A stretch of 64,000 bases of DNA from Naegleria gruberi (lineage: Eukaryota). The notes under the pieces are model-generated. The model ran no database searches and was not told the origin of the DNA. It worked only from the letters and a program-made list of their open reading frames with translations. Shown here one piece after another: positions 1 to 64,000 of this stretch (within the stretch, counting starts at the first letter, position 1; every line of letters begins with the position of its first letter). The stretch is taken from NCBI GenBank assembly GCA_000004985.1, contig GG738867.1; one strand, given 5' to 3'. The position numbers were made by a program, and so were the translations under genes.

Positions 1-2093
1 GGCAGATCAATAAGCAACCAAAAGTTAATAGCGAATCTAACAACTTTAGGATTATCCTTAGGGAATAATCCAGTAAAGAATGGTTTTTGAGTTTCATTGT
101 ACAATAATCTGTTCTTGAGGGCTTCCATTCCAAATTTTTGTTGTAACTCTTGGAAAAGAATTTTGAGGAAAATTCTACTGTATGATGTGGTATCGGATTC
201 TGTTATTTTAACAGCAGAGAAAATGGACCACGAAATGGAATCTGAAACTAATAAATGGCTGAATAGCTTTGCAATATTTCTGAGTCTACTTGTTTCGTAT
301 CTGTGGAGAATTTGATATTGCAATTGGAAGCATTCTTCAAAATCACGTTTGAAGACATCTTGAAGTTGGCAGAATCTTTCAGCCAAAGAACCAAAGAAAT
401 CCAAATAGCTTCTCTCCTGACTACAACATTCAATAATCATAGAACAAACTTCCATATCATGTTCCTTAGCAAGACCTGACTTTAACAGTTTGTGGGCTGC
501 TTCTTCATATCCCAAAGAAGACATAATAGTAAGATAGATCTTTCTCTTGAGATCTGTTGACCCCTCATCAGTTTTAGTCTTTGGATCCAGAAGGGTATTC
601 TTTTGGCCTTCTGCGTTAATTTGAATTTCTTGAACTCCTCCAAATGCCTCATCACTATGAGCTTGAGGTTCTTCCTCTCCTCCCACTTCTTCTTCTTCTT
701 CCTCGCCTAGAATCTCTTTTTTAATTTCCTTGTATCTTTCCTCATTTTCTTCAAATTCTTCATCAAATTGGAAAATGTCCAAATTATCCTCTGTGTCAAT
801 ATCTTTTGAAATTTCGATAGCATCATGAGTGATTCTATCATCATCCTCAACAAGATCCAACTCCTCCGTTATTGATGGATAGTCCTTGAATTCAAGTTTT
901 CTGATATTAAACAATGATTCTATTTGGTATTGTACACGTCTATCAATTTTTCCTTCATGTAAAATATTTCTGAAAGCTTCAAAAACAGCAGAGAGAATTT
1001 TTGGTGCTACTTCCAAAAGAGTTTTACCACATTCCTTTACAAATGTCACACCTAGTTCTACAGAATCATTTGTTGAATTTTCCAATAGCAAGGAAAGTAA
1101 TTGTCCAGCCAAAATTTCACTTGCAACTTGTTGGTTTACCAAGTGAGCAATAAAGTGACAAGAAGCAATGCACTTTTGCTTGTCATTCCTGCTGAATGAT
1201 TTTACAAATTGGCTTACCAGACGCTTAATTAATAATTCGCCTATTTCTGGAATCCTGGTATTAACGACTGAGATCAGAGCAGAATAAACATTACTAAATT
1301 GGATTGATGCAAGCTGAGCCTTCATAATTGCTCTAACTAATAATCCTTTTCCTCTAATGATATTTTCAGAAAACAGTTCAGGTAACACATCAGCAATATT
1401 AGCAGAGTTGACCTTGTTTACAATACCATTGAGTGTTTTCTTAAGGGCTTCCCAGTTCAATTTTTGAAATTCCTCACTCGATTTGTCGGTATTTTGTTGC
1501 AACTTTCTCAATTTGAATGGAGGAATGTACACATTATCAGTTTTTGGTGTACTCTCCTCTCTTCTATCATTTCTTCTGTCATTGTCATATCTATTGTCAC
1601 GACGTGGTGGTCTATCATCATATCTTCTATCCCTTCTATCATAATTTCTATCGTCTCTTCTATAATCATCCCTCCTATCATCTCTTCTATCATAATTATC
1701 CCTAGAATATCTTCTATCATCTCTTCTATAATCGTCTCTCCTATCATAATTTCTATCATCCTTTCTGTAATCACTTCTATCATCACGTCTATCATATGAT
1801 TTTCTATCCGATCTCCTATCATCATTTAATCTACGTTCATTATGGGTTCTATCCTCATAATCCTTCCTCTTGAGATCATTCTCGGAAGCAGAAGCTTCAA
1901 CAGATTGTTTAATTTCAACCTTCTCCACAACATTATCATTACTATCCACTACATCCTCTTTTGTTTCTGATGATGATGGTGGTGGTGATGATGAAGGAGG
2001 TTGTGCTGTTGTATTTGTATCACCTGATTCTTGATCCAATTGTGAAGGTGATGGCGGAAGAGCATCATTATCACCTGCGGCACTGTTGCTCAT
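1..2093 (-). CDS. CWC22: Pre-mRNA splicing factor CWC22 (MIF4G + MA3 domains), 3' end truncated by the window edge
   Basis: The minus-strand reading frame is open from the ATG at 2093..2091 to the window edge. That explains its absence from the ORF track, because there is no in-window stop. The translation has an N-terminal Ser/Pro tract, a long RD/RDDY-rich low-complexity region, then MIF4G-like (…LLVRAIMKAQLASIQFSNVYSALISVVNTRIPEIGELLIKRLV…) and MA3-like (…KRKIYLTIMSSLGYEEAAHKLLK…) blocks typical of CWC22/nucampholin. Confidence 0.8.
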   Translation of the reverse strand, partial: MSNSAAGDNDALPPSPSQLDQESGDTNTTAQPPSSSPPPSSSETKEDVVDSNDNVVEKVEIKQSVEASASENDLKRKDYEDRTHNERRLNDDRRSDRKSYDRRDDRSDYRKDDRNYDRRDDYRRDDRRYSRDNYDRRDDRRDDYRRDDRNYDRRDRRYDDRPPRRDNRYDNDRRNDRREESTPKTDNVYIPPFKLRKLQQNTDKSSEEFQKLNWEALKKTLNGIVNKVNSANIADVLPELFSENIIRGKGLLVRAIMKAQLASIQFSNVYSALISVVNTRIPEIGELLIKRLVSQFVKSFSRNDKQKCIASCHFIAHLVNQQVASEILAGQLLSLLLENSTNDSVELGVTFVKECGKTLLEVAPKILSAVFEAFRNILHEGKIDRRVQYQIESLFNIRKLEFKDYPSITEELDLVEDDDRITHDAIEISKDIDTEDNLDIFQFDEEFEENEERYKEIKKEILGEEEEEEVGGEEEPQAHSDEAFGGVQEIQINAEGQKNTLLDPKTKTDEGSTDLKRKIYLTIMSSLGYEEAAHKLLKSGLAKEHDMEVCSMIIECCSQERSYLDFFGSLAERFCQLQDVFKRDFEECFQLQYQILHRYETSRLRNIAKLFSHLLVSDSISWSIFSAVKITESDTTSYSRIFLKILFQELQQKFGMEALKNRLLYNETQKPFFTGLFPKDNPKVVRFAINFWLLIDL
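1555..1830 (-). repeat. In-frame tandem degenerate 24-27 nt repeats encoding an (R/D)-rich DRRDDYRRDDR tract inside CWC22
   Basis: Direct reading shows repeated gat-aga-aga-gat-gat-tat units. The + strand ORFs 1464..1799 and 1517..1705 and the minus ORF 1508..1825 are alternative-frame artefacts of this repeat. Confidence 0.7.
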
Positions 2094-2549
2094 TTTTTAT
2101 TCTTAATTGTTTTTCTTATTGAATAATTGAACAAGAAGCAAAAAACAATTTTTCATTCACCATCAGAATTAATAATCATCATCACTACAATACCATTCAT
2201 GAACAATACTATTCTTCATTATCATCGGATATTAAACGGTAATTTCTGAAGATTCATTTATCAATGACCATTGAAATCACTGTCGACAATATTAAGTGAA
2301 AAAAGAATAACGGTGAAAAAAAACATTCAACTCAGTGTTCTCTTGTGTTGAGTTCTCAGAAAACTTTTAACAGCCTTTTTCTTCTTCATCTTTGTTCATC
2401 TTTGGTGGAAATTTTGACGTTTTTATAGTTGTGTGTGCGGAATTTGTGGTTTAATATTTGTTGTTGGACCTCTTTACTCGGATAGATTTAAAAGATAATA
2501 AGAGATTATTATTATTATAATATTGAATTGAATTGATATAGATTGGAAA

Positions 2550-3293
2550 ATGGAGTTTATGGGTGAATTTCATGAAAAGGAATTATACAAATATTGGGAA
2601 AGGAGAATTAAAGCACTTGGAAAACCTGAAATTGTTCTGGAAGATAAGATTAGATTTTACAATAAGGTTATTTCATATATTCATGCTTGGTTTTCAACAT
2701 CAGCAGCAATTTATGCATTAATTAATGAACCAACAACTTGGTATGATGCTGGACATGGTTGGTCAATTTCATATGAAGTTGTTCTTGCTATTAGTGTTGG
2801 ATATTTCATTAATGATTTGATTTTTGGTTTCAGATTTCCAAAAGCATTTCCAGATAATACCAGTATGGTAATTCACCATTTAGTTTGCATTATGGGTATT
2901 TTATATTGTCTCAATTTTAGAATTGGAGTTTTATATTGTGTTACTTTATTAATTACTGAAATTACTACACCATTCTTACAACACCGTTGGTTTTTCACAT
3001 TTTTACATTATGAAGGAACTGTTTGGTTCAAATTGAATGGAGTTTTGTTTTGGTTAATGTTTTTGATTTGTCGTGTTATTTGGTGTTTCATTCAAAATGT
3101 TCACATTTTCTATTTTGCTGATCAATATAACTTTTCACCATACCATCAAAGAGTTCCAATTGTCATTCCATCACTTTTATTCTTATTGAATGTTTTCTGG
3201 TTTATGATTATTACAAAGATTGTCATTAAAATGGCAATTAAATTCTTTACAAAAAAGAGTGAAAAGACCATTAATGAAGAAAAGACCAATTAA
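2550..3293 (+). CDS. TLC (TRAM/LAG1/CLN8) domain multipass membrane protein, TLCD4/TMEM56-like
   Basis: A single 247 aa ORF with about 6 hydrophobic helices and TLC-like conserved Trp/His/Asp positions. The ATG at 2550 follows an AT-rich leader. Confidence 0.6.
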   Translation: MEFMGEFHEKELYKYWERRIKALGKPEIVLEDKIRFYNKVISYIHAWFSTSAAIYALINEPTTWYDAGHGWSISYEVVLAISVGYFINDLIFGFRFPKAFPDNTSMVIHHLVCIMGILYCLNFRIGVLYCVTLLITEITTPFLQHRWFFTFLHYEGTVWFKLNGVLFWLMFLICRVIWCFIQNVHIFYFADQYNFSPYHQRVPIVIPSLLFLLNVFWFMIITKIVIKMAIKFFTKKSEKTINEEKTN

Positions 3294-3422
3294 AAGTAAC
3301 TTAATTATTTTCAATAAAAATTAATTTCATTCAAATGAATTCCTATTTCAAAACCTCTGTATTACAATCATTAATAAATACATTGTAATACTTTTTGGTT
3401 ATAATAATTTCTAGAAAAAAAA

Positions 3423-4574
3423 ATGAGTGCATTGCTTGATTTTGTTCGGACATTGGTTTCTGGTGACAAGGTTCGATATCAGGATCAGGTCGGAACAACA
3501 TTTTATGACTTGGATTTAACGTATATTACCAATCGTATTATTGCGATGGGAATACCAGGAGAAGGATTTAGTGCATATTATAGAAATCATGTGGAGACTG
3601 TTGCTCAATTTTTCAAGGAAAAACATGGAGGACACTTTTTGATTATCAACCTATCGGAAATACCCTATGATTATAAATTATTTGAGGAAGGAGAGGGTGC
3701 TGGAAAAGTTATTGAGAAGGGATTTCCAGATCATCACAATCCTCCGGTTGAATTTCTTATTGAAATTTGTGAAGCGATGGATAAATTTCTGAAGGAAAAT
3801 CCTAATAATGTAGTATCTATTCACTGTCTTGCTGGAAGAGGTAGAACAGTAGGTTTTATTGGAATTGTAATTTAATAATTGTATTTCAACACTATTTAGG
3901 GAACTGTTATTGCATGTTATATGACATATAGTGGAATGTTTGAATCAGGGACAGAAGCACTTGATTATTTTGCATCTCAAAGATCAAGTAGAGAACGTGG
4001 TGTTGCTCAACCAAGTCAACGTCGATATGTACAATATGTGAGTGAATTGGTCTCAATGTTTGGTCAAGACACTCTCAATCTTAAAACACTTGTTAGTTCT
4101 TATTTTAAAAGTAGAGGAAAACAACGTTTGAAATCCATGACCATGTATTCTATTCCAAATTTCTCAAAAGGAACCTGTTGTCCAGTTATTGAAATTTACA
4201 CAGCACCAACTCAATTCAATCCAAAAGAATTATTATTTTCCAGTTTAGATAAAAATCCATTGAGAACTTACAAACAAGAAGATAGTGTAATTGATGTAGA
4301 TATTGATACAATTCTGGGAGGAGATGTTTATATTAGAGGATATCATCATAGAGAAGGAAAGAAACCAAAATACATGTTTCGTATTTCATTTCATGTAGGT
4401 ATGATGCCTAATAATGGAATTTTGAGATTAACCAAGATGGAAATTGACGATGCTTTGAAATCCACAAAATTCGACAATGATTTCTTTATGGATTTAACAT
4501 GGGAACGAGTAATTACAGCTGATGATGACTCTTCAGAATTGAATAATGAAAACTTCAATATTATTGAAGAGTAG
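3423..4574 (+). CDS. PTEN: PTEN-type lipid/protein phosphatase with C2 domain; 2 exons (3423..3848, 3900..4574), 51 nt intron with GTAGGT donor
   Basis: Exon 1 ends …IHCLAGRGRT. After removing 3849..3899 (gtaggt…tttag), exon 2 continues G-TVIACYMTYS…, which restores the PTEN P-loop HCxAGxGRTG. The protein also carries RYQDQVGTTFYDLDLTYITNRIIAMGIPGEG, the PTEN TI-loop-like QPSQRRYVQYV, and a C-terminal C2-like region. Confidence 0.85.
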
Positions 4575-4770
4575 GCATAAAAAATTGTAAAGTGTTAATA
4601 TTACGTAATTAATTGACCTAAATTCCATTTTGATTTGGAAGTTGCTGTTGCAAAAAGCTATTTTAAACCAAATGTTCGTCCCAACTTCTTGAAGATGAAT
4701 TAATTCTATTGAAGTTTACGAAAATCAGGTTGTGGTTTCGTTTCCAATAAAAACAACACACATCAAAAAA

Positions 4771-6548
4771 ATGTCATTTATTAATAATACCGAAACGTCT
4801 GACCATTATTCATCATCAGAGTCATCATCCTCATGTAGTAGTTGTATAATTTCTGCTACAACACCACCATCATGGGATAAATATCCAAGGAAAGTTTTCA
4901 CATCCAAGAAGAAGAAGGATTCAACAACTCTTTCAAAAATTGAAATTTTATTAGAAAAAGGTGAAGGTTTATCTATTAGAAAGTCATCAAAGGCTACCAG
5001 TTCTCCATTTGTTGTACTTTCCATGTGTCACGATGCATTCGTCTCACAAAAACGATTAGAATCGTCAAATGTAAAGAATTCACTCGATCCAATGTGGAAT
5101 GAAGTTTTTGAATTTGAAGTTTCTCCAAGTGTAAAGGAAAAGGGAAAGGTTGAAGAAATTTTATCTATTCAAGTGTGGCACAAGGGTGTTTTTAATAATG
5201 GAGTGGACACTTTCATGTAAGTTTTTTTGTTATTCGAAATATTTCGGATAATTCTAAAATGATGTTGTGAAATAATGATATTAATTTGTAGGGGTGCTGC
5301 CAATGTTCCACTTGTTCATTTGGTAGAGAATCATCTTCATACAATGGTTCTCGATTTAATTGGTGTTGAAAGAGGTAAAATTCATCTTCATATCATTCCA
5401 AGAGGATTTGGATTTAAAACAATTGATGAAAAGAATACCTATGTTTTGAATGGTACTAAACAAAGTGCAGTTTTCCAATTGACTAATTCAGATGTTTTGA
5501 GAATTAAAGAAGCTAGTGCTGGAATGATTAGTGCTGAAGTTTCTGTTGATACAAAGAAGAGATTAAGAAAGATGCAACAATATAAAATTGTTGAAAAATT
5601 ACAAAAGGGTGGTTTTGGCACAGTTTTTAAAGGTATGTTCTTGATTCTTATCAATTATTCAATAATTTGTTGACATTTAAATTTCTCATTATTTCAGTAA
5701 TTGATTTGGAGGACAAGACATCAACTCCTGAAAAACCAAATTACAAAGCCATGAAAAAGGTTAAATGTGATACAGATTATGAAGCCAATCAAGCCATTCA
5801 AGAAGTTTGGTATATCAGAAATTTAAAGAATCAAAACTTGGCCTCCTACGATGACATGTTCTTGGAATTTACAGAAGATGAAAATACTAAAGAGATTGCA
5901 TTCAATGTCTGCTTTGTCATGCCATACTATAAGGATGGAGATTTGGATAATTTGATTTTAAAGAGAAGACAACAACGTAAATTCTTCTCTGTTCATCGAT
6001 CCATTAGTTACATGCTTCAAATGGCTAAGGGTATTGAGTTTTTACATTCCAAGAGAATTATTCACAGAGATTTGAAACACAAGAATGTCTTTTTAACAGA
6101 TAATTACAATACTTGTAAAATTGGTGATTTTGGTTTTTCTAGATCAATTAATGAAAAATCACTTGCTTACACAACACTTGGTACTACGAATTATATGGCT
6201 CCTGAAATTGGTGTCAAGACTAGTGGACAACAAATTAATGGTTATACATTCTCTGCTGATATTTGGAGTTTTGGAGTAATGTGCTATGAATTATTGACAC
6301 TCAATTGTGGTGTTAAAGGTTTTTCACATTATACCAAAGCTTTGGCTAATTTTGAAAAGTATGTGGAAAAGATTAGTGAAGATATGCGTAAGATTTATGC
6401 TAAACAAGATGATGTTGTGCAGTTTGTTTTGGCAATGTTAAAGGTAAACCCAACTGAAAGATTATCAGCTGAGGAATGTGTTGAACAATTAGAAGTTCTT
6501 TTACAAAAGTACGAAGAAACAGCAACACCATCTGTATCTCAACAATAA
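4771..6548 (+). CDS. C2-domain-containing Ser/Thr protein kinase; 3 exons (4771..5216, 5292..5632, 5698..6548)
   Basis: The introns are 5217..5291 (gtaagt…tttgtag) and 5633..5697 (gtatgt…atttcag); both keep the frame. Exon 1/2 encode a C2-like domain (…DPMWNEVFEFEV…). Exon 2/3 carry the kinase Gly-loop GGFGTVFKV and AMKKV, then HRDLKHKNVFL, DFG and APE motifs. The ORF-track start at 4732 is a GTG, so the first ATG at 4771 in aaaaaaATG context is used. Confidence 0.8.
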
Positions 6549-6631
6549 AGCATGTCTAACTTTTAGGAAGATGATTTTGGATAGTTTCGTATCCATTCTA
6601 TTGGACTATTTGAGGATATTTGGTATTTGTT

Positions 6632-9347
6632 TTATTGATTCAGATACCCTTTTTGATGTCTAAGATCAAAGGCTCTCTTCAAGAATGGACGAGAATGATT
6701 ACCCAAAGGTAAGAAGGCAGGATTTGATCTTGCAAAGAAGGAGATTTTTTCCTTCACTCTTTCATGTTCATCAAAGAATTGAATGAGAGAATTGTCATCA
6801 ACATCTTTGGATGAAGTTAACTTGACAAAGCGTTGTTGAAGAATGTAAACTTCGTCCAACACATTGGTTATTGATTTACATTTAGCTGAAACTCCAAAAT
6901 ACTCGTGTTGTGACATGTATGAAAGGAACTCGTAAACGAAAAGTCTGATAGGATCAAGAGATCTAAAGGCAATTTTAGCTAATCCTTCCAAACAGCATGT
7001 TCTTACTTGTGGCGTATTGTACATGGTATTTTGAATAAGTTTCAAAATTATTGATTTCATAGCAGCATTATGAATATCAAATACATCTGGTTGTTGATAA
7101 ATAAGTTTTGGTTCAGAGAGGTTTACAGTTCCAGAATCTTCTGTACTTTCTTTTTCATTGACAGATGGTTCGTCACAAATCTTGTTGGCATATTCACCAA
7201 GGAATGTCAAGATGGCAAATGCAAGCTCTGAAGATTCCTTTGATCCTGTTAAACATTCATCTAAAATACTGAATACCATATTTAAAAATCTAGTAGTCAA
7301 CTCGATTTGTCGCTCATCCTTGGTCTTGGTTGGAATTAATTGTTTGAAAAGAGCAATTAATAAATCAACATCTACTCTTTCAGATAAATATATACAAATG
7401 TAGGAACAAAGGTTGGCAAATTCATCAAAAACAGCTGGTCTGTTCTTTGAGAATTCTAACAAGGTCATCAACAATTCATGAATATGGAAAGGCATCCAAT
7501 TTACATTACTCTTAATTTCCATTTTCAATCTTCTAACAACTTGTGAAACCTTGTCCAACCTCCAAATACATGCCTTGAATGCTTGGAACTTCACGAATGA
7601 ACAATCATGAATTAAAACAGCATCAATCTTTTTGTATAATTTTTGGAAAATAGCATTGGCTTGCTTCATCTCAGGAGTATTTTGTGAGAATGAAGAATAT
7701 GGATCAGCATCCATAATTGCTCTAAACCTTTCAAAGCATCTCATGAGATAATAGGTGGCTCTACATGCAGCATGAATTTGAATTTGAGGTTTTGCCTTGT
7801 TCAAACTAGTACAGATTCTTGTTACAACAAAGTCTAATGTGAGAGATTTTTCTTGGTGGATGTCCTTTTCTAAAAAGAATTTGAAATTCCTCATAGCAAC
7901 CTGTTTGACTGTCTCAAAGAATATCATCAGATCTTCATCATGCAGCAAGTGTTTCAAAGTATCTACGTATTTCTGTTCATAGGCAGCTTCTTCAGTTTCT
8001 GATTCTTCAGAACTAAATACCATAGGTTTGATAACGCTGGCACAAGTTCTAGCAAGGTAAAATCTTGAGAAGGAATCTTCAGCATTCATGGTTGGTAATA
8101 CTTCTGTTTTCTTGTCTTGTTTGAGTTCTTTCAATTTGGAATAAATAATATTCTTGGCAGCTGAAGCCTTCTTCTTGTCATTGTTGGCTTCAAAATGTGG
8201 AATAGATGAACTGAAGGCAAATAAAGTGGAAACTGGATTAATTGGAATTAAACCAGAAATTACTGTCAGAGCATCTCTTGCACAATCAGCTGATTTGTTT
8301 CTAGAGGACATGATGATATTCTCCAAAATACCCTTTGTTAACACAGGATCATTAATATTGTTTTTCACAATTTGAAGACATGTTCTCAGTAAGTAAATCT
8401 TTTCTTCCTTGTCAGTATCTTTGAAGAGCTTTGAAATAAAACCCTTCTTACTTGAAAAACTATTTTCCTTTCCCAAATCCTTGATAACCTTTTGAACCAT
8501 TTCAAAGAGATCTTTCACATGACCAGCAGCATCTTTTCTACTTGGATATGAACTTCTACAAATTCTATCAATTGAACGAATGCAGTAAGCTCTTGTACAA
8601 CTATTTTCAGTAGATTTAAATTCTGATTTCAAAGCAGCAAGTACTTTTTCTCTAACCTCTCTTGGTAAATTAATTTCCGAGAGCATGTAATGTACTAGAG
8701 CAATTATTCTTTTATCTTCCGATCCAATCACTAATTTCATTTACACACAGTCATCATCATCATTTTGGTGATGAAAATTATAAAAACTTACAACTAATAA
8801 GTCTGTTCAATAAAGTGGACATTGTTGATGAAATACGATCACCATCAATAGCCAATGAAACGGAGACGTGATATGGAAGTTTTTCATCAACCATATTCTC
8901 TGTAGCAAAATACAGTGACACTTCATCAAGAACTTTAGAAATCTTTGAAGCATTCAACTTTTTAATATCTTGTGATTCTGACATGTAGAGATCCAATTCC
9001 TTGAGAAAATCCAAGACTTTTCTTTGTAAGAGTTTAGTATGGATCAGGGGAGAAATAATTTTAGTATTATCATTTTCTAAAAGATGTTGTTGGTTACCAC
9101 TCGTCAATTCTACAAACTTTTTCAATTGAACAAAATTTGTATTTTCAGGAATACTAGTTGGTGTTGAAACACTAAATGATTCACCTCTTACTGATGCTAA
9201 ATGTGGTTGTTGTAATTGTGGTGTTCCCATATCCGATGATGCTGTTGGTTGGTGGAAGGCTTGTGGTTGATGATGATGAGTTGAGACTGGTGTGAGCATA
9301 TCATCATCAAAATCCAACAAATTCTCCTCCGTCTTATTGTTGGGCAT
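6632..9347 (-). CDS. Large (~885 aa) alpha-helical protein of unknown function; 2 exons (9347..8792, 8730..6632)
   Basis: ORFs 8778..9347 and 6632..8740 are joined by a 61 nt intron at 8731..8791 (gtaagt…aaattag). The splice gives …NRLIS|LIGSEDKRIIALVHY… in frame. No domain was recognised. Confidence 0.6.
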
Positions 9348-9426
9348 GTTTTTTTTGATTTTAAATTTTAAATAAATTTTTAAAAATGAATTGACAATTA
9401 AAAATCACCAATCACTCCAACCTTTA

Positions 9427-10238
9427 TCAAATAATTACTTCTTCATCTTCATCTAACATCATGGAATTTTCAAGCAGTACTACTGAGTGTTGAATGCTGA
9501 TACCAATACGATCCTTTTTCATTGGTGTGAGTTTGTATCGCCCAAAGTAGGGTTGTTTCTTTCTTGTGGTGCTTCTTTCAGGACTTTTAGAATTGTTTGA
9601 ATGTAATTGTTGAGGGGCTTGTGGAATTTCTCTCGGAGGCGTTCTATTCATCATATTATATTACAAATTTGTTGATCACTAACAGTGCTGGTTGTTGGAT
9701 TGGTCTTTTTCAGATATTTGGTAATTTTCAATTGGAATGGTTTTTCAGTCTTCACAGGCTTAATAGCTAACGATGATTCACATGAAGGAGTGGGTGCAAT
9801 TTTAGTCTCTAACTGTTGTGATGATAAAACCTCTTTCATCATGAGCCTTTGTTCCGAAAGCTGACCTTCTAAACAAGCAATATTCTCTTTCAGTTTCATA
9901 TTTTCCCTCTCTACTTTTAATTTCTCAATGGATATTTCCCTTAAAGTTCTTTCCAGACTAGCATTCCGAATGGCAATACTTGAATTATGCTCAGAATAAT
10001 TGGAAAACTTCTTCTTATCTACTTTCGGATTGATAATGAGGTCTTGGTTCAAAAGTTAAAAAGACTTACAATTTTCTTGATCCAACTGAAGAAGAGTAAT
10101 TTCCTTATTCTTCTTTTCAATTATTTCTTCATATTTCCTCACCTTTTCATTCAATTTAACAAGTTGCTTTGAGTCGTTCGTTGGTTCATTTAGAGTTTCG
10201 TTTTTTGATAATTTGCTGGCAATGCTTGTTTGACTCAT
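9427..10238 (-). CDS. Coiled-coil protein of unknown function, split over 3 ORFs (10238..10056, 10052..9651, 9654..9427)
   Basis: A GTAAGT donor follows …DQEN at about 10064, with an in-frame acceptor about 48 nt downstream. The second junction at about 9651 would need a 35-47 nt intron with GTAATA donor or a frameshift. The exon structure is not resolved. Confidence 0.4.
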
Positions 10239-10759
10239 TTTTTTATGATGAATTTAATATTAAGGAAGCATTGAAGAATGGGGAAGGAGAATGCGTTCCT
10301 TTTCAGAGCACCTTCTTATTGGAAGAATAGTTTCGAAACAGAAGCATTGTCAATTGGAATTTCTAATTATTCTAGTTGACTTGTTCATAACCTTCCATGT
10401 TTATTAATATTCCTCATTAGGTATTACAAAATGACAAAGCAAAGTTTGCATGACTTTCCAAATTTGTAGATAGAGCCAAAGCTTCTTTTAAGTTGTACAA
10501 TTGAAGTTACAGTTGTACTATAAAATTAACAAGAACAAATAAAAAGGCACAACTAGATCAACACACCCATGAAGAATAAACAATCTAACACTCTGAGGTT
10601 TGAATCTCTGAAAACCGAAATGGAAAGAAGCCAAAAAAAGAGGTTAAAGATTGCAACAATACTGAATAGCATTGAATATTCTTCATATGATACACTCGAT
10701 TTAATACTCAAAAAATATGATCCAAAGAGAAAGTAAATTGTAAATAAACACGTATATAA

Positions 10760-12262
10760 TCAATTTTTAATATTCGTAATGTTATTTTTCATGAAAAATA
10801 TTGGAAGGAGTTTGGATTTTTTAGTAAAGTAAGAATTGAATATTTGGGAAGTGTACTTGATGGCATTTCCAATAAATGAAATGTTTCCAAATAGTTCCAA
10901 TAAAGAGATATGACTTTCCAAAAAATAACCCTGACTATAACAATAGTAAGCCTTAGCAAAATATCCAATCAATGTGGCAGAAGTTATATCACCAAGCACA
11001 AGTAAAATTGATTCAGTCCAAGATAGATTGTGCCTTGCAAAAAATTCTCTAGTAAAACGAAAGTTCAAAAAGCATTTAAAATGATCAAGTAGTAGTGCAA
11101 TAATAAACATTATAGAGAGTGGTGCAATTGTAATGAGGGGGCTCCTTGGAATTATTTTACATTCCTTCTGACGTTTGTTAACATTAATGTCAACTTCCAC
11201 ACCTAAAACACTCTCTCTACACTTGAATAGATGCTTACTTGAGTCACAGAATGTAGATATTGTTGAAGGTTCGTGTACTTGGATAAATATATCTGAAATG
11301 CAAACAATATCTCTTGTGTTTGCTCGTATAATCTTGTTAGGTTTGCACGAGCTTGGAAGAATGTATAGCTGTGAAGCAATTTCGGACATTGTGGGATCAT
11401 TGTCAAAGAAAAAATCAGTTGGTTTGCTTAAGTATTTGATAATGGCCTTACCACCTAATCCCTGAATGTTTGTAAGGGAAGATTCAAGGCATATCTCAGG
11501 TTTTTTAACCCATAAATTGGTGTAAACTATCTTGTCATCTTTCAATTTCAAAACTCCTCTCACCTTAAATGGGAGATCATAGTTTAAATGTGCCAACTTT
11601 AAAATACCAGGTATTTGACTTTCATAATGTCCATTTCTATAATTTTCATTATTACAAAAGTACCACTCAAAATTCAATTGTCCACCGACACTACTCAATG
11701 CATTTCTTATTCTTTCTTCTTCCGCTATTTCTCTAGTTTTCGAACAAAGACAGCAATATGAATTTCTCTCAATAAACTTGTACAAGAAATTCAATTCCTT
11801 CCAATCCAAATCCATCTCCTTATATATTTGAATCAAATTACTATGCATTATCTCATGTATTTTAGGATCTGTACTCCAAAAATTCCGTGGCATTTCTGGC
11901 CATAATCTTCTCAATGGATCAATCAATACCTTCAACATTAAATCATGATCAAACTCATCGGGATTCAAAAACTTCAACGTTGCAATCCAGTTATTAATAT
12001 TTCTCCTCGAGATATATGTTACAGCGCTCTTCAAAGTTGTAAACAATTTAAACATGTAATGTTCATCAAATAAATCTTGTTTTAGCCTTTTTTTCATAAA
12101 GGCTGTATAATCATTTGATGATCCACTATCATCATCAATATTTGACAATAACAATCGAGTCAATAGATGTAAAAATCGATCGGAAATTAAAAAGTTACTC
12201 GGCAGGAAATTGATAATTTCCATAATGACCTCGAATGGGAGTGATTGCAATGTTGTTGACAT
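10760..12262 (-). CDS. F-box-like protein with C-terminal hydrophobic/transmembrane region
   Basis: The N-terminus MSTTLQSLPFEVIMEIINFLPSNFLISDRF fits the F-box consensus (LPxEIxxxIxxxL). The ORF-track start at 12304 is a TTG, so the first ATG at 12262 in aaaaaaaATG context is used. The C-terminus has 2-3 hydrophobic helices. Confidence 0.5.
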   Translation of the reverse strand: MSTTLQSLPFEVIMEIINFLPSNFLISDRFLHLLTRLLLSNIDDDSGSSNDYTAFMKKRLKQDLFDEHYMFKLFTTLKSAVTYISRRNINNWIATLKFLNPDEFDHDLMLKVLIDPLRRLWPEMPRNFWSTDPKIHEIMHSNLIQIYKEMDLDWKELNFLYKFIERNSYCCLCSKTREIAEEERIRNALSSVGGQLNFEWYFCNNENYRNGHYESQIPGILKLAHLNYDLPFKVRGVLKLKDDKIVYTNLWVKKPEICLESSLTNIQGLGGKAIIKYLSKPTDFFFDNDPTMSEIASQLYILPSSCKPNKIIRANTRDIVCISDIFIQVHEPSTISTFCDSSKHLFKCRESVLGVEVDINVNKRQKECKIIPRSPLITIAPLSIMFIIALLLDHFKCFLNFRFTREFFARHNLSWTESILLVLGDITSATLIGYFAKAYYCYSQGYFLESHISLLELFGNISFIGNAIKYTSQIFNSYFTKKSKLLPIFFMKNNITNIKN

Positions 12263-12484
12263 TTTTTTTCTAAAGAACTTTACAATACACGAAAGAGTAA
12301 TCAATTGACACTTAGAACTTTAATAAATACATTATTGCATATGATGTGAGAACTTGGCTAATGTCATTTGGATTAAATACTTGGTTGACCAAATATTTAA
12401 CATTGGCGGCCCGAAAATGTCGCTCTATTTCCATTCTAAACGTTGAATTGGATAGCTCCCGCCATATAGAATATAACATTTCAC

Positions 12485-14677
12485 ATGTCAACTTTTGGCT
12501 CCATCAAAAAAATGTCAAACAAACGAAATCTAATAGTGGTTATACTACTGACAGTAGTATTGCTATGTATTTCATCAGTGTACACCTTCACTGTGGATAA
12601 ATATTTTGATTTTAATGATGGAGTAATGTCAATTCAACAACAATCAAGTCAGGATTTGACAAGTTTATCAATTCGGAAGAAATTAATGGAAAGCACAGTA
12701 ATTGGTGTGAATGATTATTTTGCAATTTATTTGTGGAAAGACAAAATGATAAAAACTTACAATATGAGTCAATCACCTCAAAACCTAGACGAATTTGTTC
12801 AAATTATTCGAAACTCTAACGCCACCATGAGGTTAGCAGTAACTACTACTTTGAAACCATGGGTTGAATCATATGGCTACCTCTACGGATTTGATTCTAT
12901 TAGAAAACAAGTTAATTATGAAGATTTAACACCAGTTTCTGATTGTATAAAATCAGATAACATGATTGAAAATGATGGCTTTATTGGAACTGCATCGAGC
13001 ATTTCATCTGCAGTGAAAGCTCACAAAATGATTTATCCAGAGAGGAAATCTGAATTGGAATTGAGAAATTTTTATTCGCTTCGTTACATTCCTAAAAGTT
13101 TAGTTGTGGCATCGAGTGTTTCAATGGAGCAAAATGTTGAATTCCTATCGAATATTATTGACAATAATATTGGATATTTAAATGCTTCTTCTCAATGTGG
13201 AACACCTCAAGTTCTTTCTAGAGATGCTGCTTGGGCAAGATATGGATTCTCATTTGTTAATTTCACAGTTACTGATATTCGAAACGTTGAAAGAATGTAT
13301 AATATTTCAATTAATTTTGACAATAGATATGCAAATACAGTGATTGAGAAGTATAGAAACTATGTCTATTTCAATGAGAGTATGAGTTCAGTTCTGAAAC
13401 AAATGTCAGATTCATCATGTATGCAATGTCCATATGAATTGTGCTATGCTTTCGGTTCACAAGATTATGCTTCATATATTGGTGTTGGAATTGCCATATT
13501 CTATTTTATATTGCTGTTTTCACTGGGAATGTTCAGATCATATTCTCTCAAGAGAAGATTATTCGTTCCTTATTTACCTTTATTTGGAATATTGAGAAAT
13601 TTTTCAAATACTCAAATGTTGTCTGCATCCTGCCAATCTGTTTCTAGACCAATGGCTCTATTTGCTTCAATAGTGATTATTGCTGTATACTTTTTTACGA
13701 TTATGAGATATGTCTATATGAGGAACATGTATTCATTCCTTTCCAATTCGAATAAGAGTACCGCTTTCCACAAGAGAATTTTATCAATTCCATTCGCACT
13801 TTCAATGTCCCTTGCTTTCATTTTAGTACTTTCAATCATTGTAGTTTTACCTCCAACTGTTGCTTTTGAAATATTCAATGACAATAATATTATTAATGGT
13901 GTTGGAGCTGGAGTAATTTTCCTTTCTCTAATTTCAAGTGTGAGCTTTTTGATGGTTGACTTATTTTTGAATAGGAATAATATCAAAAGATATGGAATTT
14001 TAAAGTTCTTGTTCTTTGATGATCCAATTTATCTCAGAATTGACATTGCCTTCCAAGCCATGATTCTCATCTTTTTGATTCTCTACATTTCAGTCTCATT
14101 TGTTGAAACCATATTTCCAGCAATTATGGATGTTTGCATCTCAATATCAGTCATTCTCATTTGTGGAGGAAACGCAATGATTATTGAGATCTCTAAAAAG
14201 ATCATCTACAAGGACAGAACTGCTCAAACCCAACAATCAGATCTGGAAAATCTAATGGAGAAGAATAAGGAATTTTACACACTAATGAGTGAATATTCAA
14301 GGAAGGAATTTTCATATGAGAACGTTGCCTTCTACGATGCCATTTTGGATTACAAGAGCTCACGTAAATCCCTCTCATTAGATGACTTGAAAAGGATTGA
14401 AACAGAATTCATACATCCCTTCTCAAAGTATGAAGTGAATCTGCCATCACAAGTGAAGAAGGATCTCTCCTCTCTCATTCAAGACCTTTCTGTTCCTTCG
14501 AATCAATCAGATCATGAGACTAAGATCAAGACAAGAAAGCATCAACTCATAGAGACCATGTTTTTAGAGTTGTGTAAAAACCTTACAGATACCTTCCACC
14601 GATTGAAACAAACTCAACAATATTCACAATGGTTGGCTGTTTACCAACTTCAAAAGGAAAATTCTCTCAATGTCTAA
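12485..14677 (+). CDS. Receptor-like 7TM protein with C-terminal RGS domain (7TM-RGS)
   Basis: The protein has a signal-anchor (LIVVILLTVVLLCISSV) and an ~330 aa Cys-containing ectodomain. About 7 hydrophobic helices lie between aa 330-560. An RGS-like block follows (…EFSYENVAFYDAILDYK…IETEFI…). An alternative start ATG lies at 12512. Confidence 0.6.
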   Translation: MSTFGSIKKMSNKRNLIVVILLTVVLLCISSVYTFTVDKYFDFNDGVMSIQQQSSQDLTSLSIRKKLMESTVIGVNDYFAIYLWKDKMIKTYNMSQSPQNLDEFVQIIRNSNATMRLAVTTTLKPWVESYGYLYGFDSIRKQVNYEDLTPVSDCIKSDNMIENDGFIGTASSISSAVKAHKMIYPERKSELELRNFYSLRYIPKSLVVASSVSMEQNVEFLSNIIDNNIGYLNASSQCGTPQVLSRDAAWARYGFSFVNFTVTDIRNVERMYNISINFDNRYANTVIEKYRNYVYFNESMSSVLKQMSDSSCMQCPYELCYAFGSQDYASYIGVGIAIFYFILLFSLGMFRSYSLKRRLFVPYLPLFGILRNFSNTQMLSASCQSVSRPMALFASIVIIAVYFFTIMRYVYMRNMYSFLSNSNKSTAFHKRILSIPFALSMSLAFILVLSIIVVLPPTVAFEIFNDNNIINGVGAGVIFLSLISSVSFLMVDLFLNRNNIKRYGILKFLFFDDPIYLRIDIAFQAMILIFLILYISVSFVETIFPAIMDVCISISVILICGGNAMIIEISKKIIYKDRTAQTQQSDLENLMEKNKEFYTLMSEYSRKEFSYENVAFYDAILDYKSSRKSLSLDDLKRIETEFIHPFSKYEVNLPSQVKKDLSSLIQDLSVPSNQSDHETKIKTRKHQLIETMFLELCKNLTDTFHRLKQTQQYSQWLAVYQLQKENSLNV

Positions 14678-14724
14678 TAGAGGAACAACAAGTAATAATT
14701 TAATTTCAGTGAAATATGAACCAT

Positions 14725-15354
14725 TTAGCATCTGCTTGCATGGAAACCAATAGTTTCGTGCAAAACTCTCAATCTTTGACCCAAGGCCTTAATTTCCAAA
14801 GCCAACTGACCAGCCAAACAGTCATTCTTCTTGTTGAATTTAACGTTATTGAGACCAACACACAATCCGACAGTTGGAACAACATCATAACAGAGATCAG
14901 GAATGTGGAATTTAAAGCTAACCTTAGCAATGGTCTTTCCAAAAGCGTGGATACCCATCTCAACTTGTTCAGTATTAAGATTAAATTCAAGGTAAAATCC
15001 AGCAGAGATGGAAACTCTTTCAATCAAGAATTTTTGATGGAATCCAACATCGCATTCAAATCTCTTAAGACCATCATCTCTTGTGTATTTACATGAAGCA
15101 CCAACACCTTCGATAGCCTTAAGAACATTCTTCAACTCTTTTTCAACTTCATGTTCCACCTTCTTAATAACTTGGGTGACTGGCTTAACAATATTCTTAA
15201 TACCAAATCTCTTTTCCATAGCCTTTCTCTCAGTGTTTGACATTTCATATTTGGCTACAGCCTTTGATGAGAAGGCAAATGTGTTTTCACTGAGCAAGCA
15301 AACCACAATAGCCAAGAGTAAATAAACGCCGATTAAGCTGTGAGATGTTTTCAT
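14725..15354 (-). CDS. Small secreted protein (signal peptide; Cys-containing), unknown function
   Basis: The ORF is 209 aa. Its N-terminus MKTSHSLIGVYLLLAIVVCLLSENTFA is a typical cleavable signal peptide. The ATG is in aaaaATG context. Confidence 0.5.
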   Translation of the reverse strand: MKTSHSLIGVYLLLAIVVCLLSENTFAFSSKAVAKYEMSNTERKAMEKRFGIKNIVKPVTQVIKKVEHEVEKELKNVLKAIEGVGASCKYTRDDGLKRFECDVGFHQKFLIERVSISAGFYLEFNLNTEQVEMGIHAFGKTIAKVSFKFHIPDLCYDVVPTVGLCVGLNNVKFNKKNDCLAGQLALEIKALGQRLRVLHETIGFHASRC

Positions 15355-15598
15355 TTTTCTTTGAGTAAAAAATTAGAGAGGAGTTATCGCTACTGTAATA
15401 GGATGGTACAATATAGAGAATAAGGAAATGCTGAGGCAAAAGAAAACGACGCGACCCTGTAATCTTCAAAATAATATGATCACAAGGTTCAACAAATATC
15501 AACCATAAAACAGTAGGCCTTATTTGACTGATATTGTTATTATTTTGCTGTAAGCATAATATAAGGTTTCAATAAGGGAACTCTTTTTTAAATGTGAA

Positions 15599-15679
15599 GC
15601 GGTCTTGACCGAGTGGTTAAGGTGATTGACTAGAAATCAATTGGGGAGACCCGCACAGGTTCGAGTCCTGTAGATCGCG
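15599..15679 (+). tRNA. tRNA-Ser (anticodon AGA), long variable arm
   Basis: The cloverleaf is: acceptor GCGGTCT/AGATCGC (one G-U pair), D-arm ACC-GAGTGGTTAA-GGT, anticodon stem ATTGA/TCAAT, loop CTAGAAA (U33, anticodon A34-G35-A36), a 15 nt variable arm, T-arm ACAGG-TTCGAGT-CCTGT, and discriminator G73. A TTTTTT run lies 5 nt downstream. Confidence 0.85.
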
Positions 15680-15684
15680 AAAGC

Positions 15685-15690
15685 TTTTTT
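15685..15690 (+). terminator. Pol III oligo-T terminator downstream of tRNA-Ser(AGA)
   Basis: A T6 run lies 5 nt after the tRNA 3' end. Confidence 0.5.
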
Positions 15691-15817
15691 GTTGTGGCCT
15701 TTTTCTTCAAGTTTGGTTTATAAGATAGGAAGTTTATTGTGTGATGATAATTACTTAGATAATGCATTCTTCTAGAAGTTACCAAGTCAAGTATCAAAAG
15801 CATTAATCAACTTTCAA

Positions 15818-18654
15818 CTACTCAGAGAATAGTGAATAATTATTCAAGTCAAGAGTTTTACAAGCAAGTGATAACTCTTGTTGCTGGTTAAGAAGAGCAA
15901 TTTCGTCATTGTCTTTCAAATCTTCAAGACTGTGAATTGCACACAAGTTCTCTTTTAACCTTATAAACTCCAAGCTTCTGTCATTAAGCTTAATTTTCAA
16001 CAATTCTATCAAATCAGAAATATTTCGAATATTGAGAGAAATCGACACAACAGCTCCTAAATCACATTCGTATAAGTAAGCAAATATTCTTCTTACACGA
16101 TTTTGAAGTTTCAAATGTGGTACAATATTAGAAAGCTCAATGACACACGAACCTTCTGTTTTCATGGCCCAAAAAACTCTCGAATTGTTTTCTTCAACAA
16201 TCAGAGAGTAGTCAATTAGAGGAAGAACATACGAGTTCACAATTGCATAACAAAAACCACCTCCAGTAACTCCAAAACCAATTCTGTCAGTTATATCAAC
16301 AGGAGGAAGGTACTGTTTTGACATTTTTGTGCCATCGGATTTGCACTCAATAGTCATTAACCCAGTTCTCAAACAAAAGGAAATAGTTTTGTTTCTAATA
16401 TCATCTTTGTCAACGTTTTCGGATGTGCAACCCATGAACAAGAATTCCAAATTTCCTTTTCTTTCCAGTATTCCTAGCTCGATATACCCAATCGTGAACT
16501 TATTCAAGGAAGCATTCAATGGAATGCCATTAGTTGAAATGGACACTTTAGAACTGGATCCAGATTGGATAAATTTCTCATTGCTTGTGCTTTCATTCCC
16601 TTTCAGGGTCTGGTCTGTTAACTGTTGTGATACATTTTCTAAATAGTGGTGAATACTTATTCCATGTTTTCTCATCTCTAAGCAGGTGAAATTGCCATTT
16701 TCAATATCTATATCATGAGATACGTGATTTTCATTACGAAAACACTGGAAACAAATCTTCTTATTGCAAGTTTTACATACATAATGCCAAAAATTACAAG
16801 AGCAAGAGCCTAAACATGTCCCATAGTATGAAGAACTAATCAGAAGAGGATATTCTTGATTGAAATCTTCTAATAATTCCTTAATTCTTATAGCTAGCTC
16901 AATCTTCTTTTTAGCATTATCGTCGTTAGAGGTACGATATCTGTATATTGTTTCTTCTGCTCTGTAATTGAAACATGTTTGGAAAGTTTTTTCTAATTGA
17001 TGAGGTTGTGCCAACTCAATTGCTGATTTAGTGAATTCTATTTCAATACTTGAAATAAATGATGAAAGAACTTGGAAAGGAAGGTAAGGTATACACAAGG
17101 CAGCAATTTCCAACCACTTATTACAAGAAGGGTGCTCCCTCCACAATAGTACACATTGTGTAAGGAAATTTCTTTGCGCAAACAATTTACGTGCCTTAAA
17201 GCTTTTACATAAAAGATTCCATAAGAATTCGCCAATGAAACTCTTGTTGTTAGCCTTGGAAATCTTTGATTCCTCACAGAAAATTCGAAGATCTGAATCT
17301 AAGATAGAGGAAATAACAAGTTGGACTGAATTGTGACTATGTAAGGCTTTTGTAAGAATTTGAAGGATTAAGGAGAATTTTTCAGTTTCTTCACTTGTCA
17401 ATCTTTCAATATTCTTATTGAAAGAAGAAAATTGAGAGGCCACCATTTGAATTCCATCATTTTCACTGACAAAGGAGTTTAAATAATCCTTTTCATTAAT
17501 CCAACTATTGATAATATTTAAACTTCTAACTGAAATTTTCATTGATTTCATGCAAGCGGCTGACAACAAAGCAATAAATGAGTCGTTACATTTCGATATA
17601 TCATTATCATTCTTGTTTTCTATCATATTATCCCAGGTTGTAACAATTGGGTGTTGTAACAATTCTCTTGCTTCCAACCTGGAATCAGCATCGCAAACCA
17701 TCAACTTCATTACCTGCAAACTAGCTTTATCTGTCAAAAGTCTTGCAAGAATTTGTTGATAAGTCTTTACAAACCATTGATTACTTTGGACATTTATCAA
17801 CGAATTAATATCTAATTTTCCGTTTACCATTATTGCTAATTTTGCAAGGTTAGTTCTGTAATCTTTTTCTGGTAAACTTGCTAATACTTGGACAAAGATA
17901 ATTCCCAAAGAATAGACGTCCACTTTGGGAGTGTAGCTTTTTGTAAAAACTTCAGGAGCTTGATAGAAAACATCTCCAGCAATAGTTTTTGCCTTTGATT
18001 GATGAGCCTGTAATTGAGTGCCAACTCCAAAATCACCAATTTTAACTTCAACCTTATCCAATCCTTCCAACAGAGAATTTGTTAAAAGACTAGCATCATA
18101 TTTAACCATAATATTGTTTGGTTTTAAATCTTGAGTAAAATAGTTTTTTAAAAAGTTGATAAAGAAAACATACCTCTATGAATGATTTTCAACTCGTTCA
18201 ATTCTTTCAAGACATGTAACATTTTAATGAACCATTGGAAAGCAACTTTGGCAGAAACTTTGATATTTTCCTTTTTTAGTCGTTCTAAAATTTGATTCAA
18301 GTTTCCTTGACAAACTTCCATTCTAATACACAAAAACACCTTACTTATATCCTCTACTTTGGTAATTGGAGAAGTTTTCAAGAGTTTATAGTCATAAATC
18401 TTTACTATATTTGGATGTTCACATTCTTGAGCCAATTTAACTTCTTTTATAATTGAACTTGAATTTGTTTCAGACTCTTCAATAACTTTGAGTGCAAATT
18501 CTTCATTCGAATTAACGTCACGAATCAAATAAACAGATCCAAAATTACCACTTCCTAACGTATCAATCAGATAATACTTTTTATCTGCATAATTAATAAC
18601 CTTATAGGTTGATTTGGTGGTACTGGTCGACTCTTTTGATTTCGATAAACCCAT
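15818..18654 (-). CDS. Ser/Thr protein kinase with N-myristoylation-type start (MGxxxS) and B-box/ZZ-like zinc finger; 2 exons (18654..18174, 18129..15818)
   Basis: A 44 nt intron at 18130..18173 (gtatgt…ctcaag) joins …ELKIIHR|DLKPNNIMVKYD and restores kinase subdomain VIb. The protein carries GSGNFGSVY, ALKVI, DFG and APE motifs. Downstream of the kinase is a Cys/His cluster CLGSCSCNFWHYVCKTCNKKICFQCFRNENHVSHD. Total length is about 930 aa. Confidence 0.8.
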
Positions 18655-19000
18655 TTTTTTAATCTTAGTTGTTTAAAAATTTTTTCACGTTTTCACGTTT
18701 TGATTTTTAACAAGTTGAAAAATGGAAGATCTTTTAAATAATTTTTTGATATATTAAGGCCACAAAACTGAGCGTTGATACAATAAATTTCATTCGACAT
18801 CATGAACAAGATTGAAGTGTCCTTTTTTTAAAACGTGATTGACTTTTGACATGTTCTAAGTCATTGTTATTTTCATTAGTGATGACAGTAACCTTAAACA
18901 AAAAATACATATAGAAACGTCCCAAAGAAGACTTCACGTTTTCGTTTTAGAATGGTTAAATAGAATTAAATTGTCACAACAATTTTATCAATGATAAAAA
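18655..19000. promoter_or_regulatory. Putative bidirectional promoter between the divergent kinase paralogs
   Basis: A 346 bp AT-rich spacer separates the two divergent ATGs (18654 minus, 19001 plus). This is inferred only from the gene arrangement. Confidence 0.3.
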
Positions 19001-22000
19001 ATGGGTATTCTCAATAGCAAGGAAAGTCTTCCCAAGACTACTACCACCATCAGTAACACAATTGCAGAGATTGAAAAGAAGAAAGCTGTACCATCAAAAA
19101 AAGAAGAAACAGTTTCGTTTAGATGTTTCAATACAAATTGGTCTCTCATACGATCATTGGGAGAAGGATATTTTGGAAAAGTATATGAAGCAAAAGATTT
19201 GACTACTGGTTCTCAATTTGCTATCAAAATTGTGAGATTTGAAATTGCAAATGAGGAGTTAGCTCGAAGAGAAGTTGAATTTTCCAAGAATATTGATAGT
19301 TCAAACGTTGTCAAAATCTTTGATAGTGAAGTGATGGACAAGGATCCAACCACTGGTCTTCCATCGAATGGTTGCAAGTTTTTGGTTATAAAGATGGAGC
19401 TTTGTCAAGGAAACTTGAATGACATTCTAATTCAATTAATAAGTAGCAATCAAACTCTTAGAATTGATGTTGTTTTTGTTTGGTTTTTCAAAATGCTTGA
19501 TGTTTTGTGCGACTTTGAACAAAATAATTTAATTCACAGGTAAGTTTGAGCAGGTAATTGAAAGAAACTTGAATTGTTTCATACAGAGATTTGAAACCAT
19601 CTAATATAATGATAAAGTATGAAGGTTCTTCCCCAACAGAGTTTGAGAAAATTCAACTCAAGATTGGAGACTTTGGATTGGCAAAGAAAATGAATGGGAA
19701 CTATTCTAATGTTGGTACTTCAATATTTAAGGCTTTGGAAATTATTGAACAAGAGGAGTATGACACAAGAGCTGATGTTTATTCTCTTGGAATGATACTG
19801 TTGCAAGTTAGTTTATTGATTTCTGAGGGTACACTTGCTGAAAAAATGTTAATTATTGTATCTAAATATGAAACAGGTCCCTATGAAACTTCTTTATGGC
19901 GTATTTTACAAGATAACAAAAGATTGAATGAATTCTTTGGAGATGTTTTTTATGATTTAACTGATCCAGGTACAAAAGAACTACTCAAACAAATGATTTG
20001 TGTTGTTGAAAAAAGATTGAAAGCTTCAGAGTTACAAAATCATCCAATTGTAAAGACTTGGAAGAAAGTATTAGCTTATGGACCAAACCATAGAGAAATT
20101 GATTTGTTTGAGTTCAATAACGCACCAAACGGTAATTTGGTAATCCTTGGGCTCGTTCCATTGATCAAGATTGTTTCCAAGCCGTCTGTAGTTTTAAGGG
20201 CCTTGTATGTTCTAGAAAGAATATTTTCTGATAGTACTAAACTGAAAGAGAGATCAGAGTATTTTATTATTAATGGTGGTATAGAGGTGGTTATTGGATA
20301 TGTCAATTCACTTATTAAAGCACTAGTACCAAACGATAAGTCATCCAATTCGAAACCAAAAAAGGAGTTGATTGAAGAGATAAAATCACACACTATTAGT
20401 AGTTTGATCACCACTAATGCATCTATTAATGACAAGGTTAAGACAGGATGGAATTTGTCAGTCAAATTAATTGCTTCAATATTGGAAAATAGTGACAATT
20501 TACCTTCTGAAAGACTTCGATTATTGAGTGCATCACTTAGAAGAAGTGGATTGTTTGATCTAATATCATCTTTGAAAAAGATTGATGATAAGGAAAAGCT
20601 GGCAGTTGAAGCAGTTGTTCCTGTTGTAAAGATTATCTCATTCATGTGTAAACACAATATAAGCGTAAGAAGCAATTATGCAAAGAAAAGTTTCATCGTT
20701 GCACTTTTGTCATTATTGGTATCAGATGGAATGGACGAGTTGAAAGGTGACATTATCGAAACAATTGCTCTTGTTGTTCCTTACATTGATGGAAGTGATG
20801 AAAAACTTGAGTTACTTGGTTTTTTTAAAAACTACTTTTTGTCACTTTCAATGCAAATGGCTGAACCTAGCTGTTTGATAGCTAATGAACAAGTATTTGA
20901 ACAATACATTGACAAACAAGATGATCCCGTTGAAGGGTTATTATTGAGAAGCAAACTTGCAATGATGGTTTCAGATTACAAACAAATTTTAAGTAGATCG
21001 TACTATGGATTATGCTCTAATGTTGATAGATCAGATGACCATATCAAGATGTGGTGGTTTAGATGTAAAACATGTTTTGCAAATGATCCATCTCTTGGTT
21101 GCTGTTTAACATGTGGCTATAAATGTCACCTTGGTCATAATTTGTCTCTTCAATATTCATCATTTTATTGTGACTGCCATGTAGGTGAAGAAACAATACA
21201 AGGACACACATGCCAATGCAAACCTAGTCAGGGATCCTTATTACCTCACTTGTCCTCCTTCAAATTGACTAGTCCAATTTCCGGTTTTGTTTCTGAAGGA
21301 TTACTTCTTTGTTTAAAGGAACAGGATCAAGACAACCATTCTGATTTTACAATCATTAATTTTGGGGAAGAATCAACAGCAATCTCCAACCAACCAATAG
21401 TTTCTCTCAATAAGGTAAACGAAGCAGAAAGAGAAGAAACCATTGGCTATTTTTCAATTAAAGTCCTTTCCACTGAGTTCGACGACTTGAAGATTGGTAT
21501 TAGCACTTCAGATTCCAAGTCCATAGAAAAAATTACTGAGATAGACACAAATAACAGTATTACATATGATTTATCAAATGGTAATTTAATCATTGGAAAA
21601 AACTCTTTCGTTTATGGACCAGAGGGATACTCAACGTGTACTGTTGGCTTTGGTATAACAAACATGGGTAGAATTTATGTCATGTTTGATAGTATGGCAC
21701 TGCCACTAATCACTCATCAAACGCTGAATGATGGAAATGTTTTTGCTGTTATCAGAGTGGCTGGAACAAGTATTCTGAAATTCTCTTGTGATACTCCGAT
21801 CATAGACGCCCCACAAACTATTTCTTTTACATTAAAACCAGTGGTAAAAAAGGAGGTTGACCTTGATACCAAAGCTAATGACGAGATTGTGAATACTGAA
21901 TCAAATGTTAGAGTTGAATACTCTGTTTCTCAGAATACCTCTGCTAAAGAACAGTTGAACAGCAACTCTTCATCAACAGGTCCGATTATTGAGAAGAAAA

Positions 22001-22227
22001 TCAAGGTAAGAAGATACGGAAAGAGCAAGGGAGGAGTTTTACTTACTTTAACTCCTGATCATAGTAAAGATACAATTCTTGATCTTGCAAGAACGAAACT
22101 GAAAGAGCCATCAATTGTTTCTCTTAGAGACGAAGAATGGATTGAATATGATTGTTTCCAAGATTTTGTTCAGAATAATGTGTATCAGGCGTTGACCAAA
22201 GAAGATGAAGATAAGGAAGAGTTGTAA
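19001..22227 (+). CDS. Ser/Thr protein kinase paralog (MGxxxS start, kinase, B-box/ZZ-like Zn finger, long C-terminal domain); 2 exons (19001..19539, 19587..22227)
   Basis: A 47 nt intron at 19540..19586 (gtaagt…atacag) joins …NNLIHR|DLKPSNIMIKYE. The same intron position and phase are found in the divergent neighbour. The Cys/His cluster is CKTCFANDPSLGCCLTCGYKCHLGHNLSLQYSSFYCDCH. Total length is about 1059 aa. Confidence 0.8.
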
Positions 22228-22436
22228 AACAAAACACACTGTAAAATCCGTTCTTGATTCTATAACTAAATGATTTCTTTAATTATTTCATATGAAATAG
22301 TAACATTGAAAACTATTTTTGGCGTTGGTGGTGAACTTTGTCTTTGGAGATCACATAAATTTCCCTTTAAATAATATATAAATTTATAAAACAAAAAAAA
22401 CAAAGATTTAATTTCCATTCAAATATAAGAAGCAAA

Positions 22437-23448
22437 ATGACCGCCATTAATACTATCACAACTCCAGTTCAAACTCAACCTACTGGTAAATTAATCATGA
22501 GAAAGAACAAGGAAGACAAGATTGAAAAGGTATTCCAATTAATTAATTTCGGAGTCTTGAGCAAGACTGTTGGAGAATTTATTCAAGATTTGCCATCATC
22601 TGGTGAAGCATCAGCATCCACTTTCAAGATCAAGGCTATTGTTCCATCTTCTGAGAAGAGAAGAACAATTCTTGTAATTAACGATGAAAATGATTTTTCT
22701 GAAATGATGAAATTAATTCAAGAAATTCCACAAGATAAACCAATTCTTTTCAGAGAAATTGAATCATGAAAAGAAGGAAAGAAAGGAAAAGAAAGAAAGA
22801 AAGGTCAAGCCTAAATTGACTGAAGAACAATCTCAAAGTCTTTCCGAAAAGAAGGAACAAGTTGAATTATTGAAAGATGAAATTAAGATGAAGAAGGAAC
22901 AAATCAAGACTATCAAATTTGAAATGAAATCTTTGAAAAAGTCATTCCATCCAGTCAGTGTTAACAGTGACTCAAACGTTCCATCTGCTATTGAGTCATC
23001 TCCAACCAAGGAAGAAAGACTTAAACTCAAACTTCAAAACAAGGAAGAAAAACAAGCTTTGAAATTGGCCAAGAAAATGCTCAGAGATCAATGTAAGATT
23101 GAGAAGAGGGAAAGAAAGGAAAGAAAACTCTTTTTGAAGCAACAAGAAAATGCTAAAACTATTCCAACTCAACAAGAAGCAACTCAAGTTAGTGAACCAA
23201 CAGCTCCAGTTAATGTAACTGTAGAGCCAGTTATCTCTGAACCAGTTCAAGTTGTCAACAATACTGATGAAAAGCTTTCAATGAAACTCCAAAAGAAAGA
23301 GCAAAAGCTAGCCATGAAAATGGAAAAGAAACTTGAAAAACAATTAGTCAAAGCTCAAAGAAAATTGGAAAGACAAGCTCAAAAGCAAGAGAGAAAGGAA
23401 AGAAAATTGTTGGAAAAGCAACAACTTTCCACTCCTTCTCAAAATTAA
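22437..23448 (+). CDS. Protein with small N-terminal domain and long K/E-rich coiled-coil tail; two overlapping ORFs related by a +1 frameshift near 22720-22765
   Basis: ORF 22437..22769 is frame 1. ORF 22759..23448 is frame 2 and stays open upstream to about 22708. No GT…AG pair restores the frame. The shift lies in an A/G-rich homopolymeric stretch. Confidence 0.45.
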
Positions 23449-23920
23449 TAGTTTAGAATAATTTGAAACAACTATTAAGAAGGAATATCTCATATTCTCC
23501 CTTCACATTTGTTGTGTAGTGTCTGAGAATGAGGAAGTTCAACTCTTATAGTTAAACGTACCAGTCAATCATGATTTAGCTGGATTTAAGGATCATGAAA
23601 CTATCTAAACAATATCGTGTAAATAACAAAATAAACACCTCTCCACAAATAATTCTCAAATATTGTTGAGCAATTACAGTGGGACGATATATCGCAACTA
23701 GACGTAAATCTCTTTTATAAAGTTGAAGGCTTGGAGGAAAATGAAATCCTGTTGCTATCTCAAAAAAGGTTGAATTTATTTTGTCTGAAAAGGAAGCATA
23801 ATAAACTGAGTTAGAAAACCAAAAAGCTTGAGACCAGATTCTCTTTCCCTACCTTACTTAATAGAACTTTATAGGTGAAATCTTGTTGCACATAATTAAA
23901 ATTACTCAATTATTAATTTA

Positions 23921-25393
23921 TTATCCAAAACCAAATGGAGTTTGTTGGGTTTGTTGAGTTTGTACTGGAGTTGAAACAAAATTGAATCCACCTGGTTGAG
24001 CTTGTGGTTGTTGGACTGGATTGCAACTGGCATACTTGTTAATGAGTTTCAATTTCCACTCTGGACTAATTGCACTAATAAAATAAAATTGTGGGGAATT
24101 ACAGCTTAGTAATTGGATCATCATTAAAACGGTTTCGATATTATTGATATGGAGATTGTCAACCAGAGTGCAGACTTCATAGGAGAGTGTCTCTCTCAAC
24201 GAAGCAAAGTTATGTAAAACCCAAACATCAATTGCACTCAAAATATTTGGTAACTCTGTTGCAGTGACCACCTTTTTGATTTGAGTTTCAAATAATTGTC
24301 TGTTCAATTCCTTGATAACCATTTGATTTTCTAAATCCTTTCCATCTACCAAGGTGTTGAATGCAATTTTAAACAAGGTAAAGTAGGAAGATGTTTCTGT
24401 AGAGTGAGGAAGTGAATAGGTTGAAAAGAAATTGTTGAAACTTCTGAGATACGCACGTGCACAATATTCTGAGAGTTTAAAGGTTGAGTAAAGTCGATTG
24501 ACTAATGTTTGGAATGTTGGAATGCCAAAGTAATCCATCACAAGCATAACTTGTAAAATATCTTCTACTTTTGCATTGGATGATTCAAAATAGGAACTAA
24601 TAGCATGTTGTAAAGCAATAGCTTTGATTCTTCCAAACTTTGATTCTGGAATGAAAGATGTTGCTAATTCTATGGTAAATACATCATTTTTCTTGGTACT
24701 GTTCTTTACCAACTGAGATAATAATCCATTATTTTGTCCAACTTTGATTCTATGAGTCTTGATTGTAGTAAAAAGTCCATTTTCATCATAAATTTCAATA
24801 TTTAAATCATGAAAATCATTGCTTTGATAACCACCAAATGACCCATGTTGTGGGATGGTAATAAATCCAGCAAGATTGGTAGTTGTTGCTGCACCAAAAG
24901 TGAAACCAAATGTTGGCTCAGTAGTGGTTGTGCCAAAAGCGAATCCAGTTTGTTGTGGTTGAGTAGCACCAAATCCAGTAACAGTAGGTGGTTGAGTTGC
25001 ACCAAAACCGAAACCTGTTTGGGGTGGTTGAGTTATAGATTGAGTAGTTGTTAGTTGACTTAATCCAAAGCCAGTAGTGGTAGGTTGAGAATTTCCTGTA
25101 GTAGTCCCAAAACCAAAACTTGGTTGAGTGGCTGGTTGGGAACCAAAGCTTCCGAATCCAGTAGTAGTGGTAGTAGTAGTTGGTGATGATCCAAAGCTGA
25201 ATCCTCCAGTTGGTTGTTGAGTAGTGGCTGGTTGGGATGTTTCTCCAAAGCTGAATCCACCAGAAGTATTGCCGGTTGTACCAAATGATGGTTGCTGTTG
25301 ATCAGTAGTAGCAGTAGCACTACTTGAACCAAAGCTGAAACCTGCTGGTTGTTGATCATTGCTTCCGAAACTATTAGTTGATGAGCTGAACAT
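23921..25393 (-). CDS. FG-repeat nucleoporin (N-terminal FSFG/GFGFG repeats, C-terminal helical domain)
   Basis: The first ~175 aa contain more than 15 FG/FSFG/GFG motifs in a Thr/Ser/Gln/Pro-rich context. The C-terminal ~300 aa are structured. The protein ends …PFGFG. Confidence 0.65.
   Translation of the reverse strand: MFSSSTNSFGSNDQQPAGFSFGSSSATATTDQQQPSFGTTGNTSGGFSFGETSQPATTQQPTGGFSFGSSPTTTTTTTGFGSFGSQPATQPSFGFGTTTGNSQPTTTGFGLSQLTTTQSITQPPQTGFGFGATQPPTVTGFGATQPQQTGFAFGTTTTEPTFGFTFGAATTTNLAGFITIPQHGSFGGYQSNDFHDLNIEIYDENGLFTTIKTHRIKVGQNNGLLSQLVKNSTKKNDVFTIELATSFIPESKFGRIKAIALQHAISSYFESSNAKVEDILQVMLVMDYFGIPTFQTLVNRLYSTFKLSEYCARAYLRSFNNFFSTYSLPHSTETSSYFTLFKIAFNTLVDGKDLENQMVIKELNRQLFETQIKKVVTATELPNILSAIDVWVLHNFASLRETLSYEVCTLVDNLHINNIETVLMMIQLLSCNSPQFYFISAISPEWKLKLINKYASCNPVQQPQAQPGGFNFVSTPVQTQQTQQTPFGFG
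24868..25393 (-). repeat. FG-repeat coding region (degenerate tandem repeats)
   Basis: The repeats were read directly from the translation. ORFs 24802..25005, 24845..25054 and 25060..25434 are alternative-frame artefacts of this region. Confidence 0.5.
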
Positions 25394-25617
25394 TTTCTAT
25401 TTTTTTTGATTAGGATTGCTGCTCGAGCAATCATTCTTTAAATCTCTTCTTGGGTTACAATCCTTGCTGAAGAATTCTTTCAAGTTCCTACAAACATCTT
25501 GTGTGTTTTTTTCTTAATCGAATTCTGTGGGTGAGAACTCTTTATTTTTGGTTTTCAAAAACATGGTTTTGGCGGGAAACCTTTTGTGAATTAAATTGTG
25601 TAACTTCACAAATTGAA

Positions 25618-26568
25618 TTATTGATAAACAACGAGACCTTTTTCATAGCAAACAAACAATTCCCCTGTTTGTTTATCCAAACACATTCCTGAAATATTAT
25701 CATTACATTTCTGCTTTTGGACAAGTTGTAAATCATCTTTTCTTAGAACTATTATTGTGTTGTCTTCTGCATCCGAAACCATTATCTTTCGATTCAATTC
25801 ATCATGAACTATCGAATAAAAATCTGAGGATGAACTTTCTGTATGCATTGAAACAATGAGTTTGAGTGCTTCCTTCCCCAATCCAAATAAGTTTTCATCA
25901 ATTTCATAAATGCTGGTCAACCCAGAACATCCAATCATAATTTCACTTCTTGAAATCAATTCGAGAGCACAAGCATCTGGAGAAATAGTTAATATTGTAT
26001 TCGTTATCAGACATCCAGTTTCACAATCCGTAATTTTCAAATGGCTTGCAAAGTCATCAAGAACGATCAGAAACCTCGTATTCTTTCCATTAAATACTAC
26101 CATTCCAAATGGATTGGAATAGCCAGCTTCCGAAGAATAAACTGGTTCAGGCAGGTTTTTTCCTTTAATGAACTCTCCAAGATGATACTTGTTTAGTAAA
26201 ATAGTATCAGCATTTGATTCAGATGGCGAAATATTATAAATCTCATCATGATCATCATCCAAAGTATGAATCAATGATCCCTCAAGAGCAAAACTATTCA
26301 GTAATATTTTCATCTTACGATCAATAATATAAACTGAATTTGTCGTAATTCCAACCAAACAATCATATCGATATGAAAGTTTAAAGTCATACCTTGTCAT
26401 TTCTTCAATTTCTAAATTTCCAATTTGTCTACAATTATCAAAGCGATAGGAGAATGGAATTTTAGGGTTTCGGAACATTGTCTTCAACTTATCTATTTGA
26501 TCCGTGATCACAGGCACAAAATCGATCAATAAAAATGAAACAGGTTCATCGTCATCATGAATCGACAT
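25618..26568 (-). CDS. Putative beta-propeller/NHL-like repeat protein, unknown function
   Basis: The ORF is 316 aa, with an ATG in aaaaaaaaaATG context. It lies only 13 nt downstream of the stop of the preceding same-strand gene. Confidence 0.45.
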   Translation of the reverse strand: MSIHDDDEPVSFLLIDFVPVITDQIDKLKTMFRNPKIPFSYRFDNCRQIGNLEIEEMTRYDFKLSYRYDCLVGITTNSVYIIDRKMKILLNSFALEGSLIHTLDDDHDEIYNISPSESNADTILLNKYHLGEFIKGKNLPEPVYSSEAGYSNPFGMVVFNGKNTRFLIVLDDFASHLKITDCETGCLITNTILTISPDACALELISRSEIMIGCSGLTSIYEIDENLFGLGKEALKLIVSMHTESSSSDFYSIVHDELNRKIMVSDAEDNTIIVLRKDDLQLVQKQKCNDNISGMCLDKQTGELFVCYEKGLVVYQ

Positions 26569-26581
26569 TTTTTTTTGTTAT

Positions 26582-27943
26582 TCATTTACTTTCTGTGTTG
26601 TTGAATAATGTGGACTTGATGATTCCTCTTACTTTCTTTGAAATAAAGTGAAGACTTGAGTTAGTGGCATGCTTAATCCAATAAAGCATTCTCCTAACGT
26701 TGCACTTTTCTGCAAAGGCAGCATATAGTATGATATTGTGACAGAGTTCGACTGGAGCAAGGATATTCGTCCATGATTTTAAGGTGTTTCCTTCATTGAA
26801 TCTTCCCAAATCTATTTCAGTAAAATAACAGAGAGTATTGAGAATAAATAGAATAGATCCCATGTGTTTAGGATAATAAGGGAACAGATTGACACTCAAT
26901 GAAAAAATCATTAACCCAAACACTGCTTGACATCCCAATAATCCCAATGACATTACAAACTTTAGACCAATATTCCAATCTCCCGAAAATGGAATTCTCA
27001 ACAAATTGCTTGTATGTCTGTATTGAAAAAATCCCACGGATTTCACAGCATTACAATAAACATATACTGAAAATATTATCAAATAAATTATATCATATTT
27101 GACAGCAAAGTCAAAAGAATCTGCTAGTTCTTCATAAAGCACTCGATATTGACATTTAAATGGCTCCATATTAACAGTCCAATATGATTGAGTTGACAAA
27201 ATTTTCAGTCTTCTTTTTGGAATTATAAATTCCTGACTCGCAACAATGCTGCTCTTTCCCAATAAATGATCTGGTTTCTCCAAATTTCCAATAAATTTTG
27301 AGAGGAAATCTAGAGCATTAGAATCACTACTTTTAAATTGTGTTTCAATATCCATAGGTTTCAATTTTTTGTAAACTATTATTGATTTTGGTCTCTTTGT
27401 AATATTTTCAACGTTGAATATTGTAATATTTCCATTAACATCAACATAACCATGAACCAATATTATGGATGCATTTTCCAATCTTGCCCATTCCTTCTCT
27501 ACCTTTCGAATAATTTTTTTAAAGTAAACTATTTCAATAGGCCACTCTTCCTCTTGTTTACCCAAACAATTTACAGGTAAATAAACCAAGAAATCAGAAT
27601 CCAACTCATCATATCCATACCTATACTTTAAACAAAGTGCCATACACCTTTTTAACGTACTCCTATTCTCATCAATTGATCCACAAAATAATTTACAAAT
27701 TTCCCCTTCAGATTTCAATTGATCAAGAATTAATTTTCCTCTTTTCAATCCAAAATTGTGAATTGTTTGCATTTTCATCAAGTAATTTTCCAATAATTTT
27801 AAACTCCAAGCAAAATCAGAATTTCCCTCGCAAAACATGTTTTTGTAAAGTGAGGAATTTAATTGAGAAATTCGGAATAGATCGAGTGGTGAGAGAAATT
27901 TACAAATTTCATACCAACATGATGGTGCTATGAAAATAGCCAT
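26582..27943 (-). CDS. F-box-like protein with C-terminal multi-helix hydrophobic region
   Basis: The N-terminus …WYEICKFLSPLDLFRISQLNSSLYKNMF is F-box-like. The architecture resembles the gene at 10760..12262. Confidence 0.5.
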   Translation of the reverse strand: MAIFIAPSCWYEICKFLSPLDLFRISQLNSSLYKNMFCEGNSDFAWSLKLLENYLMKMQTIHNFGLKRGKLILDQLKSEGEICKLFCGSIDENRSTLKRCMALCLKYRYGYDELDSDFLVYLPVNCLGKQEEEWPIEIVYFKKIIRKVEKEWARLENASIILVHGYVDVNGNITIFNVENITKRPKSIIVYKKLKPMDIETQFKSSDSNALDFLSKFIGNLEKPDHLLGKSSIVASQEFIIPKRRLKILSTQSYWTVNMEPFKCQYRVLYEELADSFDFAVKYDIIYLIIFSVYVYCNAVKSVGFFQYRHTSNLLRIPFSGDWNIGLKFVMSLGLLGCQAVFGLMIFSLSVNLFPYYPKHMGSILFILNTLCYFTEIDLGRFNEGNTLKSWTNILAPVELCHNIILYAAFAEKCNVRRMLYWIKHATNSSLHFISKKVRGIIKSTLFNNTESK

Positions 27944-28203
27944 TTTTTTGATGAATTAAATAGGAAACTAATGTAATTTAATAAAATTGCAACAAAACGT
28001 GCATCTCTTTCAGAAATGGGATTTTTCTCTTGGATGTATTGAGACGATTAGCCAAAAAGAAATACTACTAATCAACCATTCTTCTGTATTTCTAATATCT
28101 CCATAAAAGGTCCATACTTATTCGAAAGCCCACTTTAATTTTCATTGTAATCTCAAAGATTTTCTCAAATTCTTCCGTTCTGATTTTGGAAATAGTAAAA
28201 AAA

Positions 28204-30186
28204 ATGCAACAACACAACAATAGCAGACGTCTCGATATTCTCTTGTCCCATTTATTTCCCTCCTCATCATCATCATCATTAACGGTGATGCGATCAGGAG
28301 ATGAAAATTCTCAACTCTATTCGAATACTTGTTCCGGTCAATCAAATAATAATGATCTTTCATGTGCTAAATGTACAGCATTTTCCTCAACACAATTCAA
28401 AGAGGAAATGATTAATAGATATTATACTCCTGAACAAGCAAAGATAAGACAAGATATTTATGATTTGGTTAAGGATAATCCACTCTTTGAAAGAAAATAC
28501 GGACTTTCAAAAGAACAAGAAAGACAATTGACTCATGATCGTGCTGTGTATATTATTCAGAAATTGAGACCTTTTGAACTTGAACATTTTAGAACTGATC
28601 CAAAGAGATTCTTTACTTTTTTAGATACTGTTAATAATATTGATTTTGGAGTTGCTGGAAGAAGTATGATTCATTTTGGGTTGTTTGGTGGATCTGTTCT
28701 TTATTTTGGAACTGAAAAGCATAAACAATTCCAAGATAGAATTGTTAATGATTTTGGAAAGATTTTTGGCATGTTCTGTATGAGTGAAATTGGACATGCT
28801 TCAAATGTACAACAAATTGAAACACTGGCAATTTATGATCATCAATCCAAGACAATTAATATTCGTACACCAAGTGATTCTGCTGTTAAGGTTTGGAGTG
28901 GAGGTGCTGCTCAATTTGCTCAGTGGGCTGTTGTGTTTGCTCAATTGGTTGTTGATAAGAAGTGTGGAGTTCATGCATTCTTAGTTCCAATTAGATCTGA
29001 AAAGGATCATTCAGTACTTCCTGGTATTAGAATCAGAGATTTGGGATCCAAGATTGGACTCAACTGTTTAGATAATGGAAGAGTTTGGTTTGATGTTAAA
29101 ATCTCAAAAGACTTGATGCTCGATAGATTTGGAACCATTGATGAAAATGGTCAATATAAGACATCAATTCCAGATGAAAGTGTCAGATTCTTAGCTCACG
29201 TTCAAGCATTGCTCATTGGTAGAATCATGACTGCCAGTTCAAGTTTGAATGCTCTTAAAATGGCTCTCGAAATCACTTTGAAGTATGCAGTTCACAGAAG
29301 GCAATTTGGCCCAACTAATTCAGGAGAGGAATTGCAAATTATCAATTATCTCAGTTATCAAAGAAGATTGTACCCATACCTTGCATTTTCCTTTGTCGCT
29401 CACTTCTCTGTTGAGGATTTGAAGAGAAAGTATGAAACAAATTCTGACTCCAAGATGATCCACACATTGGCTAGTTGTCTCAAAGCCAAATGTAGTGATA
29501 TCTCATTGCTAGGTTGTCAAGAATGTAGAAAATCCAGTGGTGCTCAAGGTTTCCTCAGTGCAAATAGAATTGGTGAAATGAGAGATATTGCCGATGCCTC
29601 AATTACATATGAGGGAGACAATAATGTTCTCTATCAAACAGCTTCTAGAAACTTGGTTAGAAGAAATACCAAAATACCATCTTTGGAAAAATTAACCTCT
29701 CTTCAAGATTTGGCTCAATTGCAAAAACTATTCGAATTCAGAGAGGCCACTATTGAAAAGCAGTATAGAGAAAAATTGGGTAAACTCTCTAAAACTCTTT
29801 CACCTTTCGAAGCTGCCAACAAAACTCAAGATCTTGCTCTCAAGTTAGGAAATGCTTATATTGAAAATAATATTATCAAGGTATTCCTACAAGAATCTTT
29901 GGGTAAATTATCTGAAAGAAACAAGAACTTGACTGAAATATTTACACGATTGGCTCTTTTATTAATTTACACTTGGATTCAACAAGATGGTTTCTTCCTT
30001 CTCCACGATTTGGTATCTAAGGAACAATATTCTCAACTTGACGATTCTATCAACTCAATTTGTCAATATTTAACTCCTTTCATTCCAACATTAGTTAATA
30101 GTTTTGGATTCCCTTCATTCTTGACCAACGTTGTTATGGGACCAAATCTTGTTGAAAATATGTCATACGACAAGATTTACAACTAA
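28204..30186 (+). CDS. ACOX: Acyl-CoA oxidase (peroxisomal, ACOX family) with N-terminal PTS2-like nonapeptide
   Basis: ACOX family blocks are present (…CMSEIGHASNVQQIETLA…, …AFLVPIRS…, …KYAVHRRQFG…). RLDILLSHL at aa 9-17 fits the PTS2 consensus R-[LVI]-x5-H-L. There is no C-terminal SKL. The ORF-track start at 28186 is a TTG, so the first ATG at 28204 (aaaaaaaATG) is used. Confidence 0.8.
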   Translation: MQQHNNSRRLDILLSHLFPSSSSSSLTVMRSGDENSQLYSNTCSGQSNNNDLSCAKCTAFSSTQFKEEMINRYYTPEQAKIRQDIYDLVKDNPLFERKYGLSKEQERQLTHDRAVYIIQKLRPFELEHFRTDPKRFFTFLDTVNNIDFGVAGRSMIHFGLFGGSVLYFGTEKHKQFQDRIVNDFGKIFGMFCMSEIGHASNVQQIETLAIYDHQSKTINIRTPSDSAVKVWSGGAAQFAQWAVVFAQLVVDKKCGVHAFLVPIRSEKDHSVLPGIRIRDLGSKIGLNCLDNGRVWFDVKISKDLMLDRFGTIDENGQYKTSIPDESVRFLAHVQALLIGRIMTASSSLNALKMALEITLKYAVHRRQFGPTNSGEELQIINYLSYQRRLYPYLAFSFVAHFSVEDLKRKYETNSDSKMIHTLASCLKAKCSDISLLGCQECRKSSGAQGFLSANRIGEMRDIADASITYEGDNNVLYQTASRNLVRRNTKIPSLEKLTSLQDLAQLQKLFEFREATIEKQYREKLGKLSKTLSPFEAANKTQDLALKLGNAYIENNIIKVFLQESLGKLSERNKNLTEIFTRLALLLIYTWIQQDGFFLLHDLVSKEQYSQLDDSINSICQYLTPFIPTLVNSFGFPSFLTNVVMGPNLVENMSYDKIYN

Positions 30187-30875
30187 ACAACGTTAACAAA
30201 TTAATTTGAGGGTTTGATGAAAGAAAAATATTTGTAACAGTTCAATTTGATCAATTAACCCACTTTCGTGCTAAATAAATTAATCTTTGATTTCTTAATC
30301 TCATCCAATAATAATTGATAACATTCTTCAAAAATTTGGAATTATTAGGAATGATGTGTTGTAAACTACCAACCCTAATTTTGATTCCTTTTTCACTGAT
30401 GATTTTCCAATTAATTTGTAAATTTTCTCAAAGAATCTTGTTAATAAAATTTCAAAGATGATGAATTTTACTCAATTTCGTAATAATCTATTTTAGAGTG
30501 TTAACATGACATGCTTAAATATCTTATAATTGAACAGTATAGAATTGATAGGTCGAAATCCTTGGACAATTTATTGATGAACACTGACTGATGTCTACCA
30601 AATAGTAGTCATGGCAAGTACCTTACAATATGTGGCTAGTCAACTAACACTTGATTGATATGCTTCAAGAGACATAAAACCTGTCATCAATCAAGTTTCA
30701 CAGCAAACAAGAAAACTCATCAAAAAAAAAACAAAATTGTTGTGGTGTTGGTTGTTGCCCATCCCAAAAACCTGTGCTGTACATTTTCCACATTAGAAAC
30801 AAAGATTGACAAGTTAACCACTCGTCATTCAACAACAACAACACATTACAACAATATATATAATAGATTTGTAAG

Positions 30876-33800
30876 ATGTCTGTCACCAAGATGGATCTCT
30901 CCATTGCGGAGAAGAAAGCCTACGACTTTCTTATTCGTCAGGAAGAAGCCAAACGTTGGATTGAAGAACTTATCCAAGAAAGTCTGCCTCCAGGCACTGC
31001 TAACTTTGGTGATAACTTGAGAGATGGTATTGCTTTGGCCAAGTTGGGTAAAATCTTTGCTCCAACAGCAATTAAGAAGATTAACACTCCAAAGTCAGGA
31101 AGTGTTTTGGAATTTATGGCTGTTGATAACATTTCCCAATTCTTTGAAGCCTGTAAGAAGGTTAATTTCCCTGATCACTATATTTTTGGTATGTGTTATA
31201 ATAGTAACAGCTTTTATTCTAATCTATTATGTTCATGTTGTTATTCAACTCGTATGATGATGATAATTTGTTGTTATTCCTTCCCTCGCTTTTTTCATCA
31301 AATCACAAAAAATAATCATCACAAAAATAATGTTCTTCCTCCTATGATGATGTTGATGGTGAATGATAATGTTATTGTTGCTTGTTCTTGATAATAGAGG
31401 TTACCGATTTGTGGGAATTGAAAAACGTTTGGAAAGTTGTTCACTGCTTACACACACTCTCCCTCCACTTGTATAGAAATGGCTTGGCCATTAGAATGCA
31501 AAACTTGCAAAAGGCTAACTTGAAGTTCTCCCGTGAAGAAATTGAAAAGACACAAAAGTTGATTGAAGACATTGCAGATAATGCTATGGCTTTCCCAGTT
31601 GATATTGAAGAAGTTGGTGAAGAAACAGATTCATCCATTGATGATGTTTTAGAAGATTTGGCTGATCCATCAATGTGTGATGCCGATGGTGAAGGTCTTA
31701 ACAAGGCAACTGCTGGTGTCGAAGCTAAATTTGTTATTACTGCAAGAGATTCTGATGGTGAAGTTCTCAAGGAAGGTAACGAATCATTCAAGGTTACCTT
31801 GTACTCTGTTAGTTTGCTGGGTCAAGATGAAAATGCTGAACGTGTTGTTATTCAAGCTAATGTTTCGAATAATGGTGATGGTACTTATGCTGTTTCTTAT
31901 ACTCCTGAAAAGGCTGGTGAATACAGAATGGAATTGGTTTTGTTCGATGAAGAAACTCAAGAAGAAGTTGATCAATTATCAAAGGTCTCTCCACAAAACG
32001 TTACTGTTTCTTCCAATCCAACCTCTGATCCATCAAAGAGCGTTTTGGATGGTTCTGGTATCGGTTCTGCTGTTGCTGGTGTTAAATCCGAATTCCAACT
32101 CACTTCATTCGATAAGTTTGGAAACCAAGGACGTGGAGGTGAAAACTTTAATGCTACTCTCACTTTCGGATCTGAAGTTGTTCAATGTCATGTAGATGAT
32201 TTGAATAATGGTAAATATCGTTTCTCATACACTTGTCCAAAGAGTGGTGAATATACTTTGACTGTCAAGTTGGGTGATCACGTTGTTGCTACCAAGTCAG
32301 TCATTGTTAAAGATGCTGGTATTTCTGATCCATCCCGTACTGATTTCAGTGGTATTGATTCTGTTCTCGATAAGAAGGCTGGTGAACTCTCTGCATTCAC
32401 TATTCTTGCTAAGGATACTCACGGTAATGATCGTTCATCAGGTGGTGAAAAGTTCTCTGTTACTCTCATTAATGGAAGTGAAGTTACTGAAGCTAGTGTT
32501 AAAGATACCAATGATGGTAAATACCATGTTGAATACACTCTTAACACAAGTGGAAACTACAAATTGCAAGTCAAACTTGGTGATGCTGTTGTCACTGAAA
32601 AGGATGTTCATATTCATGATACTGGTGTCACTGATCCATATCAAACTACTTTCAGAGGTGAAAACTATAAGCAATTCCCAGCTGGTAAGCAAATGCAATT
32701 CTTTGTTGAAGCTAGAGATAGATTCGGAAACAAGCGTGAAAATGGTAGTGATACTTTCATTCTCCAATTCACTTCAAAGGCCACTATGGAAACTGTTTCA
32801 AGTGATTTGATCAAATTCAATGATTTGGGAAGTGGTGAATACTCATTCGATTACACTATTGAACAATCTGGTGAATATGGTATGGAAGTTTTGTTGAAGG
32901 AATCTGCTGACACCCGTTCTGAAGGTGGTAGTGAAGCTACTTCATTGTTGAAGGCTTTCTTGAGAAAGTACAAGTACACCAATATTCCAGGATTCCCATC
33001 CACTACATTTGTTGATGATAGTGGTGTTACTGATCCACAAAAGACTCAATTTGCTGGTGACGGTGTTTCTAATGCTGTCCAAGGAAAGGAATCTGAATTT
33101 GTCATCAAGACCAGAGACTCATTCAACAATGTTCGTCAAACTGGTGGTGATAATGTTGAAGTCGTTGTTTCTAATGAAGCTAGAAAGATTGATCTCCCTG
33201 CTTCTGTCAAGGATAATCAAGATGGTACTTACACTGTTACTTATACTCCAAAGGCCTCTGGTAAGACTAAGCTCCTCGTTAAGATTAATGGTGTAGTTGT
33301 TGAAAGTGATATCTTGAAGGGTGGTGTTTTCGTTTCTCCTCCAGATATTAGCGATACTTCAATGCTCGATACTGTTTTGGATCATGACTTGTTATCTGCC
33401 TTGTTGAATGCCTTCAAGGTTGAAAATGATTCTGATAACTTGATCGAAAAGATTCAAAAGCTCCGTGAAGAACTCATTAAACAAATTCGTGAGAACACTC
33501 GTATTGAAGAAAATGTCAGAGAAAAGGACAGAAAGATTTCACTCCTTGCTGAAAATAGATATGATGCCGAAACAATTTTGAATCAACGTGGTGGTATTGC
33601 TGGTTATTTCCAACGTAGAAGACAAGAAAAGATGGCTACTGCTAATGATGATAAGAAGGAAAAGTTCAATATTAAGGATTACGTTGATCACTACAGCAGT
33701 TTGTTCTACTTGTTGCAAACTAATCCAAAGTATTTGGCTAAGTGTTTGTTCTTGGTTCCATCTCGTGATATGGACCAATTCATGCAAACTGTTACATTGA

Positions 33801-35635
33801 CTTTGTACGGTTATGCCTTCTCTCCTCGTGAAGAATATTTGATTTTGAGTTTGTTTAATGAAACTCTCCACCTCGAAATTCAAAACAGTTCAATTGATAA
33901 CTTCTTGAACAACAACCCAGTTTTGATCAAGTTGGTTGTTAACTATTGCCATGAACGTATCCAAGGTAAACAATTCTTGCAAAAGGTTTTGTTCGATAAG
34001 ATCTTGGAACCAATCATTGAAGAAAAGGATTTGAACTTGAATTTGAACGCTGTTACTATTTTGAAGGAAAGAATTTCCCAACAAGAAGTTGAAACTGGTG
34101 TTAAGAGCGATATCAACATTAAGGATATGACCTATGAAAAGGCTATGCAAGATGAATACGTCAGTAAGCTCGTCCAACAACGTACCAAAAAGATGATTGA
34201 CATTTGTCAAGGTGTTTTGGATACATTGAATGACAACATTAACGAATTGCCATACGGTTTGAGATATATCTGTAGACAATTGAAGGTCATGTTGGGTAAG
34301 AAGAATCCAAATGCTACCGAAGAAGATATTAACCGTGTTGTTTCATATTTATTGTTCTTTAGATTCCTTAACGGTCCATTCTGTGGTTGTGACTCTTACA
34401 ACTTGACTAAGAAGAAGATTTCTGCCAGTATGAGAAATAATTTGGCTTGGATTTCAAAGGTTTTGATGCGTGTTTCTACATTCAAAGAATTCGATAAGGC
34501 TTATGACATTCACTTCTGTGTTGTCAATGAATGGATTCAACAAGCTATTCCTACTTTCGTTGAAAAGTTCATTAAGCCAGCTATTGTTATCCCAGAACCA
34601 GAAGAACAATTGGGTGTCCATCAATTTATTGAACTCACTCAAAAGAAGTCACCTTCTATTACTATTACCTTGAACGAAATTGCTCAAACTCATGGTTTGT
34701 TGGCTAAGTTCTTGAACAGAATTGCTCCAGACGAAAAGGATCCATTGAGAGAAGTTTTGAGCAACTTCAAGGACATGATTCCAGAACAAGTTGAATCAAC
34801 AAAGAATGAAGAAATCAGTTTGCCACTCCAAGTTAGAACTAACATTGAAAACTTGGATTTGGAAGTTAAGCCAGAACAATTGTACGAAATTGCTAAAGAA
34901 CACTTCCGTGGTATTTTACGTGTCATTACTCCACAACAATTGGGTGAAAATGTTGCTGAAACTGTAGATAAGGCTGAAAAGTATGCCGAAGAATTGATCG
35001 ATAGTTCTAAACAAGAAGCTGATGGTATTCAATTGAAGAGAAAGGTTGAAGAACTTAGAAAGGCTCTTCCAAAGTTGGCTGATGCTGAAATTCTCTCAGC
35101 AGCCAACGGTTATAGAAAATTGTTGACTGATATTACTAAGGAAATTCAAAACAGAGGTGAAGTTAGAAAGAGACAAGTTCGTGAATTGGAACGTTTAACC
35201 GAAAGTTTGGAATCCCTCAAGGAACATCAAAACTTCCTCAAGGAAAAGGACAAGAGTTTGGACGACTACGTCCAACAAACCCTTCGTAACTACTTTGAAG
35301 GAAAGAACAAGAGAAAGCAAAAGTCTGGAAAGAAACAAGTTTACAAGTTCAGCTACTCTCAACTTTCAGAGAAGTATAAGGTTATTGCCGAAATGACAGA
35401 AGGAGGTGCTTTGAAGAAGGGTATCAAATTCCAAATCTCTATGGATGAAGCTAATCCAGGTTTCTTTACAGTTGAAGCTAAATTGGCTGGTGCATCACTC
35501 AAGACAATTAACTTGCGTCTTGATGAACTTTTGGACAAACGTGGCAGAGGTGAAGCTCTTCTCAAACTCGATGGTGTTTCACTCAATGTAAATATGACTA
35601 TTCACATGATGAATAAGCTTTTCGTTAGCAAGTAA
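30876..35635 (+). CDS. IQGAP-related protein: calponin-homology domain + ~8 filamin/ABP280-type Ig repeats + RasGAP-related domain + RasGAP-C; 2 exons (30876..31188, 31398..35635)
   Basis: A 209 nt intron at 31189..31397 (gtatgt…taatag) joins …PDHYIF|EVTDLWELKNVWKVVHCLHTLSLHLYRNGL. This matches the IQGAP CH-domain motif LFETVDLYEKKNMPRVIYCIHALS. The repeats are of the form G-x-G-L…A…F-x-I-x-T/A-x-D-x-G-N. The RasGAP-related domain carries …LRYICRQLKVMLGKK… and …YLLFFRFLNGPF…. Total length is about 1516 aa, with very strong codon bias. Confidence 0.8.
31650..33350 (+). repeat. Filamin-type repeat coding array (about 8 units of ~95 aa)
   Basis: The translation shows a recurring …SG-x-G-(L/V)…V…A…F-x-(I/V)-x-(T/A)-(R/K)-D-x-(G/F)-G-N…Y-x-(V/F)-x-Y-T-P periodicity. 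Confidence 0.6.
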
Positions 35636-35651
35636 ATAAATAAAAAAAACA

Positions 35652-36314
35652 TTAAATTTTATCACCGCTCTCAAGTTCTTTTTCAATCTTTGGAACTACA
35701 TCCTCTAATGGCGTATTATTTCCACATCTATAAACAACTGCCCCATTCTTATCAATGAGGAACTTTTCGAAATCCTCAACTATGGTCTTACTGGATCCTT
35801 CTCTGAAATTGCTCAAATAATGATAGGCATCTCCACATTCTGCTTTAACCGTGAGAGCGTCATAATTAACAGAAGAGCATGTTTCGTATTCATGTGGAAC
35901 GCCTTTACATACAAACAGCTCATTCCTGCTTGTTTCAATTTCATCACAGAGGAATTTTCTCAAAGGGGTGGCTGTTGAGGATGTTGGTTTGAAAGGATAT
36001 CTGGGAATTACCAATACTTCAAATCCTTTCTCTGCATATCTATCTTTGAGTTGTTGAAGTTCTTTGAGGAAAGCATAATAATTCGGATTGTCAGTATTGC
36101 AAATCGCAACCAGTGATAACTTTCCTTTAAATTCTCTAAGATGGACCCATTTTCCTCTTATATCTTTCACGGAATAATTATAAAAGTTGATGGCAGTGTC
36201 AGAAGCTGGCGTGCTTGATTTATTAGATGATGAAAACAGAGCTTTCTTGGGGAGGGCAGAATAAACAGGAGTATTATTTATTCGAATTGAAACTCTCTGA
36301 ATGGTTCGATACAT
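35652..36314 (-). CDS. Glutathione-peroxidase-family (thioredoxin-fold) protein with N-terminal presequence-like extension
   Basis: GPx-like blocks are present (…FYNYSVKDIRGKWVHLREFKGKLSLVAICNTD…, …KGFEVLVIPRYPF…, …WNFTKFLIDKNGAVVYR…-like). The catalytic NVAS(C/U)G motif is replaced by VAICNTD. Confidence 0.55.
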   Translation of the reverse strand: MYRTIQRVSIRINNTPVYSALPKKALFSSSNKSSTPASDTAINFYNYSVKDIRGKWVHLREFKGKLSLVAICNTDNPNYYAFLKELQQLKDRYAEKGFEVLVIPRYPFKPTSSTATPLRKFLCDEIETSRNELFVCKGVPHEYETCSSVNYDALTVKAECGDAYHYLSNFREGSSKTIVEDFEKFLIDKNGAVVYRCGNNTPLEDVVPKIEKELESGDKI

Positions 36315-36418
36315 TTTTATTTACTTTCAAATCAAACTCTATTGTTTAAATTTATATTCTTGCCTTGTAAGGAATGTGTCCAAACATAGTTACTCCACAG
36401 TTATGGTAATGCTCAAAT

Positions 36419-39400
36419 TTATTTCAATTTGCTCAACATTTCAATAAGTTCTTGCAAATTTTCGTAAGTAACCATCACGCTTGATACAGAGTGGCCAACA
36501 CCTGAAATATTACCTGATGATTTTCTACCTAACGAACTGCTGTTCATTGAAATGTTCAACATGCTACTATTGTTAAGAATTGAAGAGTTGAGATTGCTCT
36601 TGTTCAGATTTTGTTTCTTCTTATCTGTGGCATACTTTCTTTGCATCAACTTGGATAATGAAACACATCTCTTCAACAAGTCTTCTCTGACGGCTTTCAA
36701 TCTCTTTGTGTCTGCCTTCTTAATTAGTGAAAGAGCTCTCATGAATATTTCTTCTCTTTCTCTGTAAATTTGAAGTTGATCGAATAAAATTTCGAACCAT
36801 TCATTCTTTTCGTGAACCAGACAATTCAAATACTTAATTCTTGTCAAATTAAGTAATATATCAAGAATGTGAATAAGAAGTTCAGTATGAGGTTTGGATC
36901 TATTGAGCATCTTGATAAAGCTGTACAAAATAGGAACTGCATTGTTGGTAACCAAACTTTCACAACAACTATCACTCCATGTTGTGGTTGTAGCCAAGTT
37001 AGCACATGCACTCATGACTTGATTAACAGAGTTGGATTTGAGCAATACTTCCAAAGAACGTTGGGTTCTATACTTGAGTTTCTTTCTTTCATCAACATTG
37101 GCAGATAAGGTTGTAATTCTTTCTCTGATAGCATTGACTTGATCAGCATTACAACGTCTAACCATGAAGCCTCTGAAAACCTTTTGGATTTTTGTTGCAG
37201 CATCATGCATTTGATGTGAAACACTCTTAATATGATTGATAAATCTTGCAGTAACATGTCTTCTTGCAAGTGCTTGCAACACCAAAACTCTATCTTCTTC
37301 TTGGCTTCTCTTTTTCTCTTCCAAAAATCTTCTGATAGATGTTTGAGCAACAATAGTATGTTCTCTGTCTTGGATGAATTCATTTTGGGCTTGTGTTGCT
37401 CTAATCATGGTTTGAGTATCAACAATGGTGCACATTTGTTGTTGGACTCTCTTTCTTTCCAAGAATCCTCTAATAGAAGCTTGGCAGCTGATAACATCAA
37501 AGGTTTCACAATAGAATGAGACACGAGCAAGTACGCCCTTAATGATTGCTTGACTAAGATAGATGTCATAATAGTCATCCAAAATACTTTCTCTATCATT
37601 CTTAGCTCTAAGGGAAGCTTGGATAGAGAGAATACCTTGTTGCATAAGGTTGGCCTTTTCTCTTTCTCTGAAACTTCTGATGGTAGTTTGAAGAGAAACA
37701 GCTCTATTGGTTTCGATTGAGTGATTCTTTCTATCTCTGAAACCTCTGATTAATGTTTGCAACAATGTGATGGAATTAATGCTTGCCTCTTTTTCTTGTT
37801 GGACTTGATGTCTTCTCATATTGGATTGAAGTGAAAGAACAGATCCAACAAAGTTATTGTACATCTTTCTAAAGAATCCATCTCTCATAGCTCTTTGTAT
37901 TACCATGAGCGATTCTGTTTGTCTTTGTTGATTGTTACGTTGGAGACGACCTCTGATAAGGGCTTGCAAGGTAGTGACTCTATCGAAAGATTCCTCCTTG
38001 TTCTTTCTATCCAAACTTCCCAAAATAATAGCGGATAGAATGTAAGCACGGTATCTGTCCATCAAAGTATCACACTCAAGAGTGAATCTTCTCATAAGAG
38101 ATTGCATTGATGTAATTCTTTCAGTGGATTCAATCATTGCATTCTCAGTTCTAACTCGTCTTAGCAAGGATTGCATGATTTGAACTCTTGATTCTTGGTA
38201 TTTTTGATGAGACTTTTCAATAAATCCTCTAGAAATAGCTTGCATAATGACGATCTTCTTCTGTTCTTCAGCAAATTGTCTTTTTGCAAAAAGGCTTCTT
38301 GCCAAAGATTGAATCGATATTATATCAGCCTTGTCTTGAGCGAATTGAGATCTCTCTTCTTTACCTCTAACTAAGGCTTGTGATTCAGAGATTAGAGAAA
38401 TAGAATCCAATACCTTTCTTCTTTCAACCAAACCTCTTACCATTGATTGTTGAAGAACAATAGCAGATTCATCTTCTTCCAAAGCATTTTCAATATATGA
38501 CTCAAAGTTTTGCATTTCTATTTCATTAAAATAGTCCAACAATTCGGCATAGTCAAGGTAGAATTGCTTTCTTGAAAGATAACCCCTAATGACAGCTTGA
38601 GTTACTTCAACGTCATAAATGTCATCGAGATGAGATTCTCTTTCAATAAAGCTTCTCATAATAGATTGAATATTGAGAGCAGATTGTTTGAATTCAAAGA
38701 CTTTCTTTTGATCTGCAAATGCTCTAGATAAAGCTTGAAGAGTGGTGACTTCTTTCTTTTGAACTACAGTATTCTTTCTACAAAGATATCCTCTAGCCAT
38801 TGCTTGTAGTCTGACTGTCAATTCCATTAGAATTCTGTGTTTTCTTTGTTGTCTAAGGAATTCCAACTTCTTTCTTTCAATATTAGCACGAGTACGGGCT
38901 TCTATAATTGTAGAGGCATCTCGTAAATTGTGGAGTCTTTTTTGCATGTAAATAGTGTGCATCCAATTTTGAATGACAACAAGGGCCTTAGTTTGAATGA
39001 CATTCTCCTTATGTAAATATAATTGATTGAATAAGTGGCCAATTTTACAGACCATTTGATGTTCATCATAATCCTTACTGATTTCTACTGTCTTCTTTTG
39101 AATTTTAGTTGGAGAGAATGAGGCACTCCAACATCCATTGTTGGAATATTGATAATGGTGCAAGAAATCTCTATTCTCTTCTCTAGGTAATATTTCTTCG
39201 AGAGGGAGAGGAGATGGAAGTCTATATTGATTAGAAACAAGGTTAAATACTATTTCTTCTTCAGTTTTAAGCGAAGGAGATGAAAAGTTCCAAACTTTGT
39301 ATTTGGCAGGCAGATTATCATACCTTTCCAATACAGCTTGAATCCATTGAAGAAGCATTGCAACTCTAATATCCTTATAACCTTGAATTAATGAAATTTG

Positions 39401-40563
39401 ATGAATTCCAATGCCGAAATTCTTGAGCTCGTGAACCAATTGTGCCATATTTACAGGAAGGGATTTTTCCAATTCTTTTTGTTTTTCTAAAATTTTTTGA
39501 ATTTCAGACCTAGCAGTACTTTGAATGATTCTCTTCTGAGTTGTGGAAAGACTGTTATTAGTAAGAGCTGATGAATTAGAAGCTACAGCTCTCGATTGTC
39601 CAATAATTGATGATGTTTCCTTTTTCATCTTTTCAGTCTTTTGAATCTTAGTCTTGTTGATGAGTGTAGATTTTTCCAATCTTGATTGCTCTGTTGGTGC
39701 TGTTGTTTTGGTTACTGGTTGAGTTCTTCTAACAATCATTGAGGAATTTTCATTTGGGAGAATGGCAGAAATATTACAAGTGGATAAGTTAAAGGTTGTT
39801 TCTTCAGGTTTTTGAGTGGTAGTTGGTTGTACTCTTGTTGTGTTAAGTCTGGATGTAGTAGTGAGTGGTTTCCTAGTTGTTTGTGCTTTAGTTGCTTCCA
39901 TAGCTTCTCCCATCAAGTAAACAGTAAATCTGAATCTTGTGTTCCACAAAAATACAAGTTGGCAAGAGATTTTACCTGGCTGTAATGGTTGCCAAGAAAT
40001 AGGTATTTGGTAATCTCCACATAGAGCTGGTATAGCATGTGAAACTTCACGAATAGTGAACCCAAACTGAACTGGAAGTTTTTCTACAGCAATTTCTTGT
40101 TGCTTTTGGATTGGATTTGATACAAAGAGTGTCATAACTTTTGATGTACCAAGTTTAACCCTACCAAAGTCAACATATACCTTACTAGCAAATTGTTTGA
40201 GAACCAGAGTTGGCCCTGTTGGAACACCAACTGGTTTTTTATAATTGTTTCATCCATTGTAGCAATAGATGAAAGACCAGAAAAGGTGAGGTCTTGTATT
40301 ATATTTTCCTTGTCATCAACCATTAGAGAAGTATTACTTCCAATTTGTGAAGTTTGAAGAAGAGAGGCATTAGATCGGTCGACACGGTCTACCACAAATC
40401 TGCTGAATTGTGCCTTGTTAAATTGTGGAGAGTTCATGATGGCAGCTGATTTGTTTGTTGTTGTTGATAGAATAGGAAGAGTTTGTGAAGTGTTGAGTGC
40501 ATTGTTGTTGATATTTTGTTGGTTGTTATTATTCACCAGGCTACCTAGCAGTGATCGATTCAT
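36419..40563 (-). CDS. ASPM/abnormal-spindle-like protein: ASH domain, CH-like region, ~30 IQ motifs, C-terminal ARM-like domain; probable 2 exons (40563..40278, 40230..36419)
   Basis: ORF 40132..40563 and ORF 36419..40135 are in different frames. A 47 nt intron at 40231..40277, with a non-consensus GTCTTT donor and an aaaaaaccAG acceptor, joins …QDLTFS|VGVPTGPTLVLKQFASKVYVDFGRVKLGTSKVMTLFVSNP, giving a continuous ASH-like fold. IQ motifs ([IL]QxxxRGxxxR) recur from about aa 430 to 1000. Confidence 0.65.
37135..38845 (-). repeat. IQ-motif repeat array (coding) within the ASPM-like gene
   Basis: IQ motifs recur every ~23-27 aa in the translation (e.g. LQALSRAFADQKK, IQSIMRSFIERE, VIRGYLSRKQF, LQALIRGRLQRN). 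Confidence 0.55.
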
Positions 40564-40644
40564 TTTTTTTGAATTTGTTTTTAAAAGACTTAACGTTTCC
40601 CGCCTTCAATTTTGGCGGCAAAGTTTTAAATCATTCAAAGAAAA

Positions 40645-42864
40645 ATGAGCGGCAACAATGCCTACAGTTCTTTTGCCTCCAATCATCAATACGGAGGAGA
40701 GGAAGATGACGACGATCAGTATCATGAAGAGGTTGAAGACAATTTGGAATACGATAATAATTTAGATGATAGTTCTTATAGAAAGAGAAACTATTTGACT
40801 TACGAGGAATATGAATTGGATGAAGAGGACGAGAGATTAATAAGAGAGGAATTAGGAGAGTATGACCCTGAAAATAATCAGAGCCAAATGGAACAACACG
40901 AAGAGGAGGAAAACTTTGATGATATTACCGAAGAGTTCTTATTATCAAAAGTAAATGAGCTCAACAAATTGGCTATCCAAATTGATGTGCTGAGTTTCGG
41001 AGGTGACCAACAAGAAATAGAGGAGACTAGAGCTCAGATGGACAATATAATAGCCTTCATCTGCAAAGTTACTAAAGTCAAGAGAAATATAGAAAATTAC
41101 ATCAAATCAGATAATAAGCGTATTTCTTCATCCCTTCCTTCATTGTTCATTGATTTAAAAGCAGATATTAGGAAGTTGTTTCATACAGAAAGGTCAATAC
41201 TCTCACATACATCATTCAATACTACCCAGGAGCATAATGAACCTGAGGCTCCTAGGGAAACAAAACACTATAACAGTGTTGTTGATCACCATGTAGAAGC
41301 TTCGGGAGAATATGAAGATGATGCAGAGCAGTATCATCAGGAAGGGGATGAGGAAGAACATTATCAAGATGAAGAAGAACAGGAAGAACATGACGAAAAT
41401 CACAATGAAGAAGAACAGGAGAATGAACAAGAAATGCCTGAACCTTATGAACCATACGAGCCAACCTATTATGAAGATGATGTAGATTATACACTTGATG
41501 CTGAAGATGATGAGCTTTCCAACATATCAGAGGATGATTCAGATGATATTAAACAGTTAGATTTTCTAAGGGATCAATGTACGAAGAAGAGTATTGAATT
41601 AATTCAAGCAAGAAATGAGAGAGAAAAGGCCTTAACCACCTATCACTGCAATGAAATGATAAGGAAAGACCCAAATTCAAAAGAAAAATATCAGTTGGTG
41701 CAGCAATTGATTAATAATTGCCGTGCTGAGCTGGATAAACTTAATAAGGAAATTGAGAGATTCAGTAGAGAAGCCATTGAAATAAGGAAACAAACAGAGA
41801 TTAACAAACCAACGAGACCAAAACCTAATAAGAAATTGCCAAAAACTCCTGAAAAGAAGAGGATTGAGAGAATTGAACATATGGTTCAAGAAATAACAAC
41901 ACCTCGTGCAAATAAGGATTCGGTTGTAATGTTGACACCTTCACAATTAAAGGAAAGACAAGAAAACAGTGATCTTCAGAATATGTACAATAGACTGGAA
42001 GCAAGTTTGTCGAAAACCCCTCAGGCTAAAGAGTATGCGGATGAAAAACCAAAAGCAAGCAAGCCAAAGCCTCCAAAGCAGCCAAGTAATAACACAAGGT
42101 CAGTGGATCCAAATCTCTCAATGGAACCATCAAAAGAAAAGACAAGGCCAATGTCATCCTCTATAGCTGTGACTTCTGCCAATGACCCAAGAAAGAAAGC
42201 TCAAGAAAGGTTAAAGGAAAAAATTCAAAAAGAAAAGGAACAAAAGGAAAAGGAAGATTTGGAAAAGGCAGAAAAACTCAAAAAGTTGGAAGAAATATGC
42301 AGTAAGCAACAAACTATCATCCTCGAAGAAAGAAAAGCTCTAACAACCAAAAAATATCTCGAGGAAATCCTTTCAGATGATTCAGATGAGGAAAGAATGA
42401 AAGAAATGGAGGATGAAGAAAGAAGAAGAATGGAAGAAGAAAGAGTTGAAGAAGCCAGAAGAAAGGCGCTCCTTAGAGCTAAGGAAAAGAAAAGAAAAGA
42501 AATAGAGCGAGAAAAAGAAATGGAAGAAGAACGAAAAAAGAGAGAGGCTGAAAAGTGGAGAAAAAGGGATGAGGGTCTAATGGCATTCAAGCTTAAACAA
42601 GAAATGGAAAAGGAAAAGAAGATGGATGTGAGAACTTCAAAGCCAACTATGCCACAACAAGCTCCACAAATCATAAAACCAAAACAACAAAACAAAGAAG
42701 CAAAGCCGTCAACCACTTCTCAAAAGACAAGAAAATCAATGCCAGCCACTGCAGTAACAGATAGTCCTCTACTAGATGGCCTCAATACACGAGATGATGG
42801 CCACGACTATTTACAATTTTCACCACCACCGCCAATGTTTAGTACCAGTAAACTAAAGAAATAG
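40645..42864 (+). CDS. Highly acidic/charged coiled-coil protein (E/D/K-rich), unknown function
   Basis: The ORF is 739 aa with poly-E/D tracts and a K/E-rich C-terminal half. No domain was recognised. The antisense ORF 42225..42716 is a composition artefact. Confidence 0.5.
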   Translation: MSGNNAYSSFASNHQYGGEEDDDDQYHEEVEDNLEYDNNLDDSSYRKRNYLTYEEYELDEEDERLIREELGEYDPENNQSQMEQHEEEENFDDITEEFLLSKVNELNKLAIQIDVLSFGGDQQEIEETRAQMDNIIAFICKVTKVKRNIENYIKSDNKRISSSLPSLFIDLKADIRKLFHTERSILSHTSFNTTQEHNEPEAPRETKHYNSVVDHHVEASGEYEDDAEQYHQEGDEEEHYQDEEEQEEHDENHNEEEQENEQEMPEPYEPYEPTYYEDDVDYTLDAEDDELSNISEDDSDDIKQLDFLRDQCTKKSIELIQARNEREKALTTYHCNEMIRKDPNSKEKYQLVQQLINNCRAELDKLNKEIERFSREAIEIRKQTEINKPTRPKPNKKLPKTPEKKRIERIEHMVQEITTPRANKDSVVMLTPSQLKERQENSDLQNMYNRLEASLSKTPQAKEYADEKPKASKPKPPKQPSNNTRSVDPNLSMEPSKEKTRPMSSSIAVTSANDPRKKAQERLKEKIQKEKEQKEKEDLEKAEKLKKLEEICSKQQTIILEERKALTTKKYLEEILSDDSDEERMKEMEDEERRRMEEERVEEARRKALLRAKEKKRKEIEREKEMEEERKKREAEKWRKRDEGLMAFKLKQEMEKEKKMDVRTSKPTMPQQAPQIIKPKQQNKEAKPSTTSQKTRKSMPATAVTDSPLLDGLNTRDDGHDYLQFSPPPPMFSTSKLKK

Positions 42865-42889
42865 TATTTTTCAATAGATTACAAAAAAA

Positions 42890-43594
42890 ATGCCTGAAGA
42901 ACTCACACAATATTTCACAATCAATAAGCAACAGTTTCAACTCGAAACCACAATAGATTGGCAAGTAAAATCTGTTCATCACGAATTATCGGAATGTGGT
43001 TCATCTTCAGAAAGTTCTAAACGAAAGAGAATTAGCCTTTCCGATGACGTATCGAAATTAAGAAAAATACAGCACAACAATACAGAAATATTGCCACAAG
43101 ATATTCTGTGGGAAATAGTAAAATTTCTAGATGCAAAACAAATATGGTACGAAATTTGCATGATTTGCAAAGATTGGAATTATTGGATTCATTACGAATT
43201 TAATTCTAGAACAATGTGGAGAGACCTATATTTCACTGAATTGAAAATTGGATCACAACATCAAGCACATGATACCAAAGTGGATTATTTGCAAAGATTG
43301 GCTCAATATTCGTTTTCTAGAGACTTGAATTTGAAATTAACCATAAATTCTAGAATTAACCCACACTATTCAAGAAATACTGCATTGGTAGAAGTTATTA
43401 ATAATGTTGGACATTTGGTGCATATTGTGAAATATAATGAGATAGATACCTCCTTTAGTACCGTAGCAAAAGTTTCATATGATTTTGAAACAATTGTTTA
43501 TTCTAGAAAGGGAAATGGTGATTATGTCAAGTTTAGCTGCCATATTACAAACAGTTTAATGCAAGAGCTACGAAAGCCGTTATCTGGAAATTAA
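42890..43594 (+). CDS. Small F-box protein
   Basis: …ILPQDILWEIVKFLDAKQIWYEICMICKDWNYWI… is a good F-box match. The ATG is in aaaaaaaaATG context. Confidence 0.55.
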   Translation: MPEELTQYFTINKQQFQLETTIDWQVKSVHHELSECGSSSESSKRKRISLSDDVSKLRKIQHNNTEILPQDILWEIVKFLDAKQIWYEICMICKDWNYWIHYEFNSRTMWRDLYFTELKIGSQHQAHDTKVDYLQRLAQYSFSRDLNLKLTINSRINPHYSRNTALVEVINNVGHLVHIVKYNEIDTSFSTVAKVSYDFETIVYSRKGNGDYVKFSCHITNSLMQELRKPLSGN

Positions 43595-43854
43595 ATGTAT
43601 TGGAAAAGATAAACCTATTGACTTGGTAAAGTATCTGATTATTTCAAGTGAAGGAGATGGAATTATTGATATAAGATCTTTTACAAACATATTGAAGAAT
43701 ATGGGATTTGAATTTCCAACCAAGGTAGATTTGTTTGCTTACCTAGCTTTATTCACTCTTTACCCTGCAAGACTTGATGCGATTACACTGGGTGAATTGT
43801 GGCAATCATTGAGTTTTAGGATTCTTCGTTCCAATTAGTTTGAAATAAACTCCT

Positions 43855-45720
43855 TTAGTGCTTGTCTTCTTTGTGAAACATTGATAGATAGTCTTTGTAC
43901 CATGATCTATGTGGATACTTTTTTCTATTGTCTTCTACTTGTTTCTGATATGAATATTCATCGGTCAATTCATTTTCACCAATTGGTCTCGTTCCATTAG
44001 CTGTTTTTTCTTTCAAAACTTTCAAAATTGTTTCCTCCATACTGAGACATCTCTTTTTCCATGTTGGATTTGCGACTAACTTATCGAGCCAATCTGGTAA
44101 GTGAACATCAGAGTAAATAATGTGTCCAAACCTTGTTGAATTCTTACCAACTCTGTACATGAAATAGACAAAGAAAATATCAACCATCACTCTTTCTTTT
44201 GGAACTGGATGGAAGGCTAGTGGTGCAGTATGTCCCACATTAATATATCCTTCCAGAACTTCATCAAATACTGTGCTTTGAGTGTGTGGAAATTGTCGTT
44301 TCTTAAACGTTGGTCCAAGATTCAAACAAGTGGTACAATATCTGACCACCAGAGGATTGGTGAGTTTAGATTCGTCATCATCCTCATCTGCTGTAAAGTA
44401 AGCAAGAGCTGATTGTGAGGCCTTGGGGTTTCCAAGAGTTCCAGGCTCATGATAACCAAGTGTTTCAATGCCAGTAACTTCTGTTCCTTTGAGGTCGTAG
44501 GCCTGAACATGCTTAAATACTTTCCAAACATCTTCAACTGGATATGGTAACAAGGTAACAATTTTGAAGAGTTTCAAACCATTCTTTCTGCCACTATCGA
44601 ACACATAGGAAGTTTTCGAATGAAACATCTGAGCTTTTGATGAAGATTTGGAATTTTTCATAGCTTGCCAATCAGGAGAATCTTCTAACAAACTCAATCC
44701 AAAATAAATGTCTCTATCGTAAATATAATTCTTTGTCAAATCTTTAGGTTTGTATCGAATATCCACATTGAATCCTCTTGAAATATCAACTGCAATACGT
44801 CTTGTAAATGCTTCACCTTGTAAATTGAGAAATTCAAACAATTCTTTCGATCTGTTAAATCTTGGAAATTGATCAATCTTTAAATCCAAGTTGACTGAAA
44901 AGATAATCTTTTCGAATAACACATCAGGATTCAACATTTCAAACAAATCAGTAAGTGATTTCATAGTTGATTGACTCATTTCAGATTCAATACTCGATTC
45001 ACTCAACTCTGATTGTGACCTTTCTAATAGTTTAGTTTCCATAGTTTCACTTCCTTTCTTCCCTTGTTTCTCTTGTTTTTGAAGGTGACCTTGCATGAGT
45101 GGAACAATTTCTTGATCCCAAATCTGCACCACATTTGAACTTGGTAAATTCAACTCTCTCTCACTTCCTGGTCTAATATACAAATCAATCAATGCACCAA
45201 CCGAATCGAATAGAATTTTACATGCTTTCAAACTCACATCCTGTTGTGAACTACTATTACTAGTACTCGTTGTTGCCCTATACTTGGCATACTCTTTCGA
45301 ATACTTTCCATAATCATTCAGAAACAACATTGGCTCCTGTGTACATGCCTTCTTTAAGTAATTTGAGAAAACTTCTCTTGCCTCCAAATTTGCCATCAAT
45401 TCATCGTAGAGAGCCATGTAGTGGGTGGCATCGAATTTCTTCTTTTTCTTTTCCTTGTAGATGATTTCTCCCTTTTCATTCTTTTTATTGTGATGATCTG
45501 CTGTTGTTGTTGTTGTTGATGACGATGCATGTTGTGGTTGATGGTGTTGGTGGGAATGGCTATTCGAAAGTGATGTATTGTTATTGGAATCTTGTGCGGA
45601 GGTGTTAGCTGTACTATTCGTTGGTTCGTTAGTGATAGTTGTACTATTTATTGAAGAGGATTCAATTAGTATTGGTGATGAGCTGAGAGGTTGCATTTCG
45701 GATTGCGTGGACGAAATCAT
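43855..45720 (-). CDS. RGS-domain protein with C-terminal START-like lipid-binding domain (tentative)
   Basis: After an S/T/N/H-rich N-terminus there is an RGS-like helix bundle (…YMALYDELMANLEAREVFSNYLKKACTQEPMLFLNDYGKYSKEYAKY…). The C-terminal ~220 aa have an alpha/beta pattern compatible with a START/Bet v1 fold. Confidence 0.45.
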   Translation of the reverse strand: MISSTQSEMQPLSSSPILIESSSINSTTITNEPTNSTANTSAQDSNNNTSLSNSHSHQHHQPQHASSSTTTTTADHHNKKNEKGEIIYKEKKKKKFDATHYMALYDELMANLEAREVFSNYLKKACTQEPMLFLNDYGKYSKEYAKYRATTSTSNSSSQQDVSLKACKILFDSVGALIDLYIRPGSERELNLPSSNVVQIWDQEIVPLMQGHLQKQEKQGKKGSETMETKLLERSQSELSESSIESEMSQSTMKSLTDLFEMLNPDVLFEKIIFSVNLDLKIDQFPRFNRSKELFEFLNLQGEAFTRRIAVDISRGFNVDIRYKPKDLTKNYIYDRDIYFGLSLLEDSPDWQAMKNSKSSSKAQMFHSKTSYVFDSGRKNGLKLFKIVTLLPYPVEDVWKVFKHVQAYDLKGTEVTGIETLGYHEPGTLGNPKASQSALAYFTADEDDDESKLTNPLVVRYCTTCLNLGPTFKKRQFPHTQSTVFDEVLEGYINVGHTAPLAFHPVPKERVMVDIFFVYFMYRVGKNSTRFGHIIYSDVHLPDWLDKLVANPTWKKRCLSMEETILKVLKEKTANGTRPIGENELTDEYSYQKQVEDNRKKYPHRSWYKDYLSMFHKEDKH

Positions 45721-45874
45721 GATGTTTATTTTTTTTTGATGTCTGTTTCTCCACGCAAGGAGTACGAGACGGTAAACATTCTTGCCTTATCGGGTGCCAT
45801 CCAATAATTTGAAATTCCATTTCATCAAAGTTCAATTACAATAAATTCTAGGTGTTTTTGATTAAGCAATGTAA

Positions 45875-45947
45875 GGGGATGTAGCTCACATGGTAGAGCG
45901 CTTCTTTAGCATGGAAGAGGTACGGGGATCGATACCCCGCATCTCCA
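45875..45947 (+). tRNA. tRNA-Ala (anticodon AGC)
   Basis: The sequence is GGGGATGTAGCTCACATGGTAGAGCGCTTCTTTAGCATGGAAGAGGTACGGGGATCGATACCCCGCATCTCCA. The G3:U70 Ala identity pair is present. The anticodon loop is TTAGCAT and the discriminator is A. A TTTT run lies about 7 nt downstream. ORF 45890..46078 is spurious. Confidence 0.85.
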
Positions 45948-45959
45948 AGACTGTTTTAT

Positions 45960-47603
45960 TTACATGTACAAATTTTGGTATTCATATTCCATCCTTAATG
46001 GAACAAGTTGTGCAATTATTTGACTATCAGGTAAGAAGAATCCATTTTGCTTCACAGCTTCAATTTCAATTTCATTAGAAACCATTCCAAAATTGCTGAT
46101 GCAATACTTCAAAACAAGTCCGTTCCATTTAACAGCCTGAAGAATGAAATTTTGGTCGTATTGTAGATTAGTGCATTTTATGGATTCAGGATCCAATAAA
46201 ATACATTCCAATATAAATTCCTTATCCATTTTCAGTGTATCAGATGATAATGCCAAATTAGAACTGGATTGTTTAACTGCTTCTCTCGTAATTTCCTTAT
46301 CATTTTTGAATTCTTCCAAAAGGAAGGGATATTGTGAAGCGTCTTTCTTGATCATCTTCAAAATAAGTTCCCTATCATTTGATATGAATGGTAAGTTGCT
46401 CAATAGACGATAGCATCGAGGAGAATGAACGACCAGAGAGGTAGCAATGGGTGGATCTTGTATCATACCATGAGGTAAATAGATATCTAGAGTTTCGAGA
46501 GCTGATGGTGACATGCACTCAATACATCCCAATATAAAATCCTTATCATTGATTAATGATTCATCAACAAATTTCATTGAAGAGGATGATGAACAAACTG
46601 CCATAACCTTTAGCATGAGGTCTTTGTTTTTTCTCAATGTATGAGGAAGTTCGTTAAGGGCACAACAATTATGCCTTGCATAGTCAACCACTATATCCAG
46701 ATAATTTTTTTGGTAATTGTAGTTTCCAATAGATTTCGCCTGATTCAGAAACTCTTCATCCTTCAATAATTTTCCAGAAACATAATTCAAAGTTTCAATA
46801 TCTATCTTGACTGCCTCCATGACAATCTGCTTGTCTCTTCTAAATTCTTTTCCAGTAAAAAGCAGCACATGAGGATTAGTATGGATTAAGTGTAATATAA
46901 ACTCCTTTTCATTCTTCAACTGTTCATCGGCATAGAAAAAGGCAATTTCTGACACTTCTTTGACAGCTCTCTCAATAAGCTCCTTATTTTCTCTGTTTTT
47001 TGACAATTGAAAAACAGTATGAAATCCATGTATTTCCTCCCTCAAACAAGTTATGCATGCATCAATGTCTGTTTTCAGCTCATCATTCACTAATGTATTA
47101 TTTGAATAATTTCCTTCAATTGCCTTTTCCTCATAAACTATTACACCATTATTGTCATTGCAATATTCATCATCGTATTCTTGAGATTCCTTCCAACTCT
47201 CATAAGGCATATAAATAAAAGGAATATCGCAGTAATTGGCATAGTCAAGTAAATTAGAATTCTCCTCTATTATTTTCAATATAAAATCCCAATCTGTTTT
47301 CAACTCCATAGACATGTGATTTAAGGCATCGAAACAATCATCATTCTTCACAATAACATCTGTGATGAACTGTTTATCGGAACGTATTTCAATAGAGGCA
47401 TATTCAAAGGTATCGGGATAGGCTTCAATGTTTCTCTTCACATACTCTCTATCATTGCTAAATTCTATCGGAATGTAAACACTGTGTAATGTTAATCGAT
47501 TATTAAACCATTTAACCGTTGAATGAGAGGTTGAGTGAAATTTATAGCTGAGAAGTGATGAATTTGCCGATAAATCTAAAGTGATAATAACTTGTGACGA
47601 CAT
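45960..47603 (-). CDS. DUF4116-repeat protein (tandem ~35 aa repeats of the type DKEFILxAVKQNGxALKY)
   Basis: The repeats are seen in the translation (…DKEFILECILLDPESIKC…, …QNFILQAVKWNGLVLKYCISNF…, …EIEIEAVKQNGFFL…). The ORF-track start at 47636 is a TTG, so the first ATG at 47603 is used. Confidence 0.55.
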   Translation of the reverse strand: MSSQVIITLDLSANSSLLSYKFHSTSHSTVKWFNNRLTLHSVYIPIEFSNDREYVKRNIEAYPDTFEYASIEIRSDKQFITDVIVKNDDCFDALNHMSMELKTDWDFILKIIEENSNLLDYANYCDIPFIYMPYESWKESQEYDDEYCNDNNGVIVYEEKAIEGNYSNNTLVNDELKTDIDACITCLREEIHGFHTVFQLSKNRENKELIERAVKEVSEIAFFYADEQLKNEKEFILHLIHTNPHVLLFTGKEFRRDKQIVMEAVKIDIETLNYVSGKLLKDEEFLNQAKSIGNYNYQKNYLDIVVDYARHNCCALNELPHTLRKNKDLMLKVMAVCSSSSSMKFVDESLINDKDFILGCIECMSPSALETLDIYLPHGMIQDPPIATSLVVHSPRCYRLLSNLPFISNDRELILKMIKKDASQYPFLLEEFKNDKEITREAVKQSSSNLALSSDTLKMDKEFILECILLDPESIKCTNLQYDQNFILQAVKWNGLVLKYCISNFGMVSNEIEIEAVKQNGFFLPDSQIIAQLVPLRMEYEYQNLYM

Positions 47604-47694
47604 TTTTTTCCTGATTATGAACTTTAAACTTTGCAAAACATTAGGAACTTAATAGCATTTGAAACATCAATTTAGAAAATTCAGTTACAAAAAA

Positions 47695-49275
47695 ATGACT
47701 TTACTTCAAGACCTTGACAAGGATTCATGGTTGATCATTATGCAATTCTTGAGTTTGGATGATTTATTAAAAAACAAAGATGGCAAACTATTCAGTATTT
47801 CCTCAAGTGTTTTTTTCACACTCATCGGATGTGATATTAAACAATTCACTTGCTCCGATAATTATCATATTCATGATGACTGTTTATTTTACCGAATATT
47901 AAATGAAAAATTAATTGTAAAACAATTAGAAAATACCATTCATAGAATAACTGGTAGAGAAATGGTAATGCAAATGATTGGAGATTTTGATGAAGAAACA
48001 CATTCACATACACCACTAACGAGAGGCAGTGGAAGAGGAAGAATTAGAAAACAGTTTTTCACAAGAAGTCGTGTAAATATTGAGCCATGTGGAGTTTCAA
48101 TGAGTGAATTGAGAGGTGAATTGAAAAAATTGATTCTGATATTATTCACACAATTTCCACATATTTATCAAGAAAAGAAATTACAAATTGATAATGCATT
48201 GAGAAGATCAATCAAGATTTGTACTCCAGTTAAACCTGCAACCTCCGACGATTTTATTTATTTCGAAAATGCAGAAGCTTTTTCAAACAAACCACCATTT
48301 TGGAGCAGTGAAAAGAGAGAGGAATCAATTAATATAGAACTGAAGAAGCCAAAAGTGAAACTTATCCAATGGAGAACTCAGTGGCATCATTCGTATAGAA
48401 ATTATCTTCTCCATGAATTGGAGTATCATGTAACATATTTACAAACACTTTACAAACAGATGGATTCTAGAATTGATTTTAAATTGAACCCAACCAAATA
48501 TGCAAATGTTTTAGATTCAGTTTATGATTTACTTTCACAACTAAATGAAGAATTTCAAGTTAAATTCCTCACAGAGAGAAACTTTTTCATTCCACAAAAG
48601 AAAAAAAGATTTGGAAAGATTAGAACAGTTTTAGAGATAGACAGATCTAAATTGAAACCTATAGATTTCATATCAAATTCAACAATTGCATTGATTAGAA
48701 TCCATAGCTTGTACGATTACAAATATGAAACAAATCCAAATTCCACAAATTTAATATTGAACCAAATTGATAGAAATATGAAAATGTATTCTAAATATTT
48801 CAATGACAATTTGATTAGAGAGATTACACCTGGAAAGACAATTTATAATTACTTATTGAACTTGGGACTTGATTTGGTTGAGAAATATATCACACCAAAT
48901 ATATTCGAATTAATTGGAAAATCGTCTGAACCATTGCAATCATCATTTGTTGTTTCTCTAATAAGATCCAACCATTTCACCCGCTTTGAATTATTGAATT
49001 CATTTTCACTTTCTTTGTATCCGAGCATGTACAAATCATTTGCCGAAATTCTGTTTACTCTTCCAACAATTCTGGATTTTAATGCCCATACAAGTAATTT
49101 TCCCTTCCAGCAATGGTTAGAATTCTTCATTAATTATTTTGGAAAAAATGAATTTATGAAGGCAACTACATCTTTTAGAGAATGCTCCTTCTACATTGCT
49201 CGTCTTCCAGAACGTCATGCAAACTTGGTACACAATTTATTAGGAAAAGAAATTACTGAACTTATAAACAAGTAG
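47695..49275 (+). CDS. F-box-like N-terminal domain protein, unknown function
   Basis: MTLLQDLDKDSWLIIMQFLSLDDLLKNKDG is F-box-like. The ORF-track start at 47659 is a TTG; the ATG at 47695 is in caaaaaaATG context. Confidence 0.45.
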   Translation: MTLLQDLDKDSWLIIMQFLSLDDLLKNKDGKLFSISSSVFFTLIGCDIKQFTCSDNYHIHDDCLFYRILNEKLIVKQLENTIHRITGREMVMQMIGDFDEETHSHTPLTRGSGRGRIRKQFFTRSRVNIEPCGVSMSELRGELKKLILILFTQFPHIYQEKKLQIDNALRRSIKICTPVKPATSDDFIYFENAEAFSNKPPFWSSEKREESINIELKKPKVKLIQWRTQWHHSYRNYLLHELEYHVTYLQTLYKQMDSRIDFKLNPTKYANVLDSVYDLLSQLNEEFQVKFLTERNFFIPQKKKRFGKIRTVLEIDRSKLKPIDFISNSTIALIRIHSLYDYKYETNPNSTNLILNQIDRNMKMYSKYFNDNLIREITPGKTIYNYLLNLGLDLVEKYITPNIFELIGKSSEPLQSSFVVSLIRSNHFTRFELLNSFSLSLYPSMYKSFAEILFTLPTILDFNAHTSNFPFQQWLEFFINYFGKNEFMKATTSFRECSFYIARLPERHANLVHNLLGKEITELINK

Positions 49276-49299
49276 TAATAATATTATTTGATCAAGAAA

Positions 49300-51300
49300 T
49301 TAATATTGAACATATATTGGAGTATTAATTACTGGAGAGGATTGAACACTTTGAGTATTAATGTTTTGAGAAGTTGAAAAAATTGTTGATTTCTTTGGTT
49401 TGGCTGATGTGTGCTTTTTTGGTTGCTTTGATACTGGTTTTACAGTTGAAGTTGGAACGCAACGATGGACTGGCTTAGTTCCTCTTGGCTTTGGAGTTCT
49501 AACAGAGAGTAAATCAGAAGTTACTACATGTTTAACTGTTGGCTTTGGAGTTAAAGCAGGTATAACAGTTGGTTTTACAGAAACTGACTCAGATGGCTTT
49601 GTTGGATTGGTGGTAAGAACATTTTGGGAAGGTCTATTTCTTGGTCCATTGACTGGTTCTGAAATTGATTCAACTGTTGGCTTGATATATGAAATAACTG
49701 GTTTAACTGTTGACTTCGGAACTGTTGGAGTTGCTGTTGGCTTTGGAACTGAGCTACTATTTGGTTTTGGGTTTTACGCTAACTGGTTTAGTTGGTGTTG
49801 AATCAGGTTTAATTGAGTCAATGGTTTGCCCTCTGTTGGTTTAGAAACAGATTTAGGAGTCTTGATATCTGGAATAACTGGCTTATTGGTTGGTTTACCT
49901 GTTGGCTTTGAGGTTGCAGGTTTAATTGTTGGTTTTACAGAAGCTGACACAGATGGCTTGGTAACTACTGGTTTAACTTCAACAGGCTTTGGAGATTGGT
50001 TTAACTGTTGGCTTAACAACTACTGGTTTGACTGTTCCTCTTGGCTTTACATCTGTTTGTTTGATTGGATTTGCAGAGGAAACTGATGATACTGGCTTTG
50101 GGGTTGATACTGGTTTAACTTCAACAGGCTTTGGCTTTGAGATTGGCTTGACTGATGTGGGAGTGGAATCAGGTTTAGTTGTTGGCTTAACTGGTTTAGT
50201 TGACACAGGGTTGGTTGGGGCAGTTGTTGGTTTAGTAGAAGTTGGTTTTACAAAGCCATAAGATTTTGTTGGCTTTGTAACAAGTGTGAAATCTGCTGGG
50301 TTAGCCGATACACCATCTGTTGGTTTGACTGTTGGCTTAATAGATACTGGTTTCGTTGGTTTCATTGTTGGCTTAGTACCTGGTTTTTCAACTACAGTTG
50401 GTCTTTCACTATTGAGTAATTGAGTTGGCTTGTGTGCCGTTGGTTTTGGTGTTGGAACTGAGCTACTATTTGGTCTAGTAACAATTACTGGTTTAACTGG
50501 TTTTGGAGTTGCAGAATGTCTAACAGAGAGCAAATCAGAAGGCTTACTTGTTGGTTTAACTGTTGGCTTTGGAACTGTTGGAGTTGCTACAGGGTTAACT
50601 GTTGGTTTTACAGAAACTAACTCAGATAGCTTGGTAACAACTACTGGTTTAACTTCAACAGGTTTGGAGATTGGTTTAACTGTTGGCTTAACAACTGGTT
50701 TGACTGTTCCTCTTGGCTTTACAATGGAAACTGATGATACTGGTTTTGGAGTGGAAGCTGGTGGTTTTCCAACAGTTGGTTTAGTTGGTTTTACGCTAAC
50801 TGGTTTAGTTGGTGTTGAATCAGGTTTAATTGAAGTCAACTCTGTTGGTTTAGAAACAGATTTAGGAGTCTTGATATCTGGAATAACTGGCTTAACTCCG
50901 TTATTGGTTGGTTTAACTGTTGGCTTTGGTGTTGCAGGTTTAATTGTTGGTTTTACAGAAACTGACTCAGATGGCTTGGTAATAACTACTGGTTTGACTT
51001 CAACAGGCTTTGAGATTGGTTTAACTGTTGGCTTTGGAGTTGATACTTGTTTAACCTCAACAGGTTTTGGGCTAGAGGTGAAAGTAGCAACACTGACCGG
51101 TTTAGTTGTTGGCTTAACCGGTACAGGTTTTGTTAGTACTGGAGAAGGCTTTACATCTGGAACTACTGTTGGTGATTTAACTGGGTTTGATGGTTTAACT
51201 GTTGGTGTTGGAACAGGTTTAACAGAAACTGACCTGACAGTGAATGAGTTTGGTTTTGTAGTTGGTGATGAATTTGCTTTTGGTGGTTCAATCTTAACAA
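49300..51300 (-). repeat. Mucin-like tandem repeat array (~150-170 nt units), with at least two frame disruptions in its 3' part
   Basis: Repeat units continue after the stop at 49979..49981 in a -1 frame (ORF 49774..50019) and then in a third frame to the stop at about 49300. One inserted G is visible at about 49985 (aaagcctgttgaagtt versus aaacctgttgaagtt in other units). Plus-strand ORFs 49400..51422 are antisense artefacts. Confidence 0.6.
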
Positions 51301-52492
51301 TGGCCTTATTATCAATAATTTTATCCAATGTAGATAGTAACTTATTGGTTGATAAGGTGTTCAAAGCACTGGCAACCTTCTTTTCACTTGCAGGTGTAAC
51401 ATCTTGCTTCTTTGCTTCTTGAACAGCGGCTTTAGAAACAATTTTAACTAAATCCTTCTTATCCATTTGTGAAATGGCTTCCTTGGCAACTTCCTTACTT
51501 GACACCTTTTCCATTTTCTGCAATTTAAGCATACTCTTGGCAAAACTTGAAGCATTATCTGGATTGATCAACGCATCCACGTAACATGACTTGAAATCGT
51601 TTGGATGATCCTTTTCAGAGATACCTGCCTTAGCACACGCTTTGCGAGCTTGTTCTTTTTCCTTTGAAGTTGCTTCTTTAAGTTCAGCATTAACACTTGA
51701 TGATTTGATCAAGGCAACCCTCTTCATTGGTTTGGCAAAGTAACTTTCCTTTGGAACACCCATGGTGGAGCTTACACAATAACCATAGTTGATATCAAGA
51801 GTTGCAGGAGCTTCAAAGGAAATATCGATATAATTACCTTGTTTGTAAACACTCCAACCATTCATATTAATAATTGCTCCAGAACTACTCTTAATTACAA
51901 TATTTGGACCAAATTTAAGAACATTATATGTAACTGAGGCACCCTTAGAAGTCAATGAAATTGTTTTTCCAGAAGGGATAGTTTGTTTTACACCATTAAT
52001 AAGAAAATATTGACCGTTAGCATGATATTCCAAAACTGATTCTTCATCGAGTGTCATTGCAATAGCAATATTACCAGAAACATGTCTTAATTTACCGGTA
52101 CGAGCTTGAGCCATGATGGACTTGTCAGCTGCTTCAGCCAAAACATATTCACCAATTGAATAGTAATCAAATGTTTTGCCTGTAAAAGTTCTCAAGTGAG
52201 GATCTCCTGTTGAATGACATTTCTATACCAATTCAAATAGTTTGATAATAATACATGTAATTGGGTGCCAACAACAAGAACACACATGAAAGATGATATA
52301 ACATGCAGATATAAACAATCTTCAATATTTCATAATACCTACATTAACAACAGCCCTAATGATGGCATTGGCATTGATAACAGCAGTAGGCTTGCTACGG
52401 CGACGAGCTTCAACCTCTGATGTAAGCATCATACTGAGCAATAGAAGCAACAGCAAGGATGCAACCATCAATTGAGAGTACTGTCTCTTCAT
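49979..52492 (-). CDS. Secreted mucin-like protein: signal peptide exon (52492..52343), VWD domain, long Thr/Pro/Lys/Val-rich repeat region; 120 nt intron 52223..52342 (GTAGGT donor)
   Basis: Exon 1 encodes MKRQYSQLMVASLLLLLLLSMMLTSEVEA…AVVN. Exon 2 begins KCHSTGDPHLRTFTGKTFDYYSIGEYVLAEA, which is the VWD hallmark GDPH…TFDG…Y. The repeats are KPVEVKPVV(T)TKPSESVSVKPTIKPATPKPTVKPT. The frame breaks at about 49980 and the repeats continue in other frames down to about 49300. Confidence 0.65.
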
Positions 52493-52793
52493 CGTTATTT
52501 TTTTAATAGATGAATTAAAGCGAAGCTGTAGTAACTCGCTAAATTTCAGCGCATGTGGAGCTATCTTATCCAGTACGCAAGGATTGTATTGTACGTGCAT
52601 TACCATTCTAATAAGACACAATGCTGTTCACAATACGACACTGTTTAAGGATTTTACAGCAAGATATTCCACAACAATTTTCCTTCCCTTAAACATTGAT
52701 AAAAATTGCTGAAAGTTCAGTTTGAATTTATAAGACATCATAAAATACACAAAAACAAGATCTTGTTGAAAATCTTAAAATCAAAAGTTCAGA

Positions 52794-52874
52794 CGCAGAC
52801 TGCAGGATTCGAACCTACGAAGGTTTCCCCAACAGATTTCAAGTCTGTCGCCTTAACCACTCGGCCAAGTCTGC
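52794..52874 (-). tRNA. tRNA-Ser (anticodon TGA), long variable arm
   Basis: The minus-strand sequence is GCAGACTTGGCCGAGTGGTTAAGGCGACAGACTTGAAATCTGTTGGGGAAACCTTCGTAGGTTCGAATCCTGCAGTCTGCG. The acceptor stem is perfect, the anticodon loop is CTTGAAA and the discriminator is G. An oligo-T run lies about 8 nt downstream on the minus strand. ORF 52706..52897 is spurious. Confidence 0.85.
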
Positions 52875-54075
52875 TACGATTATTACAAAATCAATAGTTT
52901 CTAGCTCGGTATCTCAAATTGCTCTGTTCCACCTAGGTTCAACAAGTTTACTATATAATCTATATAATCGTGTGCACCTTTCATTTTGCTACCAATCCAA
53001 AGATGGATGCAGGCAATCAAAGCAGACTATTCCACCATTCTTTGAAAACAGCAAAATTCAAAATCTAAAGAATCTTCCTTAATTAATAAATACAATAAAT
53101 TATTAAAACAAGATGTTGTATAGCTTCTACACTTTGAAAGAAGAAGATCCAATAAGTAAGAATTGTTATATTGTTCTTAAAGAAGGCGTATTAACATTGC
53201 TACTGGTTCAACCTTGCTAAAACCACAATATATTAATATTTTCCAAGGCACTTCCGAGTTTACTAATACATCACTCATATCCAGTTATTTCCAAACAGTT
53301 CTTGTCCAGGGATTTTACGTTGTTATTGATCGTCACTGTGAAACACGTAATTGCTGATTGCGATCTGCCCTTTTCTACCCGTTTTCTTGCTTGCGAAAGA
53401 GTTTGAGAAAACAATTTTTGAACTCTGAAAGCACTTCAGAGCAATACTTAATAGAAATATTCAAAATACGATAACTAATTGTAATGAGAGTTTCAGAAAT
53501 TGAAAATCCGAAACAATACAAAGATAAAGAAGAATAACTCACTTTCTGAATCAAATCAAGTGCCAAGCTTGATATCCAAAATAATCCATTTTGTTAAGTT
53601 TGACCTTCTTGGCAAAGATCAATAAACCAGCTACTACCTCCAAGCATGATTACAAGAACTCTACACTAATAATAGCTTATAATCATCTACAGTTGTTCTT
53701 CCATCTCAGATACTTGGTTCTAAAACAACATGACATGAAATTCTCATCAACTACAGTCTGTCATCTTTGTAATCAATAGCAACAGTTCATTTTATCTTCC
53801 ACGTTTAGAACCACCATGCCATTTAACGAAAATACGAAACAGTTTTTTATTCCTTTCAGTAATGGCCTTATTTTGATTGTTATCCAAGCTTGATAGGTTG
53901 TTGCCAAAAACGCTTCGGTTATTAACATCCAAAATCTCACAGAACCTCCCAAATGGCAAAAGTTACCTCTACATGGATGTTTTCAACTTCACATTTTACC
54001 GTCAATCAAAGATATTTCACACTCGCTCATCCACTACGAGGTCACAAAAATTTATCAGAAAAAACAAAAACAAAT

Positions 54076-55764
54076 ATGAGACAAACAGTTGTGTTTAGTG
54101 TTGTGGTATTGATTGCCACTCTCTGTCTGACGGTTGGCTTTGTTCATTCAAAGGCAATTGACAGTTTCTCCCTGTTCAAACTCTTCACACCAGTCTATGA
54201 GAATTGTTACTCTCACGATGGTGTCAATGTAAATAAGAAACACGTTACTTGGGGACGTACAGGTGAATCACTTCCACGTTTAACTAAGGCTGCCTATACT
54301 GATGGTGTTAAAGATCCACCACGTTTGACTTTGAGTGCTAGAGTTATTTCTAATGCTTTCAGTAAGCAAACTACCTGTGATGAATCTAATGATTTCAATG
54401 ATAGTTCAATGATTTATGCGTATGGTCAATTTGTGGATCATGATATTTCCAATGAAGGAGCTGGTTTAAAGTTTACTGAAACTTTAAATATTGAAGTACC
54501 TCCTGGTGATGTTTGGACAACTGCTCTTCCATTCACCAGAGCTGTCTTTGCCTCTGACAAGCCAACTTATGTTAATGAGCCAGTCAATCAAGTGAACTTT
54601 GTTACTGGTTATATGGATTGTAGTCAAATCTATGGTTCTGATGAGATTCGTGCTGATGCTCTTCGTGAAAAAGTTGGTGGTTTCTTAAAGGCTGATGTCC
54701 AATATGGAAAGGAATTTTTGCCAAAGAGTTTTGTTGATCCAAAGAGTGGATTATTCTTCATTGGAACGGTCAACAATTCTGTAATAGCTGGAGACAATAG
54801 AGCAACTGAAGCCCTTCCAATCTCAATCATGCAAACTTTAATGTTGAGAGAGCATAACAGATTGGCAAAATTAGTAGCTTCCAGATTTGGAGTATCTCAA
54901 CAACAACTTTCAAACTCAAGAGCTGATGAATGGATTTATCAAACTGCTCGTACCATTAACTGTGCTCAAATCCAACACATTACATACAATGAATATTTGC
55001 CAAGAATTTTGGGTAAATTCGCTCCAAAACCAAAAGACTTGTGTTATGATGAAGAAGTCAAGACAACTGTTACTACAGAATTTGCCACTGCTGCTTTTAG
55101 ATTTGGCCACAGTACTGTTGGGTGTGATATGAAGAGATTCACTGGTAATGGTAGTGAACTAGCTCCAATTGACTTTGGTAATGCTTTCAATGCTTATCCA
55201 GTTTTAACTCAATCTGCTGAAGAATTGGATAATTTGTTGAGAGGTCTCATCAAGCATCACGCTCAAAACTTGGATGAAAAGGTTGTTGATGGTTTACGTC
55301 AAGTTATCAGAGGTCGTTTGGATCTTGTTGCCAGAAACATTCAAAGAGGTAGAGATGTTGGTCTTCCAGATTACAATACCATTAGAACTACCCTCGGTTT
55401 CCCAGCTCTCAACGTTACTCAAATCACATCTCGTGCTGATGTTCAAGCCAAGTTAATCTCATTCTGGGGTGTCAATTTGGTTGGTTTGGAACCATGGTTG
55501 GGAATTCTCCTCGAACAAAAGGTTGAAAACTCTCAATTGGGTGAATTAGGTACTCACTTACTCAAGACTCAATTTGAAAACTTTGTAAAGGGAGATAACT
55601 GTTTCTACTCTCACAATCCTCAAACATGGGCTCGTTCCTTGTTCAAGAAGGAAATTGAAAAGGTTACTCTTGCTGATATCATTGATGCTAATACTGGTGT
55701 TAAGAAGGGTGAAAAGTCTATGGGTACTTCTCCATTCGTTGCCAAGTATGGTCCATTGGTTTAA
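54076..55764 (+). CDS. Secreted animal-type heme peroxidase (peroxinectin/peroxidasin family)
   Basis: The signal peptide is MRQTVVFSVVVLIATLCLTVGFVHS. The mature region resembles the heme peroxidase superfamily (…GQFVDHDIS…, …RDVGLPDYNTIR…, …RFGHSTVG…, …GDNCFYSHNPQ…). The ORF-track start at 53953 is upstream of the likely start at 54076 (caaatATG). Confidence 0.75.
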   Translation: MRQTVVFSVVVLIATLCLTVGFVHSKAIDSFSLFKLFTPVYENCYSHDGVNVNKKHVTWGRTGESLPRLTKAAYTDGVKDPPRLTLSARVISNAFSKQTTCDESNDFNDSSMIYAYGQFVDHDISNEGAGLKFTETLNIEVPPGDVWTTALPFTRAVFASDKPTYVNEPVNQVNFVTGYMDCSQIYGSDEIRADALREKVGGFLKADVQYGKEFLPKSFVDPKSGLFFIGTVNNSVIAGDNRATEALPISIMQTLMLREHNRLAKLVASRFGVSQQQLSNSRADEWIYQTARTINCAQIQHITYNEYLPRILGKFAPKPKDLCYDEEVKTTVTTEFATAAFRFGHSTVGCDMKRFTGNGSELAPIDFGNAFNAYPVLTQSAEELDNLLRGLIKHHAQNLDEKVVDGLRQVIRGRLDLVARNIQRGRDVGLPDYNTIRTTLGFPALNVTQITSRADVQAKLISFWGVNLVGLEPWLGILLEQKVENSQLGELGTHLLKTQFENFVKGDNCFYSHNPQTWARSLFKKEIEKVTLADIIDANTGVKKGEKSMGTSPFVAKYGPLV

Positions 55765-55979
55765 ATTGTATTATAAATATAAACAACATTGTATTAAAAT
55801 TATAATTGTTCTTCATTTCATATATGAATCCAAATCAACAAGATTTCTTTTGTGCTAAGACCGATAAGCTCTATCTTGCCTCCAATAGCTAAGAACACTG
55901 GATGTACACCTCAACTTGGAGTTGTTGTTTGAGATTATTTTCTATTATCGTTGTTAATAACTCTTTAAGGTTGAGCCAT

Positions 55980-56105
55980 ACTCAAGGGGTTCAAGGTAGT
56001 CAGCACCTCGAAAGTGGTAATTACGCTGTTAGTCGTAACAATTGGGGAAACCACTGCACATCTCTCAGAGAAGAATAGAGTAGCACCTCTGCATCATTTT
56101 AAAAG
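55980..56105 (+). ncRNA. Candidate small non-coding RNA next to the 5S gene (unclassified)
   Basis: This non-coding stretch (…ggtagtcagcacctcgaaagtggtaattacgctgttagtcgtaacaattggggaaaccactgcacatctctcagagaagaatagagtagcacctctgcatcatttt) has internal complementarity (ggtgctac/gtagcacc) and ends in a T-run. It shows only weak resemblance to the U6/U6atac ACAGAGA-AGATTAGCA region. Class and strand are not established. Confidence 0.2.
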
Positions 56106-56240
56106 AACCAAATTTAAGAGAGAGGAATTTATCACCTATATTTATTGGGCTTAGACCGTTCATTAATGTCATAAAAATTGTGGTACATTTTATATGAAAA
56201 TAGTATTCATTCTACTTGGGATTGAAACATAGAAATAAAA

Positions 56241-56359
56241 GACTACAACACCACAGGTTCCCAAGTTGTCTCCAACCTCAGTACTGATGTGGCTCGACGA
56301 TGCTTAACTTCTCAAATCGGACGGGATGAGGTGCATTCATCGTGATATGGCCGTAGCCA
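56241..56359 (-). rRNA. 5S ribosomal RNA
   Basis: The minus strand reads (T)GGCTACGGCCATATCACGATGAATGCACCTCATCCCGTCCGATTTGAGAAGTTAAGCATCGTCGAGCCACATCAGTACTGAGGTTGGAGACAACTTGGGAACCTGTGGTGTTGTAGTC. It matches the eukaryotic 5S consensus in the loop A/B region, helix I pairs GGCTACGGC/GTTGTAGTC, and TTTTATTT lies immediately 3'. Confidence 0.8.
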
Positions 56360-56474
56360 CTCATCTTATCAAAATCTTAATATTGAAATAGAAAACAATG
56401 AAAACTTATTAAGCATAAACTATCCGCTAACCAACTACAATTGGTTTAAATTGCAATGATTGAATAATAATTTA

Positions 56475-58052
56475 TCAATAGTAATCTTCATCTGGTTTCG
56501 CATATTTTCCTGCGAGGGTGATGATTTCTGGATCTTGTTTAAGCTCAGAATCCAACATTTTGAAAACACACCCATTCTCTTTCACAGCTATCAAAGCCAG
56601 TTCTCTATCGTTCTTCAATTCTTTAGGAATATTGCTAAATACATGTCCACAATTCGAGAGAGCAATCTTTACAATTTCTAGATCTGCTTTGAATCCATCT
56701 GGAATTCTTGGGTATGCATATCCATATTTTGAGAGTAATTTCATGATAGATTCACGGTCATTTAAGAATAGATCTGCCAAATCACAACGGGTAATCAAAT
56801 AGCCATGTTCAACAGCAATCTCTTTCAATTTTTGTTTAAAATTCTCAGATTCTGAATAGTCCTCTCTGTAATAACCCATCATTGAAATAGGATTCTTCAA
56901 AATAGCCCTCAACCACAGTTCTTCATCTTTAGCCAAGCTTTCGAAATAACCATGCACCAAAATCAATGGATTAATATCAATTAATTCCTTAATGAATTCC
57001 CGGTCAGATTCAATAGAATTTGTATCTATGTTTTGAATATTTGTTGGATTACTTTCGATTAACATTTTGATAATGTCCCTATCAGCAGACAAGGAGCTAT
57101 GGATACAGCGAGCTAAATCAGAGCCAATTTGGAATGCTTCCATAAAAACTTTCTTTGAACTTGTAAGTTTTTCATTAAGAGAGCTGAAGAATGATCCAAA
57201 AGATTCACATCTTGGTGTCTCTGTTGAAAATAAACTGGATTTGAGTAGATTATTATAGGCTTTAGGACCTCCATTCATAATACATTTGAACACATCGAGG
57301 TAAATAGATGAAAACTCGTTTCTTTCAAATGCTTTTTCCAATCGAGGTAAGATAACTCGTGTATCAAAATTCTTTTGTCCATGTTCTTGTGTGATAAATT
57401 CCACAATCTCAAATACCATCTCTTTTTCAAACTCATTTCTTCCTATACATAATTCGTCTGATATTTCTAACAACCTATCAGCATCTTGTTCATCATCACA
57501 ATTACTCAACAAATCGGTCGATCCAAATATTAAATCAATTCTTTTTGATTTTCTATCAAATCTTTCAACACTAACTTCAGGTCTATTGCACTTTCTCTGA
57601 TGATTTGGTTTTTTGAAGAAATCATCTAATTTCTTCATCATTCCCAAATATTGATAAATAATTTGCAATATAATTCCATCGGTCACTTCAATTTTAATTT
57701 GGGATAATCTTTCTCTCAACACACAATTCATCACAACACAATAGGAATCATTGGTGCCACCATCACATGCCTGATAAATATTATCTCTGGTCGGTAAGAG
57801 CATCGTTAGAGGCGATTGCAATCCTTGATAATAGCAGCTGCTTTCTAAATTCATTGGTGCTAGTGATGACAAGGATTTTAATATACAGACAAATTGTTGA
57901 TTTCTCATTCGGAGAGCAATTATTCTCTCGTATTGTTGTTGCTGATTGGCAATCATAACATGATTTGGAAGCTTTTTAATTATTCTAAAATCTTCTTGGT
58001 TGTTGGAGGTGGAATTTAAGAGTTTGATGATTGATCGCTTTGATTGTTCCAT
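56475..58052 (-). CDS. DUF4116-repeat protein (paralogous in repeat type to 45960..47603)
   Basis: The C-terminal third contains …ADLEIVKIALSNCGHVFSNIPKELKNDRELALIAVKENGCVFKMLDSELKQDPEIITLA…. The start is placed at the ATG in aaaaaaaATG context (58052); an upstream in-frame ATG lies at 58133. Confidence 0.55.
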   Translation of the reverse strand: MEQSKRSIIKLLNSTSNNQEDFRIIKKLPNHVMIANQQQQYERIIALRMRNQQFVCILKSLSSLAPMNLESSCYYQGLQSPLTMLLPTRDNIYQACDGGTNDSYCVVMNCVLRERLSQIKIEVTDGIILQIIYQYLGMMKKLDDFFKKPNHQRKCNRPEVSVERFDRKSKRIDLIFGSTDLLSNCDDEQDADRLLEISDELCIGRNEFEKEMVFEIVEFITQEHGQKNFDTRVILPRLEKAFERNEFSSIYLDVFKCIMNGGPKAYNNLLKSSLFSTETPRCESFGSFFSSLNEKLTSSKKVFMEAFQIGSDLARCIHSSLSADRDIIKMLIESNPTNIQNIDTNSIESDREFIKELIDINPLILVHGYFESLAKDEELWLRAILKNPISMMGYYREDYSESENFKQKLKEIAVEHGYLITRCDLADLFLNDRESIMKLLSKYGYAYPRIPDGFKADLEIVKIALSNCGHVFSNIPKELKNDRELALIAVKENGCVFKMLDSELKQDPEIITLAGKYAKPDEDYY

Positions 58053-58203
58053 TTTTTTTAATTGTTTACAATAATTACATCTTGATTTAAGATTGTGTAA
58101 TATATTGCATTTTCCTATTAAATTATATTTCATTAATAAAATCTTTTTGACCCAAATTCAAATTTCTGACCGTTACATAACAATTTGAAAAAAAAGTCGC
58201 AAA

Positions 58204-59307
58204 ATGGAAACACCAAATAGTCATCATCTTGGTGATGAAGCATCCACTCTCATGATGATGAATACTCCACAATTTCTCAACTATGTCTCCACCAATACAT
58301 CATCCTCTCAAGATATGTTATCGAGTCCGATTGCCTCTAATCGATTTCATCCTTCCTCATCATTATCAACAATAGAACAACAACAGCAAGCAAATACAAC
58401 CTCATCAATTAACAATAATAACAAATCATCTACAATGATGAATATGGCCCTAACCATGCTCCTTCTCTCGCCCAGTAAGCAGAATTCACTTCTCCACACT
58501 CCTACCAAATCAAATTCTCTCACCATTGATGCTTCCCGTATTAATCATGACAATGAAATGCTGTTTTCATCACCATTGAGTGCAATGATGATGGACACAC
58601 CACGTGGTAACTCGTCGAATGTGAATGGTGTGAGGAGAACTTTGGATTTTGATGAATCGATGGATAATTTTGAAGAAGTTTCCCTTTCAGAACCGAATCA
58701 ACCTATTGCTGTGATAAAGAATACGTATTCACAGGAATTGGTTGAGAAGATTGGTTTGGAATCGAATATTGCTTCTAATTTTGGAGAGTCACTGTTTGTG
58801 AGCTATTTCCATAGAATGATGTCTTTGTTGTTGGCCGTGCTGCTCTTTCCAACCAAAATGATGAATAAGGAAATACAGAGTCCTGTTATTCCTGTTGAAA
58901 GAAACGTCAACACTCATAATATTAAGTATCAAGAGGAGAATCCAATGTTAGAGCATTTTATTGGTAAGATGGATAATCAACAAAAAAGAATTGATGAACT
59001 GGAAACAATTATCAAGAAAATGAGTTCTCAAATTGAAGATCTGATAAATTCAAAGGTAGAATTGGAGAAACGAATCGGTAATGTAGAAGAAACACAAAAG
59101 GAAATTCCATCACAACCTGAATCAGTCGATTCACTAATTGTCAATCCTCAAGTAGAAATACCAGAGGAGAAGGATAGCAATACCAATCTATCTAACAATT
59201 CAACTTGTGCAGATTTGGATAGTGTTCCAAAACAACCAATCGAATCTAATTCAGCTTTAATATTTATTGTGCTTCCAATTATGATGGCTATCATCTCCAT
59301 ACTGTAA
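58204..59307 (+). CDS. Tail-anchored coiled-coil membrane protein, unknown function
   Basis: The ORF is 367 aa, with an S/T/N-rich N-terminus and a coiled-coil (…KRIDELETIIKKMSSQIEDLINSKVELEKRIGNVEE…). It has a single C-terminal TM helix (ALIFIVLPIMMAIISIL) as its last residues. Confidence 0.5.
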   Translation: METPNSHHLGDEASTLMMMNTPQFLNYVSTNTSSSQDMLSSPIASNRFHPSSSLSTIEQQQQANTTSSINNNNKSSTMMNMALTMLLLSPSKQNSLLHTPTKSNSLTIDASRINHDNEMLFSSPLSAMMMDTPRGNSSNVNGVRRTLDFDESMDNFEEVSLSEPNQPIAVIKNTYSQELVEKIGLESNIASNFGESLFVSYFHRMMSLLLAVLLFPTKMMNKEIQSPVIPVERNVNTHNIKYQEENPMLEHFIGKMDNQQKRIDELETIIKKMSSQIEDLINSKVELEKRIGNVEETQKEIPSQPESVDSLIVNPQVEIPEEKDSNTNLSNNSTCADLDSVPKQPIESNSALIFIVLPIMMAIISIL

Positions 59308-59351
59308 ATAAACAATTTCTAATTTAACCACAAAGTGGCTCAATTATTCTC

Positions 59352-62300
59352 TCAGTAAATGGAAAGATTCAAAGTCGAGTTGGAGTTGTTGTATCGTGAA
59401 AGTAGATCTATCCATTCCTTCTGCGTATCGAAAGTAATCCATTCATTCTCTTCATCCAAATAATAGTATCTCAAGCTGGAACAGTCCTTTTTGGTCCTTT
59501 CTGAAATAATATTTGCCAAGTCATTCAAGCCAATAATGGATCCACTGGTAGGCAAAATTTAAACATATCCTTATTTTTGTATTTCTTCAATCTAACTTTG
59601 ATATTAATCACCTTATTCAATTCTTGTTTTGGTGATTTGAGTAGTTTTTCATTTTCATAGGTTTCAATACCTTCAAGCCAGTCACGTAATTTAGGTGAGA
59701 ATATGCTTAACTCCATCAGATCAGTAATCTTATCCCAATCAAGATTAGAGTCGAGAGCAACAGCACCAATCAATGCCTCCATCACATCTGAAATAGATTT
59801 GGCTTTAAGTTTCAGATCTTTCTTTACAAACAACAGTTGATCAATTCTAAAGTCTTTGGCTATCTTTTCCAATGCTGTATTTCTTACAAAATTGGAACGG
59901 AACGTGTGCATTTCACTCTGGTCCAGATAAAAATTATGGAACATTGTTCGAGAAACATATAAATCCAAGACAGCATCGCCAACGAATTCCAGAGTTTCAT
60001 AATTCACATTAAAACCAATATCAACAGAGGGGTGAATTAATGTGTAGTATGCATATAGAATATTTTTGAATTTGTATCCAATAATTCGTTCCAATTCTTT
60101 AGCATTTTTCTCAATGTCTGGTATTGTGTTTTCAATGATACGCTTGACATATTCTGGATTTGAATTCAATATAAATTTGTCAGCAATAAAATTCTGCTTT
60201 TTGACCAGTTTCAAATCTCTAGCCAATTTTACACCTTCTTCAATACTGTGTTTACCAACGAGACCAATTAAACTTTCAATTATATCAGCACGTACTTTTT
60301 TGCCTTTCACAGAAGCTTCCTGTTCGCTTTTAGAGAAAGCAATACCAGCCACATTGTGATGATAGTACTGAGTTTCGATAAAGAAGTCCATAATAGATAA
60401 TTTTTGGGCCAACTTCCTCAAATTGGAGTTTGAAACTTTGGCAGTCTTTTCCTCATTATAAAATTTCATATTCTCGAATGGAAATCTCAGAACTATATCC
60501 AAAACAACAGCATATTTCAATATAGTATCACCAAAAAATTCGTATCTTTCATAGTTAGTATCCAGATTCTGACTAGTTCTGTGCGTTATTGCATTTCTTA
60601 ACTCTGACAAGTTAATATAACCACAACTTGGAAACATTTGATTTTTCAAATCGTGGGCTACAAGGGTCTGCTCTACTAAACTCATCAATGTTCCTTCATT
60701 GGACGTCTTAAATACTGCTCTTAGGGATTCGATAAAATCTATCCTTAAACTAGTTGGTTTGCAGAATTCTGGTATCAACATGACATATCTGTGGTACTTG
60801 AGAGAATATGCAGATAACATTGGTTGATTTGAATCACACATAATTTCATATCTATCCTTCAAATAGCTTTGGTAAGTTATAGTAGATCCTTGTTTCTCAA
60901 AAGATTCTAAGGGTGTAGAACTCTCATCAATATAATTTGGAGCATAAAAATCCTTATTATATGTGGTTACAATAAAATAATCGATCGGTACCCTCACTCC
61001 TAATCTCAAATGATCTAATATAGTCATTGACTGGGGATAATCTTTCTCACTCTGGGATAACTCTTTTTCGAATGTATATATCACATTCCAATCTATGACA
61101 TCCCTTGGTTGGTTTCCTCTACAAGAAGGAAGTACCAAGTAGAATCTTCCATCTCCATAAAAATAATCTTTAAGAGCATAATTATTGTAAATAATTCTAC
61201 ATAATCTCATGTAAAATGCAATCAATTTTTCATATTCAGACTTGGTTACTGTTATGAATCCACAAGGGAAAAGTTTCAGCCATAAAGGATGCATAGTCAC
61301 TTCAAACGGATATTGAATCTCTCCAAAAGTCAAAAGAGCAGTCATTTCTTCCTTTCCGTTGCTATTGATTATCATTTGACTAACAAATAATTTGACATTA
61401 TTGTTGTCTTTAGGCCCCTCATATCTAATTGGCTTTGGAATGTATGTATCTTTCTTCTCTATCTCTTCGTCATCTGAAAGATTCTCTATTGAAGAAATGA
61501 GTGGTTCAATATCCTCTTGTGTATCATTTGTAATAATAACCTTCTCAGATTTAATATATTCTTTTAGCTCCTCCAAGGCAGTATCTACAATGATGCTTCG
61601 CTCATTGTTACCCATATTGGTTAACATGATGATTTGGGAATAATCATCCTTATCATAAAGTACTACATATCTTGAAAGTTCGTGCCTCGCTCTACCCATA
61701 GACTGGATATGTTCTCTAGTTGTGTTGCAAATATCAAATTGAACCACTAAAGAGCATTTGGAAATGTTCAGACCCTCTTCTCCGGCTTTTGTAGCTACGA
61801 GAAGTCGAGTAGTGTGTGAAAATTCCTTCACTACAGTTGCTTGAGCTTGTCGAGACATAACTGAACTTCCTATCAACTCTTTACAATTTAGAGGTATAAA
61901 CTTTCTATACATTCTAAACATTTTTACAATTGCCTTTACATGAACAATTCGCTCAGCAAATATGATACATCTCATATTTTCGTTTGTATTTTCATATGTA
62001 TCGACTAAATCAAATAGAATTTTGACCTTATCTGAAATGAAAGGTGAAGAATTAATTTCATTCATACTTGAAAACTCAATTGGTTGATTCAAGTTAAAAA
62101 TTGGATAAAATGATTTGAAAGACTCAAAAACATCCAACTCACATATTAGTGAAATAATTATAAGACTTCCAATCAAACCTAATTCACGATAATTCTTCTC
62201 TATATCATCAACTGATATATCTCTAAAATTATGATATGAATGAAACGTTTTCAATGCATTCAATGGCTCTATCAACTCACTCTTAGATGAATAAGCTACG

Positions 62301-63169
62301 CTATGTTGTCTCGGGTTGTTGACATGTTTTTTCATCTCTTCCATGTAATCATAAGGTACTTTGATGGAAGCATCAAGGCTAAATTCTAATTTGGCCTTTC
62401 TCAAAAATAAGGTATGTTCATTAAGACTTGTCTTGTAGAGAGATTGAGAAGCCGGTGTCGCAGTAAGACCTAAAATTTTAGGAAGCTCAATTGGTTGTCT
62501 ATCTTTAAGGAAATTGAAATTATATGCTAATAGTGAAGGATCAATAGGCTTGTTGTTGTGATAATAATCTCTCATCAATTTAACATAGGGATGATCCTTA
62601 GTAGCATGGTGAGCCTCATCAAAAACCAATAACAAGATATCTTCAAAAGAAATTATTTGACTCTGAAGAGCATTCAACAATATTTGAGGAGTGCTCACAA
62701 TAACATTCCAAGATTTGCTCGAATCAATTGTAAAGTCCTTCTTAATTTTCATTTTGCTACATTCCCTTTTGTAGAAATATTTGAAAATAGCCTCCTGTTG
62801 TTGTTTCCTCAATGCAGTCGTTGGAACCAAGAAGAATATCTTCTTTGTTAGTTTCTTCTTATCAGGTGGTCCATTAGTTGGTGGTTTCTTCTGATCAGAA
62901 ATGCAACATGAACACTTTGAGGATAAAAAGTATTCATCTCCCATATATTCCTTTTTATCATTTTGATGTAATAATTGATCAATTAAAAGACAGGCTAGAA
63001 GTGTTTTTCCTGTACCTGTTGGTAGAATACAAATTGAGTTTCCATCGATTGATTCCCGAAGCAATTCCAATTGATAGGCTCTCGGTTTTTCAATGGTAAT
63101 AATTGTATTATTATTCGAATCATTAGTATTATCACCTGTTTGTGTCGACAGTGATGGTTGAGAAAGCAT
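59352..63169 (-). CDS. Dicer-like protein: DExH helicase + HELICc + two RNase III domains, followed by a PB1-like domain that is split by a frameshift at ~59525-59555
   Basis: The helicase carries ILPTGTGKTLLA and FDEAHHA, plus HELICc (…LVATKAGEEGLNISKCSLVVQFD…SMGRARH). RNase IIIa has ERYEFFGDTILKYAVV and RNase IIIb has ETLEFVGDAVLDLYVS. The main frame ends …INIKVRLKKYKNKDMFKFCLPVDPLLA* at 59525. The overlapping -1 frame (59352..59555) continues …SIIGLNDLANIISERTKK…LRYYYLDEENEWITFDTQKEWIDLL. Together these read as a PB1 domain (Lys-containing beta1-beta2 plus an OPCA-like acidic motif). The ORF-track start at 63211 is a TTG; the first ATG is at 63169. Confidence 0.75.
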
Positions 63170-63404
63170 CGTTTTACTTGTTGAACAATTTTTAGGCTTT
63201 GAATAATGCAATTCTAATATTGTTGGCCAAGTGTTCGGAATAATTTAACATTTAACTCTTTCTACATTCAATATATTTAGAAATTATTTAACACAATTAA
63301 TTGGTGATTCATATTCGGGGAGTAGTTCTTCTCCCTGCAAGGTACAGCCTTCTTGTTTAACAACACAATTTTTAAAAAGAATTAAAAATCAAATTTTAAA
63401 TAAA

Positions 63405-63833
63405 AATGCCACCAACAACAGTATTGGAACCACTTGATTTAATTAGACTATCATTGGATGAACAGGTTTATATTAAACTGAAGGGAGATCGTGAATTGCG
63501 AGGAACTTTACATGTAGGTGATCTTTTTTAAATATTTACAAATTTTTATTATTATCGGAATAATTATGATGACAATATAATTGCGATGACGATGATGGGT
63601 ATTAATAGGCTTACGATCAACATTTAAATATGGTCCTCGGAAATGTCGAAGAAACTATACATGAAATTGACATTGATAAGGAAACAAACGAACAACAAAT
63701 GAAGGTTTGTATTTCAAATCATTTCACATCAACAAATTTGATTTCTAAAGAGTACTACTCGTAAAATTGGAATGCTATTCTTGAGAGGAGATGGTGTGAT
63801 ATTAGTTGTCAATTCTGCTCTTCGTTCTCTTTA
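63405..63833 (+). CDS. LSM3: Sm-like protein LSm3; 3 exons (63405..63512, 63608..63703, 63750..63833)
   Basis: The spliced product is [36 protein letters not shown]|[32 protein letters not shown]|[27 protein letters not shown], which is near-identical in pattern to LSm3 ([45 protein letters not shown]…). Introns are 95 nt (gtaggt…taatag) and 46 nt (gtttgt…ctaaag). Confidence 0.85.
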
Positions 63834-64000
63834 AATATTCATGTAAAAACTCCAACATTTTCAACTAGTTCTGGATTGTGTATTATTATGAGGCCAGGCT
63901 GCAAATTCACAACATCAAAAAGGCTTGTTTTAACTTCCAGAAATTCTTGTTGTTTATTTTTGTTCAAACTTCACCTTCTTATTTTCATTATTTGACGTTG

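What the first reader, a model, noticed from the sequence alone, without database searches (positions are those of the whole stretch)
12485..14677. GPCR-like 7TM receptor with a large ectodomain and an intramolecular RGS domain
A single polypeptide combines a signal-anchor, a ~330 aa extracellular domain, seven predicted helices and a C-terminal RGS box (FSYENVAFYDAILDYK). 7TM-RGS proteins are best known from plants (AtRGS1) and are patchily distributed in protists. A version with a large ligand-binding ectodomain suggests receptor-regulated GAP activity on a G-alpha subunit.
Basis: partly seen in the sequence, partly recalled or inferred. Interest (0 to 1): 0.55.

Follow-up and report, generated by a model that had tools for sequence, protein, structure and literature searches.

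The report
Naegleria seven-helix receptor with RGS tail
This Naegleria gruberi gene encodes a membrane receptor with an outside sensor domain, seven membrane helices and an inside domain that switches G proteins off; the receptor type is already known from Naegleria and plants, and the likely new detail is that its sensor domain resembles bacterial solute-binding proteins.

Summary
Window 12485-14677(+) is one intronless 730-aa ORF from Naegleria gruberi. It is 100% identical to an NCBI "predicted protein" whose model starts at M94 and so lacks the N-terminal signal anchor.

What the protein contains:
- a signal anchor (aa 16-34);
- a glycosylation-sequon-rich, Cys-containing ectodomain (aa 35-328);
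- a C-terminal RGS domain (Pfam 33.6 bits, cut-off 23.9) that keeps the G-alpha-contact residues.

N. fowleri has 28 7TM-RGS proteins. Some have large ectodomains, and isolated RGS domains from three of them were shown to be G-alpha GAPs (Bosch 2022). This gene belongs to a Naegleria/Willaertia-specific subfamily of about 60 clusters at 50% identity.

The parts
12485..14677 (+). Complete intronless CDS, 730 aa plus stop, of a Naegleria gruberi 7TM-RGS protein
   Evidence: ORF listing. 100% identical to the NCBI N. gruberi predicted protein P0001 over aa 94-730.
12530..12586 (+). N-terminal signal peptide or signal anchor, aa 16-34 (LIVVILLTVVLLCISSVYT), preceded by 4 K/R
   Evidence: Hydropathy 2.7-3.35. 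Most full-length homologs also have an N-terminal hydrophobic segment. The segment is absent from the NCBI model, which starts at M94 (nt 12764).
12587..13468 (+). Ectodomain, aa 35-328. The folded alpha/beta plus helical core is about aa 62-310. It carries 6 N-glycosylation sequons and family-conserved Cys154 and Cys238.
13418..13444 (+). Cys-containing stalk C312-x2-C315-x4-C320, just before TM1 (family consensus S-x-C-H-x-C-x-x-T-x-C)
   Evidence: Cys columns conserved in 60-83% of 42 homologs. Consensus.
13469..14185 (+). Seven-transmembrane GPCR-fold domain, aa 329-567. TM cores: 329-350, 361-379, 389-409, 434-456, 473-495, 519-539, 546-567. Cys383 sits in the short extracellular loop just before TM3.
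14237..14659 (+). Cytosolic RGS domain, aa about 585-725, with an insert at about 667-690. G-alpha-contact residues: E608, F609, S610, E612, N613, N652, D702, T703, R706.
   Evidence: Pfam PF00615 33.6 bits, above GA 23.9. PDB RGS2/5/10/4 hits. Foldseek to RGS9 1fqk_B, TM-score 0.66. Residue mapping to RGS4. Family near-invariance of these residues.

Best explanation
This is a plasma-membrane 7TM-RGS 'GAP receptor' of Naegleria gruberi. It belongs to a subfamily found only in Naegleria and Willaertia.

Shown here:
- A signal anchor or signal peptide puts a roughly 290-aa glycosylated, disulfide-bonded ectodomain outside the cell.
- A Cys-containing stalk leads into a GPCR-fold seven-helix bundle that is closest in shape to class C transmembrane domains.
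- The C-terminus is cytosolic and carries an RGS domain with the canonical G-alpha switch-contact residues.

Inferred:
- The RGS domain binds GTP-bound G-alpha at the membrane and accelerates GTP hydrolysis, which keeps one or more of the many Naegleria G-alpha subunits switched off.
- A ligand or contact sensed by the ectodomain changes the receptor's conformation, clustering or trafficking. That would relieve or strengthen the GAP action, as proposed for AtRGS1 and the N. fowleri 7TM-RGS proteins.
- The ectodomain is probably derived from a type-II periplasmic solute-binding protein of the NMT1/SsuA/TauA/NrtA kind. That points to a small-molecule ligand, but this is the weakest step.
For: Architecture:
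- ORF.
- RGS HMM above the gathering cut-off.
- RGS contact residues E608/S610/E612/N613/N652/D702/T703/R706 correspond to RGS4 E83/S85/E87/N88/N128/D163/S164/R167 and are invariant or nearly invariant across 42 homologs.
- Seven hydropathy peaks in the family.
- Positive-inside counts of 13 versus 1.
- AF2 pLDDT 83.7, pTM 0.77.
- Foldseek match to RGS9.

Evidence that the ectodomain is extracellular: N-glycosylation sequons are enriched there, and there are six conserved Cys.

Family: about 60 clusters at 50% identity. Every named member is from N. gruberi, N. fowleri, N. lovaniensis or Willaertia magna. 22 of 42 members pass Pfam RGS at E <= 0.001.

Precedent: Bosch 2022 (PMC9283941) showed that isolated RGS domains of Nf 7TM RGS2-4 are GAPs for Nf G-alpha 2, 3, 5 and 7.

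Solute-binding-protein-like ectodomain:
- Foldseek hits to ABC-transporter binding proteins, probability 0.5-0.6.
- The ectodomain of paralog P0057 passes Pfam NMT1 (24.3 bits, GA 20.5).
- hhalign links this subfamily to the P0057 group (E 3e-4, probability 40%) and the P0057 group to TauA (E 2e-4, probability 47%).
Against: - There is no experimental evidence for this protein: no expression data, no localisation, no GAP assay, no ligand.
- TM2 is weakly hydrophobic in this particular protein.
- The Pfam RGS match covers only profile positions 2-83 of 117, because of an insert. The C-terminal helices are inferred from the AF2 model and from conserved D702/T703/R706.
- This protein has no Pfam solute-binding-protein hit.
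- The profile of all ectodomains against TauA gave nothing.
- The 7TM region matches no Pfam GPCR family in any of the 42 members.
Confidence: 0.72

Rival explanations
1. Bifunctional receptor. The 7TM bundle is a true GPCR that catalyses nucleotide exchange on a G-alpha when ligand binds, and the tethered RGS then shortens the signal (built-in kinetic scaffolding). On this view it is not a pure GAP receptor acting on self-activating G-alpha.
For: - Naegleria has G-alpha subunits with slow exchange that would need an exchange factor, yet only one cAR-like candidate GPCR was recognised by sequence in N. fowleri (PMC9283941).
- De Mendoza 2014 notes that GAP-type and GEF-type receptors coexist in some lineages.
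Against: - No sequence match to any Pfam GPCR family.
- No G-protein-coupling motifs were identified.
- No 7TM-RGS protein has been shown to act as an exchange factor in the papers read.
Confidence: 0.15
2. The RGS domain is a non-catalytic scaffold, as in GRK-, axin- or sorting-nexin-type RGS-like domains. On this view the protein is a 7TM adhesion or transport-related membrane protein that does not regulate G-alpha GTPase.
For: - The sequence match to RGS is modest: 33.6 bits, and PDB E-values of about 1e-3.
- There is an insert of about 25 aa between helices.
- With 229 RGS proteins in N. gruberi, many have probably taken on other roles.
Against: All the main G-alpha-contact residues of RGS4, including the critical Asn128 equivalent N652, are kept and are invariant or nearly invariant in the family. 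The best PDB matches are R4/RZ-type catalytic RGS proteins, not RGS-like domains.
Confidence: 0.08
3. The ectodomain is not a ligand sensor. It would be a lineage-specific structural or glycan-bearing module whose resemblance to solute-binding proteins is a generic alpha/beta similarity. The protein would then act constitutively or be controlled from inside the cell.
For: - This protein has no Pfam solute-binding-protein hit.
- The A2 profile against TauA was negative.
- The model has only about five strands followed by a helical half.
- Ectodomain sequences diverge fast (mean column identity 22%).
Against: - A paralog passes the Pfam NMT1 cut-off.
- hhalign gives E about 1e-4 for both links in the chain.
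- Fast divergence with conserved Cys positions is typical of receptor ectodomains that are diversifying their ligands.
Confidence: 0.3

Closest known systems
Naegleria fowleri 7TM RGS proteins (28 genes; Nf 7TM RGS1-4 studied; Bosch, Jeck & Siderovski 2022, PMC9283941)
   Same: Same genus. Same overall plan: extracellular N-terminus, seven TM helices, C-terminal RGS. The closest N. fowleri relative, FDP41_011245 (P0002), is 38% identical. Isolated RGS domains of three members (Nf 7TM RGS2-4) showed GAP activity on Nf G-alpha subunits in vitro.
   Different: The four studied proteins are much larger (RGS fragments at aa 1036-2459). Their ectodomains are described as EGF repeats, lectin domains and GPS motifs. 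This protein has none of these by Pfam and instead has a compact ectodomain of about 290 aa that resembles a solute-binding protein. I could not establish whether its N. fowleri ortholog is counted among the 28.
Arabidopsis AtRGS1 (plant 7TM-RGS)
   Same: Seven TM helices followed by a cytosolic RGS domain. The proposed logic is the same: a membrane GAP holds a self-activating G-alpha off until an extracellular cue relieves it (as described in PMC9283941 and PMC8584482).
   Different: From my own knowledge, AtRGS1 has only a short N-terminus and no ectodomain. A phmmer search with aa 1-585 against 1.84 billion representatives returned about 60 hits. The 22 whose clusters carried an organism name, out of 30 looked up, were all Naegleria/Willaertia apart from one spurious bacterial repeat protein. 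No sequence link to plant RGS1 transmembrane domains was therefore detected.
Class C GPCRs (mGlu, GABA-B, TAS1R, CaSR; and GPR158/179, which recruit RGS7)
   Different: There is no Pfam 7tm_3, ANF_receptor or NCD3G match. The ectodomain resembles type-II binding proteins, whereas the class C Venus flytrap is type I (my own knowledge). The margin over class A hits is small (16.7 versus 14.7). The RGS domain is fused in cis.
Bacterial type-II solute-binding proteins of the NMT1/SsuA/TauA/NrtA group

Membership tests
RGS domain (Pfam PF00615) | Match to the family HMM above the curated gathering score | tested here: met
   33.6 bits against cut-off 23.9, aa 587-683, profile positions 2-83 of 117. 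22 of 42 family members also match.
RGS domain (Pfam PF00615) | All-helical RGS fold | tested here: met
   The AF2 model has helices 585-725 with pLDDT mostly above 80. Foldseek to RGS9 1fqk_B: TM-score 0.66 normalised to the target, 143 columns.
RGS domain (Pfam PF00615) | G-alpha switch-contact residues (RGS4 E83, S85, E87, N88, N128, D163, S164, R167) | tested here: met
   E608, S610, E612, N613 and N652 were aligned directly. D702/T703/R706 were matched by motif D-T-F-H-R against D-S-Y-R-R. All are invariant or at least 90% conserved in A1.
RGS domain (Pfam PF00615) | GTPase-accelerating activity on a G-alpha subunit | not testable with these tools
   Needs biochemistry. It has been shown only for other Naegleria 7TM-RGS proteins (PMC9283941).
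7TM-RGS receptors (AtRGS1 / Naegleria 7TM RGS class) | Seven transmembrane helices N-terminal to the RGS domain | tested here: met
7TM-RGS receptors (AtRGS1 / Naegleria 7TM RGS class) | Topology with the N-terminus or ectodomain outside and the RGS domain in the cytosol | tested here: met
   Positive-inside rule: ICL1-3 carry 13 K+R and ECL1-3 carry 1. Sequons and conserved Cys are concentrated in the ectodomain. This is a prediction only.
7TM-RGS receptors (AtRGS1 / Naegleria 7TM RGS class) | Sequence homology of the 7TM region to plant RGS1 | tested here: not met
   phmmer with aa 1-585 against 1.84 billion representatives returned about 60 hits. 30 were looked up and 22 of their clusters carried an organism name. 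All of those were Naegleria or Willaertia except one spurious bacterial repeat protein. The other 30 hits were not looked up. The class is defined by architecture and may have arisen more than once.
7TM-RGS receptors (AtRGS1 / Naegleria 7TM RGS class) | Partner G-alpha subunits present in the genome | not tested
   None of the ORFs of at least 200 aa that I scanned in the window is a G-alpha. The literature reports about 44 G-alpha in N. gruberi (PMC8584482).
GPCR superfamily (Pfam 7tm_1/2/3, Dicty_CAR, Frizzled and others) | Match to a curated GPCR family HMM | tested here: not met
   No GPCR family at E <= 1 for this protein, and none at E <= 0.001 for any of the 42 members.
GPCR superfamily (fold level) | Seven-helix bundle superimposable on solved GPCRs | tested here: met
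Class C GPCR | Type-I binding-protein Venus flytrap (ANF_receptor), NCD3G Cys-rich domain and 7tm_3 | tested here: not met
Adhesion GPCR | GAIN domain with GPS autoproteolysis motif next to TM1 | tested here: not met
   No GPS or GAIN Pfam match. The stalk motif is C-x2-C-x4-C.
Type-II periplasmic solute-binding protein (NMT1/SsuA/TauA-like) | Match to a family HMM | tested here: not met
   No solute-binding-protein family for this ectodomain at E <= 1. Only paralog P0057 passes NMT1 (24.3 bits, GA 20.5), and P0050 is weak.
Type-II periplasmic solute-binding protein (NMT1/SsuA/TauA-like) | Two alpha/beta lobes joined by a hinge, superimposable on solved binding proteins | tested here: inconclusive

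The most novel reading that the evidence does not exclude
A subfamily restricted to Naegleria and Willaertia joins three parts in one chain: a sensor derived from a bacterial-type (type-II) solute-binding protein, a Cys stalk with a class-C-like 7TM bundle, and a catalytically competent RGS domain. That would be a 'class-C-like GAP receptor'. [quoted passage not shown] It would be a convergent mirror image of metazoan class C GPCRs and of the GPR158-RGS7 complex. I did not find this ectodomain type described for 7TM-RGS proteins in the papers I could read.
Probability: 0.3. Interest if true: 0.6.

Novelty: new member of a known kind. Interest (0 to 1): 0.35.

Why it matters
7TM-RGS proteins are the proposed receptors of the "self-activating G-alpha plus GAP receptor" mode of G-protein signalling. 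No ligand-binding mechanism is understood for any of them outside plants. A compact, confidently modelled ectodomain with a recognisable small-molecule-binding ancestry would give a tractable member for ligand discovery and structural work in Naegleria, a genus that includes the lethal pathogen N. fowleri.

On the practical side, the public gene model (637 aa) appears to be truncated at the N-terminus and lacks the signal anchor. That would mislead topology-based surveys.

Otherwise the gene is one ordinary member of a large and already recognised lineage-specific expansion.

Tried and rejected
- **Sequence search of the whole protein.** It found only the protein itself, because the word index limits it. 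The sensitive search was needed to find the family.
- **Profile of all 26 ectodomains (A2) against PDB sequences and against E. coli TauA by hhalign.** No signal. The TauA sequence came from memory and was verified as identical to 6ssy_A.
- **phmmer of the P0057 ectodomain against PDB.** Only non-significant hits (E 1.4), to the binding-protein-like module of MltF.
- **Profile search with the ectodomain subfamily A3 in the 5.8-billion-protein collection.** Nothing scored, not even family members, so the result is uninformative.
- **AFDB Foldseek search.** The library was unavailable, so I could not look for the fold outside the PDB.
- **Anantharaman et al. 2011 (the likely first description of such architectures).** Not held in the library.
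- **GPS/adhesion-type ectodomain, EGF and lectin.** Rejected: no Pfam hits.
- **Class C membership.** Rejected at sequence level.
- **G-alpha gene in the window.** Not found among the ORFs of at least 200 aa that I scanned.
- **Chance ORF or pseudogene.** Rejected: the reading frame is intact at 730 codons in DNA of about 32% GC, and homologs are conserved in four species.

Full report

Yes. Window 12485..14677(+) is a single uninterrupted ORF of 730 codons in DNA of about 32% G+C. The ORF cannot extend further upstream. The divergently transcribed neighbouring ORF starts only 180 bp away at 12304, so there is no room for a missing 5' exon.

The protein is 100% identical over aa 94-730 to an NCBI/UniProt "predicted protein" of Naegleria gruberi (P0001, 637 aa). 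The window is therefore N. gruberi nuclear DNA.

The public model starts at Met94 (nt 12764) and lacks the N-terminal hydrophobic segment. Homologs from other species align from about aa 50 onward, and most carry their own N-terminal hydrophobic segment. The longer ORF read by the first-stage reader is therefore the better model.

**2. Domain by domain**

*RGS domain.*
- Pfam PF00615 matches aa 587-683 at 33.6 bits, above the gathering cut-off of 23.9.
- The best PDB sequence matches are catalytic R4/RZ-type RGS proteins: RGS2, 5, 10, 1, 17 and 4.
- Alignment to RGS4 places E608, F609, S610, E612, N613 and N652 on RGS4 E83, Y84, S85, E87, N88 and N128. The numbering of my recalled RGS4 sequence agrees with the 1agr_E coordinates.
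- The motif D702-T-F-H-R706 corresponds to RGS4 D163-S-Y-R-R167.
- E612 is invariant in an alignment of 42 family members, and the other contact residues except F609 are at least 90% conserved.
- The AF2 model is helical over aa 585-725 and matches RGS9 (1fqk_B, TM-score 0.66).
- The HMM match stops at profile position 83 because of an insert of about 25 aa.

*Seven helices and topology.*
- In this sequence alone, a Kyte-Doolittle scan gives six strong segments after the ectodomain and a weak one at aa 361-379.
- The column-averaged hydropathy of the 42-member family shows seven clear peaks.
- AF2 (pLDDT 83.7, pTM 0.77) builds seven helices.
- Predicted cytosolic loops carry 13 K+R and extracellular loops carry 1.
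- The N-terminal anchor is preceded by 4 K/R.
- N-glycosylation sequons are concentrated in the ectodomain. Six Cys positions are conserved: 154, 238, 312, 315 and 320 in the ectodomain and stalk, and 383 in the short loop just before TM3.
- Together these place the ectodomain outside and the RGS domain in the cytosol.
- No Pfam GPCR family matches this protein or any of the 42 members. The GPCR assignment is therefore at fold level only, and the preference for class C is a small margin.

*Ectodomain.*
- No Pfam or PDB sequence match.
- A separate AF2 model of aa 55-330 is confident (pLDDT 85.5, pTM 0.83). It has an alpha/beta part of about five strands followed by a helical half.
- The full-model Foldseek search also picked up ABC-transporter binding proteins at probability 0.5-0.6.
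- At sequence level the support is indirect:
  - The ectodomain of the Willaertia magna paralog P0057 passes Pfam NMT1/THI5 (24.3 bits, cut-off 20.5), and P0050 is weak.
  - hhalign links this protein's ectodomain subfamily (A3) to the P0057-type group (A4) with E 3e-4 and probability 40% over 118 columns.
  - hhalign links A4 to E. coli TauA with E 2e-4 and probability 47% over the 'DLIGKRIAV' strand that opens lobe II. The TauA sequence was verified against 6ssy_A.
  - The broad profile A2 against TauA gave nothing.
- My reading is that the ectodomain is probably derived from a solute-binding protein, may lack part of lobe I, and is not proven to be one.

**3. Family and distribution**

A phmmer scan of aa 1-585 against 1.84 billion representatives found 60 clusters at E <= 1e-3, 47 of them at E <= 1e-10. 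I looked up 30 of them, and 22 of those clusters carried an organism name. Every named one is from N. gruberi, N. fowleri, N. lovaniensis or Willaertia magna. The single exception is a spurious repeat hit to a Nonlabens protein.

At least seven N. gruberi paralogs were named: D2VZT8, D2V1K1, D2W0F0, D2VKW3, D2VSM1, D2V4L8 and D2VIA2. The closest N. fowleri protein, FDP41_011245, is 38% identical. No plant RGS1 appeared among the hits I looked up.

**4. How it most likely works**

*Shown here:* the architecture, the predicted topology, an intact RGS contact surface, and conservation across four species.

*Inferred:* the cytosolic RGS domain acts as a membrane-tethered GAP for one or more of the many Naegleria G-alpha subunits, and the ectodomain and 7TM bundle couple an outside cue to the availability of that GAP.

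This is the model proposed for AtRGS1. It is also the model proposed for the N. fowleri 7TM RGS proteins, where isolated RGS domains of Nf 7TM RGS2-4 accelerated GTP hydrolysis on Nf G-alpha 2, 3, 5 and 7 and bound the transition-state form (PMC9283941).

The rivals are a combined exchange-factor-plus-GAP receptor, a non-catalytic RGS scaffold, and a non-sensing ectodomain. They are listed with their evidence in the Rival explanations section.

**5. Comparison with what is known, and novelty**

The class is established:
- 7TM-RGS proteins occur in plants, Trichomonas and many other protists (PMC3971589).
- N. gruberi has 229 RGS proteins and about 44 G-alpha subunits (PMC8584482).
- N. fowleri has 28 7TM-RGS proteins, several with large ectodomains carrying EGF, lectin and GPS modules.

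What I did not find in the papers I could read is an ectodomain resembling a solute-binding protein on such a receptor, or the class-C-like shape of its transmembrane bundle. Anantharaman et al. 2011, which may cover this, was not available.

I file the gene as a new, uncharacterised member of a known kind. There is roughly a 30% chance that it represents a distinct variant, a 'binding-protein sensor + class-C-like 7TM + RGS' receptor.

**6. Context**

The neighbouring genes are ordinary eukaryotic genes with no obvious functional link:
- two paralogous kinase/UBR-like genes;
- an acyl-CoA oxidase;
- a filamin-repeat IQGAP-like RasGAP;
- a Dicer-like protein;
- a haem peroxidase;
- DUF4116 repeat proteins;
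- a second, soluble RGS protein at 43858-45720(-).

No G-alpha gene was found among the ORFs of at least 200 aa that I scanned in the window.

Noticed in passing
window 12485-12763 (+): The public N. gruberi gene model for this locus (P0001, 637 aa) starts at Met94 (nt 12764). It omits 93 codons, including the signal anchor. Homologs align upstream of that point, so the deposited model looks truncated at the N-terminus.
   Followed up: yes
window 43858-45720 (-): A second RGS-domain ORF of 620 aa, with RGS at about aa 104-198 (25.5 bits, cut-off 23.9). It has a low-complexity Ser/Thr/Asn-rich N-terminus and no hydrophobic segments, so it is a soluble RGS protein and not a 7TM-RGS.
   Followed up: partly
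window 15818-18109 (-) and 19591-22227 (+): Two divergently oriented paralogous ORFs (29% identity over 617 aa). Each begins in the middle of a protein kinase domain (Pkinase profile from position about 124-133), so 5' exons are probably missing from the ORF calls. The second has a weak zf-UBR match.
   Followed up: partly
window 59525-63211 (-): Dicer-like ORF of 1228 aa, with helicase (ResIII/DEAD/Helicase_C), PAZ and two RNase III domains.
   Followed up: no
window 31382-35635 (+): ORF of 1417 aa with five filamin repeats, a RasGAP domain and a RasGAP_C domain (IQGAP-like). The adjacent 36419-40135(-) ORF carries many IQ motifs.
   Followed up: no
window 53953-55764 (+): Strong animal haem peroxidase domain (372.7 bits) in a 603-aa ORF.
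   Followed up: no
window 45960-47636 (-) and 56475-58133 (-): Two ORFs made of DUF4116 repeats (7 and 3 matched stretches).
   Followed up: no
P0057 (Willaertia magna KAL9643344.1), ectodomain aa about 42-350: This distant paralog keeps a recognisable NMT1/THI5-type solute-binding-protein signature ('KKKNITKMHDLIGKRVAV'), which passes the Pfam cut-off. It is the clearest sequence clue to the origin of the family's ectodomain.
   Followed up: partly
P0070 (N. lovaniensis KAG2373438.1, 1042 aa), same 90% cluster as P0039: UniProt names this family member 'Big-1 domain-containing protein'. Some paralogs may therefore carry additional Ig-like modules in the ectodomain.
   Followed up: no

What the first reader, a model, noticed from the sequence alone, without database searches (positions are those of the whole stretch)
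15818..22227. Head-to-head pair of paralogous kinases with MGxxxS N-termini, conserved intron position and a B-box/ZZ-like zinc finger
The two divergent genes share a ~350 bp spacer. Both start with a myristoylation-type MG(L/I)(S/L)(K/N)SKES motif. Both have the kinase domain interrupted by a phase-matched short intron exactly between IIHR and DLKP. Both carry a Cys/His-rich finger C-terminal to the kinase. That points to a local inverted duplication with a shared bidirectional promoter. Kinases fused to B-box/ZZ-type fingers plus a ~500 aa C-terminal domain are an uncommon family.
Basis: partly seen in the sequence, partly recalled or inferred. Interest (0 to 1): 0.6.

Follow-up and report, generated by a model that had tools for sequence, protein, structure and literature searches.

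The report
Divergent pair of UBR-box kinases
Two back-to-back genes of the amoeba Naegleria gruberi are old duplicates that encode lipid-anchorable protein kinases joined to a zinc finger otherwise known from ubiquitin ligases that read protein N-termini, a rare and apparently undescribed combination whose function is untested.

Summary
The gene pair is real. Gene A (minus strand, 18654 to 15818, 930 aa) and gene B (plus strand, 19001 to 22227, 1059 aa) start 346 bp apart. Both begin MGxxxSKES and both have one short intron at HR|DLKP.

Two details of the observation are wrong. The introns are 2 nt apart, in phases 1 and 2, so they are not phase-matched. The finger is a UBR box of the UBR4/BIG type, not a B-box or ZZ finger. 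It is complete in B and degenerate in A.

The full architecture is a myristoylation motif, a Ser/Thr kinase, an ARM-like solenoid, the UBR box and a SPRY domain, plus a beta-grasp tail predicted only in B.

A and B are collinear paralogues, but old ones: 25% identity and saturated synonymous sites. Each is closer to a Willaertia protein and to a metagenomic homologue than to the other. That metagenomic contig also carries a divergent MG-kinase start.

A keeps the conservative kinase; B keeps the conservative reader module.

The spacer holds four copies of TCACGTTTT, the only copies in the 64 kb window.

The family is small (Heterolobosea, some Amoebozoa) and I found no paper describing it. The proposed function, membrane-tethered kinases guided by an N-terminus or peptide reader, is inference.

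The parts
18174..18654 (-). Gene A, coding exon 1 (aa 1-160 plus the first base of Asp161). It starts MGLSKSKES.
   Evidence: ORF list and splice reconstruction. This is the first ATG of the open frame.
18130..18173 (-). Gene A intron, 44 nt, GTATGT..CAAG, phase 1 (AGA G|..|AT).
   Evidence: Removing it restores IIHRDLKPNN and a 930-aa frame. No RNA evidence is available.
15818..18129 (-). Gene A, coding exon 2, through the stop codon.
18628..18654 (-). Gene A N-terminal MGLSKSKES, an N-myristoylation-type motif (Gly2, Ser6, Lys7).
   Evidence: Read from the sequence. An MG start with S/T/G at position 6 is present in all 7 family members that lack an N-terminal ZZ finger.
17645..18570 (-). 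Gene A protein kinase domain (aa 29-322, interrupted by the intron).
   Evidence: Pfam Pkinase 2.4e-44. The G-loop, VAIK Lys, alphaC Glu, HRD, DFG and APE motifs are all present.
16823..17653 (-). Gene A alpha-helical solenoid (aa ~320-596).
   Evidence: AF2 model, pLDDT 56-92. Foldseek matches designed armadillo repeats at ~5e-4.
16661..16822 (-). Gene A degenerate UBR-box-like finger (aa ~597-650). It keeps the CxxC..HxxH site and 4 of the 7 cluster cysteines. It has lost the Cys of 'CH', the second Cys and the Asp of 'CDC' (now CLE), and the terminal Cys.
   Evidence: Alignment with B and the family. Pfam zf-UBR scores only E 0.12. The only coherent PDB hits are PRT6 UBR boxes at E 0.06.
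16130..16576 (-). Gene A SPRY-like beta-sandwich (aa ~679-827).
   Evidence: AF2 model. Foldseek matches Gid1 and Ash2L SPRY at 2.5e-4 to 1e-3.
18655..19000 (.). Shared 346-bp spacer between the two start codons (26% G+C), the putative bidirectional promoter.
18685..18701 (+). Two overlapping tandem copies of TCACGTTTT (18685-18693 and 18693-18701), 31-47 bp from the ATG of gene A.
18830..18838 (-). Third copy of TCACGTTTT, in inverted orientation, mid-spacer.
18934..18942 (+). Fourth copy of TCACGTTTT, 59-67 bp upstream of the ATG of gene B.
   Evidence: All four copies in the 64-kb window lie in this spacer (0.73 expected). A CG-containing 9-mer reaches 4 or more copies in 7 of 5000 shuffles of the spacer.
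19001..19539 (+). Gene B, coding exon 1 (aa 1-179 plus two bases of Arg180). It starts MGILNSKES.
19540..19586 (+). Gene B intron, 47 nt, GTAAGT..ACAG, phase 2 (AG|..|A GAT).
   Evidence: Removing it restores LIHRDLKPSN and a 1059-aa frame. No RNA evidence is available.
19587..22227 (+). Gene B, coding exon 2, through the stop codon.
19139..20049 (+). Gene B protein kinase domain (aa ~47-334, interrupted by the intron). The catalytic residues are present, APE is replaced by ALE, and the activation loop is shortened.
   Evidence: Pfam Pkinase 4.3e-37. Alignment.
20041..21006 (+). Gene B alpha-helical (ARM-like) solenoid (aa ~332-653).
   Evidence: AF2 model, helices 2-322. Foldseek matches designed armadillo repeats at ~2e-3.
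21007..21225 (+). Gene B UBR box of the UBR4/BIG subfamily (aa 654-726). It has Cys656, CxxC, CxxC, C-H-x2-H, F-Y-C-D-C (Asp709) and C-Q-C.
   Evidence: phmmer against PDB: BIG 5e-8, UBR4 1.3e-5, FBXO11 1.8e-4. Pfam zf-UBR 3.5e-4 to 5e-4, which is below Pfam's own cut-off. Ligand positions were compared with the UBR4 structure paper PMC10687169.
21298..21795 (+). Gene B SPRY domain (aa ~751-916).
   Evidence: Foldseek: RanBP9/RanBP10 SPRY 5e-6, probability 1.0; also Gid1, Ash2L, HERC1 and TRIM SPRY. Pfam SPRY scores only E 0.07 in B itself but down to 4e-12 in family members.
21988..22215 (+). Gene B C-terminal small domain with beta-beta-alpha-beta-beta topology (beta-grasp/ubiquitin-like; aa ~981-1056), after a disordered linker.
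   Evidence: AF2 model, pLDDT 72-83. Only sub-threshold Pfam hints exist in relatives: DCX 0.088 and ThiS 0.079. It is conserved in the Willaertia and L002 homologues. This is a prediction, not a match to a named family.

Best explanation
The window comes from Naegleria gruberi. Positions 15818-22227 hold two divergently transcribed, anciently duplicated paralogues of a small protist family of multidomain Ser/Thr kinases.

The architecture, shown from sequence or predicted fold, is:
- an N-terminal MGxxx(S/T) myristoylation-type signal;
- a kinase domain that looks catalytically competent, loosely nearest to GCN2/PKR and NEK2;
- an ARM-like alpha-solenoid;
- a UBR box of the UBR4/BIG subfamily;
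- a SPRY domain;
- in gene B, a disordered linker and a beta-grasp-like tail.

No E3-ligase catalytic domain is present.

Inferred mechanism: the proteins are tethered to a membrane by myristate. The C-terminal solenoid/UBR/SPRY module acts as a reader that docks a partner or substrate, through a free N-terminus in the UBR pocket and/or a peptide on the SPRY face. This directs or gates the kinase.

The two copies have diverged in complementary ways. A keeps the conservative kinase but has a degenerate finger and tail. B keeps an intact reader module but has the more divergent kinase. This pattern looks like subfunctionalisation.

The two genes are probably co-regulated. The 346-bp spacer carries four copies of TCACGTTTT that occur nowhere else in the window.

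The duplication is old. The head-to-head arrangement may itself be conserved.
For: Organism:
- The neighbouring acyl-CoA oxidase ORF is 100% identical to N. gruberi XP_002677306.1.

Gene structures and paralogy:
- Gene models and splices.
- Collinear paralogy: BLASTP 3e-58 over 918 aa.

Domains:
- Pfam Pkinase scores 2e-44 (A) and 4e-37 (B), with all catalytic motifs present.
- B's finger matches BIG, UBR4 and FBXO11 UBR boxes at 5e-8 to 1.8e-4. All 2Cys+2His and 7Cys ligand positions are present, as is the F-x-C-D-C amine-binding motif described for UBR4 (PMC10687169).
- zf-UBR is detected in 8 of 12 family C-termini and SPRY in 5 of 12.
- The predicted folds give SPRY and ARM-repeat matches for both proteins.
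- A full-length Pfam scan found no RING, HECT, F-box or U-box domain.

Family:
- Members with the same architecture are Willaertia magna KAL9650163.1, the metagenomic gene on L002, Balamuthia and Luapeleamoeba.
- An MG start is found in all 7 non-ZZ members.

Age of the duplication:
- pS is 0.72.
- A+B is recovered as a sister pair in 0-0.2% of bootstraps.
- Similarity scores (tblastn; BLASTP for A-B) are A-Willaertia 310 bits and B-Willaertia 470 bits, against A-B 204 bits.

Complementary divergence:
- Kinase identity is 49% for A-Willaertia and 38% for A-B.
- C-terminal module identity is 32-33% for B against Willaertia and L002, and 20-21% for A against everything.

Conserved arrangement:
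- On L002 the B-like gene faces a divergent ORF, 141 bp away, that starts MGGNNTKPG.. and runs into a kinase G-loop (..KLGSGA) at the contig end.

Shared regulation:
- All 4 window copies of TCACGTTTT lie in the spacer.
- This is reached in 7 of 5000 shuffles. No other 346-bp stretch of the window has a CG-containing 9-mer three or more times.
Against: - No expression, splicing, lipidation, zinc-binding, peptide-binding or kinase data exist. Every functional step is inference from domains.
- B's zf-UBR Pfam score (20.5-21 bits) is below Pfam's gathering cut-off (25.2 bits). B's own SPRY Pfam hit is E 0.07.
- The AF2 models have modest confidence (mean pLDDT 67.6 and 64.3) and were built from alignments of only 12 and 10 sequences.
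- FBXO11's UBR box does not bind N-termini (abstract of PMC5606531), so having a UBR box does not guarantee N-terminus reading.
- The L002 partner is only 58 aa long. Its best match to the family (Willaertia) is weak, E 0.006 in a database of about 280 proteins.
- In Willaertia the homologue is not in a head-to-head pair.
- The shared, near-identical intron site is absent from the four other family genes whose DNA was read. This argues for a younger, Naegleria-lineage duplication.
- The neighbour-joining result could be a long-branch artefact of the complementary fast divergence.
- The motif was noticed by eye before it was tested.
- Neither protein is present in the two large protein libraries, so I could not see how, or whether, they are annotated.
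Confidence: 0.6

Rival explanations
1. One reading: a fairly recent local inverted duplication produced two still-similar kinases that carry a B-box/ZZ finger and share a bidirectional promoter and a phase-matched intron.
For: The genes are adjacent and divergently oriented, and the start-codon context is identical: AAAAAATGGGT on both strands. Both have an intron at HR|D, whereas the Willaertia, L002, P0271 and P0130 genes have none there. The first nine residues are conserved.
Against: Overall identity is 25% and pS is 0.72. The introns differ by 2 nt and in phase, and their sequences are unrelated. The codons flanking the introns differ at synonymous sites, so there has been no recent gene conversion. 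The finger is a UBR box: B-box scores E 0.73 and ZZ gives no hit. Each protein is closer to foreign homologues than to the other.
Confidence: 0.2
2. Gene A is a decaying copy (pseudogene or pseudo-reader) kept only by chance next to the functional gene B.
For: A's finger has lost 3 of 11 zinc ligands and the pocket Asp. A's C-terminal 100 residues are not confidently folded. A's C-terminal module is only 20-21% identical to any relative.
Against: A has an uninterrupted 930-codon frame after one clean splice. All of its kinase catalytic motifs are intact. Its kinase domain is the most conservative of the pair, 49% identical to Willaertia's. The solenoid and SPRY folds are still predicted. The myristoylation motif is conserved.
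Confidence: 0.1
3. The proteins are eIF2-alpha kinases, that is, stress-response kinases of the PEK family, with a novel sensor module.
For: The best database hits to B's kinase are PKR/PKZ-like, PERK and GCN2 proteins. A family profile scores GCN2 highest in the PDB, at 156.7 bits. A short insert between beta4 and beta5 and an L-x-I-x-M-E-x-C motif resemble PEK kinases (read from the alignment and compared from my own knowledge of the PKR, PERK and GCN2 sequences).
Against: The margins are small: NEK2 scores 147.6 bits, SLK 146.5 and PKR 143.7. With the single sequence, CDPK scores as well as PKR. The Amoebozoa members lack the insert. No test of eIF2-alpha docking residues was possible.
Confidence: 0.15
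4. The UBR/SPRY module recruits the kinases into an E3 ligase complex as adaptor or substrate, rather than reading substrates for the kinase.
For: UBR boxes and Gid1/RanBP9-type SPRY domains are both known from ubiquitin-ligase assemblies (descriptions of the PDB hits). A ubiquitin-like tail is predicted in B.
Against: No ligase catalytic domain or known ligase-docking motif was found. This reading is equally untested.
Confidence: 0.15

Closest known systems
UBR boxes of UBR4/p600, plant BIG and FBXO11 ('subfamily 2' UBR boxes)
   Same: B's finger aligns over about 60-90 residues with BIG (5e-8), UBR4 (1.3e-5) and FBXO11 (1.8e-4). It has the 2Cys+2His site, seven cluster cysteines and the F-aromatic-C-D-C motif. 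In UBR4 the Asp of that motif binds the substrate's N-terminal amine (PMC10687169).
   Different: The host protein is a kinase of about 1000 aa with no E3 module. UBR4 and BIG are scaffolds of about 5000 aa and FBXO11 is an F-box protein. The position of UBR4 Phe1671 is His in B. A's copy lacks three ligands and the Asp. Binding is untested.
SPRY domains of RanBP9/RanBP10 and Gid1, Ash2L and HERC1
   Same: The predicted beta-sandwich of both proteins matches these structures: B at 5e-6 and A at 2.5e-4, both with probability 1.0.
   Different: Sequence identity is only 12-19%. No LisH/CTLH, SOCS box or RING/B-box/coiled-coil context is present. B itself is below the Pfam SPRY threshold.
eIF2-alpha kinases (GCN2, PKR, PERK) and NEK2
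   Same: These are the nearest kinase domains by sequence. They share HRDLKPxNI, KIGDFG and an N-lobe insert.
   Different: The assignment is not discriminating, because the scores lie within about 10 bits of NEK2, SLK, ULK and CDPK. None of the regulatory domains of those families (dsRBM, HisRS-like, luminal domain) is present.
Willaertia magna KAL9650163.1 (hypothetical protein) and Balamuthia mandrillaris KAL6045647.1/KAL6060927.1 (annotated 'kinase that interacts with cdc31p')
   Same: They have the same architecture: MG start, kinase, solenoid, UBR box, SPRY and a C-terminal small domain. The Willaertia protein is about 30% identical to both A and B.
   Different: The Willaertia gene is intronless and not in a head-to-head pair. 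The Amoebozoa members lack the kinase N-lobe insert and have a longer linker. None has been characterised; the names are automatic annotations.
Divergent (head-to-head) paralogue pairs with a bidirectional promoter, such as histone H2A-H2B pairs (from general knowledge)
   Same: Two related genes start less than 1 kb apart on opposite strands. Repeated sequence elements lie in the spacer, in both orientations.
   Different: Co-expression is not shown here. The products are signalling enzymes that are 25% identical, not stoichiometric partners known to assemble.

Membership tests
Eukaryotic protein kinase superfamily (Pfam PF00069) | Significant match to the kinase profile, plus the Gly-rich loop, VAIK Lys, alphaC Glu, HRD, DFG and APE motifs. 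| tested here: met
   A scores 2.4e-44 (152 bits) and B 4.3e-37 (128 bits), against a cut-off of 31.7 bits. All motifs are present in A. In B, APE is ALE and the rest are present.
UBR box (Pfam PF02207), gene B | A domain of about 70 residues with 11 Cys/His zinc ligands (subfamily 2: 2Cys+2His plus 7Cys) and significant similarity to known UBR boxes. | tested here: met
   phmmer against PDB: BIG 5e-8, UBR4 1.3e-5, FBXO11 1.8e-4. All 11 positions are present. Caveat: the Pfam score of 20.5-21 bits is below the 25.2-bit cut-off. Eight of 12 family members hit zf-UBR, the best at 3.5e-7.
UBR box (Pfam PF02207), gene A | The same as for gene B. | tested here: inconclusive
   Pfam E 0.12. PDB hits to PRT6 UBR boxes reach only E 0.06. 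Eight of 11 ligand positions are kept, and CDC has become CLE. A's finger is homologous to B's by its position in a collinear alignment, so it is a degenerate UBR box.
N-recognin (functional class) | Binding of a free destabilising N-terminal residue in the UBR pocket, coupled to ubiquitylation. | not testable with these tools
   The pocket Asp (Asp709) and the adjacent aromatic residue are present in B and absent in A. No E3 domain was found. Binding needs experiment.
B-box zinc finger (PF00643) and ZZ zinc finger (PF00569) | Significant profile match with the characteristic ligand spacing. | tested here: not met
   B-box scores E 0.73 in A and gives no hit in B. ZZ gives no hit in either at E up to 1. 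ZZ fingers do occur in the family, but at the N-terminus of other members: P0271, P0130 and the second L004 gene.
SPRY domain (PF00622) | A bent beta-sandwich of about 120-200 residues matching SPRY profiles or structures. | tested here: met
   At fold level, B matches RanBP9/10 at 5e-6 and A matches Gid1/Ash2L at 2.5e-4. By sequence B scores only E 0.07, but relatives reach 4e-12. The models have modest confidence (pLDDT ~60-84 in this region).
N-myristoylated proteins | Met-Gly start, a small or uncharged residue at position 3, Ser/Thr/Ala/Gly/Cys/Asn at position 6 and no Pro at position 7. Actual lipidation by NMT is also required. | tested here: inconclusive
   The sequence pattern is met by both (MGLSKSK and MGILNSK) and by all 7 non-ZZ family members. 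No NMT predictor or assay was available.
eIF2-alpha kinase (PEK) family | Kinase domain that groups with GCN2, PKR, PERK and HRI, has an insert between beta4 and beta5, and docks eIF2-alpha through helix alphaG. | tested here: inconclusive
   GCN2 is the top PDB hit for the family profile, but NEK2, SLK and PKR lie within 13 bits. A short insert is present in the heterolobosean members only. Docking was not testable.
Ubiquitin-like/beta-grasp domain (C-terminus of B) | beta-beta-alpha-beta-beta fold and a match to a beta-grasp family. | tested here: inconclusive
   The topology is predicted with pLDDT 72-83. Only sub-threshold Pfam hints exist: DCX 0.088 and ThiS 0.079. It is not confidently predicted in A.
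Bidirectional-promoter gene pair | Divergent transcription starts less than 1 kb apart, with co-regulation. | tested here: inconclusive
   The geometry is met: 346 bp between the ATGs. A spacer-specific repeated motif supports shared control. Transcription starts and co-expression were not testable.

The most novel reading that the evidence does not exclude
These proteins define a class of 'N-terminus-reading kinases'. A UBR box has been detached from ubiquitin ligases and fused to a membrane-anchored kinase. Proteins exposing a particular N-terminal residue, for example after proteolytic cleavage, would then be phosphorylated, or would switch the kinase on, instead of being ubiquitylated.
Probability: 0.12. 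Interest if true: 0.75.

Novelty: new variant of a known kind. Interest (0 to 1): 0.45.

Why it matters
All the UBR-box proteins named in the papers I retrieved (UBR1-UBR7, plant PRT6 and BIG) are ubiquitin ligases or ligase subunits (PMC10687169, PMC8346999, PMC11668491). A conserved family that puts an apparently complete UBR4-type box, plus a SPRY domain, behind a myristoylatable kinase has one clear implication. N-terminus or peptide recognition by this fold may have been re-used for phosphorylation signalling in free-living and pathogenic amoebae: Naegleria, Willaertia and Balamuthia.

If that is right, it gives a simple experimental handle: one small domain and one Asp residue. It also gives a second output for N-degron-like signals.

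The gene pair is also a tidy example of old duplicates kept head to head, with complementary decay of different domains.

If the UBR box turns out not to bind anything, the locus is just an unusual multidomain kinase pair.

Tried and rejected
- B-box/ZZ reading: rejected by the Pfam scan and the PDB matches.
- Word-indexed protein search with full-length B: it returned only kinase-domain hits. It found neither the protein itself nor the Willaertia homologue.
- The same search with a profile of the non-kinase region: it returned only one fragment.
- Exact look-ups of A, B, a neighbouring ORF and the N. gruberi ACOX gene in the contig index: all failed. I could not see the public annotation of this locus.
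- Two metagenome scans, one with the family profile and one with the 58-aa L002 partner: both found nothing.
- Cluster look-up of the L002 partner: not in the collection.
- dS dating: synonymous sites are saturated, so dS is not informative.
- The bacterial promoter/terminator scan of the spacer does not apply to a eukaryote and was ignored.
- A naive test of 'any 9-mer four or more times in the spacer' was not significant (156 of 2000 shuffles), presumably because of A/T-rich repeats. Restricting it to CG-containing 9-mers gave 7 of 5000.
- TCACGTTTT is not found upstream of the Willaertia or L002 homologues.
- Assigning the C-terminal tail to a named beta-grasp family failed.
- Literature searches for kinase plus UBR box plus SPRY, and for Naegleria plus zf-UBR, found nothing relevant.

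Full report
**What is there**

The region is eukaryotic: about 33% G+C, densely packed ORFs and short GT..AG introns. The window is from Naegleria gruberi. The ORF at 28186-30186 is 100% identical to the N. gruberi acyl-CoA oxidase-like protein XP_002677306.1/EFC44562.1. The N. fowleri and N. lovaniensis orthologues are 63% identical and Willaertia's is 51%.

Gene A lies on the minus strand:
- exon 1: 18654..18174
- intron: 18173..18130 (44 nt)
- exon 2: 18129..15818
- product: 930 aa

Gene B lies on the plus strand:
- exon 1: 19001..19539
- intron: 19540..19586 (47 nt)
- exon 2: 19587..22227
- product: 1059 aa

Each start codon is the first ATG of its open frame. Both sit in the same context, AAAAAATGGGT. 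The two ATGs are 346 bp apart.

**Checking the observation**

The head-to-head geometry, the MGLSKSKES and MGILNSKES starts, the intron at the HR|DLKP junction and the Cys/His cluster are all present.

Two details are wrong. First, the introns are not in the same phase. A is spliced AGA G|gt...ag|AT (phase 1) and B is spliced AG|gt...ag|A GAT (phase 2). The sites are therefore 2 nt apart, and the intron sequences are unrelated. Second, the finger is not B-box or ZZ. Pfam gives B-box E 0.73 in A only and no ZZ hit. It gives zf-UBR at 5e-4 in B and 0.12 in A.

Against solved structures, B's finger matches three UBR boxes:
- Arabidopsis BIG, 5e-8
- human UBR4, 1.3e-5
- FBXO11, 1.8e-4

**Paralogy and its age**

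A and B align collinearly over 918 residues (25% identity, E 3e-58). The similarity runs through the whole non-kinase part, so they are true paralogues. No third member lies in the window; the only other kinase, at 5667-6548, is unrelated beyond the kinase fold.

The duplication is old:
- The proportion of synonymous differences is 0.72 over all aligned codons and 0.67 in the kinase. That is at saturation, so dS cannot date it.
- Similarity scores (tblastn; BLASTP for A-B) are A-B 204 bits, A-Willaertia 310, B-Willaertia 470 and B-L002 500.
- In neighbour-joining trees of eight family members, A+B was a clade in 0-0.2% of 500 bootstraps. This held for the whole alignment, the kinase alone and the C-terminal part alone.

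The divergence is complementary:
- In the kinase domain, A is 49% identical to Willaertia and 44% to L002. It is only 38% identical to B, and B is 40-43% identical to everything.
- In the C-terminal module, B is 32-33% identical to Willaertia and L002, while A is 20-21% identical to everything.

This pattern could pull each fast-evolving half towards the base of a distance tree. I therefore do not regard the tree as proof that the duplication predates the Naegleria-Willaertia split.

**Evidence on the arrangement in other species**

An exhaustive HMMER search of 1.84 billion representative proteins, using B's non-kinase part, found 155 hits. Most are UBR-box-only proteins. Only a handful cover the solenoid-UBR-SPRY region. 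They are:
- Willaertia magna KAL9650163.1, 1105 aa
- a metagenomic gene on ENA contig L002
- two Amoebozoa, Balamuthia mandrillaris and Luapeleamoeba hula
- a branch that has an N-terminal ZZ finger instead of the MG start: P0271 from assembly GCA_016850925.1, and P0130

The arrangements differ between loci:
- The Willaertia gene is intronless, and its upstream neighbour is a same-strand transporter, so it is not paired.
- On L002 the B-like gene (38% identical over 713 aa, starting MGSSTSK, no intron at HRD) faces a divergent ORF 141 bp away. That ORF starts MGGNNTKPG... and reaches a kinase glycine loop (...YDIVRKLGSGA) where the contig ends. Its best match in my local set is the N-terminus of the Willaertia protein, but only at E 0.006.
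- On L004 two ZZ-type members lie in tandem on the same strand.

So clustering of paralogues recurs in this family, and a head-to-head MG-kinase pair probably exists in at least one other organism.

Against an ancient pair: of the six family genes whose DNA I read, only A and B have an intron at HR|D. That is most simply explained by a single gain before a Naegleria-lineage duplication plus a 2-nt slide. The alternatives are two losses elsewhere or two parallel gains. I leave the timing open and conclude only that the duplication is not recent.

**Domain anatomy**

Kinase. Pfam Pkinase scores 2e-44 in A and 4e-37 in B. The catalytic residues are intact in both. B has ALE in place of APE and a shortened activation loop.

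The family cannot be assigned to a kinase group:
- With a family profile, the best PDB scores are GCN2 156.7 bits, NEK2 147.6, SLK 146.5 and PKR 143.7.
- With B alone, CDPK, PKR and PERK tie.
- The named hits in the large library are mostly PKR-, PERK- and GCN2-like.

Solenoid. About 280-320 helical residues follow the kinase. In the models they match designed armadillo repeats.

UBR box. The UBR4 structure paper (PMC10687169, read) gives three defining features of subfamily-2 boxes:
- One zinc is held by 2 Cys + 2 His.
- Two zincs are held by seven Cys.
- The substrate's N-terminal amine is bound by Asp1715 and the backbone of Phe1713, within the F-F-C-D-C motif.

B has every one of the 11 ligand positions and F-Y-C-D-C (Asp709). 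A keeps the CxxC...HxxH site and four of the seven cluster cysteines. It has Asn for the Cys of 'CH', has CLE for CDC, and has no terminal Cys. On its own, A's finger finds only PRT6 UBR boxes, at E 0.06. So the 'predicted to bind zinc' test is passed by B and only partly by A.

SPRY. The predicted beta-sandwich of B matches the RanBP9/RanBP10 SPRY domains at 5e-6, and also Gid1, Ash2L, HERC1 and TRIM SPRYs. A's matches Gid1 and Ash2L at 2.5e-4 to 1e-3. Family members reach Pfam SPRY 4e-12 and zf-UBR 3.5e-7.

Tail. B, Willaertia and L002 share a C-terminal segment of about 75 residues. It is predicted as beta-beta-alpha-beta-beta (pLDDT 72-83), with only sub-threshold hints of beta-grasp families. 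A's tail is not confidently folded.

No RING, HECT, F-box or U-box domain was detected. The two models have mean pLDDT 67.6 and 64.3 and were built from shallow alignments. I rely on them for domain folds only.

**The N-terminus**

Both proteins fit the PROSITE myristoylation pattern. All seven family members without a ZZ finger start with MG and have S, T or G at position 6:
- MGLSKS
- MGILNS
- MGSSTS
- MGGNNT
- MGNSKT
- MGGLMG
- MGGKPS

The rest of the N-terminal region is not conserved, which points to selection on the signal itself. Lipidation is untested.

**The spacer**

The 9-mer TCACGTTTT occurs four times in the 64-kb window (0.73 expected). All four copies lie in the 346-bp spacer: two overlapping near gene A's ATG, one inverted in the middle and one 59-67 bp before gene B's ATG.

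I noticed the motif by eye, so I tested it more conservatively. A CG-containing 9-mer reaches four copies in 7 of 5000 dinucleotide-preserving shuffles of the spacer. No other 346-bp stretch of the window has such a 9-mer three times. An unrestricted 9-mer test is not significant, presumably because of A/T-rich repeats. The motif is not upstream of the Willaertia or L002 genes. It is a reasonable candidate for a shared, gene-specific cis element. That remains inference.

**How it most likely works**

- Shown: two intact genes, their domain content, their old paralogy and the spacer motif.
- Inferred from established domain knowledge: myristate anchors both kinases to a membrane. The solenoid, UBR box and SPRY form a protein-recognition module. 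In B the UBR pocket is intact enough to accept a free N-terminus, while in A it is not.
- Speculative: B supplies recognition, A supplies the more canonical catalytic domain, and the two are co-expressed and act together.

The rival readings are a recent duplication, a decaying gene A, an eIF2-alpha kinase identity and a role as ligase adaptor. They are weighed in the rivals section.

**Comparison with what is known, and novelty**

Every domain belongs to a known family. The combination does not. The UBR-box proteins named in the papers I retrieved are all ligases or ligase subunits: UBR1-7, PRT6 and BIG (PMC10687169, PMC8346999, PMC11668491). Four literature searches found no description of a kinase-UBR-SPRY protein. 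The homologues in public records are named 'hypothetical protein' or carry an automatic 'kinase that interacts with cdc31p' label.

I rate the locus a new variant of a known kind: a novel, conserved, narrowly distributed domain architecture. Interest is moderate because function is entirely inferred.

One oddity remains. Neither A nor B, nor anything more than 41% identical to them, is in the two large protein libraries, although the neighbouring N. gruberi ACOX is. I cannot tell whether the genes are missing from the deposited gene set or only from these libraries.

Noticed in passing
window 18685-18701, 18830-18838, 18934-18942: TCACGTTTT occurs four times in the window, and all four copies lie in the spacer between the two kinase genes. 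It is a candidate shared cis element with an ACGT core. It is absent upstream of the Willaertia and L002 homologues.
   Followed up: yes
window 15818-22227 (whole proteins A and B): The two paralogues show complementary divergence. A has the conservative kinase domain and a degenerate finger and tail. B has the conservative solenoid/UBR/SPRY/tail module and the more divergent kinase (ALE for APE, shortened activation loop).
   Followed up: partly
window 15818-22227: Neither protein, nor anything more than 41% identical to them, is in the 5.8-billion or the 1.84-billion protein library, although the N. gruberi ACOX gene 6 kb away is. The two genes may be missing or mis-modelled in the deposited N. 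gruberi gene set.
   Followed up: partly
L002 1-317 (ENA ERZ27315067, k141_1999614): A divergent ORF starts at 176 on the minus strand (MGGNNTKPG...KLGSGA) and is cut off by the contig end. It lies 141 bp from the start of the B-like gene. This looks like a second head-to-head MG-kinase pair in another organism. The spacer there has two copies of TTGTGATAAAT instead of TCACGTTTT.
   Followed up: partly
L002 ~2560-2590: The B-like gene on L002 is split into two called genes (754 + 261 aa) by a +1 frame change between the UBR box and the SPRY domain. It also lacks about 70 residues that B has there. The cause could be an assembly error, a small intron or a real deletion.
   Followed up: no
L004 6294-9284 and 12420-16129 (JGI 3300062526): Two ZZ-finger-type family members lie in tandem on the same strand, 3 kb apart (28-31% identical over their C-terminal regions). 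One of them (P0130) has HRN instead of HRD and lacks the glycine loop, so it is a likely pseudokinase.
   Followed up: partly
P0271 (L003 8001-11447), P0130, and L004 12420-13421: One branch of the family replaces the myristoylation start with an N-terminal ZZ zinc finger. In p62, the ZZ fold also binds N-terminal residues (mentioned in PMC10687169).
   Followed up: no
P0122 (1423 aa) and P0123 (993 aa), origin unknown: These proteins are built almost entirely of tandem UBR4-type UBR boxes. The search matched about 20 stretches in P0122 and 14 in P0123.
   Followed up: partly
P0148, P0149, P0160, P0161, P0185: These are UBR-box plus SPRY proteins without a kinase. Several come from very A+T-rich genomes. 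All end in a conserved Cys-rich C-terminus (for example CKCGKGKCIIF). The UBR-SPRY pair therefore seems to be a module of its own in protists.
   Followed up: no
window 15599-15679: A tRNA-Ser(AGA) gene lies on the plus strand, 139 bp beyond the stop codon of gene A. Further tRNA genes lie at 45875-45947 (Ala AGC) and 52794-52874 (Ser TGA).
   Followed up: no
L001 13319-20322 (Willaertia magna JBEGDK010000085.1): A 7-kb stretch of 9% G+C with no called gene lies directly downstream of the Willaertia homologue.
   Followed up: no
window 45960-47636, 56475-58133, 53953-55764, 59525-63211, 31382-35635: Other genes in the window: two DUF4116-repeat proteins, an animal-type haem peroxidase, and a Dicer-like protein (helicase, PAZ and two RNase III domains). 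There is also a large ORF whose translation looks, by eye and untested, like filamin repeats followed by a RasGAP/IQGAP-like C-terminus.
   Followed up: no

What the first reader, a model, noticed from the sequence alone, without database searches (positions are those of the whole stretch)
36419..40563. ASPM-like gene requires a 47 nt intron with a non-consensus GTCTTT donor to keep its ASH domain intact
Frame C upstream of the annotated Met reads KKPVGVPTGPTLVLKQFASKVYVDFGRVKLGTSK, which is clearly the first half of the ASH/MSP-like fold and is continuous with the downstream exon. It only joins the upstream ORF through an intron whose length matches the local norm but whose donor is GTCTTT. 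This is either an unusual splice site or a 1-nt frameshift. An ASH + CH + ~30 IQ + ARM architecture indicates a spindle/centrosome protein of the ASPM type.
Basis: partly seen in the sequence, partly recalled or inferred. Interest (0 to 1): 0.5.

Follow-up and report, generated by a model that had tools for sequence, protein, structure and literature searches.

The report
One-base gap, not an intron
The break in this Naegleria gruberi spindle-protein (ASPM-like) gene is a single missing A in a run of seven, not an unusual intron, so the finding is an ordinary assembly or strain defect that cut 143 residues off the published gene model.

Summary
The window is Naegleria gruberi. ORF 36419..40135(-) is the annotated protein XP_002677405 (1238 aa).

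- The ASH-domain frame stays open upstream of the annotated Met.
- A 143-codon ORF starting at 40563 lies in another frame.
- Removing 40277..40231 (47 nt, GTCTTT...CCAG) joins the two.

The intron reading fails:
- A 99.2%-identical environmental contig has A7 where the window has A6 (40235-40240). It encodes one uninterrupted 1381-aa ORF reading ...SSIATMDETIIKKPVGVPTGPTLVLKQ.
- An 83%-identical relative is also uninterrupted. There the donor GT is GC and the acceptor AG is TG.
- The "intron" codons look like coding sequence (dN/dS about 0.17, on only 16 codons). The upstream ORF is under strong constraint (0.07).
- The ORF-joining introns inferred elsewhere in the window start GTAAGT, GTATGT or GTAGGT.

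So this is a one-base homopolymer deletion. I cannot tell whether it is an assembly error, one allele, or a true lesion of the sequenced strain.

The gene is a single-exon ASPM-type protein:
- a disordered N-terminus with an invariant KEN motif;
- an ASH domain (48.6 bits full length, 18.4 in the annotated model);
- about 23 IQ units with a 23-residue period;
- a conserved ARM-like C-terminus.

A CH domain is not demonstrable. Interest is low.

The parts
36419..40563 (-). Whole ASPM-like gene. It is a single exon that reads as one 1381-codon ORF if the A-run at 40235-40240 holds 7 A instead of 6.
   Evidence: Inserting one A gives a 1382-codon ORF with only the terminal stop. P0009 on L002 is that same 1381-aa ORF at 99.2% nt identity. 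P0002 on L001 is an uninterrupted 1379-aa ORF.
40235..40240 (-). A6 homopolymer, the site of the one-base deletion relative to the intact A7 allele. In the upstream frame it forms A_AAA_AAC.
   Evidence: The DNA alignment of window, L002 and L001 shows the gap here. It is one of only two single-base indels in 5308 aligned nt.
40231..40277 (-). The proposed 47-nt intron (GTCTTT...CCAG). It is actually coding sequence for GLSSIATMDETIIKKP.
   Evidence: It is translated in frame in L002 and L001. In L001 the donor is GC and the acceptor TG. dN/dS is 0.17 over these 16 codons. The upstream frame stays open 48 codons past the 'donor', against 1-8 for the inferred introns.
40303..40311 (-). KEN motif (AAG GAA AAT), the only invariant three-residue block in the disordered N-terminus. 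It is a candidate APC/C degron and is absent from the annotated model.
   Evidence: K85, E86 and N87 are invariant in 6 orthologs. The degron function is inferred.
39929..40213 (-). ASH (ASPM-SPD2-Hydin, MSP-like) domain.
   Evidence: Pfam PF15780 scores 48.6 bits, E 9e-13, profile 1-95/98 on the full protein. On the annotated model it scores 18.4 bits, profile 29-95.
40133..40135 (-). ATG used by the public gene model XP_002677405 / EFC44661. It lies inside the ASH domain.
   Evidence: P0001 is identical to ORF 36419..40135.
38981..39547 (-). Conserved middle region, specific to Heterolobosea at sequence level. It may contain a degenerate remnant of the second CH domain (LLQWIQAVLERY...).
   Evidence: Mean column identity is 80% in 6 orthologs. 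There is no Pfam hit. An exhaustive HMMER search finds only the heterolobosean orthologs P0005 and P0006. hhalign to the ASPM-like CH2 region aligns 64 columns at probability 5.6%. The AF2 model has pLDDT 50 and is unusable.
37130..38980 (-). IQ-motif array of about 22-24 units with a strict 23-residue period.
   Evidence: Pfam IQ scores 82-86 bits. A regex scan shows the 23-residue spacing. The profile matches myosin-V and myosin-Ic IQ necks in the PDB.
36635..37129 (-). Conserved ARM-like C-terminal region of ASPM type (RTQRSLEVLLKSNSVNQVM...CCESLV...NRSKPH..LL).
   Evidence: hhalign of A1 against P0007 (a CH+IQ ASPM-like protein) gives probability 99.8%, E 3e-30, spanning the IQ array and this region. 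The block is nearly invariant in the orthologs.
40564..40644 (.). 81-bp divergent intergenic region shared with the gene at 40645..42864(+). It carries E2F-like sites at 40596-40604 and 40611-40622.
   Evidence: TTTSSCGSS occurs 5 times in the window against 0.73 expected, and 3 of these are here. Both blocks are conserved in L001 and L002 while the spacer differs.

Best explanation
The gene at 36419..40563(-) is a single-exon Naegleria gruberi ortholog of the ASPM/Asp spindle-pole protein family. In this assembly its reading frame is broken by the loss of one A from an A7 run, leaving A6 at 40235-40240. There is no intron.

Restoring the A gives a 1381-aa protein with these parts:
- a disordered N-terminus with an invariant KEN motif;
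- a complete ASH domain;
- a lineage-specific middle region;
- about 23 IQ motifs with a 23-residue period;
- an ARM-like C-terminus.

Because of the frame break, the public model (XP_002677405) starts at an internal Met. It lacks 143 residues, including the first 28 of the 98 positions of the Pfam ASH profile.

Shown: the frame break, its position, the intact allele in relatives, coding constraint across the region, and the domain content.

Inferred:
- The A6 is an assembly or base-calling error, or one allele of a heterozygous strain, rather than a fixed lesion. I put this at about two to one.
- By analogy with ASPM/Asp, the protein binds calmodulin-like light chains on the IQ array and acts at spindle microtubule minus ends.
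- The E2F-like promoter sites and the KEN motif suggest cell-cycle control.
For: -: the window ORF is identical to N. gruberi XP_002677405.
- P0009 sits in the same 90% cluster and is 1381 aa. That is exactly the length expected for ATG 40563 to stop 36419 plus one base. It reads ...FSGLSSIATMDETIIKKPVGVPTGPTLVLKQ....
- L002 is 99.17% identical over 5308 nt, with 42 mismatches and just two 1-nt indels. One is A7 against A6 at 40235-40240.
- the 83%-identical relative L001 has an uninterrupted 1379-aa ORF.
- dN/dS of window against L001 is 0.074 for codons 1-95, 0.17 for the 16 'intron' codons, 0.024 for codons 112-143 and 0.092 for the rest.
- the indels against L001 that lie clear of the break are multiples of three. 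The gaps at the break net to +3 nt only once the missing A is restored.
- ORF-joining introns inferred in the window start GTAAGT, GTATGT or GTAGGT.
- ASH scores 48.6 bits with the extension and 18.4 without it.
- all six orthologs carry the N-terminal extension, the KEN motif and PTLVLKQF.
- the IQ array plus C-terminus matches an ASPM-like protein at 99.8% probability.
Against: - No reads or transcripts of the sequenced strain could be examined. Whether A6 is really present in NEG-M DNA or RNA is therefore untested.
- L002 is a different strain (0.8% divergence), so its A7 does not prove an error in the reference.
- The 47-nt excision does restore the frame with GT...AG ends and a length typical of local introns.
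- Comparative evidence cannot formally exclude a strain-specific cryptic splice that rescues a real lesion.
- The dN/dS over 16 codons has little statistical power on its own.
Confidence: 0.9

Rival explanations
1. A genuine 47-nt spliceosomal intron (40277..40231) with a non-consensus GTCTTT donor is removed. The product is a 1365-aa protein lacking GLSSIATMDETIIKKP.
For: GT...AG termini, restoration of the frame, and a length within the local range of 44-120 nt. The ASH domain is intact in the joined product.
Against: - The same 47-48 nt are translated in frame in two relatives.
- In L001 both splice dinucleotides are absent (GC, TG).
- A 99.2%-identical strain closes the frame with one extra A.
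- The donor lacks the A/G at +3 and the G at +5 found in the inferred local introns.
- The upstream frame stays open 48 codons beyond the donor, against 1-8 for the inferred introns.
- dN/dS is 0.17.
Confidence: 0.03
2. The A6 lesion is real and fixed in strain NEG-M, and the gene is a recent pseudogene or hypomorph. Either the 143-aa upstream ORF is translated and terminates, or a truncated protein starts at Met 40135 with a crippled ASH domain.
For: - The assembly and its annotation show A6.
- NEG-M is a long-cultured axenic laboratory strain.
- No record of an A7 version from NEG-M itself was found.
Against: - The remaining 4.1 kb of ORF carries no other defect.
- It differs from the wild allele by only 15 non-synonymous and 13 synonymous changes.
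- The gene is strongly constrained across the genus (dN/dS 0.09).
- Naegleria is described as mainly a heterozygous diploid (PMC9928731), so a consensus may show one allele.
- Homopolymer miscalls are a common source of single-base errors in draft assemblies (general knowledge).
Confidence: 0.25
3. The A6 is real, and full-length protein is made by recoding. The mechanism would be -1 ribosomal frameshifting on the in-frame heptamer A_AAA_AAC, or polymerase slippage adding an A on the run. Either yields exactly ...TIIKKPVGV....
For: In the upstream frame the site reads ATA AAA AAC, a canonical X_XXY_YYZ slippery heptamer. A -1 shift gives the same product as the A7 allele.
Against: - The heptamer arises automatically when one A is deleted from A7+CC.
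- The 115 nt downstream fold no better than shuffles (z = 0.08).
- Relatives need no frameshift.
- A6 is short for efficient transcriptional slippage (general knowledge).
Confidence: 0.02

Closest known systems
ASPM / Asp / ASPM-1 family (abnormal spindle-like, microcephaly-associated proteins)
   Same: - An N-terminal ASH domain (Pfam PF15780).
- A long IQ-motif array.
- A conserved ARM-like C-terminal region that aligns at 99.8% probability with a CH+IQ ASPM-like protein.
- UniRef names the N. lovaniensis ortholog 'Abnormal spindle-like microcephaly-associated'.
   Different: - No recognisable tandem CH domains. Pfam finds none, exhaustive HMMER finds only heterolobosean orthologs, and hhalign to CH2 gives probability about 5%.
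- A single ASH domain.
- An IQ array of about 23 units with a uniform 23-residue period.
Orthologs in N. lovaniensis (C9374_009737), N. fowleri and Willaertia magna (ABK040_014751)
   Same: All have the N-terminal extension, the KEN motif and a complete ASH domain.
   Different: The linkers between KEN and ASH are longer. Their public models are full length, whereas the N. gruberi model is truncated.
Homopolymer-run single-base indels in draft assemblies that split or truncate gene models
   Same: A one-base length difference in an A-run. An otherwise intact ORF is split into two frames, and the annotator fell back on the first downstream ATG.
   Different: It is not proven here to be an error rather than a true allele, because no reads were available.
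Programmed -1 ribosomal frameshift sites (X_XXY_YYZ heptamer plus downstream structure)
   Same: An in-frame A_AAA_AAC heptamer. A -1 shift gives the ancestral protein.
   Different: There is no downstream stimulatory structure. The shift is not conserved, because relatives have a continuous frame.

Membership tests
U2-type spliceosomal intron | GT...AG termini whose removal restores the reading frame | tested here: met
   40277 GT ... AG 40231. The joined CDS is 4098 nt with no internal stop.
U2-type spliceosomal intron | 5' splice site resembling the organism's consensus | tested here: not met
   The ORF-joining introns inferred in this window begin GTAAGT, GTATGT or GTAGGT: 5217-5291, 19540-19586, 5633-5697, 3849-3899, 8791-8731, 18173-18130 and 52342-52223. 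The long intron of the IQGAP-like gene has an apparent GTATGT donor, read from the frame translations and not located exactly. GTCTTT differs at +3 and +5. These introns are inferred from ORF joining, not from transcripts.
U2-type spliceosomal intron | Splice sites conserved in relatives, and interior free of coding constraint | tested here: not met
   L001 has GC and TG at the two sites and reads through. L002 reads through with A7. dN/dS over the segment is 0.17.
U2-type spliceosomal intron | A spliced junction in transcripts | not testable with these tools
   No N. gruberi RNA-seq or EST data could be reached. Look-ups of the window ORF products found no record.
ASPM/Asp family | N-terminal ASH (MSP-like) domain | tested here: met
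   PF15780 scores 48.6 bits, E 9e-13, profile 1-95/98.
ASPM/Asp family | Tandem calponin-homology domains between ASH and the IQ array | tested here: inconclusive
   - No Pfam CH hit at E<=1.
- The profile HMMER search of 1.84 billion representatives finds only heterolobosean orthologs.
- hhalign to the CH2 region of ASPM-like proteins aligns 64 collinear columns, but at probability 5.6%.
- The AF2 model has pLDDT 50.
ASPM/Asp family | Long array of IQ calmodulin-binding motifs | tested here: met
   PF00612 scores 82-86 bits. About 22-24 units lie 23 residues apart between residues 529 and 1145.
ASPM/Asp family | Conserved ARM-like C-terminal region | tested here: met
   hhalign of A1 against P0007 (CH + IQ + this region) gives probability 99.8%, E 2.8e-30, running through residues 1166-1280.
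ASPM/Asp family | Localisation to, and function at, spindle poles or microtubule minus ends | not testable with these tools
   This needs an experiment. The literature search for Naegleria plus ASPM found nothing relevant.
Programmed -1 ribosomal frameshift | Slippery heptamer X_XXY_YYZ in the zero frame | tested here: met
   ATA AAA AAC in the upstream frame at 40243-40235.
Programmed -1 ribosomal frameshift | Downstream stimulatory RNA structure, and conservation of the two-frame arrangement | tested here: not met
   The fold of 40234-40120 has z = 0.08 against shuffles. Relatives have a single frame.

The most novel reading that the evidence does not exclude
The A6 run is truly present in strain NEG-M, and the cell still makes full-length ASPM-like protein. 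It would do so by -1 ribosomal frameshifting on A_AAA_AAC or by transcriptional slippage on the A-run. That would be a spontaneous recoding rescue of a conserved, presumably important mitotic gene in a heterolobosean.
Probability: 0.02. Interest if true: 0.5.

Novelty: not a real feature. Interest (0 to 1): 0.08.

Why it matters
This matters mainly for curation. The public N. gruberi model NAEGRDRAFT_48956 / XP_002677405 is truncated by 143 residues. As a result it falls below the Pfam ASH threshold and loses an invariant KEN motif, so domain-based surveys can miss that N. gruberi has a complete ASPM-type protein. The corrected model gives a clean single-exon ortholog for work on Naegleria's spindle. 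It also warns against invoking non-consensus introns to repair frame breaks that lie in homopolymer runs.

Tried and rejected
- **Look-ups of the window ORF products.** Neither the 1238-aa nor the 143-aa product is on record in the assembly collection. I therefore have no independent NEG-M evidence for A6 or A7.
- **Protein search with the 143-aa ORF.** It returned nothing, not even the known relatives. This is uninformative.
- **JGI metagenome scan.** The exact pattern around the A-run, allowing A6 or A7, gave 0 hits.
- **Literature.** Searches for PRJEB11402, SRR25266762, Naegleria plus ASPM, and Naegleria splice-site consensus found nothing directly usable. PMC9928731 supplied only background on ploidy and heterozygosity.
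- **AlphaFold2 on the 211-residue middle region.** With a 6-sequence alignment the mean pLDDT was 50, too poor for a fold search, so none was run.
- **Exhaustive profile search with that region.** It found only the heterolobosean orthologs, so no deeper alignment could be built.
- **Profile search against PDB sequences.** It hit only myosin IQ necks.
- **First unsupervised intron scan.** It was too noisy. A stricter version gave usable junctions. One candidate, 26589..26493, was dropped because it contains the start of the next ORF.
- **Other frame-restoring GT...AG pairs** (for example 40277..40216, 62 nt, or donors inside the ASH region). I rejected these for the same comparative reasons, and because they delete conserved ASH residues.
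Full report
**Identity of the window.** ORF 36419..40135(-) is 100% identical to the 1238-aa 'predicted protein' of Naegleria gruberi (XP_002677405 / EFC44661 / NAEGRDRAFT_48956). The window has about 34% G+C and is gene-dense. It has a few short inferred introns.

**Checking the observation.**
- On the minus strand, a 143-codon ORF starts at ATG 40563 and stops at 40132-40134.
- One base out of phase, a second frame opens after a TGA at 40252-40250. It reads NNYKKPVGVPTGPTLVLKQFASKVYVDFGRVKLGTSKVMTLFV... and runs to the stop at 36419.
- Removing 40277..40231 (47 nt, GTCTTT...CCAG) fuses the two frames into a 1365-aa product with no internal stop.
- The extension matters. The Pfam ASH domain scores 18.4 bits (profile 29-95, below the 27-bit cut-off) in the annotated model, and 48.6-48.7 bits (profile 1-95/98) once the upstream codons are included.

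**Intron or indel: the near-identical strain.**
- The 90%-identity cluster of the annotated protein has a second member, P0009, of 1381 aa. That is exactly the length expected if ATG 40563 to stop 36419 were one ORF with one extra base.
- P0009 reads ...LTFSGLSSIATMDETIIKKPVGVPTGPTLVLKQ....
- Its contig (L002, an ENA metagenome assembly) is 99.17% identical to the window over 5308 nt. There are 42 mismatches and only two single-base indels.
- One indel is in a T-run in the intergenic region. The other is A7 where the window has A6, at 40235-40240.

**Intron or indel: the more distant relative.**
- L001, a Logan assembly, is 83% identical in DNA and 84% in protein. It carries an uninterrupted 1379-aa ORF.
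At the acceptor it has CTG rather than CAG. Neither splice dinucleotide exists, and the segment is translated (GLSSITPIDEPIKKTTT).

**Coding constraint.** dN/dS of the frame-corrected window CDS against L001:

| Region | dN/dS |
|---|---|
| Codons 1-95 (upstream ORF) | 0.074 |
| 16 'intron' codons | 0.17 |
| Codons 112-143 | 0.024 |
| Remainder | 0.092 |

The indels against L001 that lie clear of the break are multiples of three. The gaps at the break net to +3 nt only once the missing A is restored. The upstream ORF is thus real coding sequence, and the 'intron' looks like coding sequence too.

**Local splice sites.** An ORF-joining scan of the window found these junctions, whose introns begin GTAAGT, GTATGT or GTAGGT:
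- plus strand: 5217-5291, 19540-19586, 5633-5697, 3849-3899;
- minus strand: 8791-8731, 18173-18130, 52342-52223;
- a longer intron in the IQGAP-like gene, with an apparent GTATGT donor read from the frame translations and not located exactly.

- Perfect GTAAGT/GTATGT hexamers make up 0.55% of all GT hexamers in the window, yet they appear in 4 of 18 strict junction clusters.
- At the junctions found by the strict scan, the upstream frame hits a stop within 1-8 codons of the donor. At the proposed GTCTTT donor it stays open for 48 codons.
The donor does not fit.
- These introns are inferred from sequence, not from transcripts.

**Conclusion on the break.** It is a one-base deletion in an A7 homopolymer, not an intron (confidence about 0.9). 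I could not tell whether the A6 is an assembly or base-calling error, one allele of a heterozygous strain, or a fixed lesion of NEG-M. Naegleria is described as mainly a heterozygous diploid (PMC9928731). Every attempt to find independent NEG-M data failed. The rest of the ORF is flawless and the gene is strongly constrained, so I favour error or allele over fixed lesion by about two to one.

**Recoding.** Deleting one A from ATA AAA AAA CCA gives ATA AAA AAC CAG. That contains the canonical -1 slippery heptamer A_AAA_AAC in frame, and a -1 slip would regenerate the ancestral protein. However, the heptamer follows automatically from the deletion. The 115 nt downstream fold no better than shuffled sequence (z = 0.08), and relatives need no shift. 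I keep this only as a low-probability novel reading.

**What the gene is.** Six heterolobosean orthologs were aligned: N. gruberi-like P0009, P0002, N. lovaniensis, N. fowleri, an environmental relative, and Willaertia magna.
- They share a variable, low-complexity N-terminus. Its only invariant block is K-E-N (window 40311-40303).
- Next comes an invariant PTLVLKQF...DFG.V stretch that starts the ASH domain. All of this lies upstream of the annotated Met.
- A highly conserved middle region of about 190 residues follows.
- The IQ array has a strict 23-residue period, with about 22-24 units (Pfam IQ 82-86 bits).
- The C-terminal region is nearly invariant.
- A profile of the family aligns with 99.8% probability (E 3e-30) to an environmental ASPM-like protein that has CH, IQ and the same C-terminal region. 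The alignment covers the IQ array and the C-terminus.
- UniRef names the N. lovaniensis ortholog as abnormal spindle-like microcephaly-associated protein.

**The CH claim.** It is not demonstrable.
- Pfam gives no hit at E<=1.
- A profile of the middle region, searched against 1.84 billion representatives, finds only heterolobosean orthologs.
- AF2 gave pLDDT 50.
- hhalign against the second CH region of two ASPM-like proteins gives a collinear 64-column alignment (LLQWxQAV...F...YxxP..LP.sEIL), but at only 5.6% probability.
- A degenerate CH2 remnant is possible, not shown.

**How it probably works.** This is inferred from what is established for ASPM/Asp and was not tested here. The IQ array would bind calmodulin-like light chains. 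The ASH and C-terminal regions would mediate association with microtubule minus ends and spindle poles.

Two features suggest cell-cycle control:
- The invariant KEN motif is a candidate APC/C degron.
- The 81-bp divergent promoter carries E2F-like sites (TTTCCCGCC, and the overlapping TTTGGCGGC / TTTGCCGCC). These are 3 of the 5 matches in a window where 0.73 are expected. They are conserved in both relatives while the spacer between them varies.

**Verdict.** The sequence observation is confirmed. The ASPM-type classification is supported except for the CH domains and the IQ count. The result is a gene-model correction for N. gruberi and is of low general interest.

Noticed in passing
window 40564-40644 (sites at 40596-40604 and 40611-40622): The 81-bp divergent promoter between the ASPM-like gene and the acidic, Lys/Glu-rich gene at 40645..42864(+) holds three E2F-like TTTSSCGSS matches. 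The whole window has 5 against 0.73 expected. Both blocks are conserved in the 83%-identical relative while the spacer between them differs.
   Followed up: partly
window 25568-25579: A palindromic E2F-like site, TTTGGCGGGAAA, lies about 175 nt upstream of ATG 25393 of an FG-repeat (nucleoporin-like) ORF at 23921..25393(-). That ORF has no Pfam hit.
   Followed up: no
window 40303-40311 (-): An invariant KEN tripeptide sits in the otherwise variable N-terminus of all six heterolobosean ASPM-like orthologs. It is a candidate APC/C degron and is missing from the public N. gruberi model.
   Followed up: partly
window 30870-35635 (+): An IQGAP-like gene with an N-terminal CH-like sequence, five filamin repeats, RasGAP and RasGAP_C. 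Its first exon (MSVTKMDLSIAEKK...) appears to join the main ORF through an intron of roughly 200 nt. The donor looks like GTATGT and the acceptor lies at about 31399. This intron is longer than the others in the window.
   Followed up: partly
window ~40586 (intergenic T-run): The only other indel between the window and the 99.2%-identical contig L002 is also a one-base homopolymer difference (T4 against T5).
   Followed up: no
window 35652-36314 (-): A 220-aa ORF has a sub-threshold glutathione-peroxidase / AhpC-TSA match (25 bits against a 27-bit cut-off). It is conserved in synteny in L001.
   Followed up: no
window 25618-27943 (-): Two ORFs, 26582..27943 and 25618..26568, can be joined by a 97-nt GTAAAT...ATAG excision. 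However, the 'intron' contains the ATG and first codons of the downstream ORF. They may be two tightly packed genes rather than one spliced gene.
   Followed up: no

What the first reader, a model, noticed from the sequence alone, without database searches (positions are those of the whole stretch)
49300..52492. Mucin-like VWD gene whose tandem-repeat region carries multiple frame disruptions
After a clean signal peptide, intron and VWD domain, the ~50 aa Thr/Pro/Lys repeat units run in frame for about 1.7 kb. They then continue in two other frames, with one inserted G visible at about 49985 and a further shift at about 49775, before a terminal stop near 49300. This is either a collapsed or mis-assembled repeat array, or a mucin gene undergoing rapid repeat turnover or pseudogenisation. 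The antisense strand stays open for about 2 kb because of composition.
Basis: seen in the sequence. Interest (0 to 1): 0.5.

Follow-up and report, generated by a model that had tools for sequence, protein, structure and literature searches.

The report
Frame-broken tail of Naegleria VWD gene
A secreted von Willebrand-D-domain protein gene of the amoeba Naegleria gruberi has three single-base indels that put the last quarter of its proline/lysine-rich tail out of frame; this is either a consensus error in the 2010 Sanger draft or a recent truncating mutation, and is ordinary either way.

Summary
The window is Naegleria gruberi NEG-M nuclear DNA. The minus-strand gene at 52492-49300 is already deposited as NAEGRDRAFT_48959 (XP_002677408.1, 711 aa). 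That model starts at an internal ATG and stops at the first frameshift-induced TGA (49979).

Confirmed:
- A signal-peptide exon, a 120-nt GT-AG intron and a C-x-x-GDPH VWD module.
- VWD rests on a family profile against FCGBP, MUC5B, MUC2 and VWF, and on a Foldseek fold match.
- A basic Pro/Val/Lys/Thr-rich tail.
- Three frame breaks within 225 nt.

- Only two frames are used, in the order 0, +1, 0, +1.
- The breaks lie at 49992-49987, 49816 and 49773-49760.
- There is no regular 50-aa tandem array; the main signal is one 97.4%-identical internal duplicate about 1020 nt away.
- S+T is 26%, below the usual 40% criterion for a mucin PTS domain.
- The longest contiguous antisense open stretch is 1 kb, not 2 kb.

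Cause of the breaks: a collapsed repeat, a bridging intron, recoding and an antisense gene are all disfavoured. A draft-consensus error (about 0.5) and a genuine recent truncation (about 0.4) cannot be separated without reads. VWD domains in Naegleria are already published. Interest is low.

The parts
52343..52492 (-). Exon 1 (50 codons): ATG at 52492-52490, signal peptide about aa 1-29 (52492-52406), then RRRSKPTAVINANAIIRAVVN. This exon is absent from the deposited model.
   Evidence: Signal peptide plus VE[ASG]-RR aligns with paralogues and orthologues. The deposited P0122 starts at the internal ATG 52114.
52223..52342 (-). Intron 1: 120 nt, GTAGGT...TATAG, 44% T, with in-frame stops.
   Evidence: Removing it joins AVVN|KCHSTGDPH, which aligns with IQKCKSEGDPH and IKRCQSLGDPH in family members.
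51773..52222 (-). VWD-type beta-sandwich module (about aa 51-200), including Cys52 and the GDPH motif (52207-52196).
   Evidence: Pfam VWD 18.6-20.6 bits, below the gathering score of 22.9. Family profile against PDB: FCGBP 1.4e-45, MUC5B 5e-16, MUC2, VWF. AF2 core pLDDT about 80-90. Foldseek top 34 hits are all VWD D-assemblies, core rmsd 3.2-3.8 A.
51404..51667 (-). Helical module with two invariant cysteines (C246, C263; 'C-KAGI..HP..F..C..D'), conserved across the heterolobosean family and in the presumably bacterial P0001.
   Evidence: Alignment A1 invariant columns; helices 236-323 in the model.
49982..51289 (-). In-frame basic Pro/Val/Lys/Thr/Ser-rich low-complexity region (436 aa), with irregular degenerate repeats.
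   Evidence: Composition P 21%, V 17%, K 16%, T 14%, S 11.5%. No TRF array. Lags.
50786..51034 (-). Copy A1: the in-frame template-like copy of block B.
   Evidence: 228 matches and 6 mismatches (97.4%) against block B.
49769..50014 (-). Block B: a recent diverged internal duplicate (A2-like left flank, A1-like body) that carries all three frame breaks plus private in-frame indels (-3, +9).
49987..49992 (-). Break 1: one extra base (ATC TCC AAA G CCT), shifting frame 0 to frame +1.
49979..49981 (-). TGA that ends the ORF as assembled (797 aa with exon 1; 711 aa in the deposited model NAEGRDRAFT_48959).
49815..49830 (-). Break 2: one missing base (TTGACT^CAATT against TTGACTTCAATT), just after a private 9-nt insertion GGCAAACCA (49830-49822). 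It shifts frame +1 back to frame 0. In frame +1 this stretch runs into the TAA at 49776-49774.
49760..49773 (-). Break 3: the window in which the reading must return to frame +1. It lies between the frame +1 TAA (49776-49774) and the frame 0 TAG (49759-49757). It is readable as CC->CCC in GTAAAACC[C]AAAACCAAAT.
49300..49773 (-). Tail in frame +1: 157 codons plus TAA (49302-49300). It has no ATG, GTG or TTG, has a single Cys (HRCVP), and ends 25 nt from the stop of the convergent neighbour gene (49275).
   Evidence: (open in 1 of 20000 shuffles).

Best explanation
What the gene is (shown): NAEGRDRAFT_48959 of Naegleria gruberi NEG-M, one member of a heterolobosean family of secreted proteins. 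Its parts, in order:
- a signal peptide;
- a VWD beta-sandwich that opens with Cys-x-x-x-GDPH;
- a two-cysteine helical module;
- a long, fast-evolving, basic low-complexity tail.

How it probably works (inferred):
- The protein is exported.
- The invariant GDPH may self-cleave at Asp-Pro, as in FCGBP, MUC2 and RGM.
- The extended Pro/Val/Lys/Thr tail, possibly O-glycosylated, would act as a spacer or matrix element.

The frame breaks:
- Three 1-nt run-length changes lie within 225 nt: C->CC or +G at 49992-49987, TT->T at 49816, and CC->CCC at about 49770.
- All three sit inside a 97.4%-identical internal duplicate.

My best single reading of the cause:
- They are base-level consensus errors in the Sanger-only 2010 draft.
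- Possible sources are low-quality reads, or the merging of two alleles that differ by in-frame indels.
- The real gene would then encode a protein of about 1023 aa ending at the TAA at 49300.
For: Identity and architecture:
- Organism and gene identity.
- Architecture and VWD assignment.

For the error reading:
1. All three breaks are 1-nt changes in short homopolymer runs.
2. They cluster in 225 nt, while the other 2.9 kb of the gene, including 1.3 kb of equally repetitive sequence, has none.
2a. The other same-strand frame switches in the window that I examined are explained by canonical GTAAGT or GTATGT introns, or by separate genes.
3. Block B differs from its template copy by only 6 substitutions but by three 1-nt indels. 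That ratio is much higher than expected for natural divergence.
4. After the breaks the homologous frame stays open for 157 codons (1 of 20000 shuffles). It ends 25 nt from the neighbour's stop, a natural gene end in this compact genome.
5. The assembly is Sanger-only (PMC8040595), and the strain is reported to be heterozygous (PMC9928731).
6. At break 1 the sequence ATCTCCAAAGCCT equals the gap-wise union of the two variant states ATCTC-AAAGCCT and ATCTCCAAA-CCT. A consensus caller can produce exactly this.
Against: - No read-level or independent sequence could be obtained.
- The locus lies deep inside a gap-free 64-kb stretch with no N. Three errors in 225 nt would need an unusually poor patch of 8x Sanger consensus; the 8x coverage figure is from my own recollection.
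- Block B also carries private in-frame indels (-3, +9) that cannot be base-calling errors. The block is therefore genuinely indel-prone.
- The union pattern at break 1 is equally produced by simple duplication of a C in vivo.
- Family tails are highly variable and non-homologous, so a truncated tail could be tolerated.
Confidence: 0.5

Rival explanations
1. Genuine recent mutation. In the sequenced haplotype, the tail of this gene has been truncated by a frameshift, so the product is 797 aa ending ...KPISKAC. The downstream 680 nt would be a young, decaying remnant that has picked up two further 1-nt indels. Alternatively, all three indels arose together during an error-prone duplication or template switch that created block B. 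The N-terminal VWD module and 436 aa of tail would remain functional.
For: - The breaks are present in the deposited assembly, and the deposited model stops at the TGA.
- Block B is a distinct, mosaic copy with 7 private substitutions and private in-frame indels. This shows real, ongoing indel turnover exactly here.
- Breaks 1 and 3 sit at the edges of the A1-like tract, as expected for imprecise junctions of a conversion or duplication event.
- Tails in this family are non-conserved and range from about 200 to more than 1000 aa.
- Four of the six substitutions are non-synonymous and hit the otherwise conserved SE[SL]VSVKPT motif, which fits relaxed constraint.
- An open 157-codon remnant is not improbable for a young lesion. 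By my own estimate, the chance of no stop after about 30 substitutions is roughly 0.3.
Against: - Three independent 1-nt indels against six substitutions is far above usual neutral ratios.
- All lesions cluster in 225 nt.
- The intact tail frame and natural gene end fit an intact gene at least as well.
Confidence: 0.4
2. Collapsed or mis-joined repeat array. The assembler merged reads from different repeat copies, so the real locus would have more or different units.
For: The region contains internal duplicates. Break 3 lies where similarity to copy A1 ends and a 22-nt exact match to 50471-50450 begins.
Against: - No tandem array was found.
- The copies lie about 340 and about 1020 nt apart, with distinct flanks that Sanger-length reads would span.
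- Block B is not a blend of A1 and A2. It has 7 private substitutions and private +3, -3 and +9 indels.
- The shared sequence at the putative junction is only a few bases, too short to drive a false overlap.
Confidence: 0.05
3. The breaks are bridged biologically, either by a spliceosomal intron that removes block B or by programmed ribosomal frameshifting or RNA editing. A full-length protein would then be made from the sequence as it stands.
For: 190 GT...AG pairs of length 3n+1 can formally join frame 0 to the frame +1 tail without a stop. AAA-G at break 1 could in principle allow a +1 slip of tRNA-Lys.
Against: - No candidate has the GTAAGT, GTATGT or GTAGGT donor seen in every verified intron of this window.
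- Block B is coding-like in composition (A 39%, C 27%, T 21%), against 44% T in intron 1.
- Block B is 97.4% identical to coding sequence of the same gene.
- Recoding would need three events of different sign within 225 nt, with no recognisable signals.
- To my knowledge, no insertional editing of nuclear transcripts is known in Naegleria.
Confidence: 0.03
4. The real gene is on the plus strand, using the long antisense open frames.
For: Plus-strand open stretches of 332, 143, 94 and 89 codons cover the region.
Against: - Their length equals the codon-shuffle expectation: 288 observed against 294 +/- 90.
- They have no Pfam match.
- They also change frame across the region.
- The minus strand carries a signal peptide, an intron and a VWD module with homologues.
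Confidence: 0.01

Closest known systems
Heterolobosean 'VWFD domain-containing' proteins: N. gruberi NAEGRDRAFT_49892 and NAEGRDRAFT_59485; N. fowleri FDP41_012263 and FDP41_005632; N. lovaniensis C9374_012355; Willaertia magna ABK040_003113
   Same: - Where the deposited model is complete, they share a signal peptide, a Cys-x-x-x-GDPH VWD module, a two-Cys helical module and a long low-complexity tail.
- Identity is 29-44% over the N-terminal 300 aa.
   Different: - Tails are unrelated in sequence and composition: K/R/A-rich coiled-coil-like or S/T/K/E-rich, against P/V/K/T-rich here.
- Some members place the module C-terminally or have two modules.
- Only this member shows a frame-broken tail in the data seen here.
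VWD domains of metazoan gel-forming mucins, VWF and FCGBP (PF00094)
   Same: - Sequence and fold of the VWD beta-sandwich, including the C-x-x-GDPH-x-TF-G start.
- GDPH is the autocatalytic Asp-Pro cleavage motif of FCGBP and of the MUC2 and MUC5AC C-terminal VWD (my own knowledge).
- VWD in Naegleria is already noted by Lang et al. 2016 (PMC4948705).
   Different: - There is a single VWD module.
- No C8, TIL, E or CK domains were detected.
- Only 4 cysteines are present in the module.
- The tail is not a canonical PTS domain.
Proline-rich, lysine-rich extended regions such as plant proline-rich cell-wall proteins or extensins, and the titin PEVK segment (comparison from my own knowledge, not tested)
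   Same: The composition is dominated by P, V and K, with short degenerate motifs (PTVKP, KPVEVKP), and is predicted to be extended and disordered.
   Different: There is no sequence homology, Thr/Ser content is substantial, and the organism and context differ. The resemblance is compositional only.
Frameshift artefacts or 'low-quality protein' calls in draft Sanger assemblies, and unitary pseudogenes
   Same: Clustered 1-nt indels that break an otherwise intact ORF whose downstream frame stays open.
   Different: Which of the two categories applies cannot be decided here.

Membership tests
VWD domain (Pfam PF00094 / PROSITE VWFD) | The protein's own score reaches Pfam's gathering threshold. 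| tested here: not met
   18.6 bits (full protein) and 20.6 bits (N-terminal 324 aa), against a cut-off of 22.9. The match covers profile positions 1-112 of 156.
VWD domain (Pfam PF00094 / PROSITE VWFD) | Homology to bona fide VWD domains at family (profile) level. | tested here: met
   8 of 9 aligned family members hit PF00094, best E = 2.5e-9. The family profile hits FCGBP at 1.4e-45, MUC5B at 5e-16, and MUC5AC, MUC2 and VWF. UniProt names the N. fowleri and N. lovaniensis homologues 'VWFD domain-containing'.
VWD domain (Pfam PF00094 / PROSITE VWFD) | VWD beta-sandwich fold. | tested here: met
   The AF2 model core has pLDDT of about 80-90 (overall mean only 62.8). The top 34 Foldseek PDB hits are all VWD D-assemblies, with 143-147 columns at rmsd 3.2-3.8 A.
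VWD domain, GDPH-autocleaving subset (FCGBP, MUC2/MUC5AC VWD4, RGM) | GDPH motif at the start of the domain; actual Asp-Pro cleavage. | tested here: inconclusive
   The motif is present (52207-52196) and is conserved in all 8 members that include this region. Cleavage itself cannot be tested with these tools.
Gel-forming mucin (as defined in Lang et al. 2016) | Three N-terminal VWD-C8-TIL units and a C-terminal cystine knot. | tested here: not met
   Only one VWD module, and no C8, TIL or CK Pfam hit.
Gel-forming mucin / mucin-like PTS domain | PTS region with Ser+Thr typically >=40% and Pro >5% (PMC4948705). | tested here: not met
   S+T is 26.1% overall and at most 31% in any 100-aa window. 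Pro is 20%. K+R total 112 against 26 D+E.
Tandem-repeat array | Head-to-tail copies of a unit with a constant period. | tested here: not met
   TRF finds nothing at score >=50. The top peptide lag is 339 aa, and the lag near 47 aa is only z = 3. Self-BLAST shows dispersed imperfect copies.
Pseudogene or truncated allele | Disabling lesions are present in the genome itself, not only in the assembly. | not testable with these tools
   The lesions are present in the deposited assembly. No reads or second assembly were reachable.
Pseudogene or truncated allele | Loss of transcription or translation of the downstream part. | not testable with these tools
   No expression data are accessible, and no paper mentions the gene.

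The most novel reading that the evidence does not exclude
The three indels are real and arose together when block B was created by an error-prone duplication or template switch inside the gene. The locus would then be a snapshot of how the low-complexity tails of an early-branching, GDPH-bearing VWD family are remodelled and truncated. It would show repeat-driven birth and death of a 'mucin-like' tail outside animals, with the short form still functional.
Probability: 0.15. Interest if true: 0.3.

Novelty: already known. Interest (0 to 1): 0.12.

Why it matters
It matters little beyond annotation.

Practical outcome:
- The deposited model NAEGRDRAFT_48959 is wrong at both ends.
- At the 5' end it lacks the signal-peptide exon and the CHSTGDPH start of the VWD domain.
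- At the 3' end it stops at a frameshift that may be an artefact.
- A corrected model would run 797 aa as assembled, or about 1023 aa if the indels are errors.
- That correction would help anyone studying secreted VWD proteins of Naegleria, a family relevant to the pre-metazoan origin of the mucin/VWF D-domain.

If the breaks are real, the locus is a routine example of frameshift truncation in a fast-evolving low-complexity tail.

Tried and rejected
Searches that found nothing:
1. Exact-product look-ups of four neighbouring ORFs and of P0122, to get the scaffold's gene calls or other assemblies. None is on record.
2. Two metagenome scans for a near-identical strain or close orthologue, one with protein patterns and one with an exact 23-mer from the GDPH region. 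Both were empty.
3. A literature search for the locus tags and accessions gave 0 papers.
4. The Naegleria genome review PMC4929615 is not held.

Tool caveat:
5. The first word-index homology search with the N-terminal 386 aa returned only a weak ENA hit. It missed the identical deposited protein P0122. I therefore do not rely on that tool's negatives.

Explanations tested and rejected:
6. Tandem array: TRF found nothing.
7. Conserved C-terminus shared with the closest paralogue: no similarity, E about 3. The idea that a conserved C-terminal Cys motif proves the tail is functional stays anecdotal.
8. Intron bridging: 190 formal GT-AG pairs exist, but none has a canonical donor.
9. Antisense gene: the open frames are explained by codon composition and have no domains.
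10. Other abutting same-strand ORF pairs as evidence of widespread frameshift errors in the assembly. Those I examined are canonical introns or separate genes. The automated intron finder was imperfect: it missed the verified 19541 intron because of a search-range edge.
Full report
ORGANISM AND LOCUS
- The window is compact, about 34% GC, standard-code eukaryotic DNA.
- ORF 28186-30186 is 100% identical to an NCBI 'acyl-CoA oxidase-like protein, partial [Naegleria gruberi]' on a 424,055-bp scaffold. The N. fowleri and N. lovaniensis orthologues are 63% identical.
- The only N. gruberi genome listed in the omics review table I consulted is the Sanger-only NEG-M assembly GCA_000004985 of January 2010 (PMC8040595).
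- The strain is reported to be heterozygous (PMC9928731 citing Fritz-Laylin 2010).

GENE MODEL
On the minus strand the model is as follows.
- The ATG at 52492-52490 opens a 50-codon exon encoding MKRQYSQLMVASLLLLLLLSMMLTSEVEA|RRR... Its 12-residue hydropathy peaks at 3.1.
- A 120-nt intron at 52342-52223 (GTAGGT...TATAG, 44% T, in-frame stops) follows.
- Exon 2 starts at 52222 with KCHSTGDPHLRTFTGKTFDYY.
- This junction and the signal peptide plus VE[ASG]-RR align with paralogues and orthologues.
- Exon 2 is open for 747 codons to the TGA at 49981-49979.
- The deposited protein P0122 is NAEGRDRAFT_48959 / XP_002677408.1 / D2VEU5, 711 aa.
- It is this ORF read from the internal ATG at 52114 to that TGA.
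- It therefore lacks the signal peptide and the GDPH motif, and it ends at the first frame break.

THE N-TERMINAL MODULE
- Alone, the protein scores 18.6-20.6 bits on Pfam VWD, below the gathering cut-off of 22.9.
- An exhaustive phmmer search found 232 relatives at E <= 1e-3. They include N. gruberi paralogues (44% and 30% identity) and N. fowleri, N. lovaniensis and Willaertia magna proteins. UniProt names several of these 'VWFD domain-containing protein'.
- In a 9-sequence alignment, 8 members hit PF00094 (best 2.5e-9).
- The family profile hits FCGBP (1.4e-45), MUC5B (5e-16), MUC5AC, MUC2 and VWF.
- An AF2 model has mean pLDDT of 62.8, with a beta core of about 80-90. Its top 34 Foldseek PDB hits are all VWD-containing D-assemblies, with the core at 3.2-3.8 A.
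- GDPH is conserved in every member that includes this region.
- A helical module with two invariant cysteines follows.
- VWD in Naegleria is already published (Lang et al. 2016, PMC4948705).

THE TAIL
- From 51289 the protein becomes P (21%), V (17%), K (16%), T (14%), S (11.5%).
- S+T is 26% overall and at most 31% per 100 aa. This is below the typical >=40% of mucin PTS domains.
- The region is strongly basic, with 112 K/R against 26 D/E.
- TRF finds no tandem array.
- The strongest peptide lag is 339 aa (z = 5.0), and the lag near 47 aa is only z = 3.0.
- Self-BLAST shows dispersed imperfect copies. The main one is 51034-50519 against 50014-49498.
- Tails of family members are unrelated to each other.

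THE FRAME BREAKS
- tblastn of the upstream in-frame peptide against the downstream DNA places the homology in frame 0 only down to 49988 (95% identity). It then runs in frame +1 from 49989 to 49411 (E = 3.7e-47).
- The strongest DNA self-similarity lag of the whole region is 1018 nt, which is not a multiple of 3.
- Block B (50014-49771) is 97.4% identical to copy A1 (51034-50786): 228 matches and 6 mismatches.
- Within that block B differs from A1 by +1, -3, -9, +9 and -1, with a further break at its 3' edge.
- Break 1 is an extra base in ATC TCC AAA G CCT (49992-49987). It is followed at once by the TGA.
- Break 2 is a missing T (TTGACT^CAATT, 49816), 5 nt after a private 9-nt insertion.
- Break 3 must lie in 49773-49760, between the frame +1 TAA (49776-49774) and the frame 0 TAG (49759-49757). 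It is readable as CC->CCC.
- The reading then stays open in frame +1 for 157 codons to the TAA at 49302-49300. That happens in 1 of 20000 shuffles.
- This tail contains no ATG, GTG or TTG, and it ends 25 nt from the convergent neighbour's stop at 49275.
- Repairing the three sites gives a protein of 1023 aa, against 797 aa as assembled.
- So two frames are used, not three, and there are three breaks.

WHAT IT IS NOT
- Collapsed repeat: unlikely. In a three-way alignment, block B has an A2-like left flank and an A1-like body. It also has 7 private substitutions and private +3, -3 and +9 indels, so it is a distinct genomic copy.
- Intron: unlikely.
  - Verified introns in this window are 44-47 and 120 nt long, T/A-rich, with GTAAGT, GTATGT or GTAGGT donors.
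  - No canonical-donor intron links the main ORF to any downstream open stretch.
  - The 190 formal GT-AG bridges are what a sequence full of GTT, AAG and CAG codons gives by chance.
  - Block B has coding-like composition.
- Recoding: very unlikely. It would need three shifts of different sign within 225 nt.
- Antisense gene: no. The open frames match the codon-shuffle expectation (288 against 294 +/- 90), are at most 332 codons long, and have no domains.

REAL MUTATION OR DRAFT ERROR
Points favouring an error:
- All three lesions are 1-nt run-length changes.
- They cluster in 225 nt of a 3.2-kb gene.
- The ratio of 1-nt indels to substitutions against the 97.4%-identical template is 3:6.
- The downstream frame and gene end are intact.
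- The assembly is an unfinished Sanger draft of a heterozygous strain.
- Break 1 equals the gap-wise union of the two variant states seen in A1 and A2.

Points favouring a real lesion:
- The locus is deep inside a gap-free contig, with no N in the window.
- The same block carries in-frame indels that cannot be base-calling errors.
- Breaks 1 and 3 sit at the edges of the A1-like tract.
- The family's tails are evidently dispensable in sequence and length.

I put a draft error at about 0.5, a real truncation at about 0.4, and everything else at about 0.1. No independent sequence of this locus could be reached.

VERDICT
The core observation is right. Several details are corrected, and the cause stays unresolved between two mundane options. 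The gene and its family are already in the databases and the literature. Interest is low. The useful product is a corrected gene model.

Noticed in passing
window 52114-52492 (minus strand): The deposited model NAEGRDRAFT_48959 (XP_002677408.1) starts at the internal ATG 52114. It omits exon 1 (signal peptide), the 120-nt intron and the CHSTGDPH start of the VWD domain. The closest paralogue's model (NAEGRDRAFT_49892, 'MEEQHVEARGGRYY...') also looks truncated or mis-spliced at its 5' end.
   Followed up: partly
window 15821-18672 (minus) and 18998-22224 (plus): Two divergently transcribed protein-kinase paralogues are each split at the same point of the kinase domain (HR|DLKP). The introns are short and canonical: 19541-19587 GTAAGT...ACAG (47 nt), and 18173-18130 GTATGT...CAAG (44 nt). 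The intron position is conserved between the paralogues.
   Followed up: partly
window 26568-26585 (minus) and 42864-42890 (plus): Two head-to-tail gene pairs are separated by only about 13-25 nt between the stop codon and the next ATG. Both have the same A-rich start context (ACAAAAAAA(A)ATG). These are unusually tight spacers even for this compact genome.
   Followed up: no
window 28186-30186 (plus): The acyl-CoA oxidase ORF is 666 aa and aligns over 98% of its length to the 686-690-aa N. fowleri and N. lovaniensis proteins. The deposited N. gruberi protein is 'partial', 459 aa. This is another under-called model in this scaffold.
   Followed up: no
window 45960-47636 (minus) and 56475-58133 (minus): Two proteins with multiple DUF4116 repeats flank the locus (10 matched stretches in the first). 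Two RGS-domain ORFs lie at 12485-14677 and 43855-45720.
   Followed up: no
window 52794-52874 (minus); also 15599-15679 and 45875-45947 (plus): tRNA-Ser(TGA) lies about 300 nt upstream of the VWD gene's ATG on the same strand. tRNA-Ser(AGA) and tRNA-Ala(AGC) lie elsewhere in the window.
   Followed up: no
P0001 (ENA metagenome protein, 400 aa): This Ala/Gly/Val-rich, presumably bacterial protein shares the GDPH VWD module and also the following two-cysteine helical segment (ACLQAGV...DACTLDV) with the Naegleria family. The two-part module may therefore be older or more widely distributed than heteroloboseans.
   Followed up: no
window 31382-35635 (plus), with the CH-domain ORF at 30867-31388: An IQGAP-like gene combines a CH domain, four filamin repeats, RasGAP and RasGAP_C. 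A Dicer-like gene (helicase, PAZ and two RNase III domains) lies at 59525-63211 (minus).
   Followed up: no
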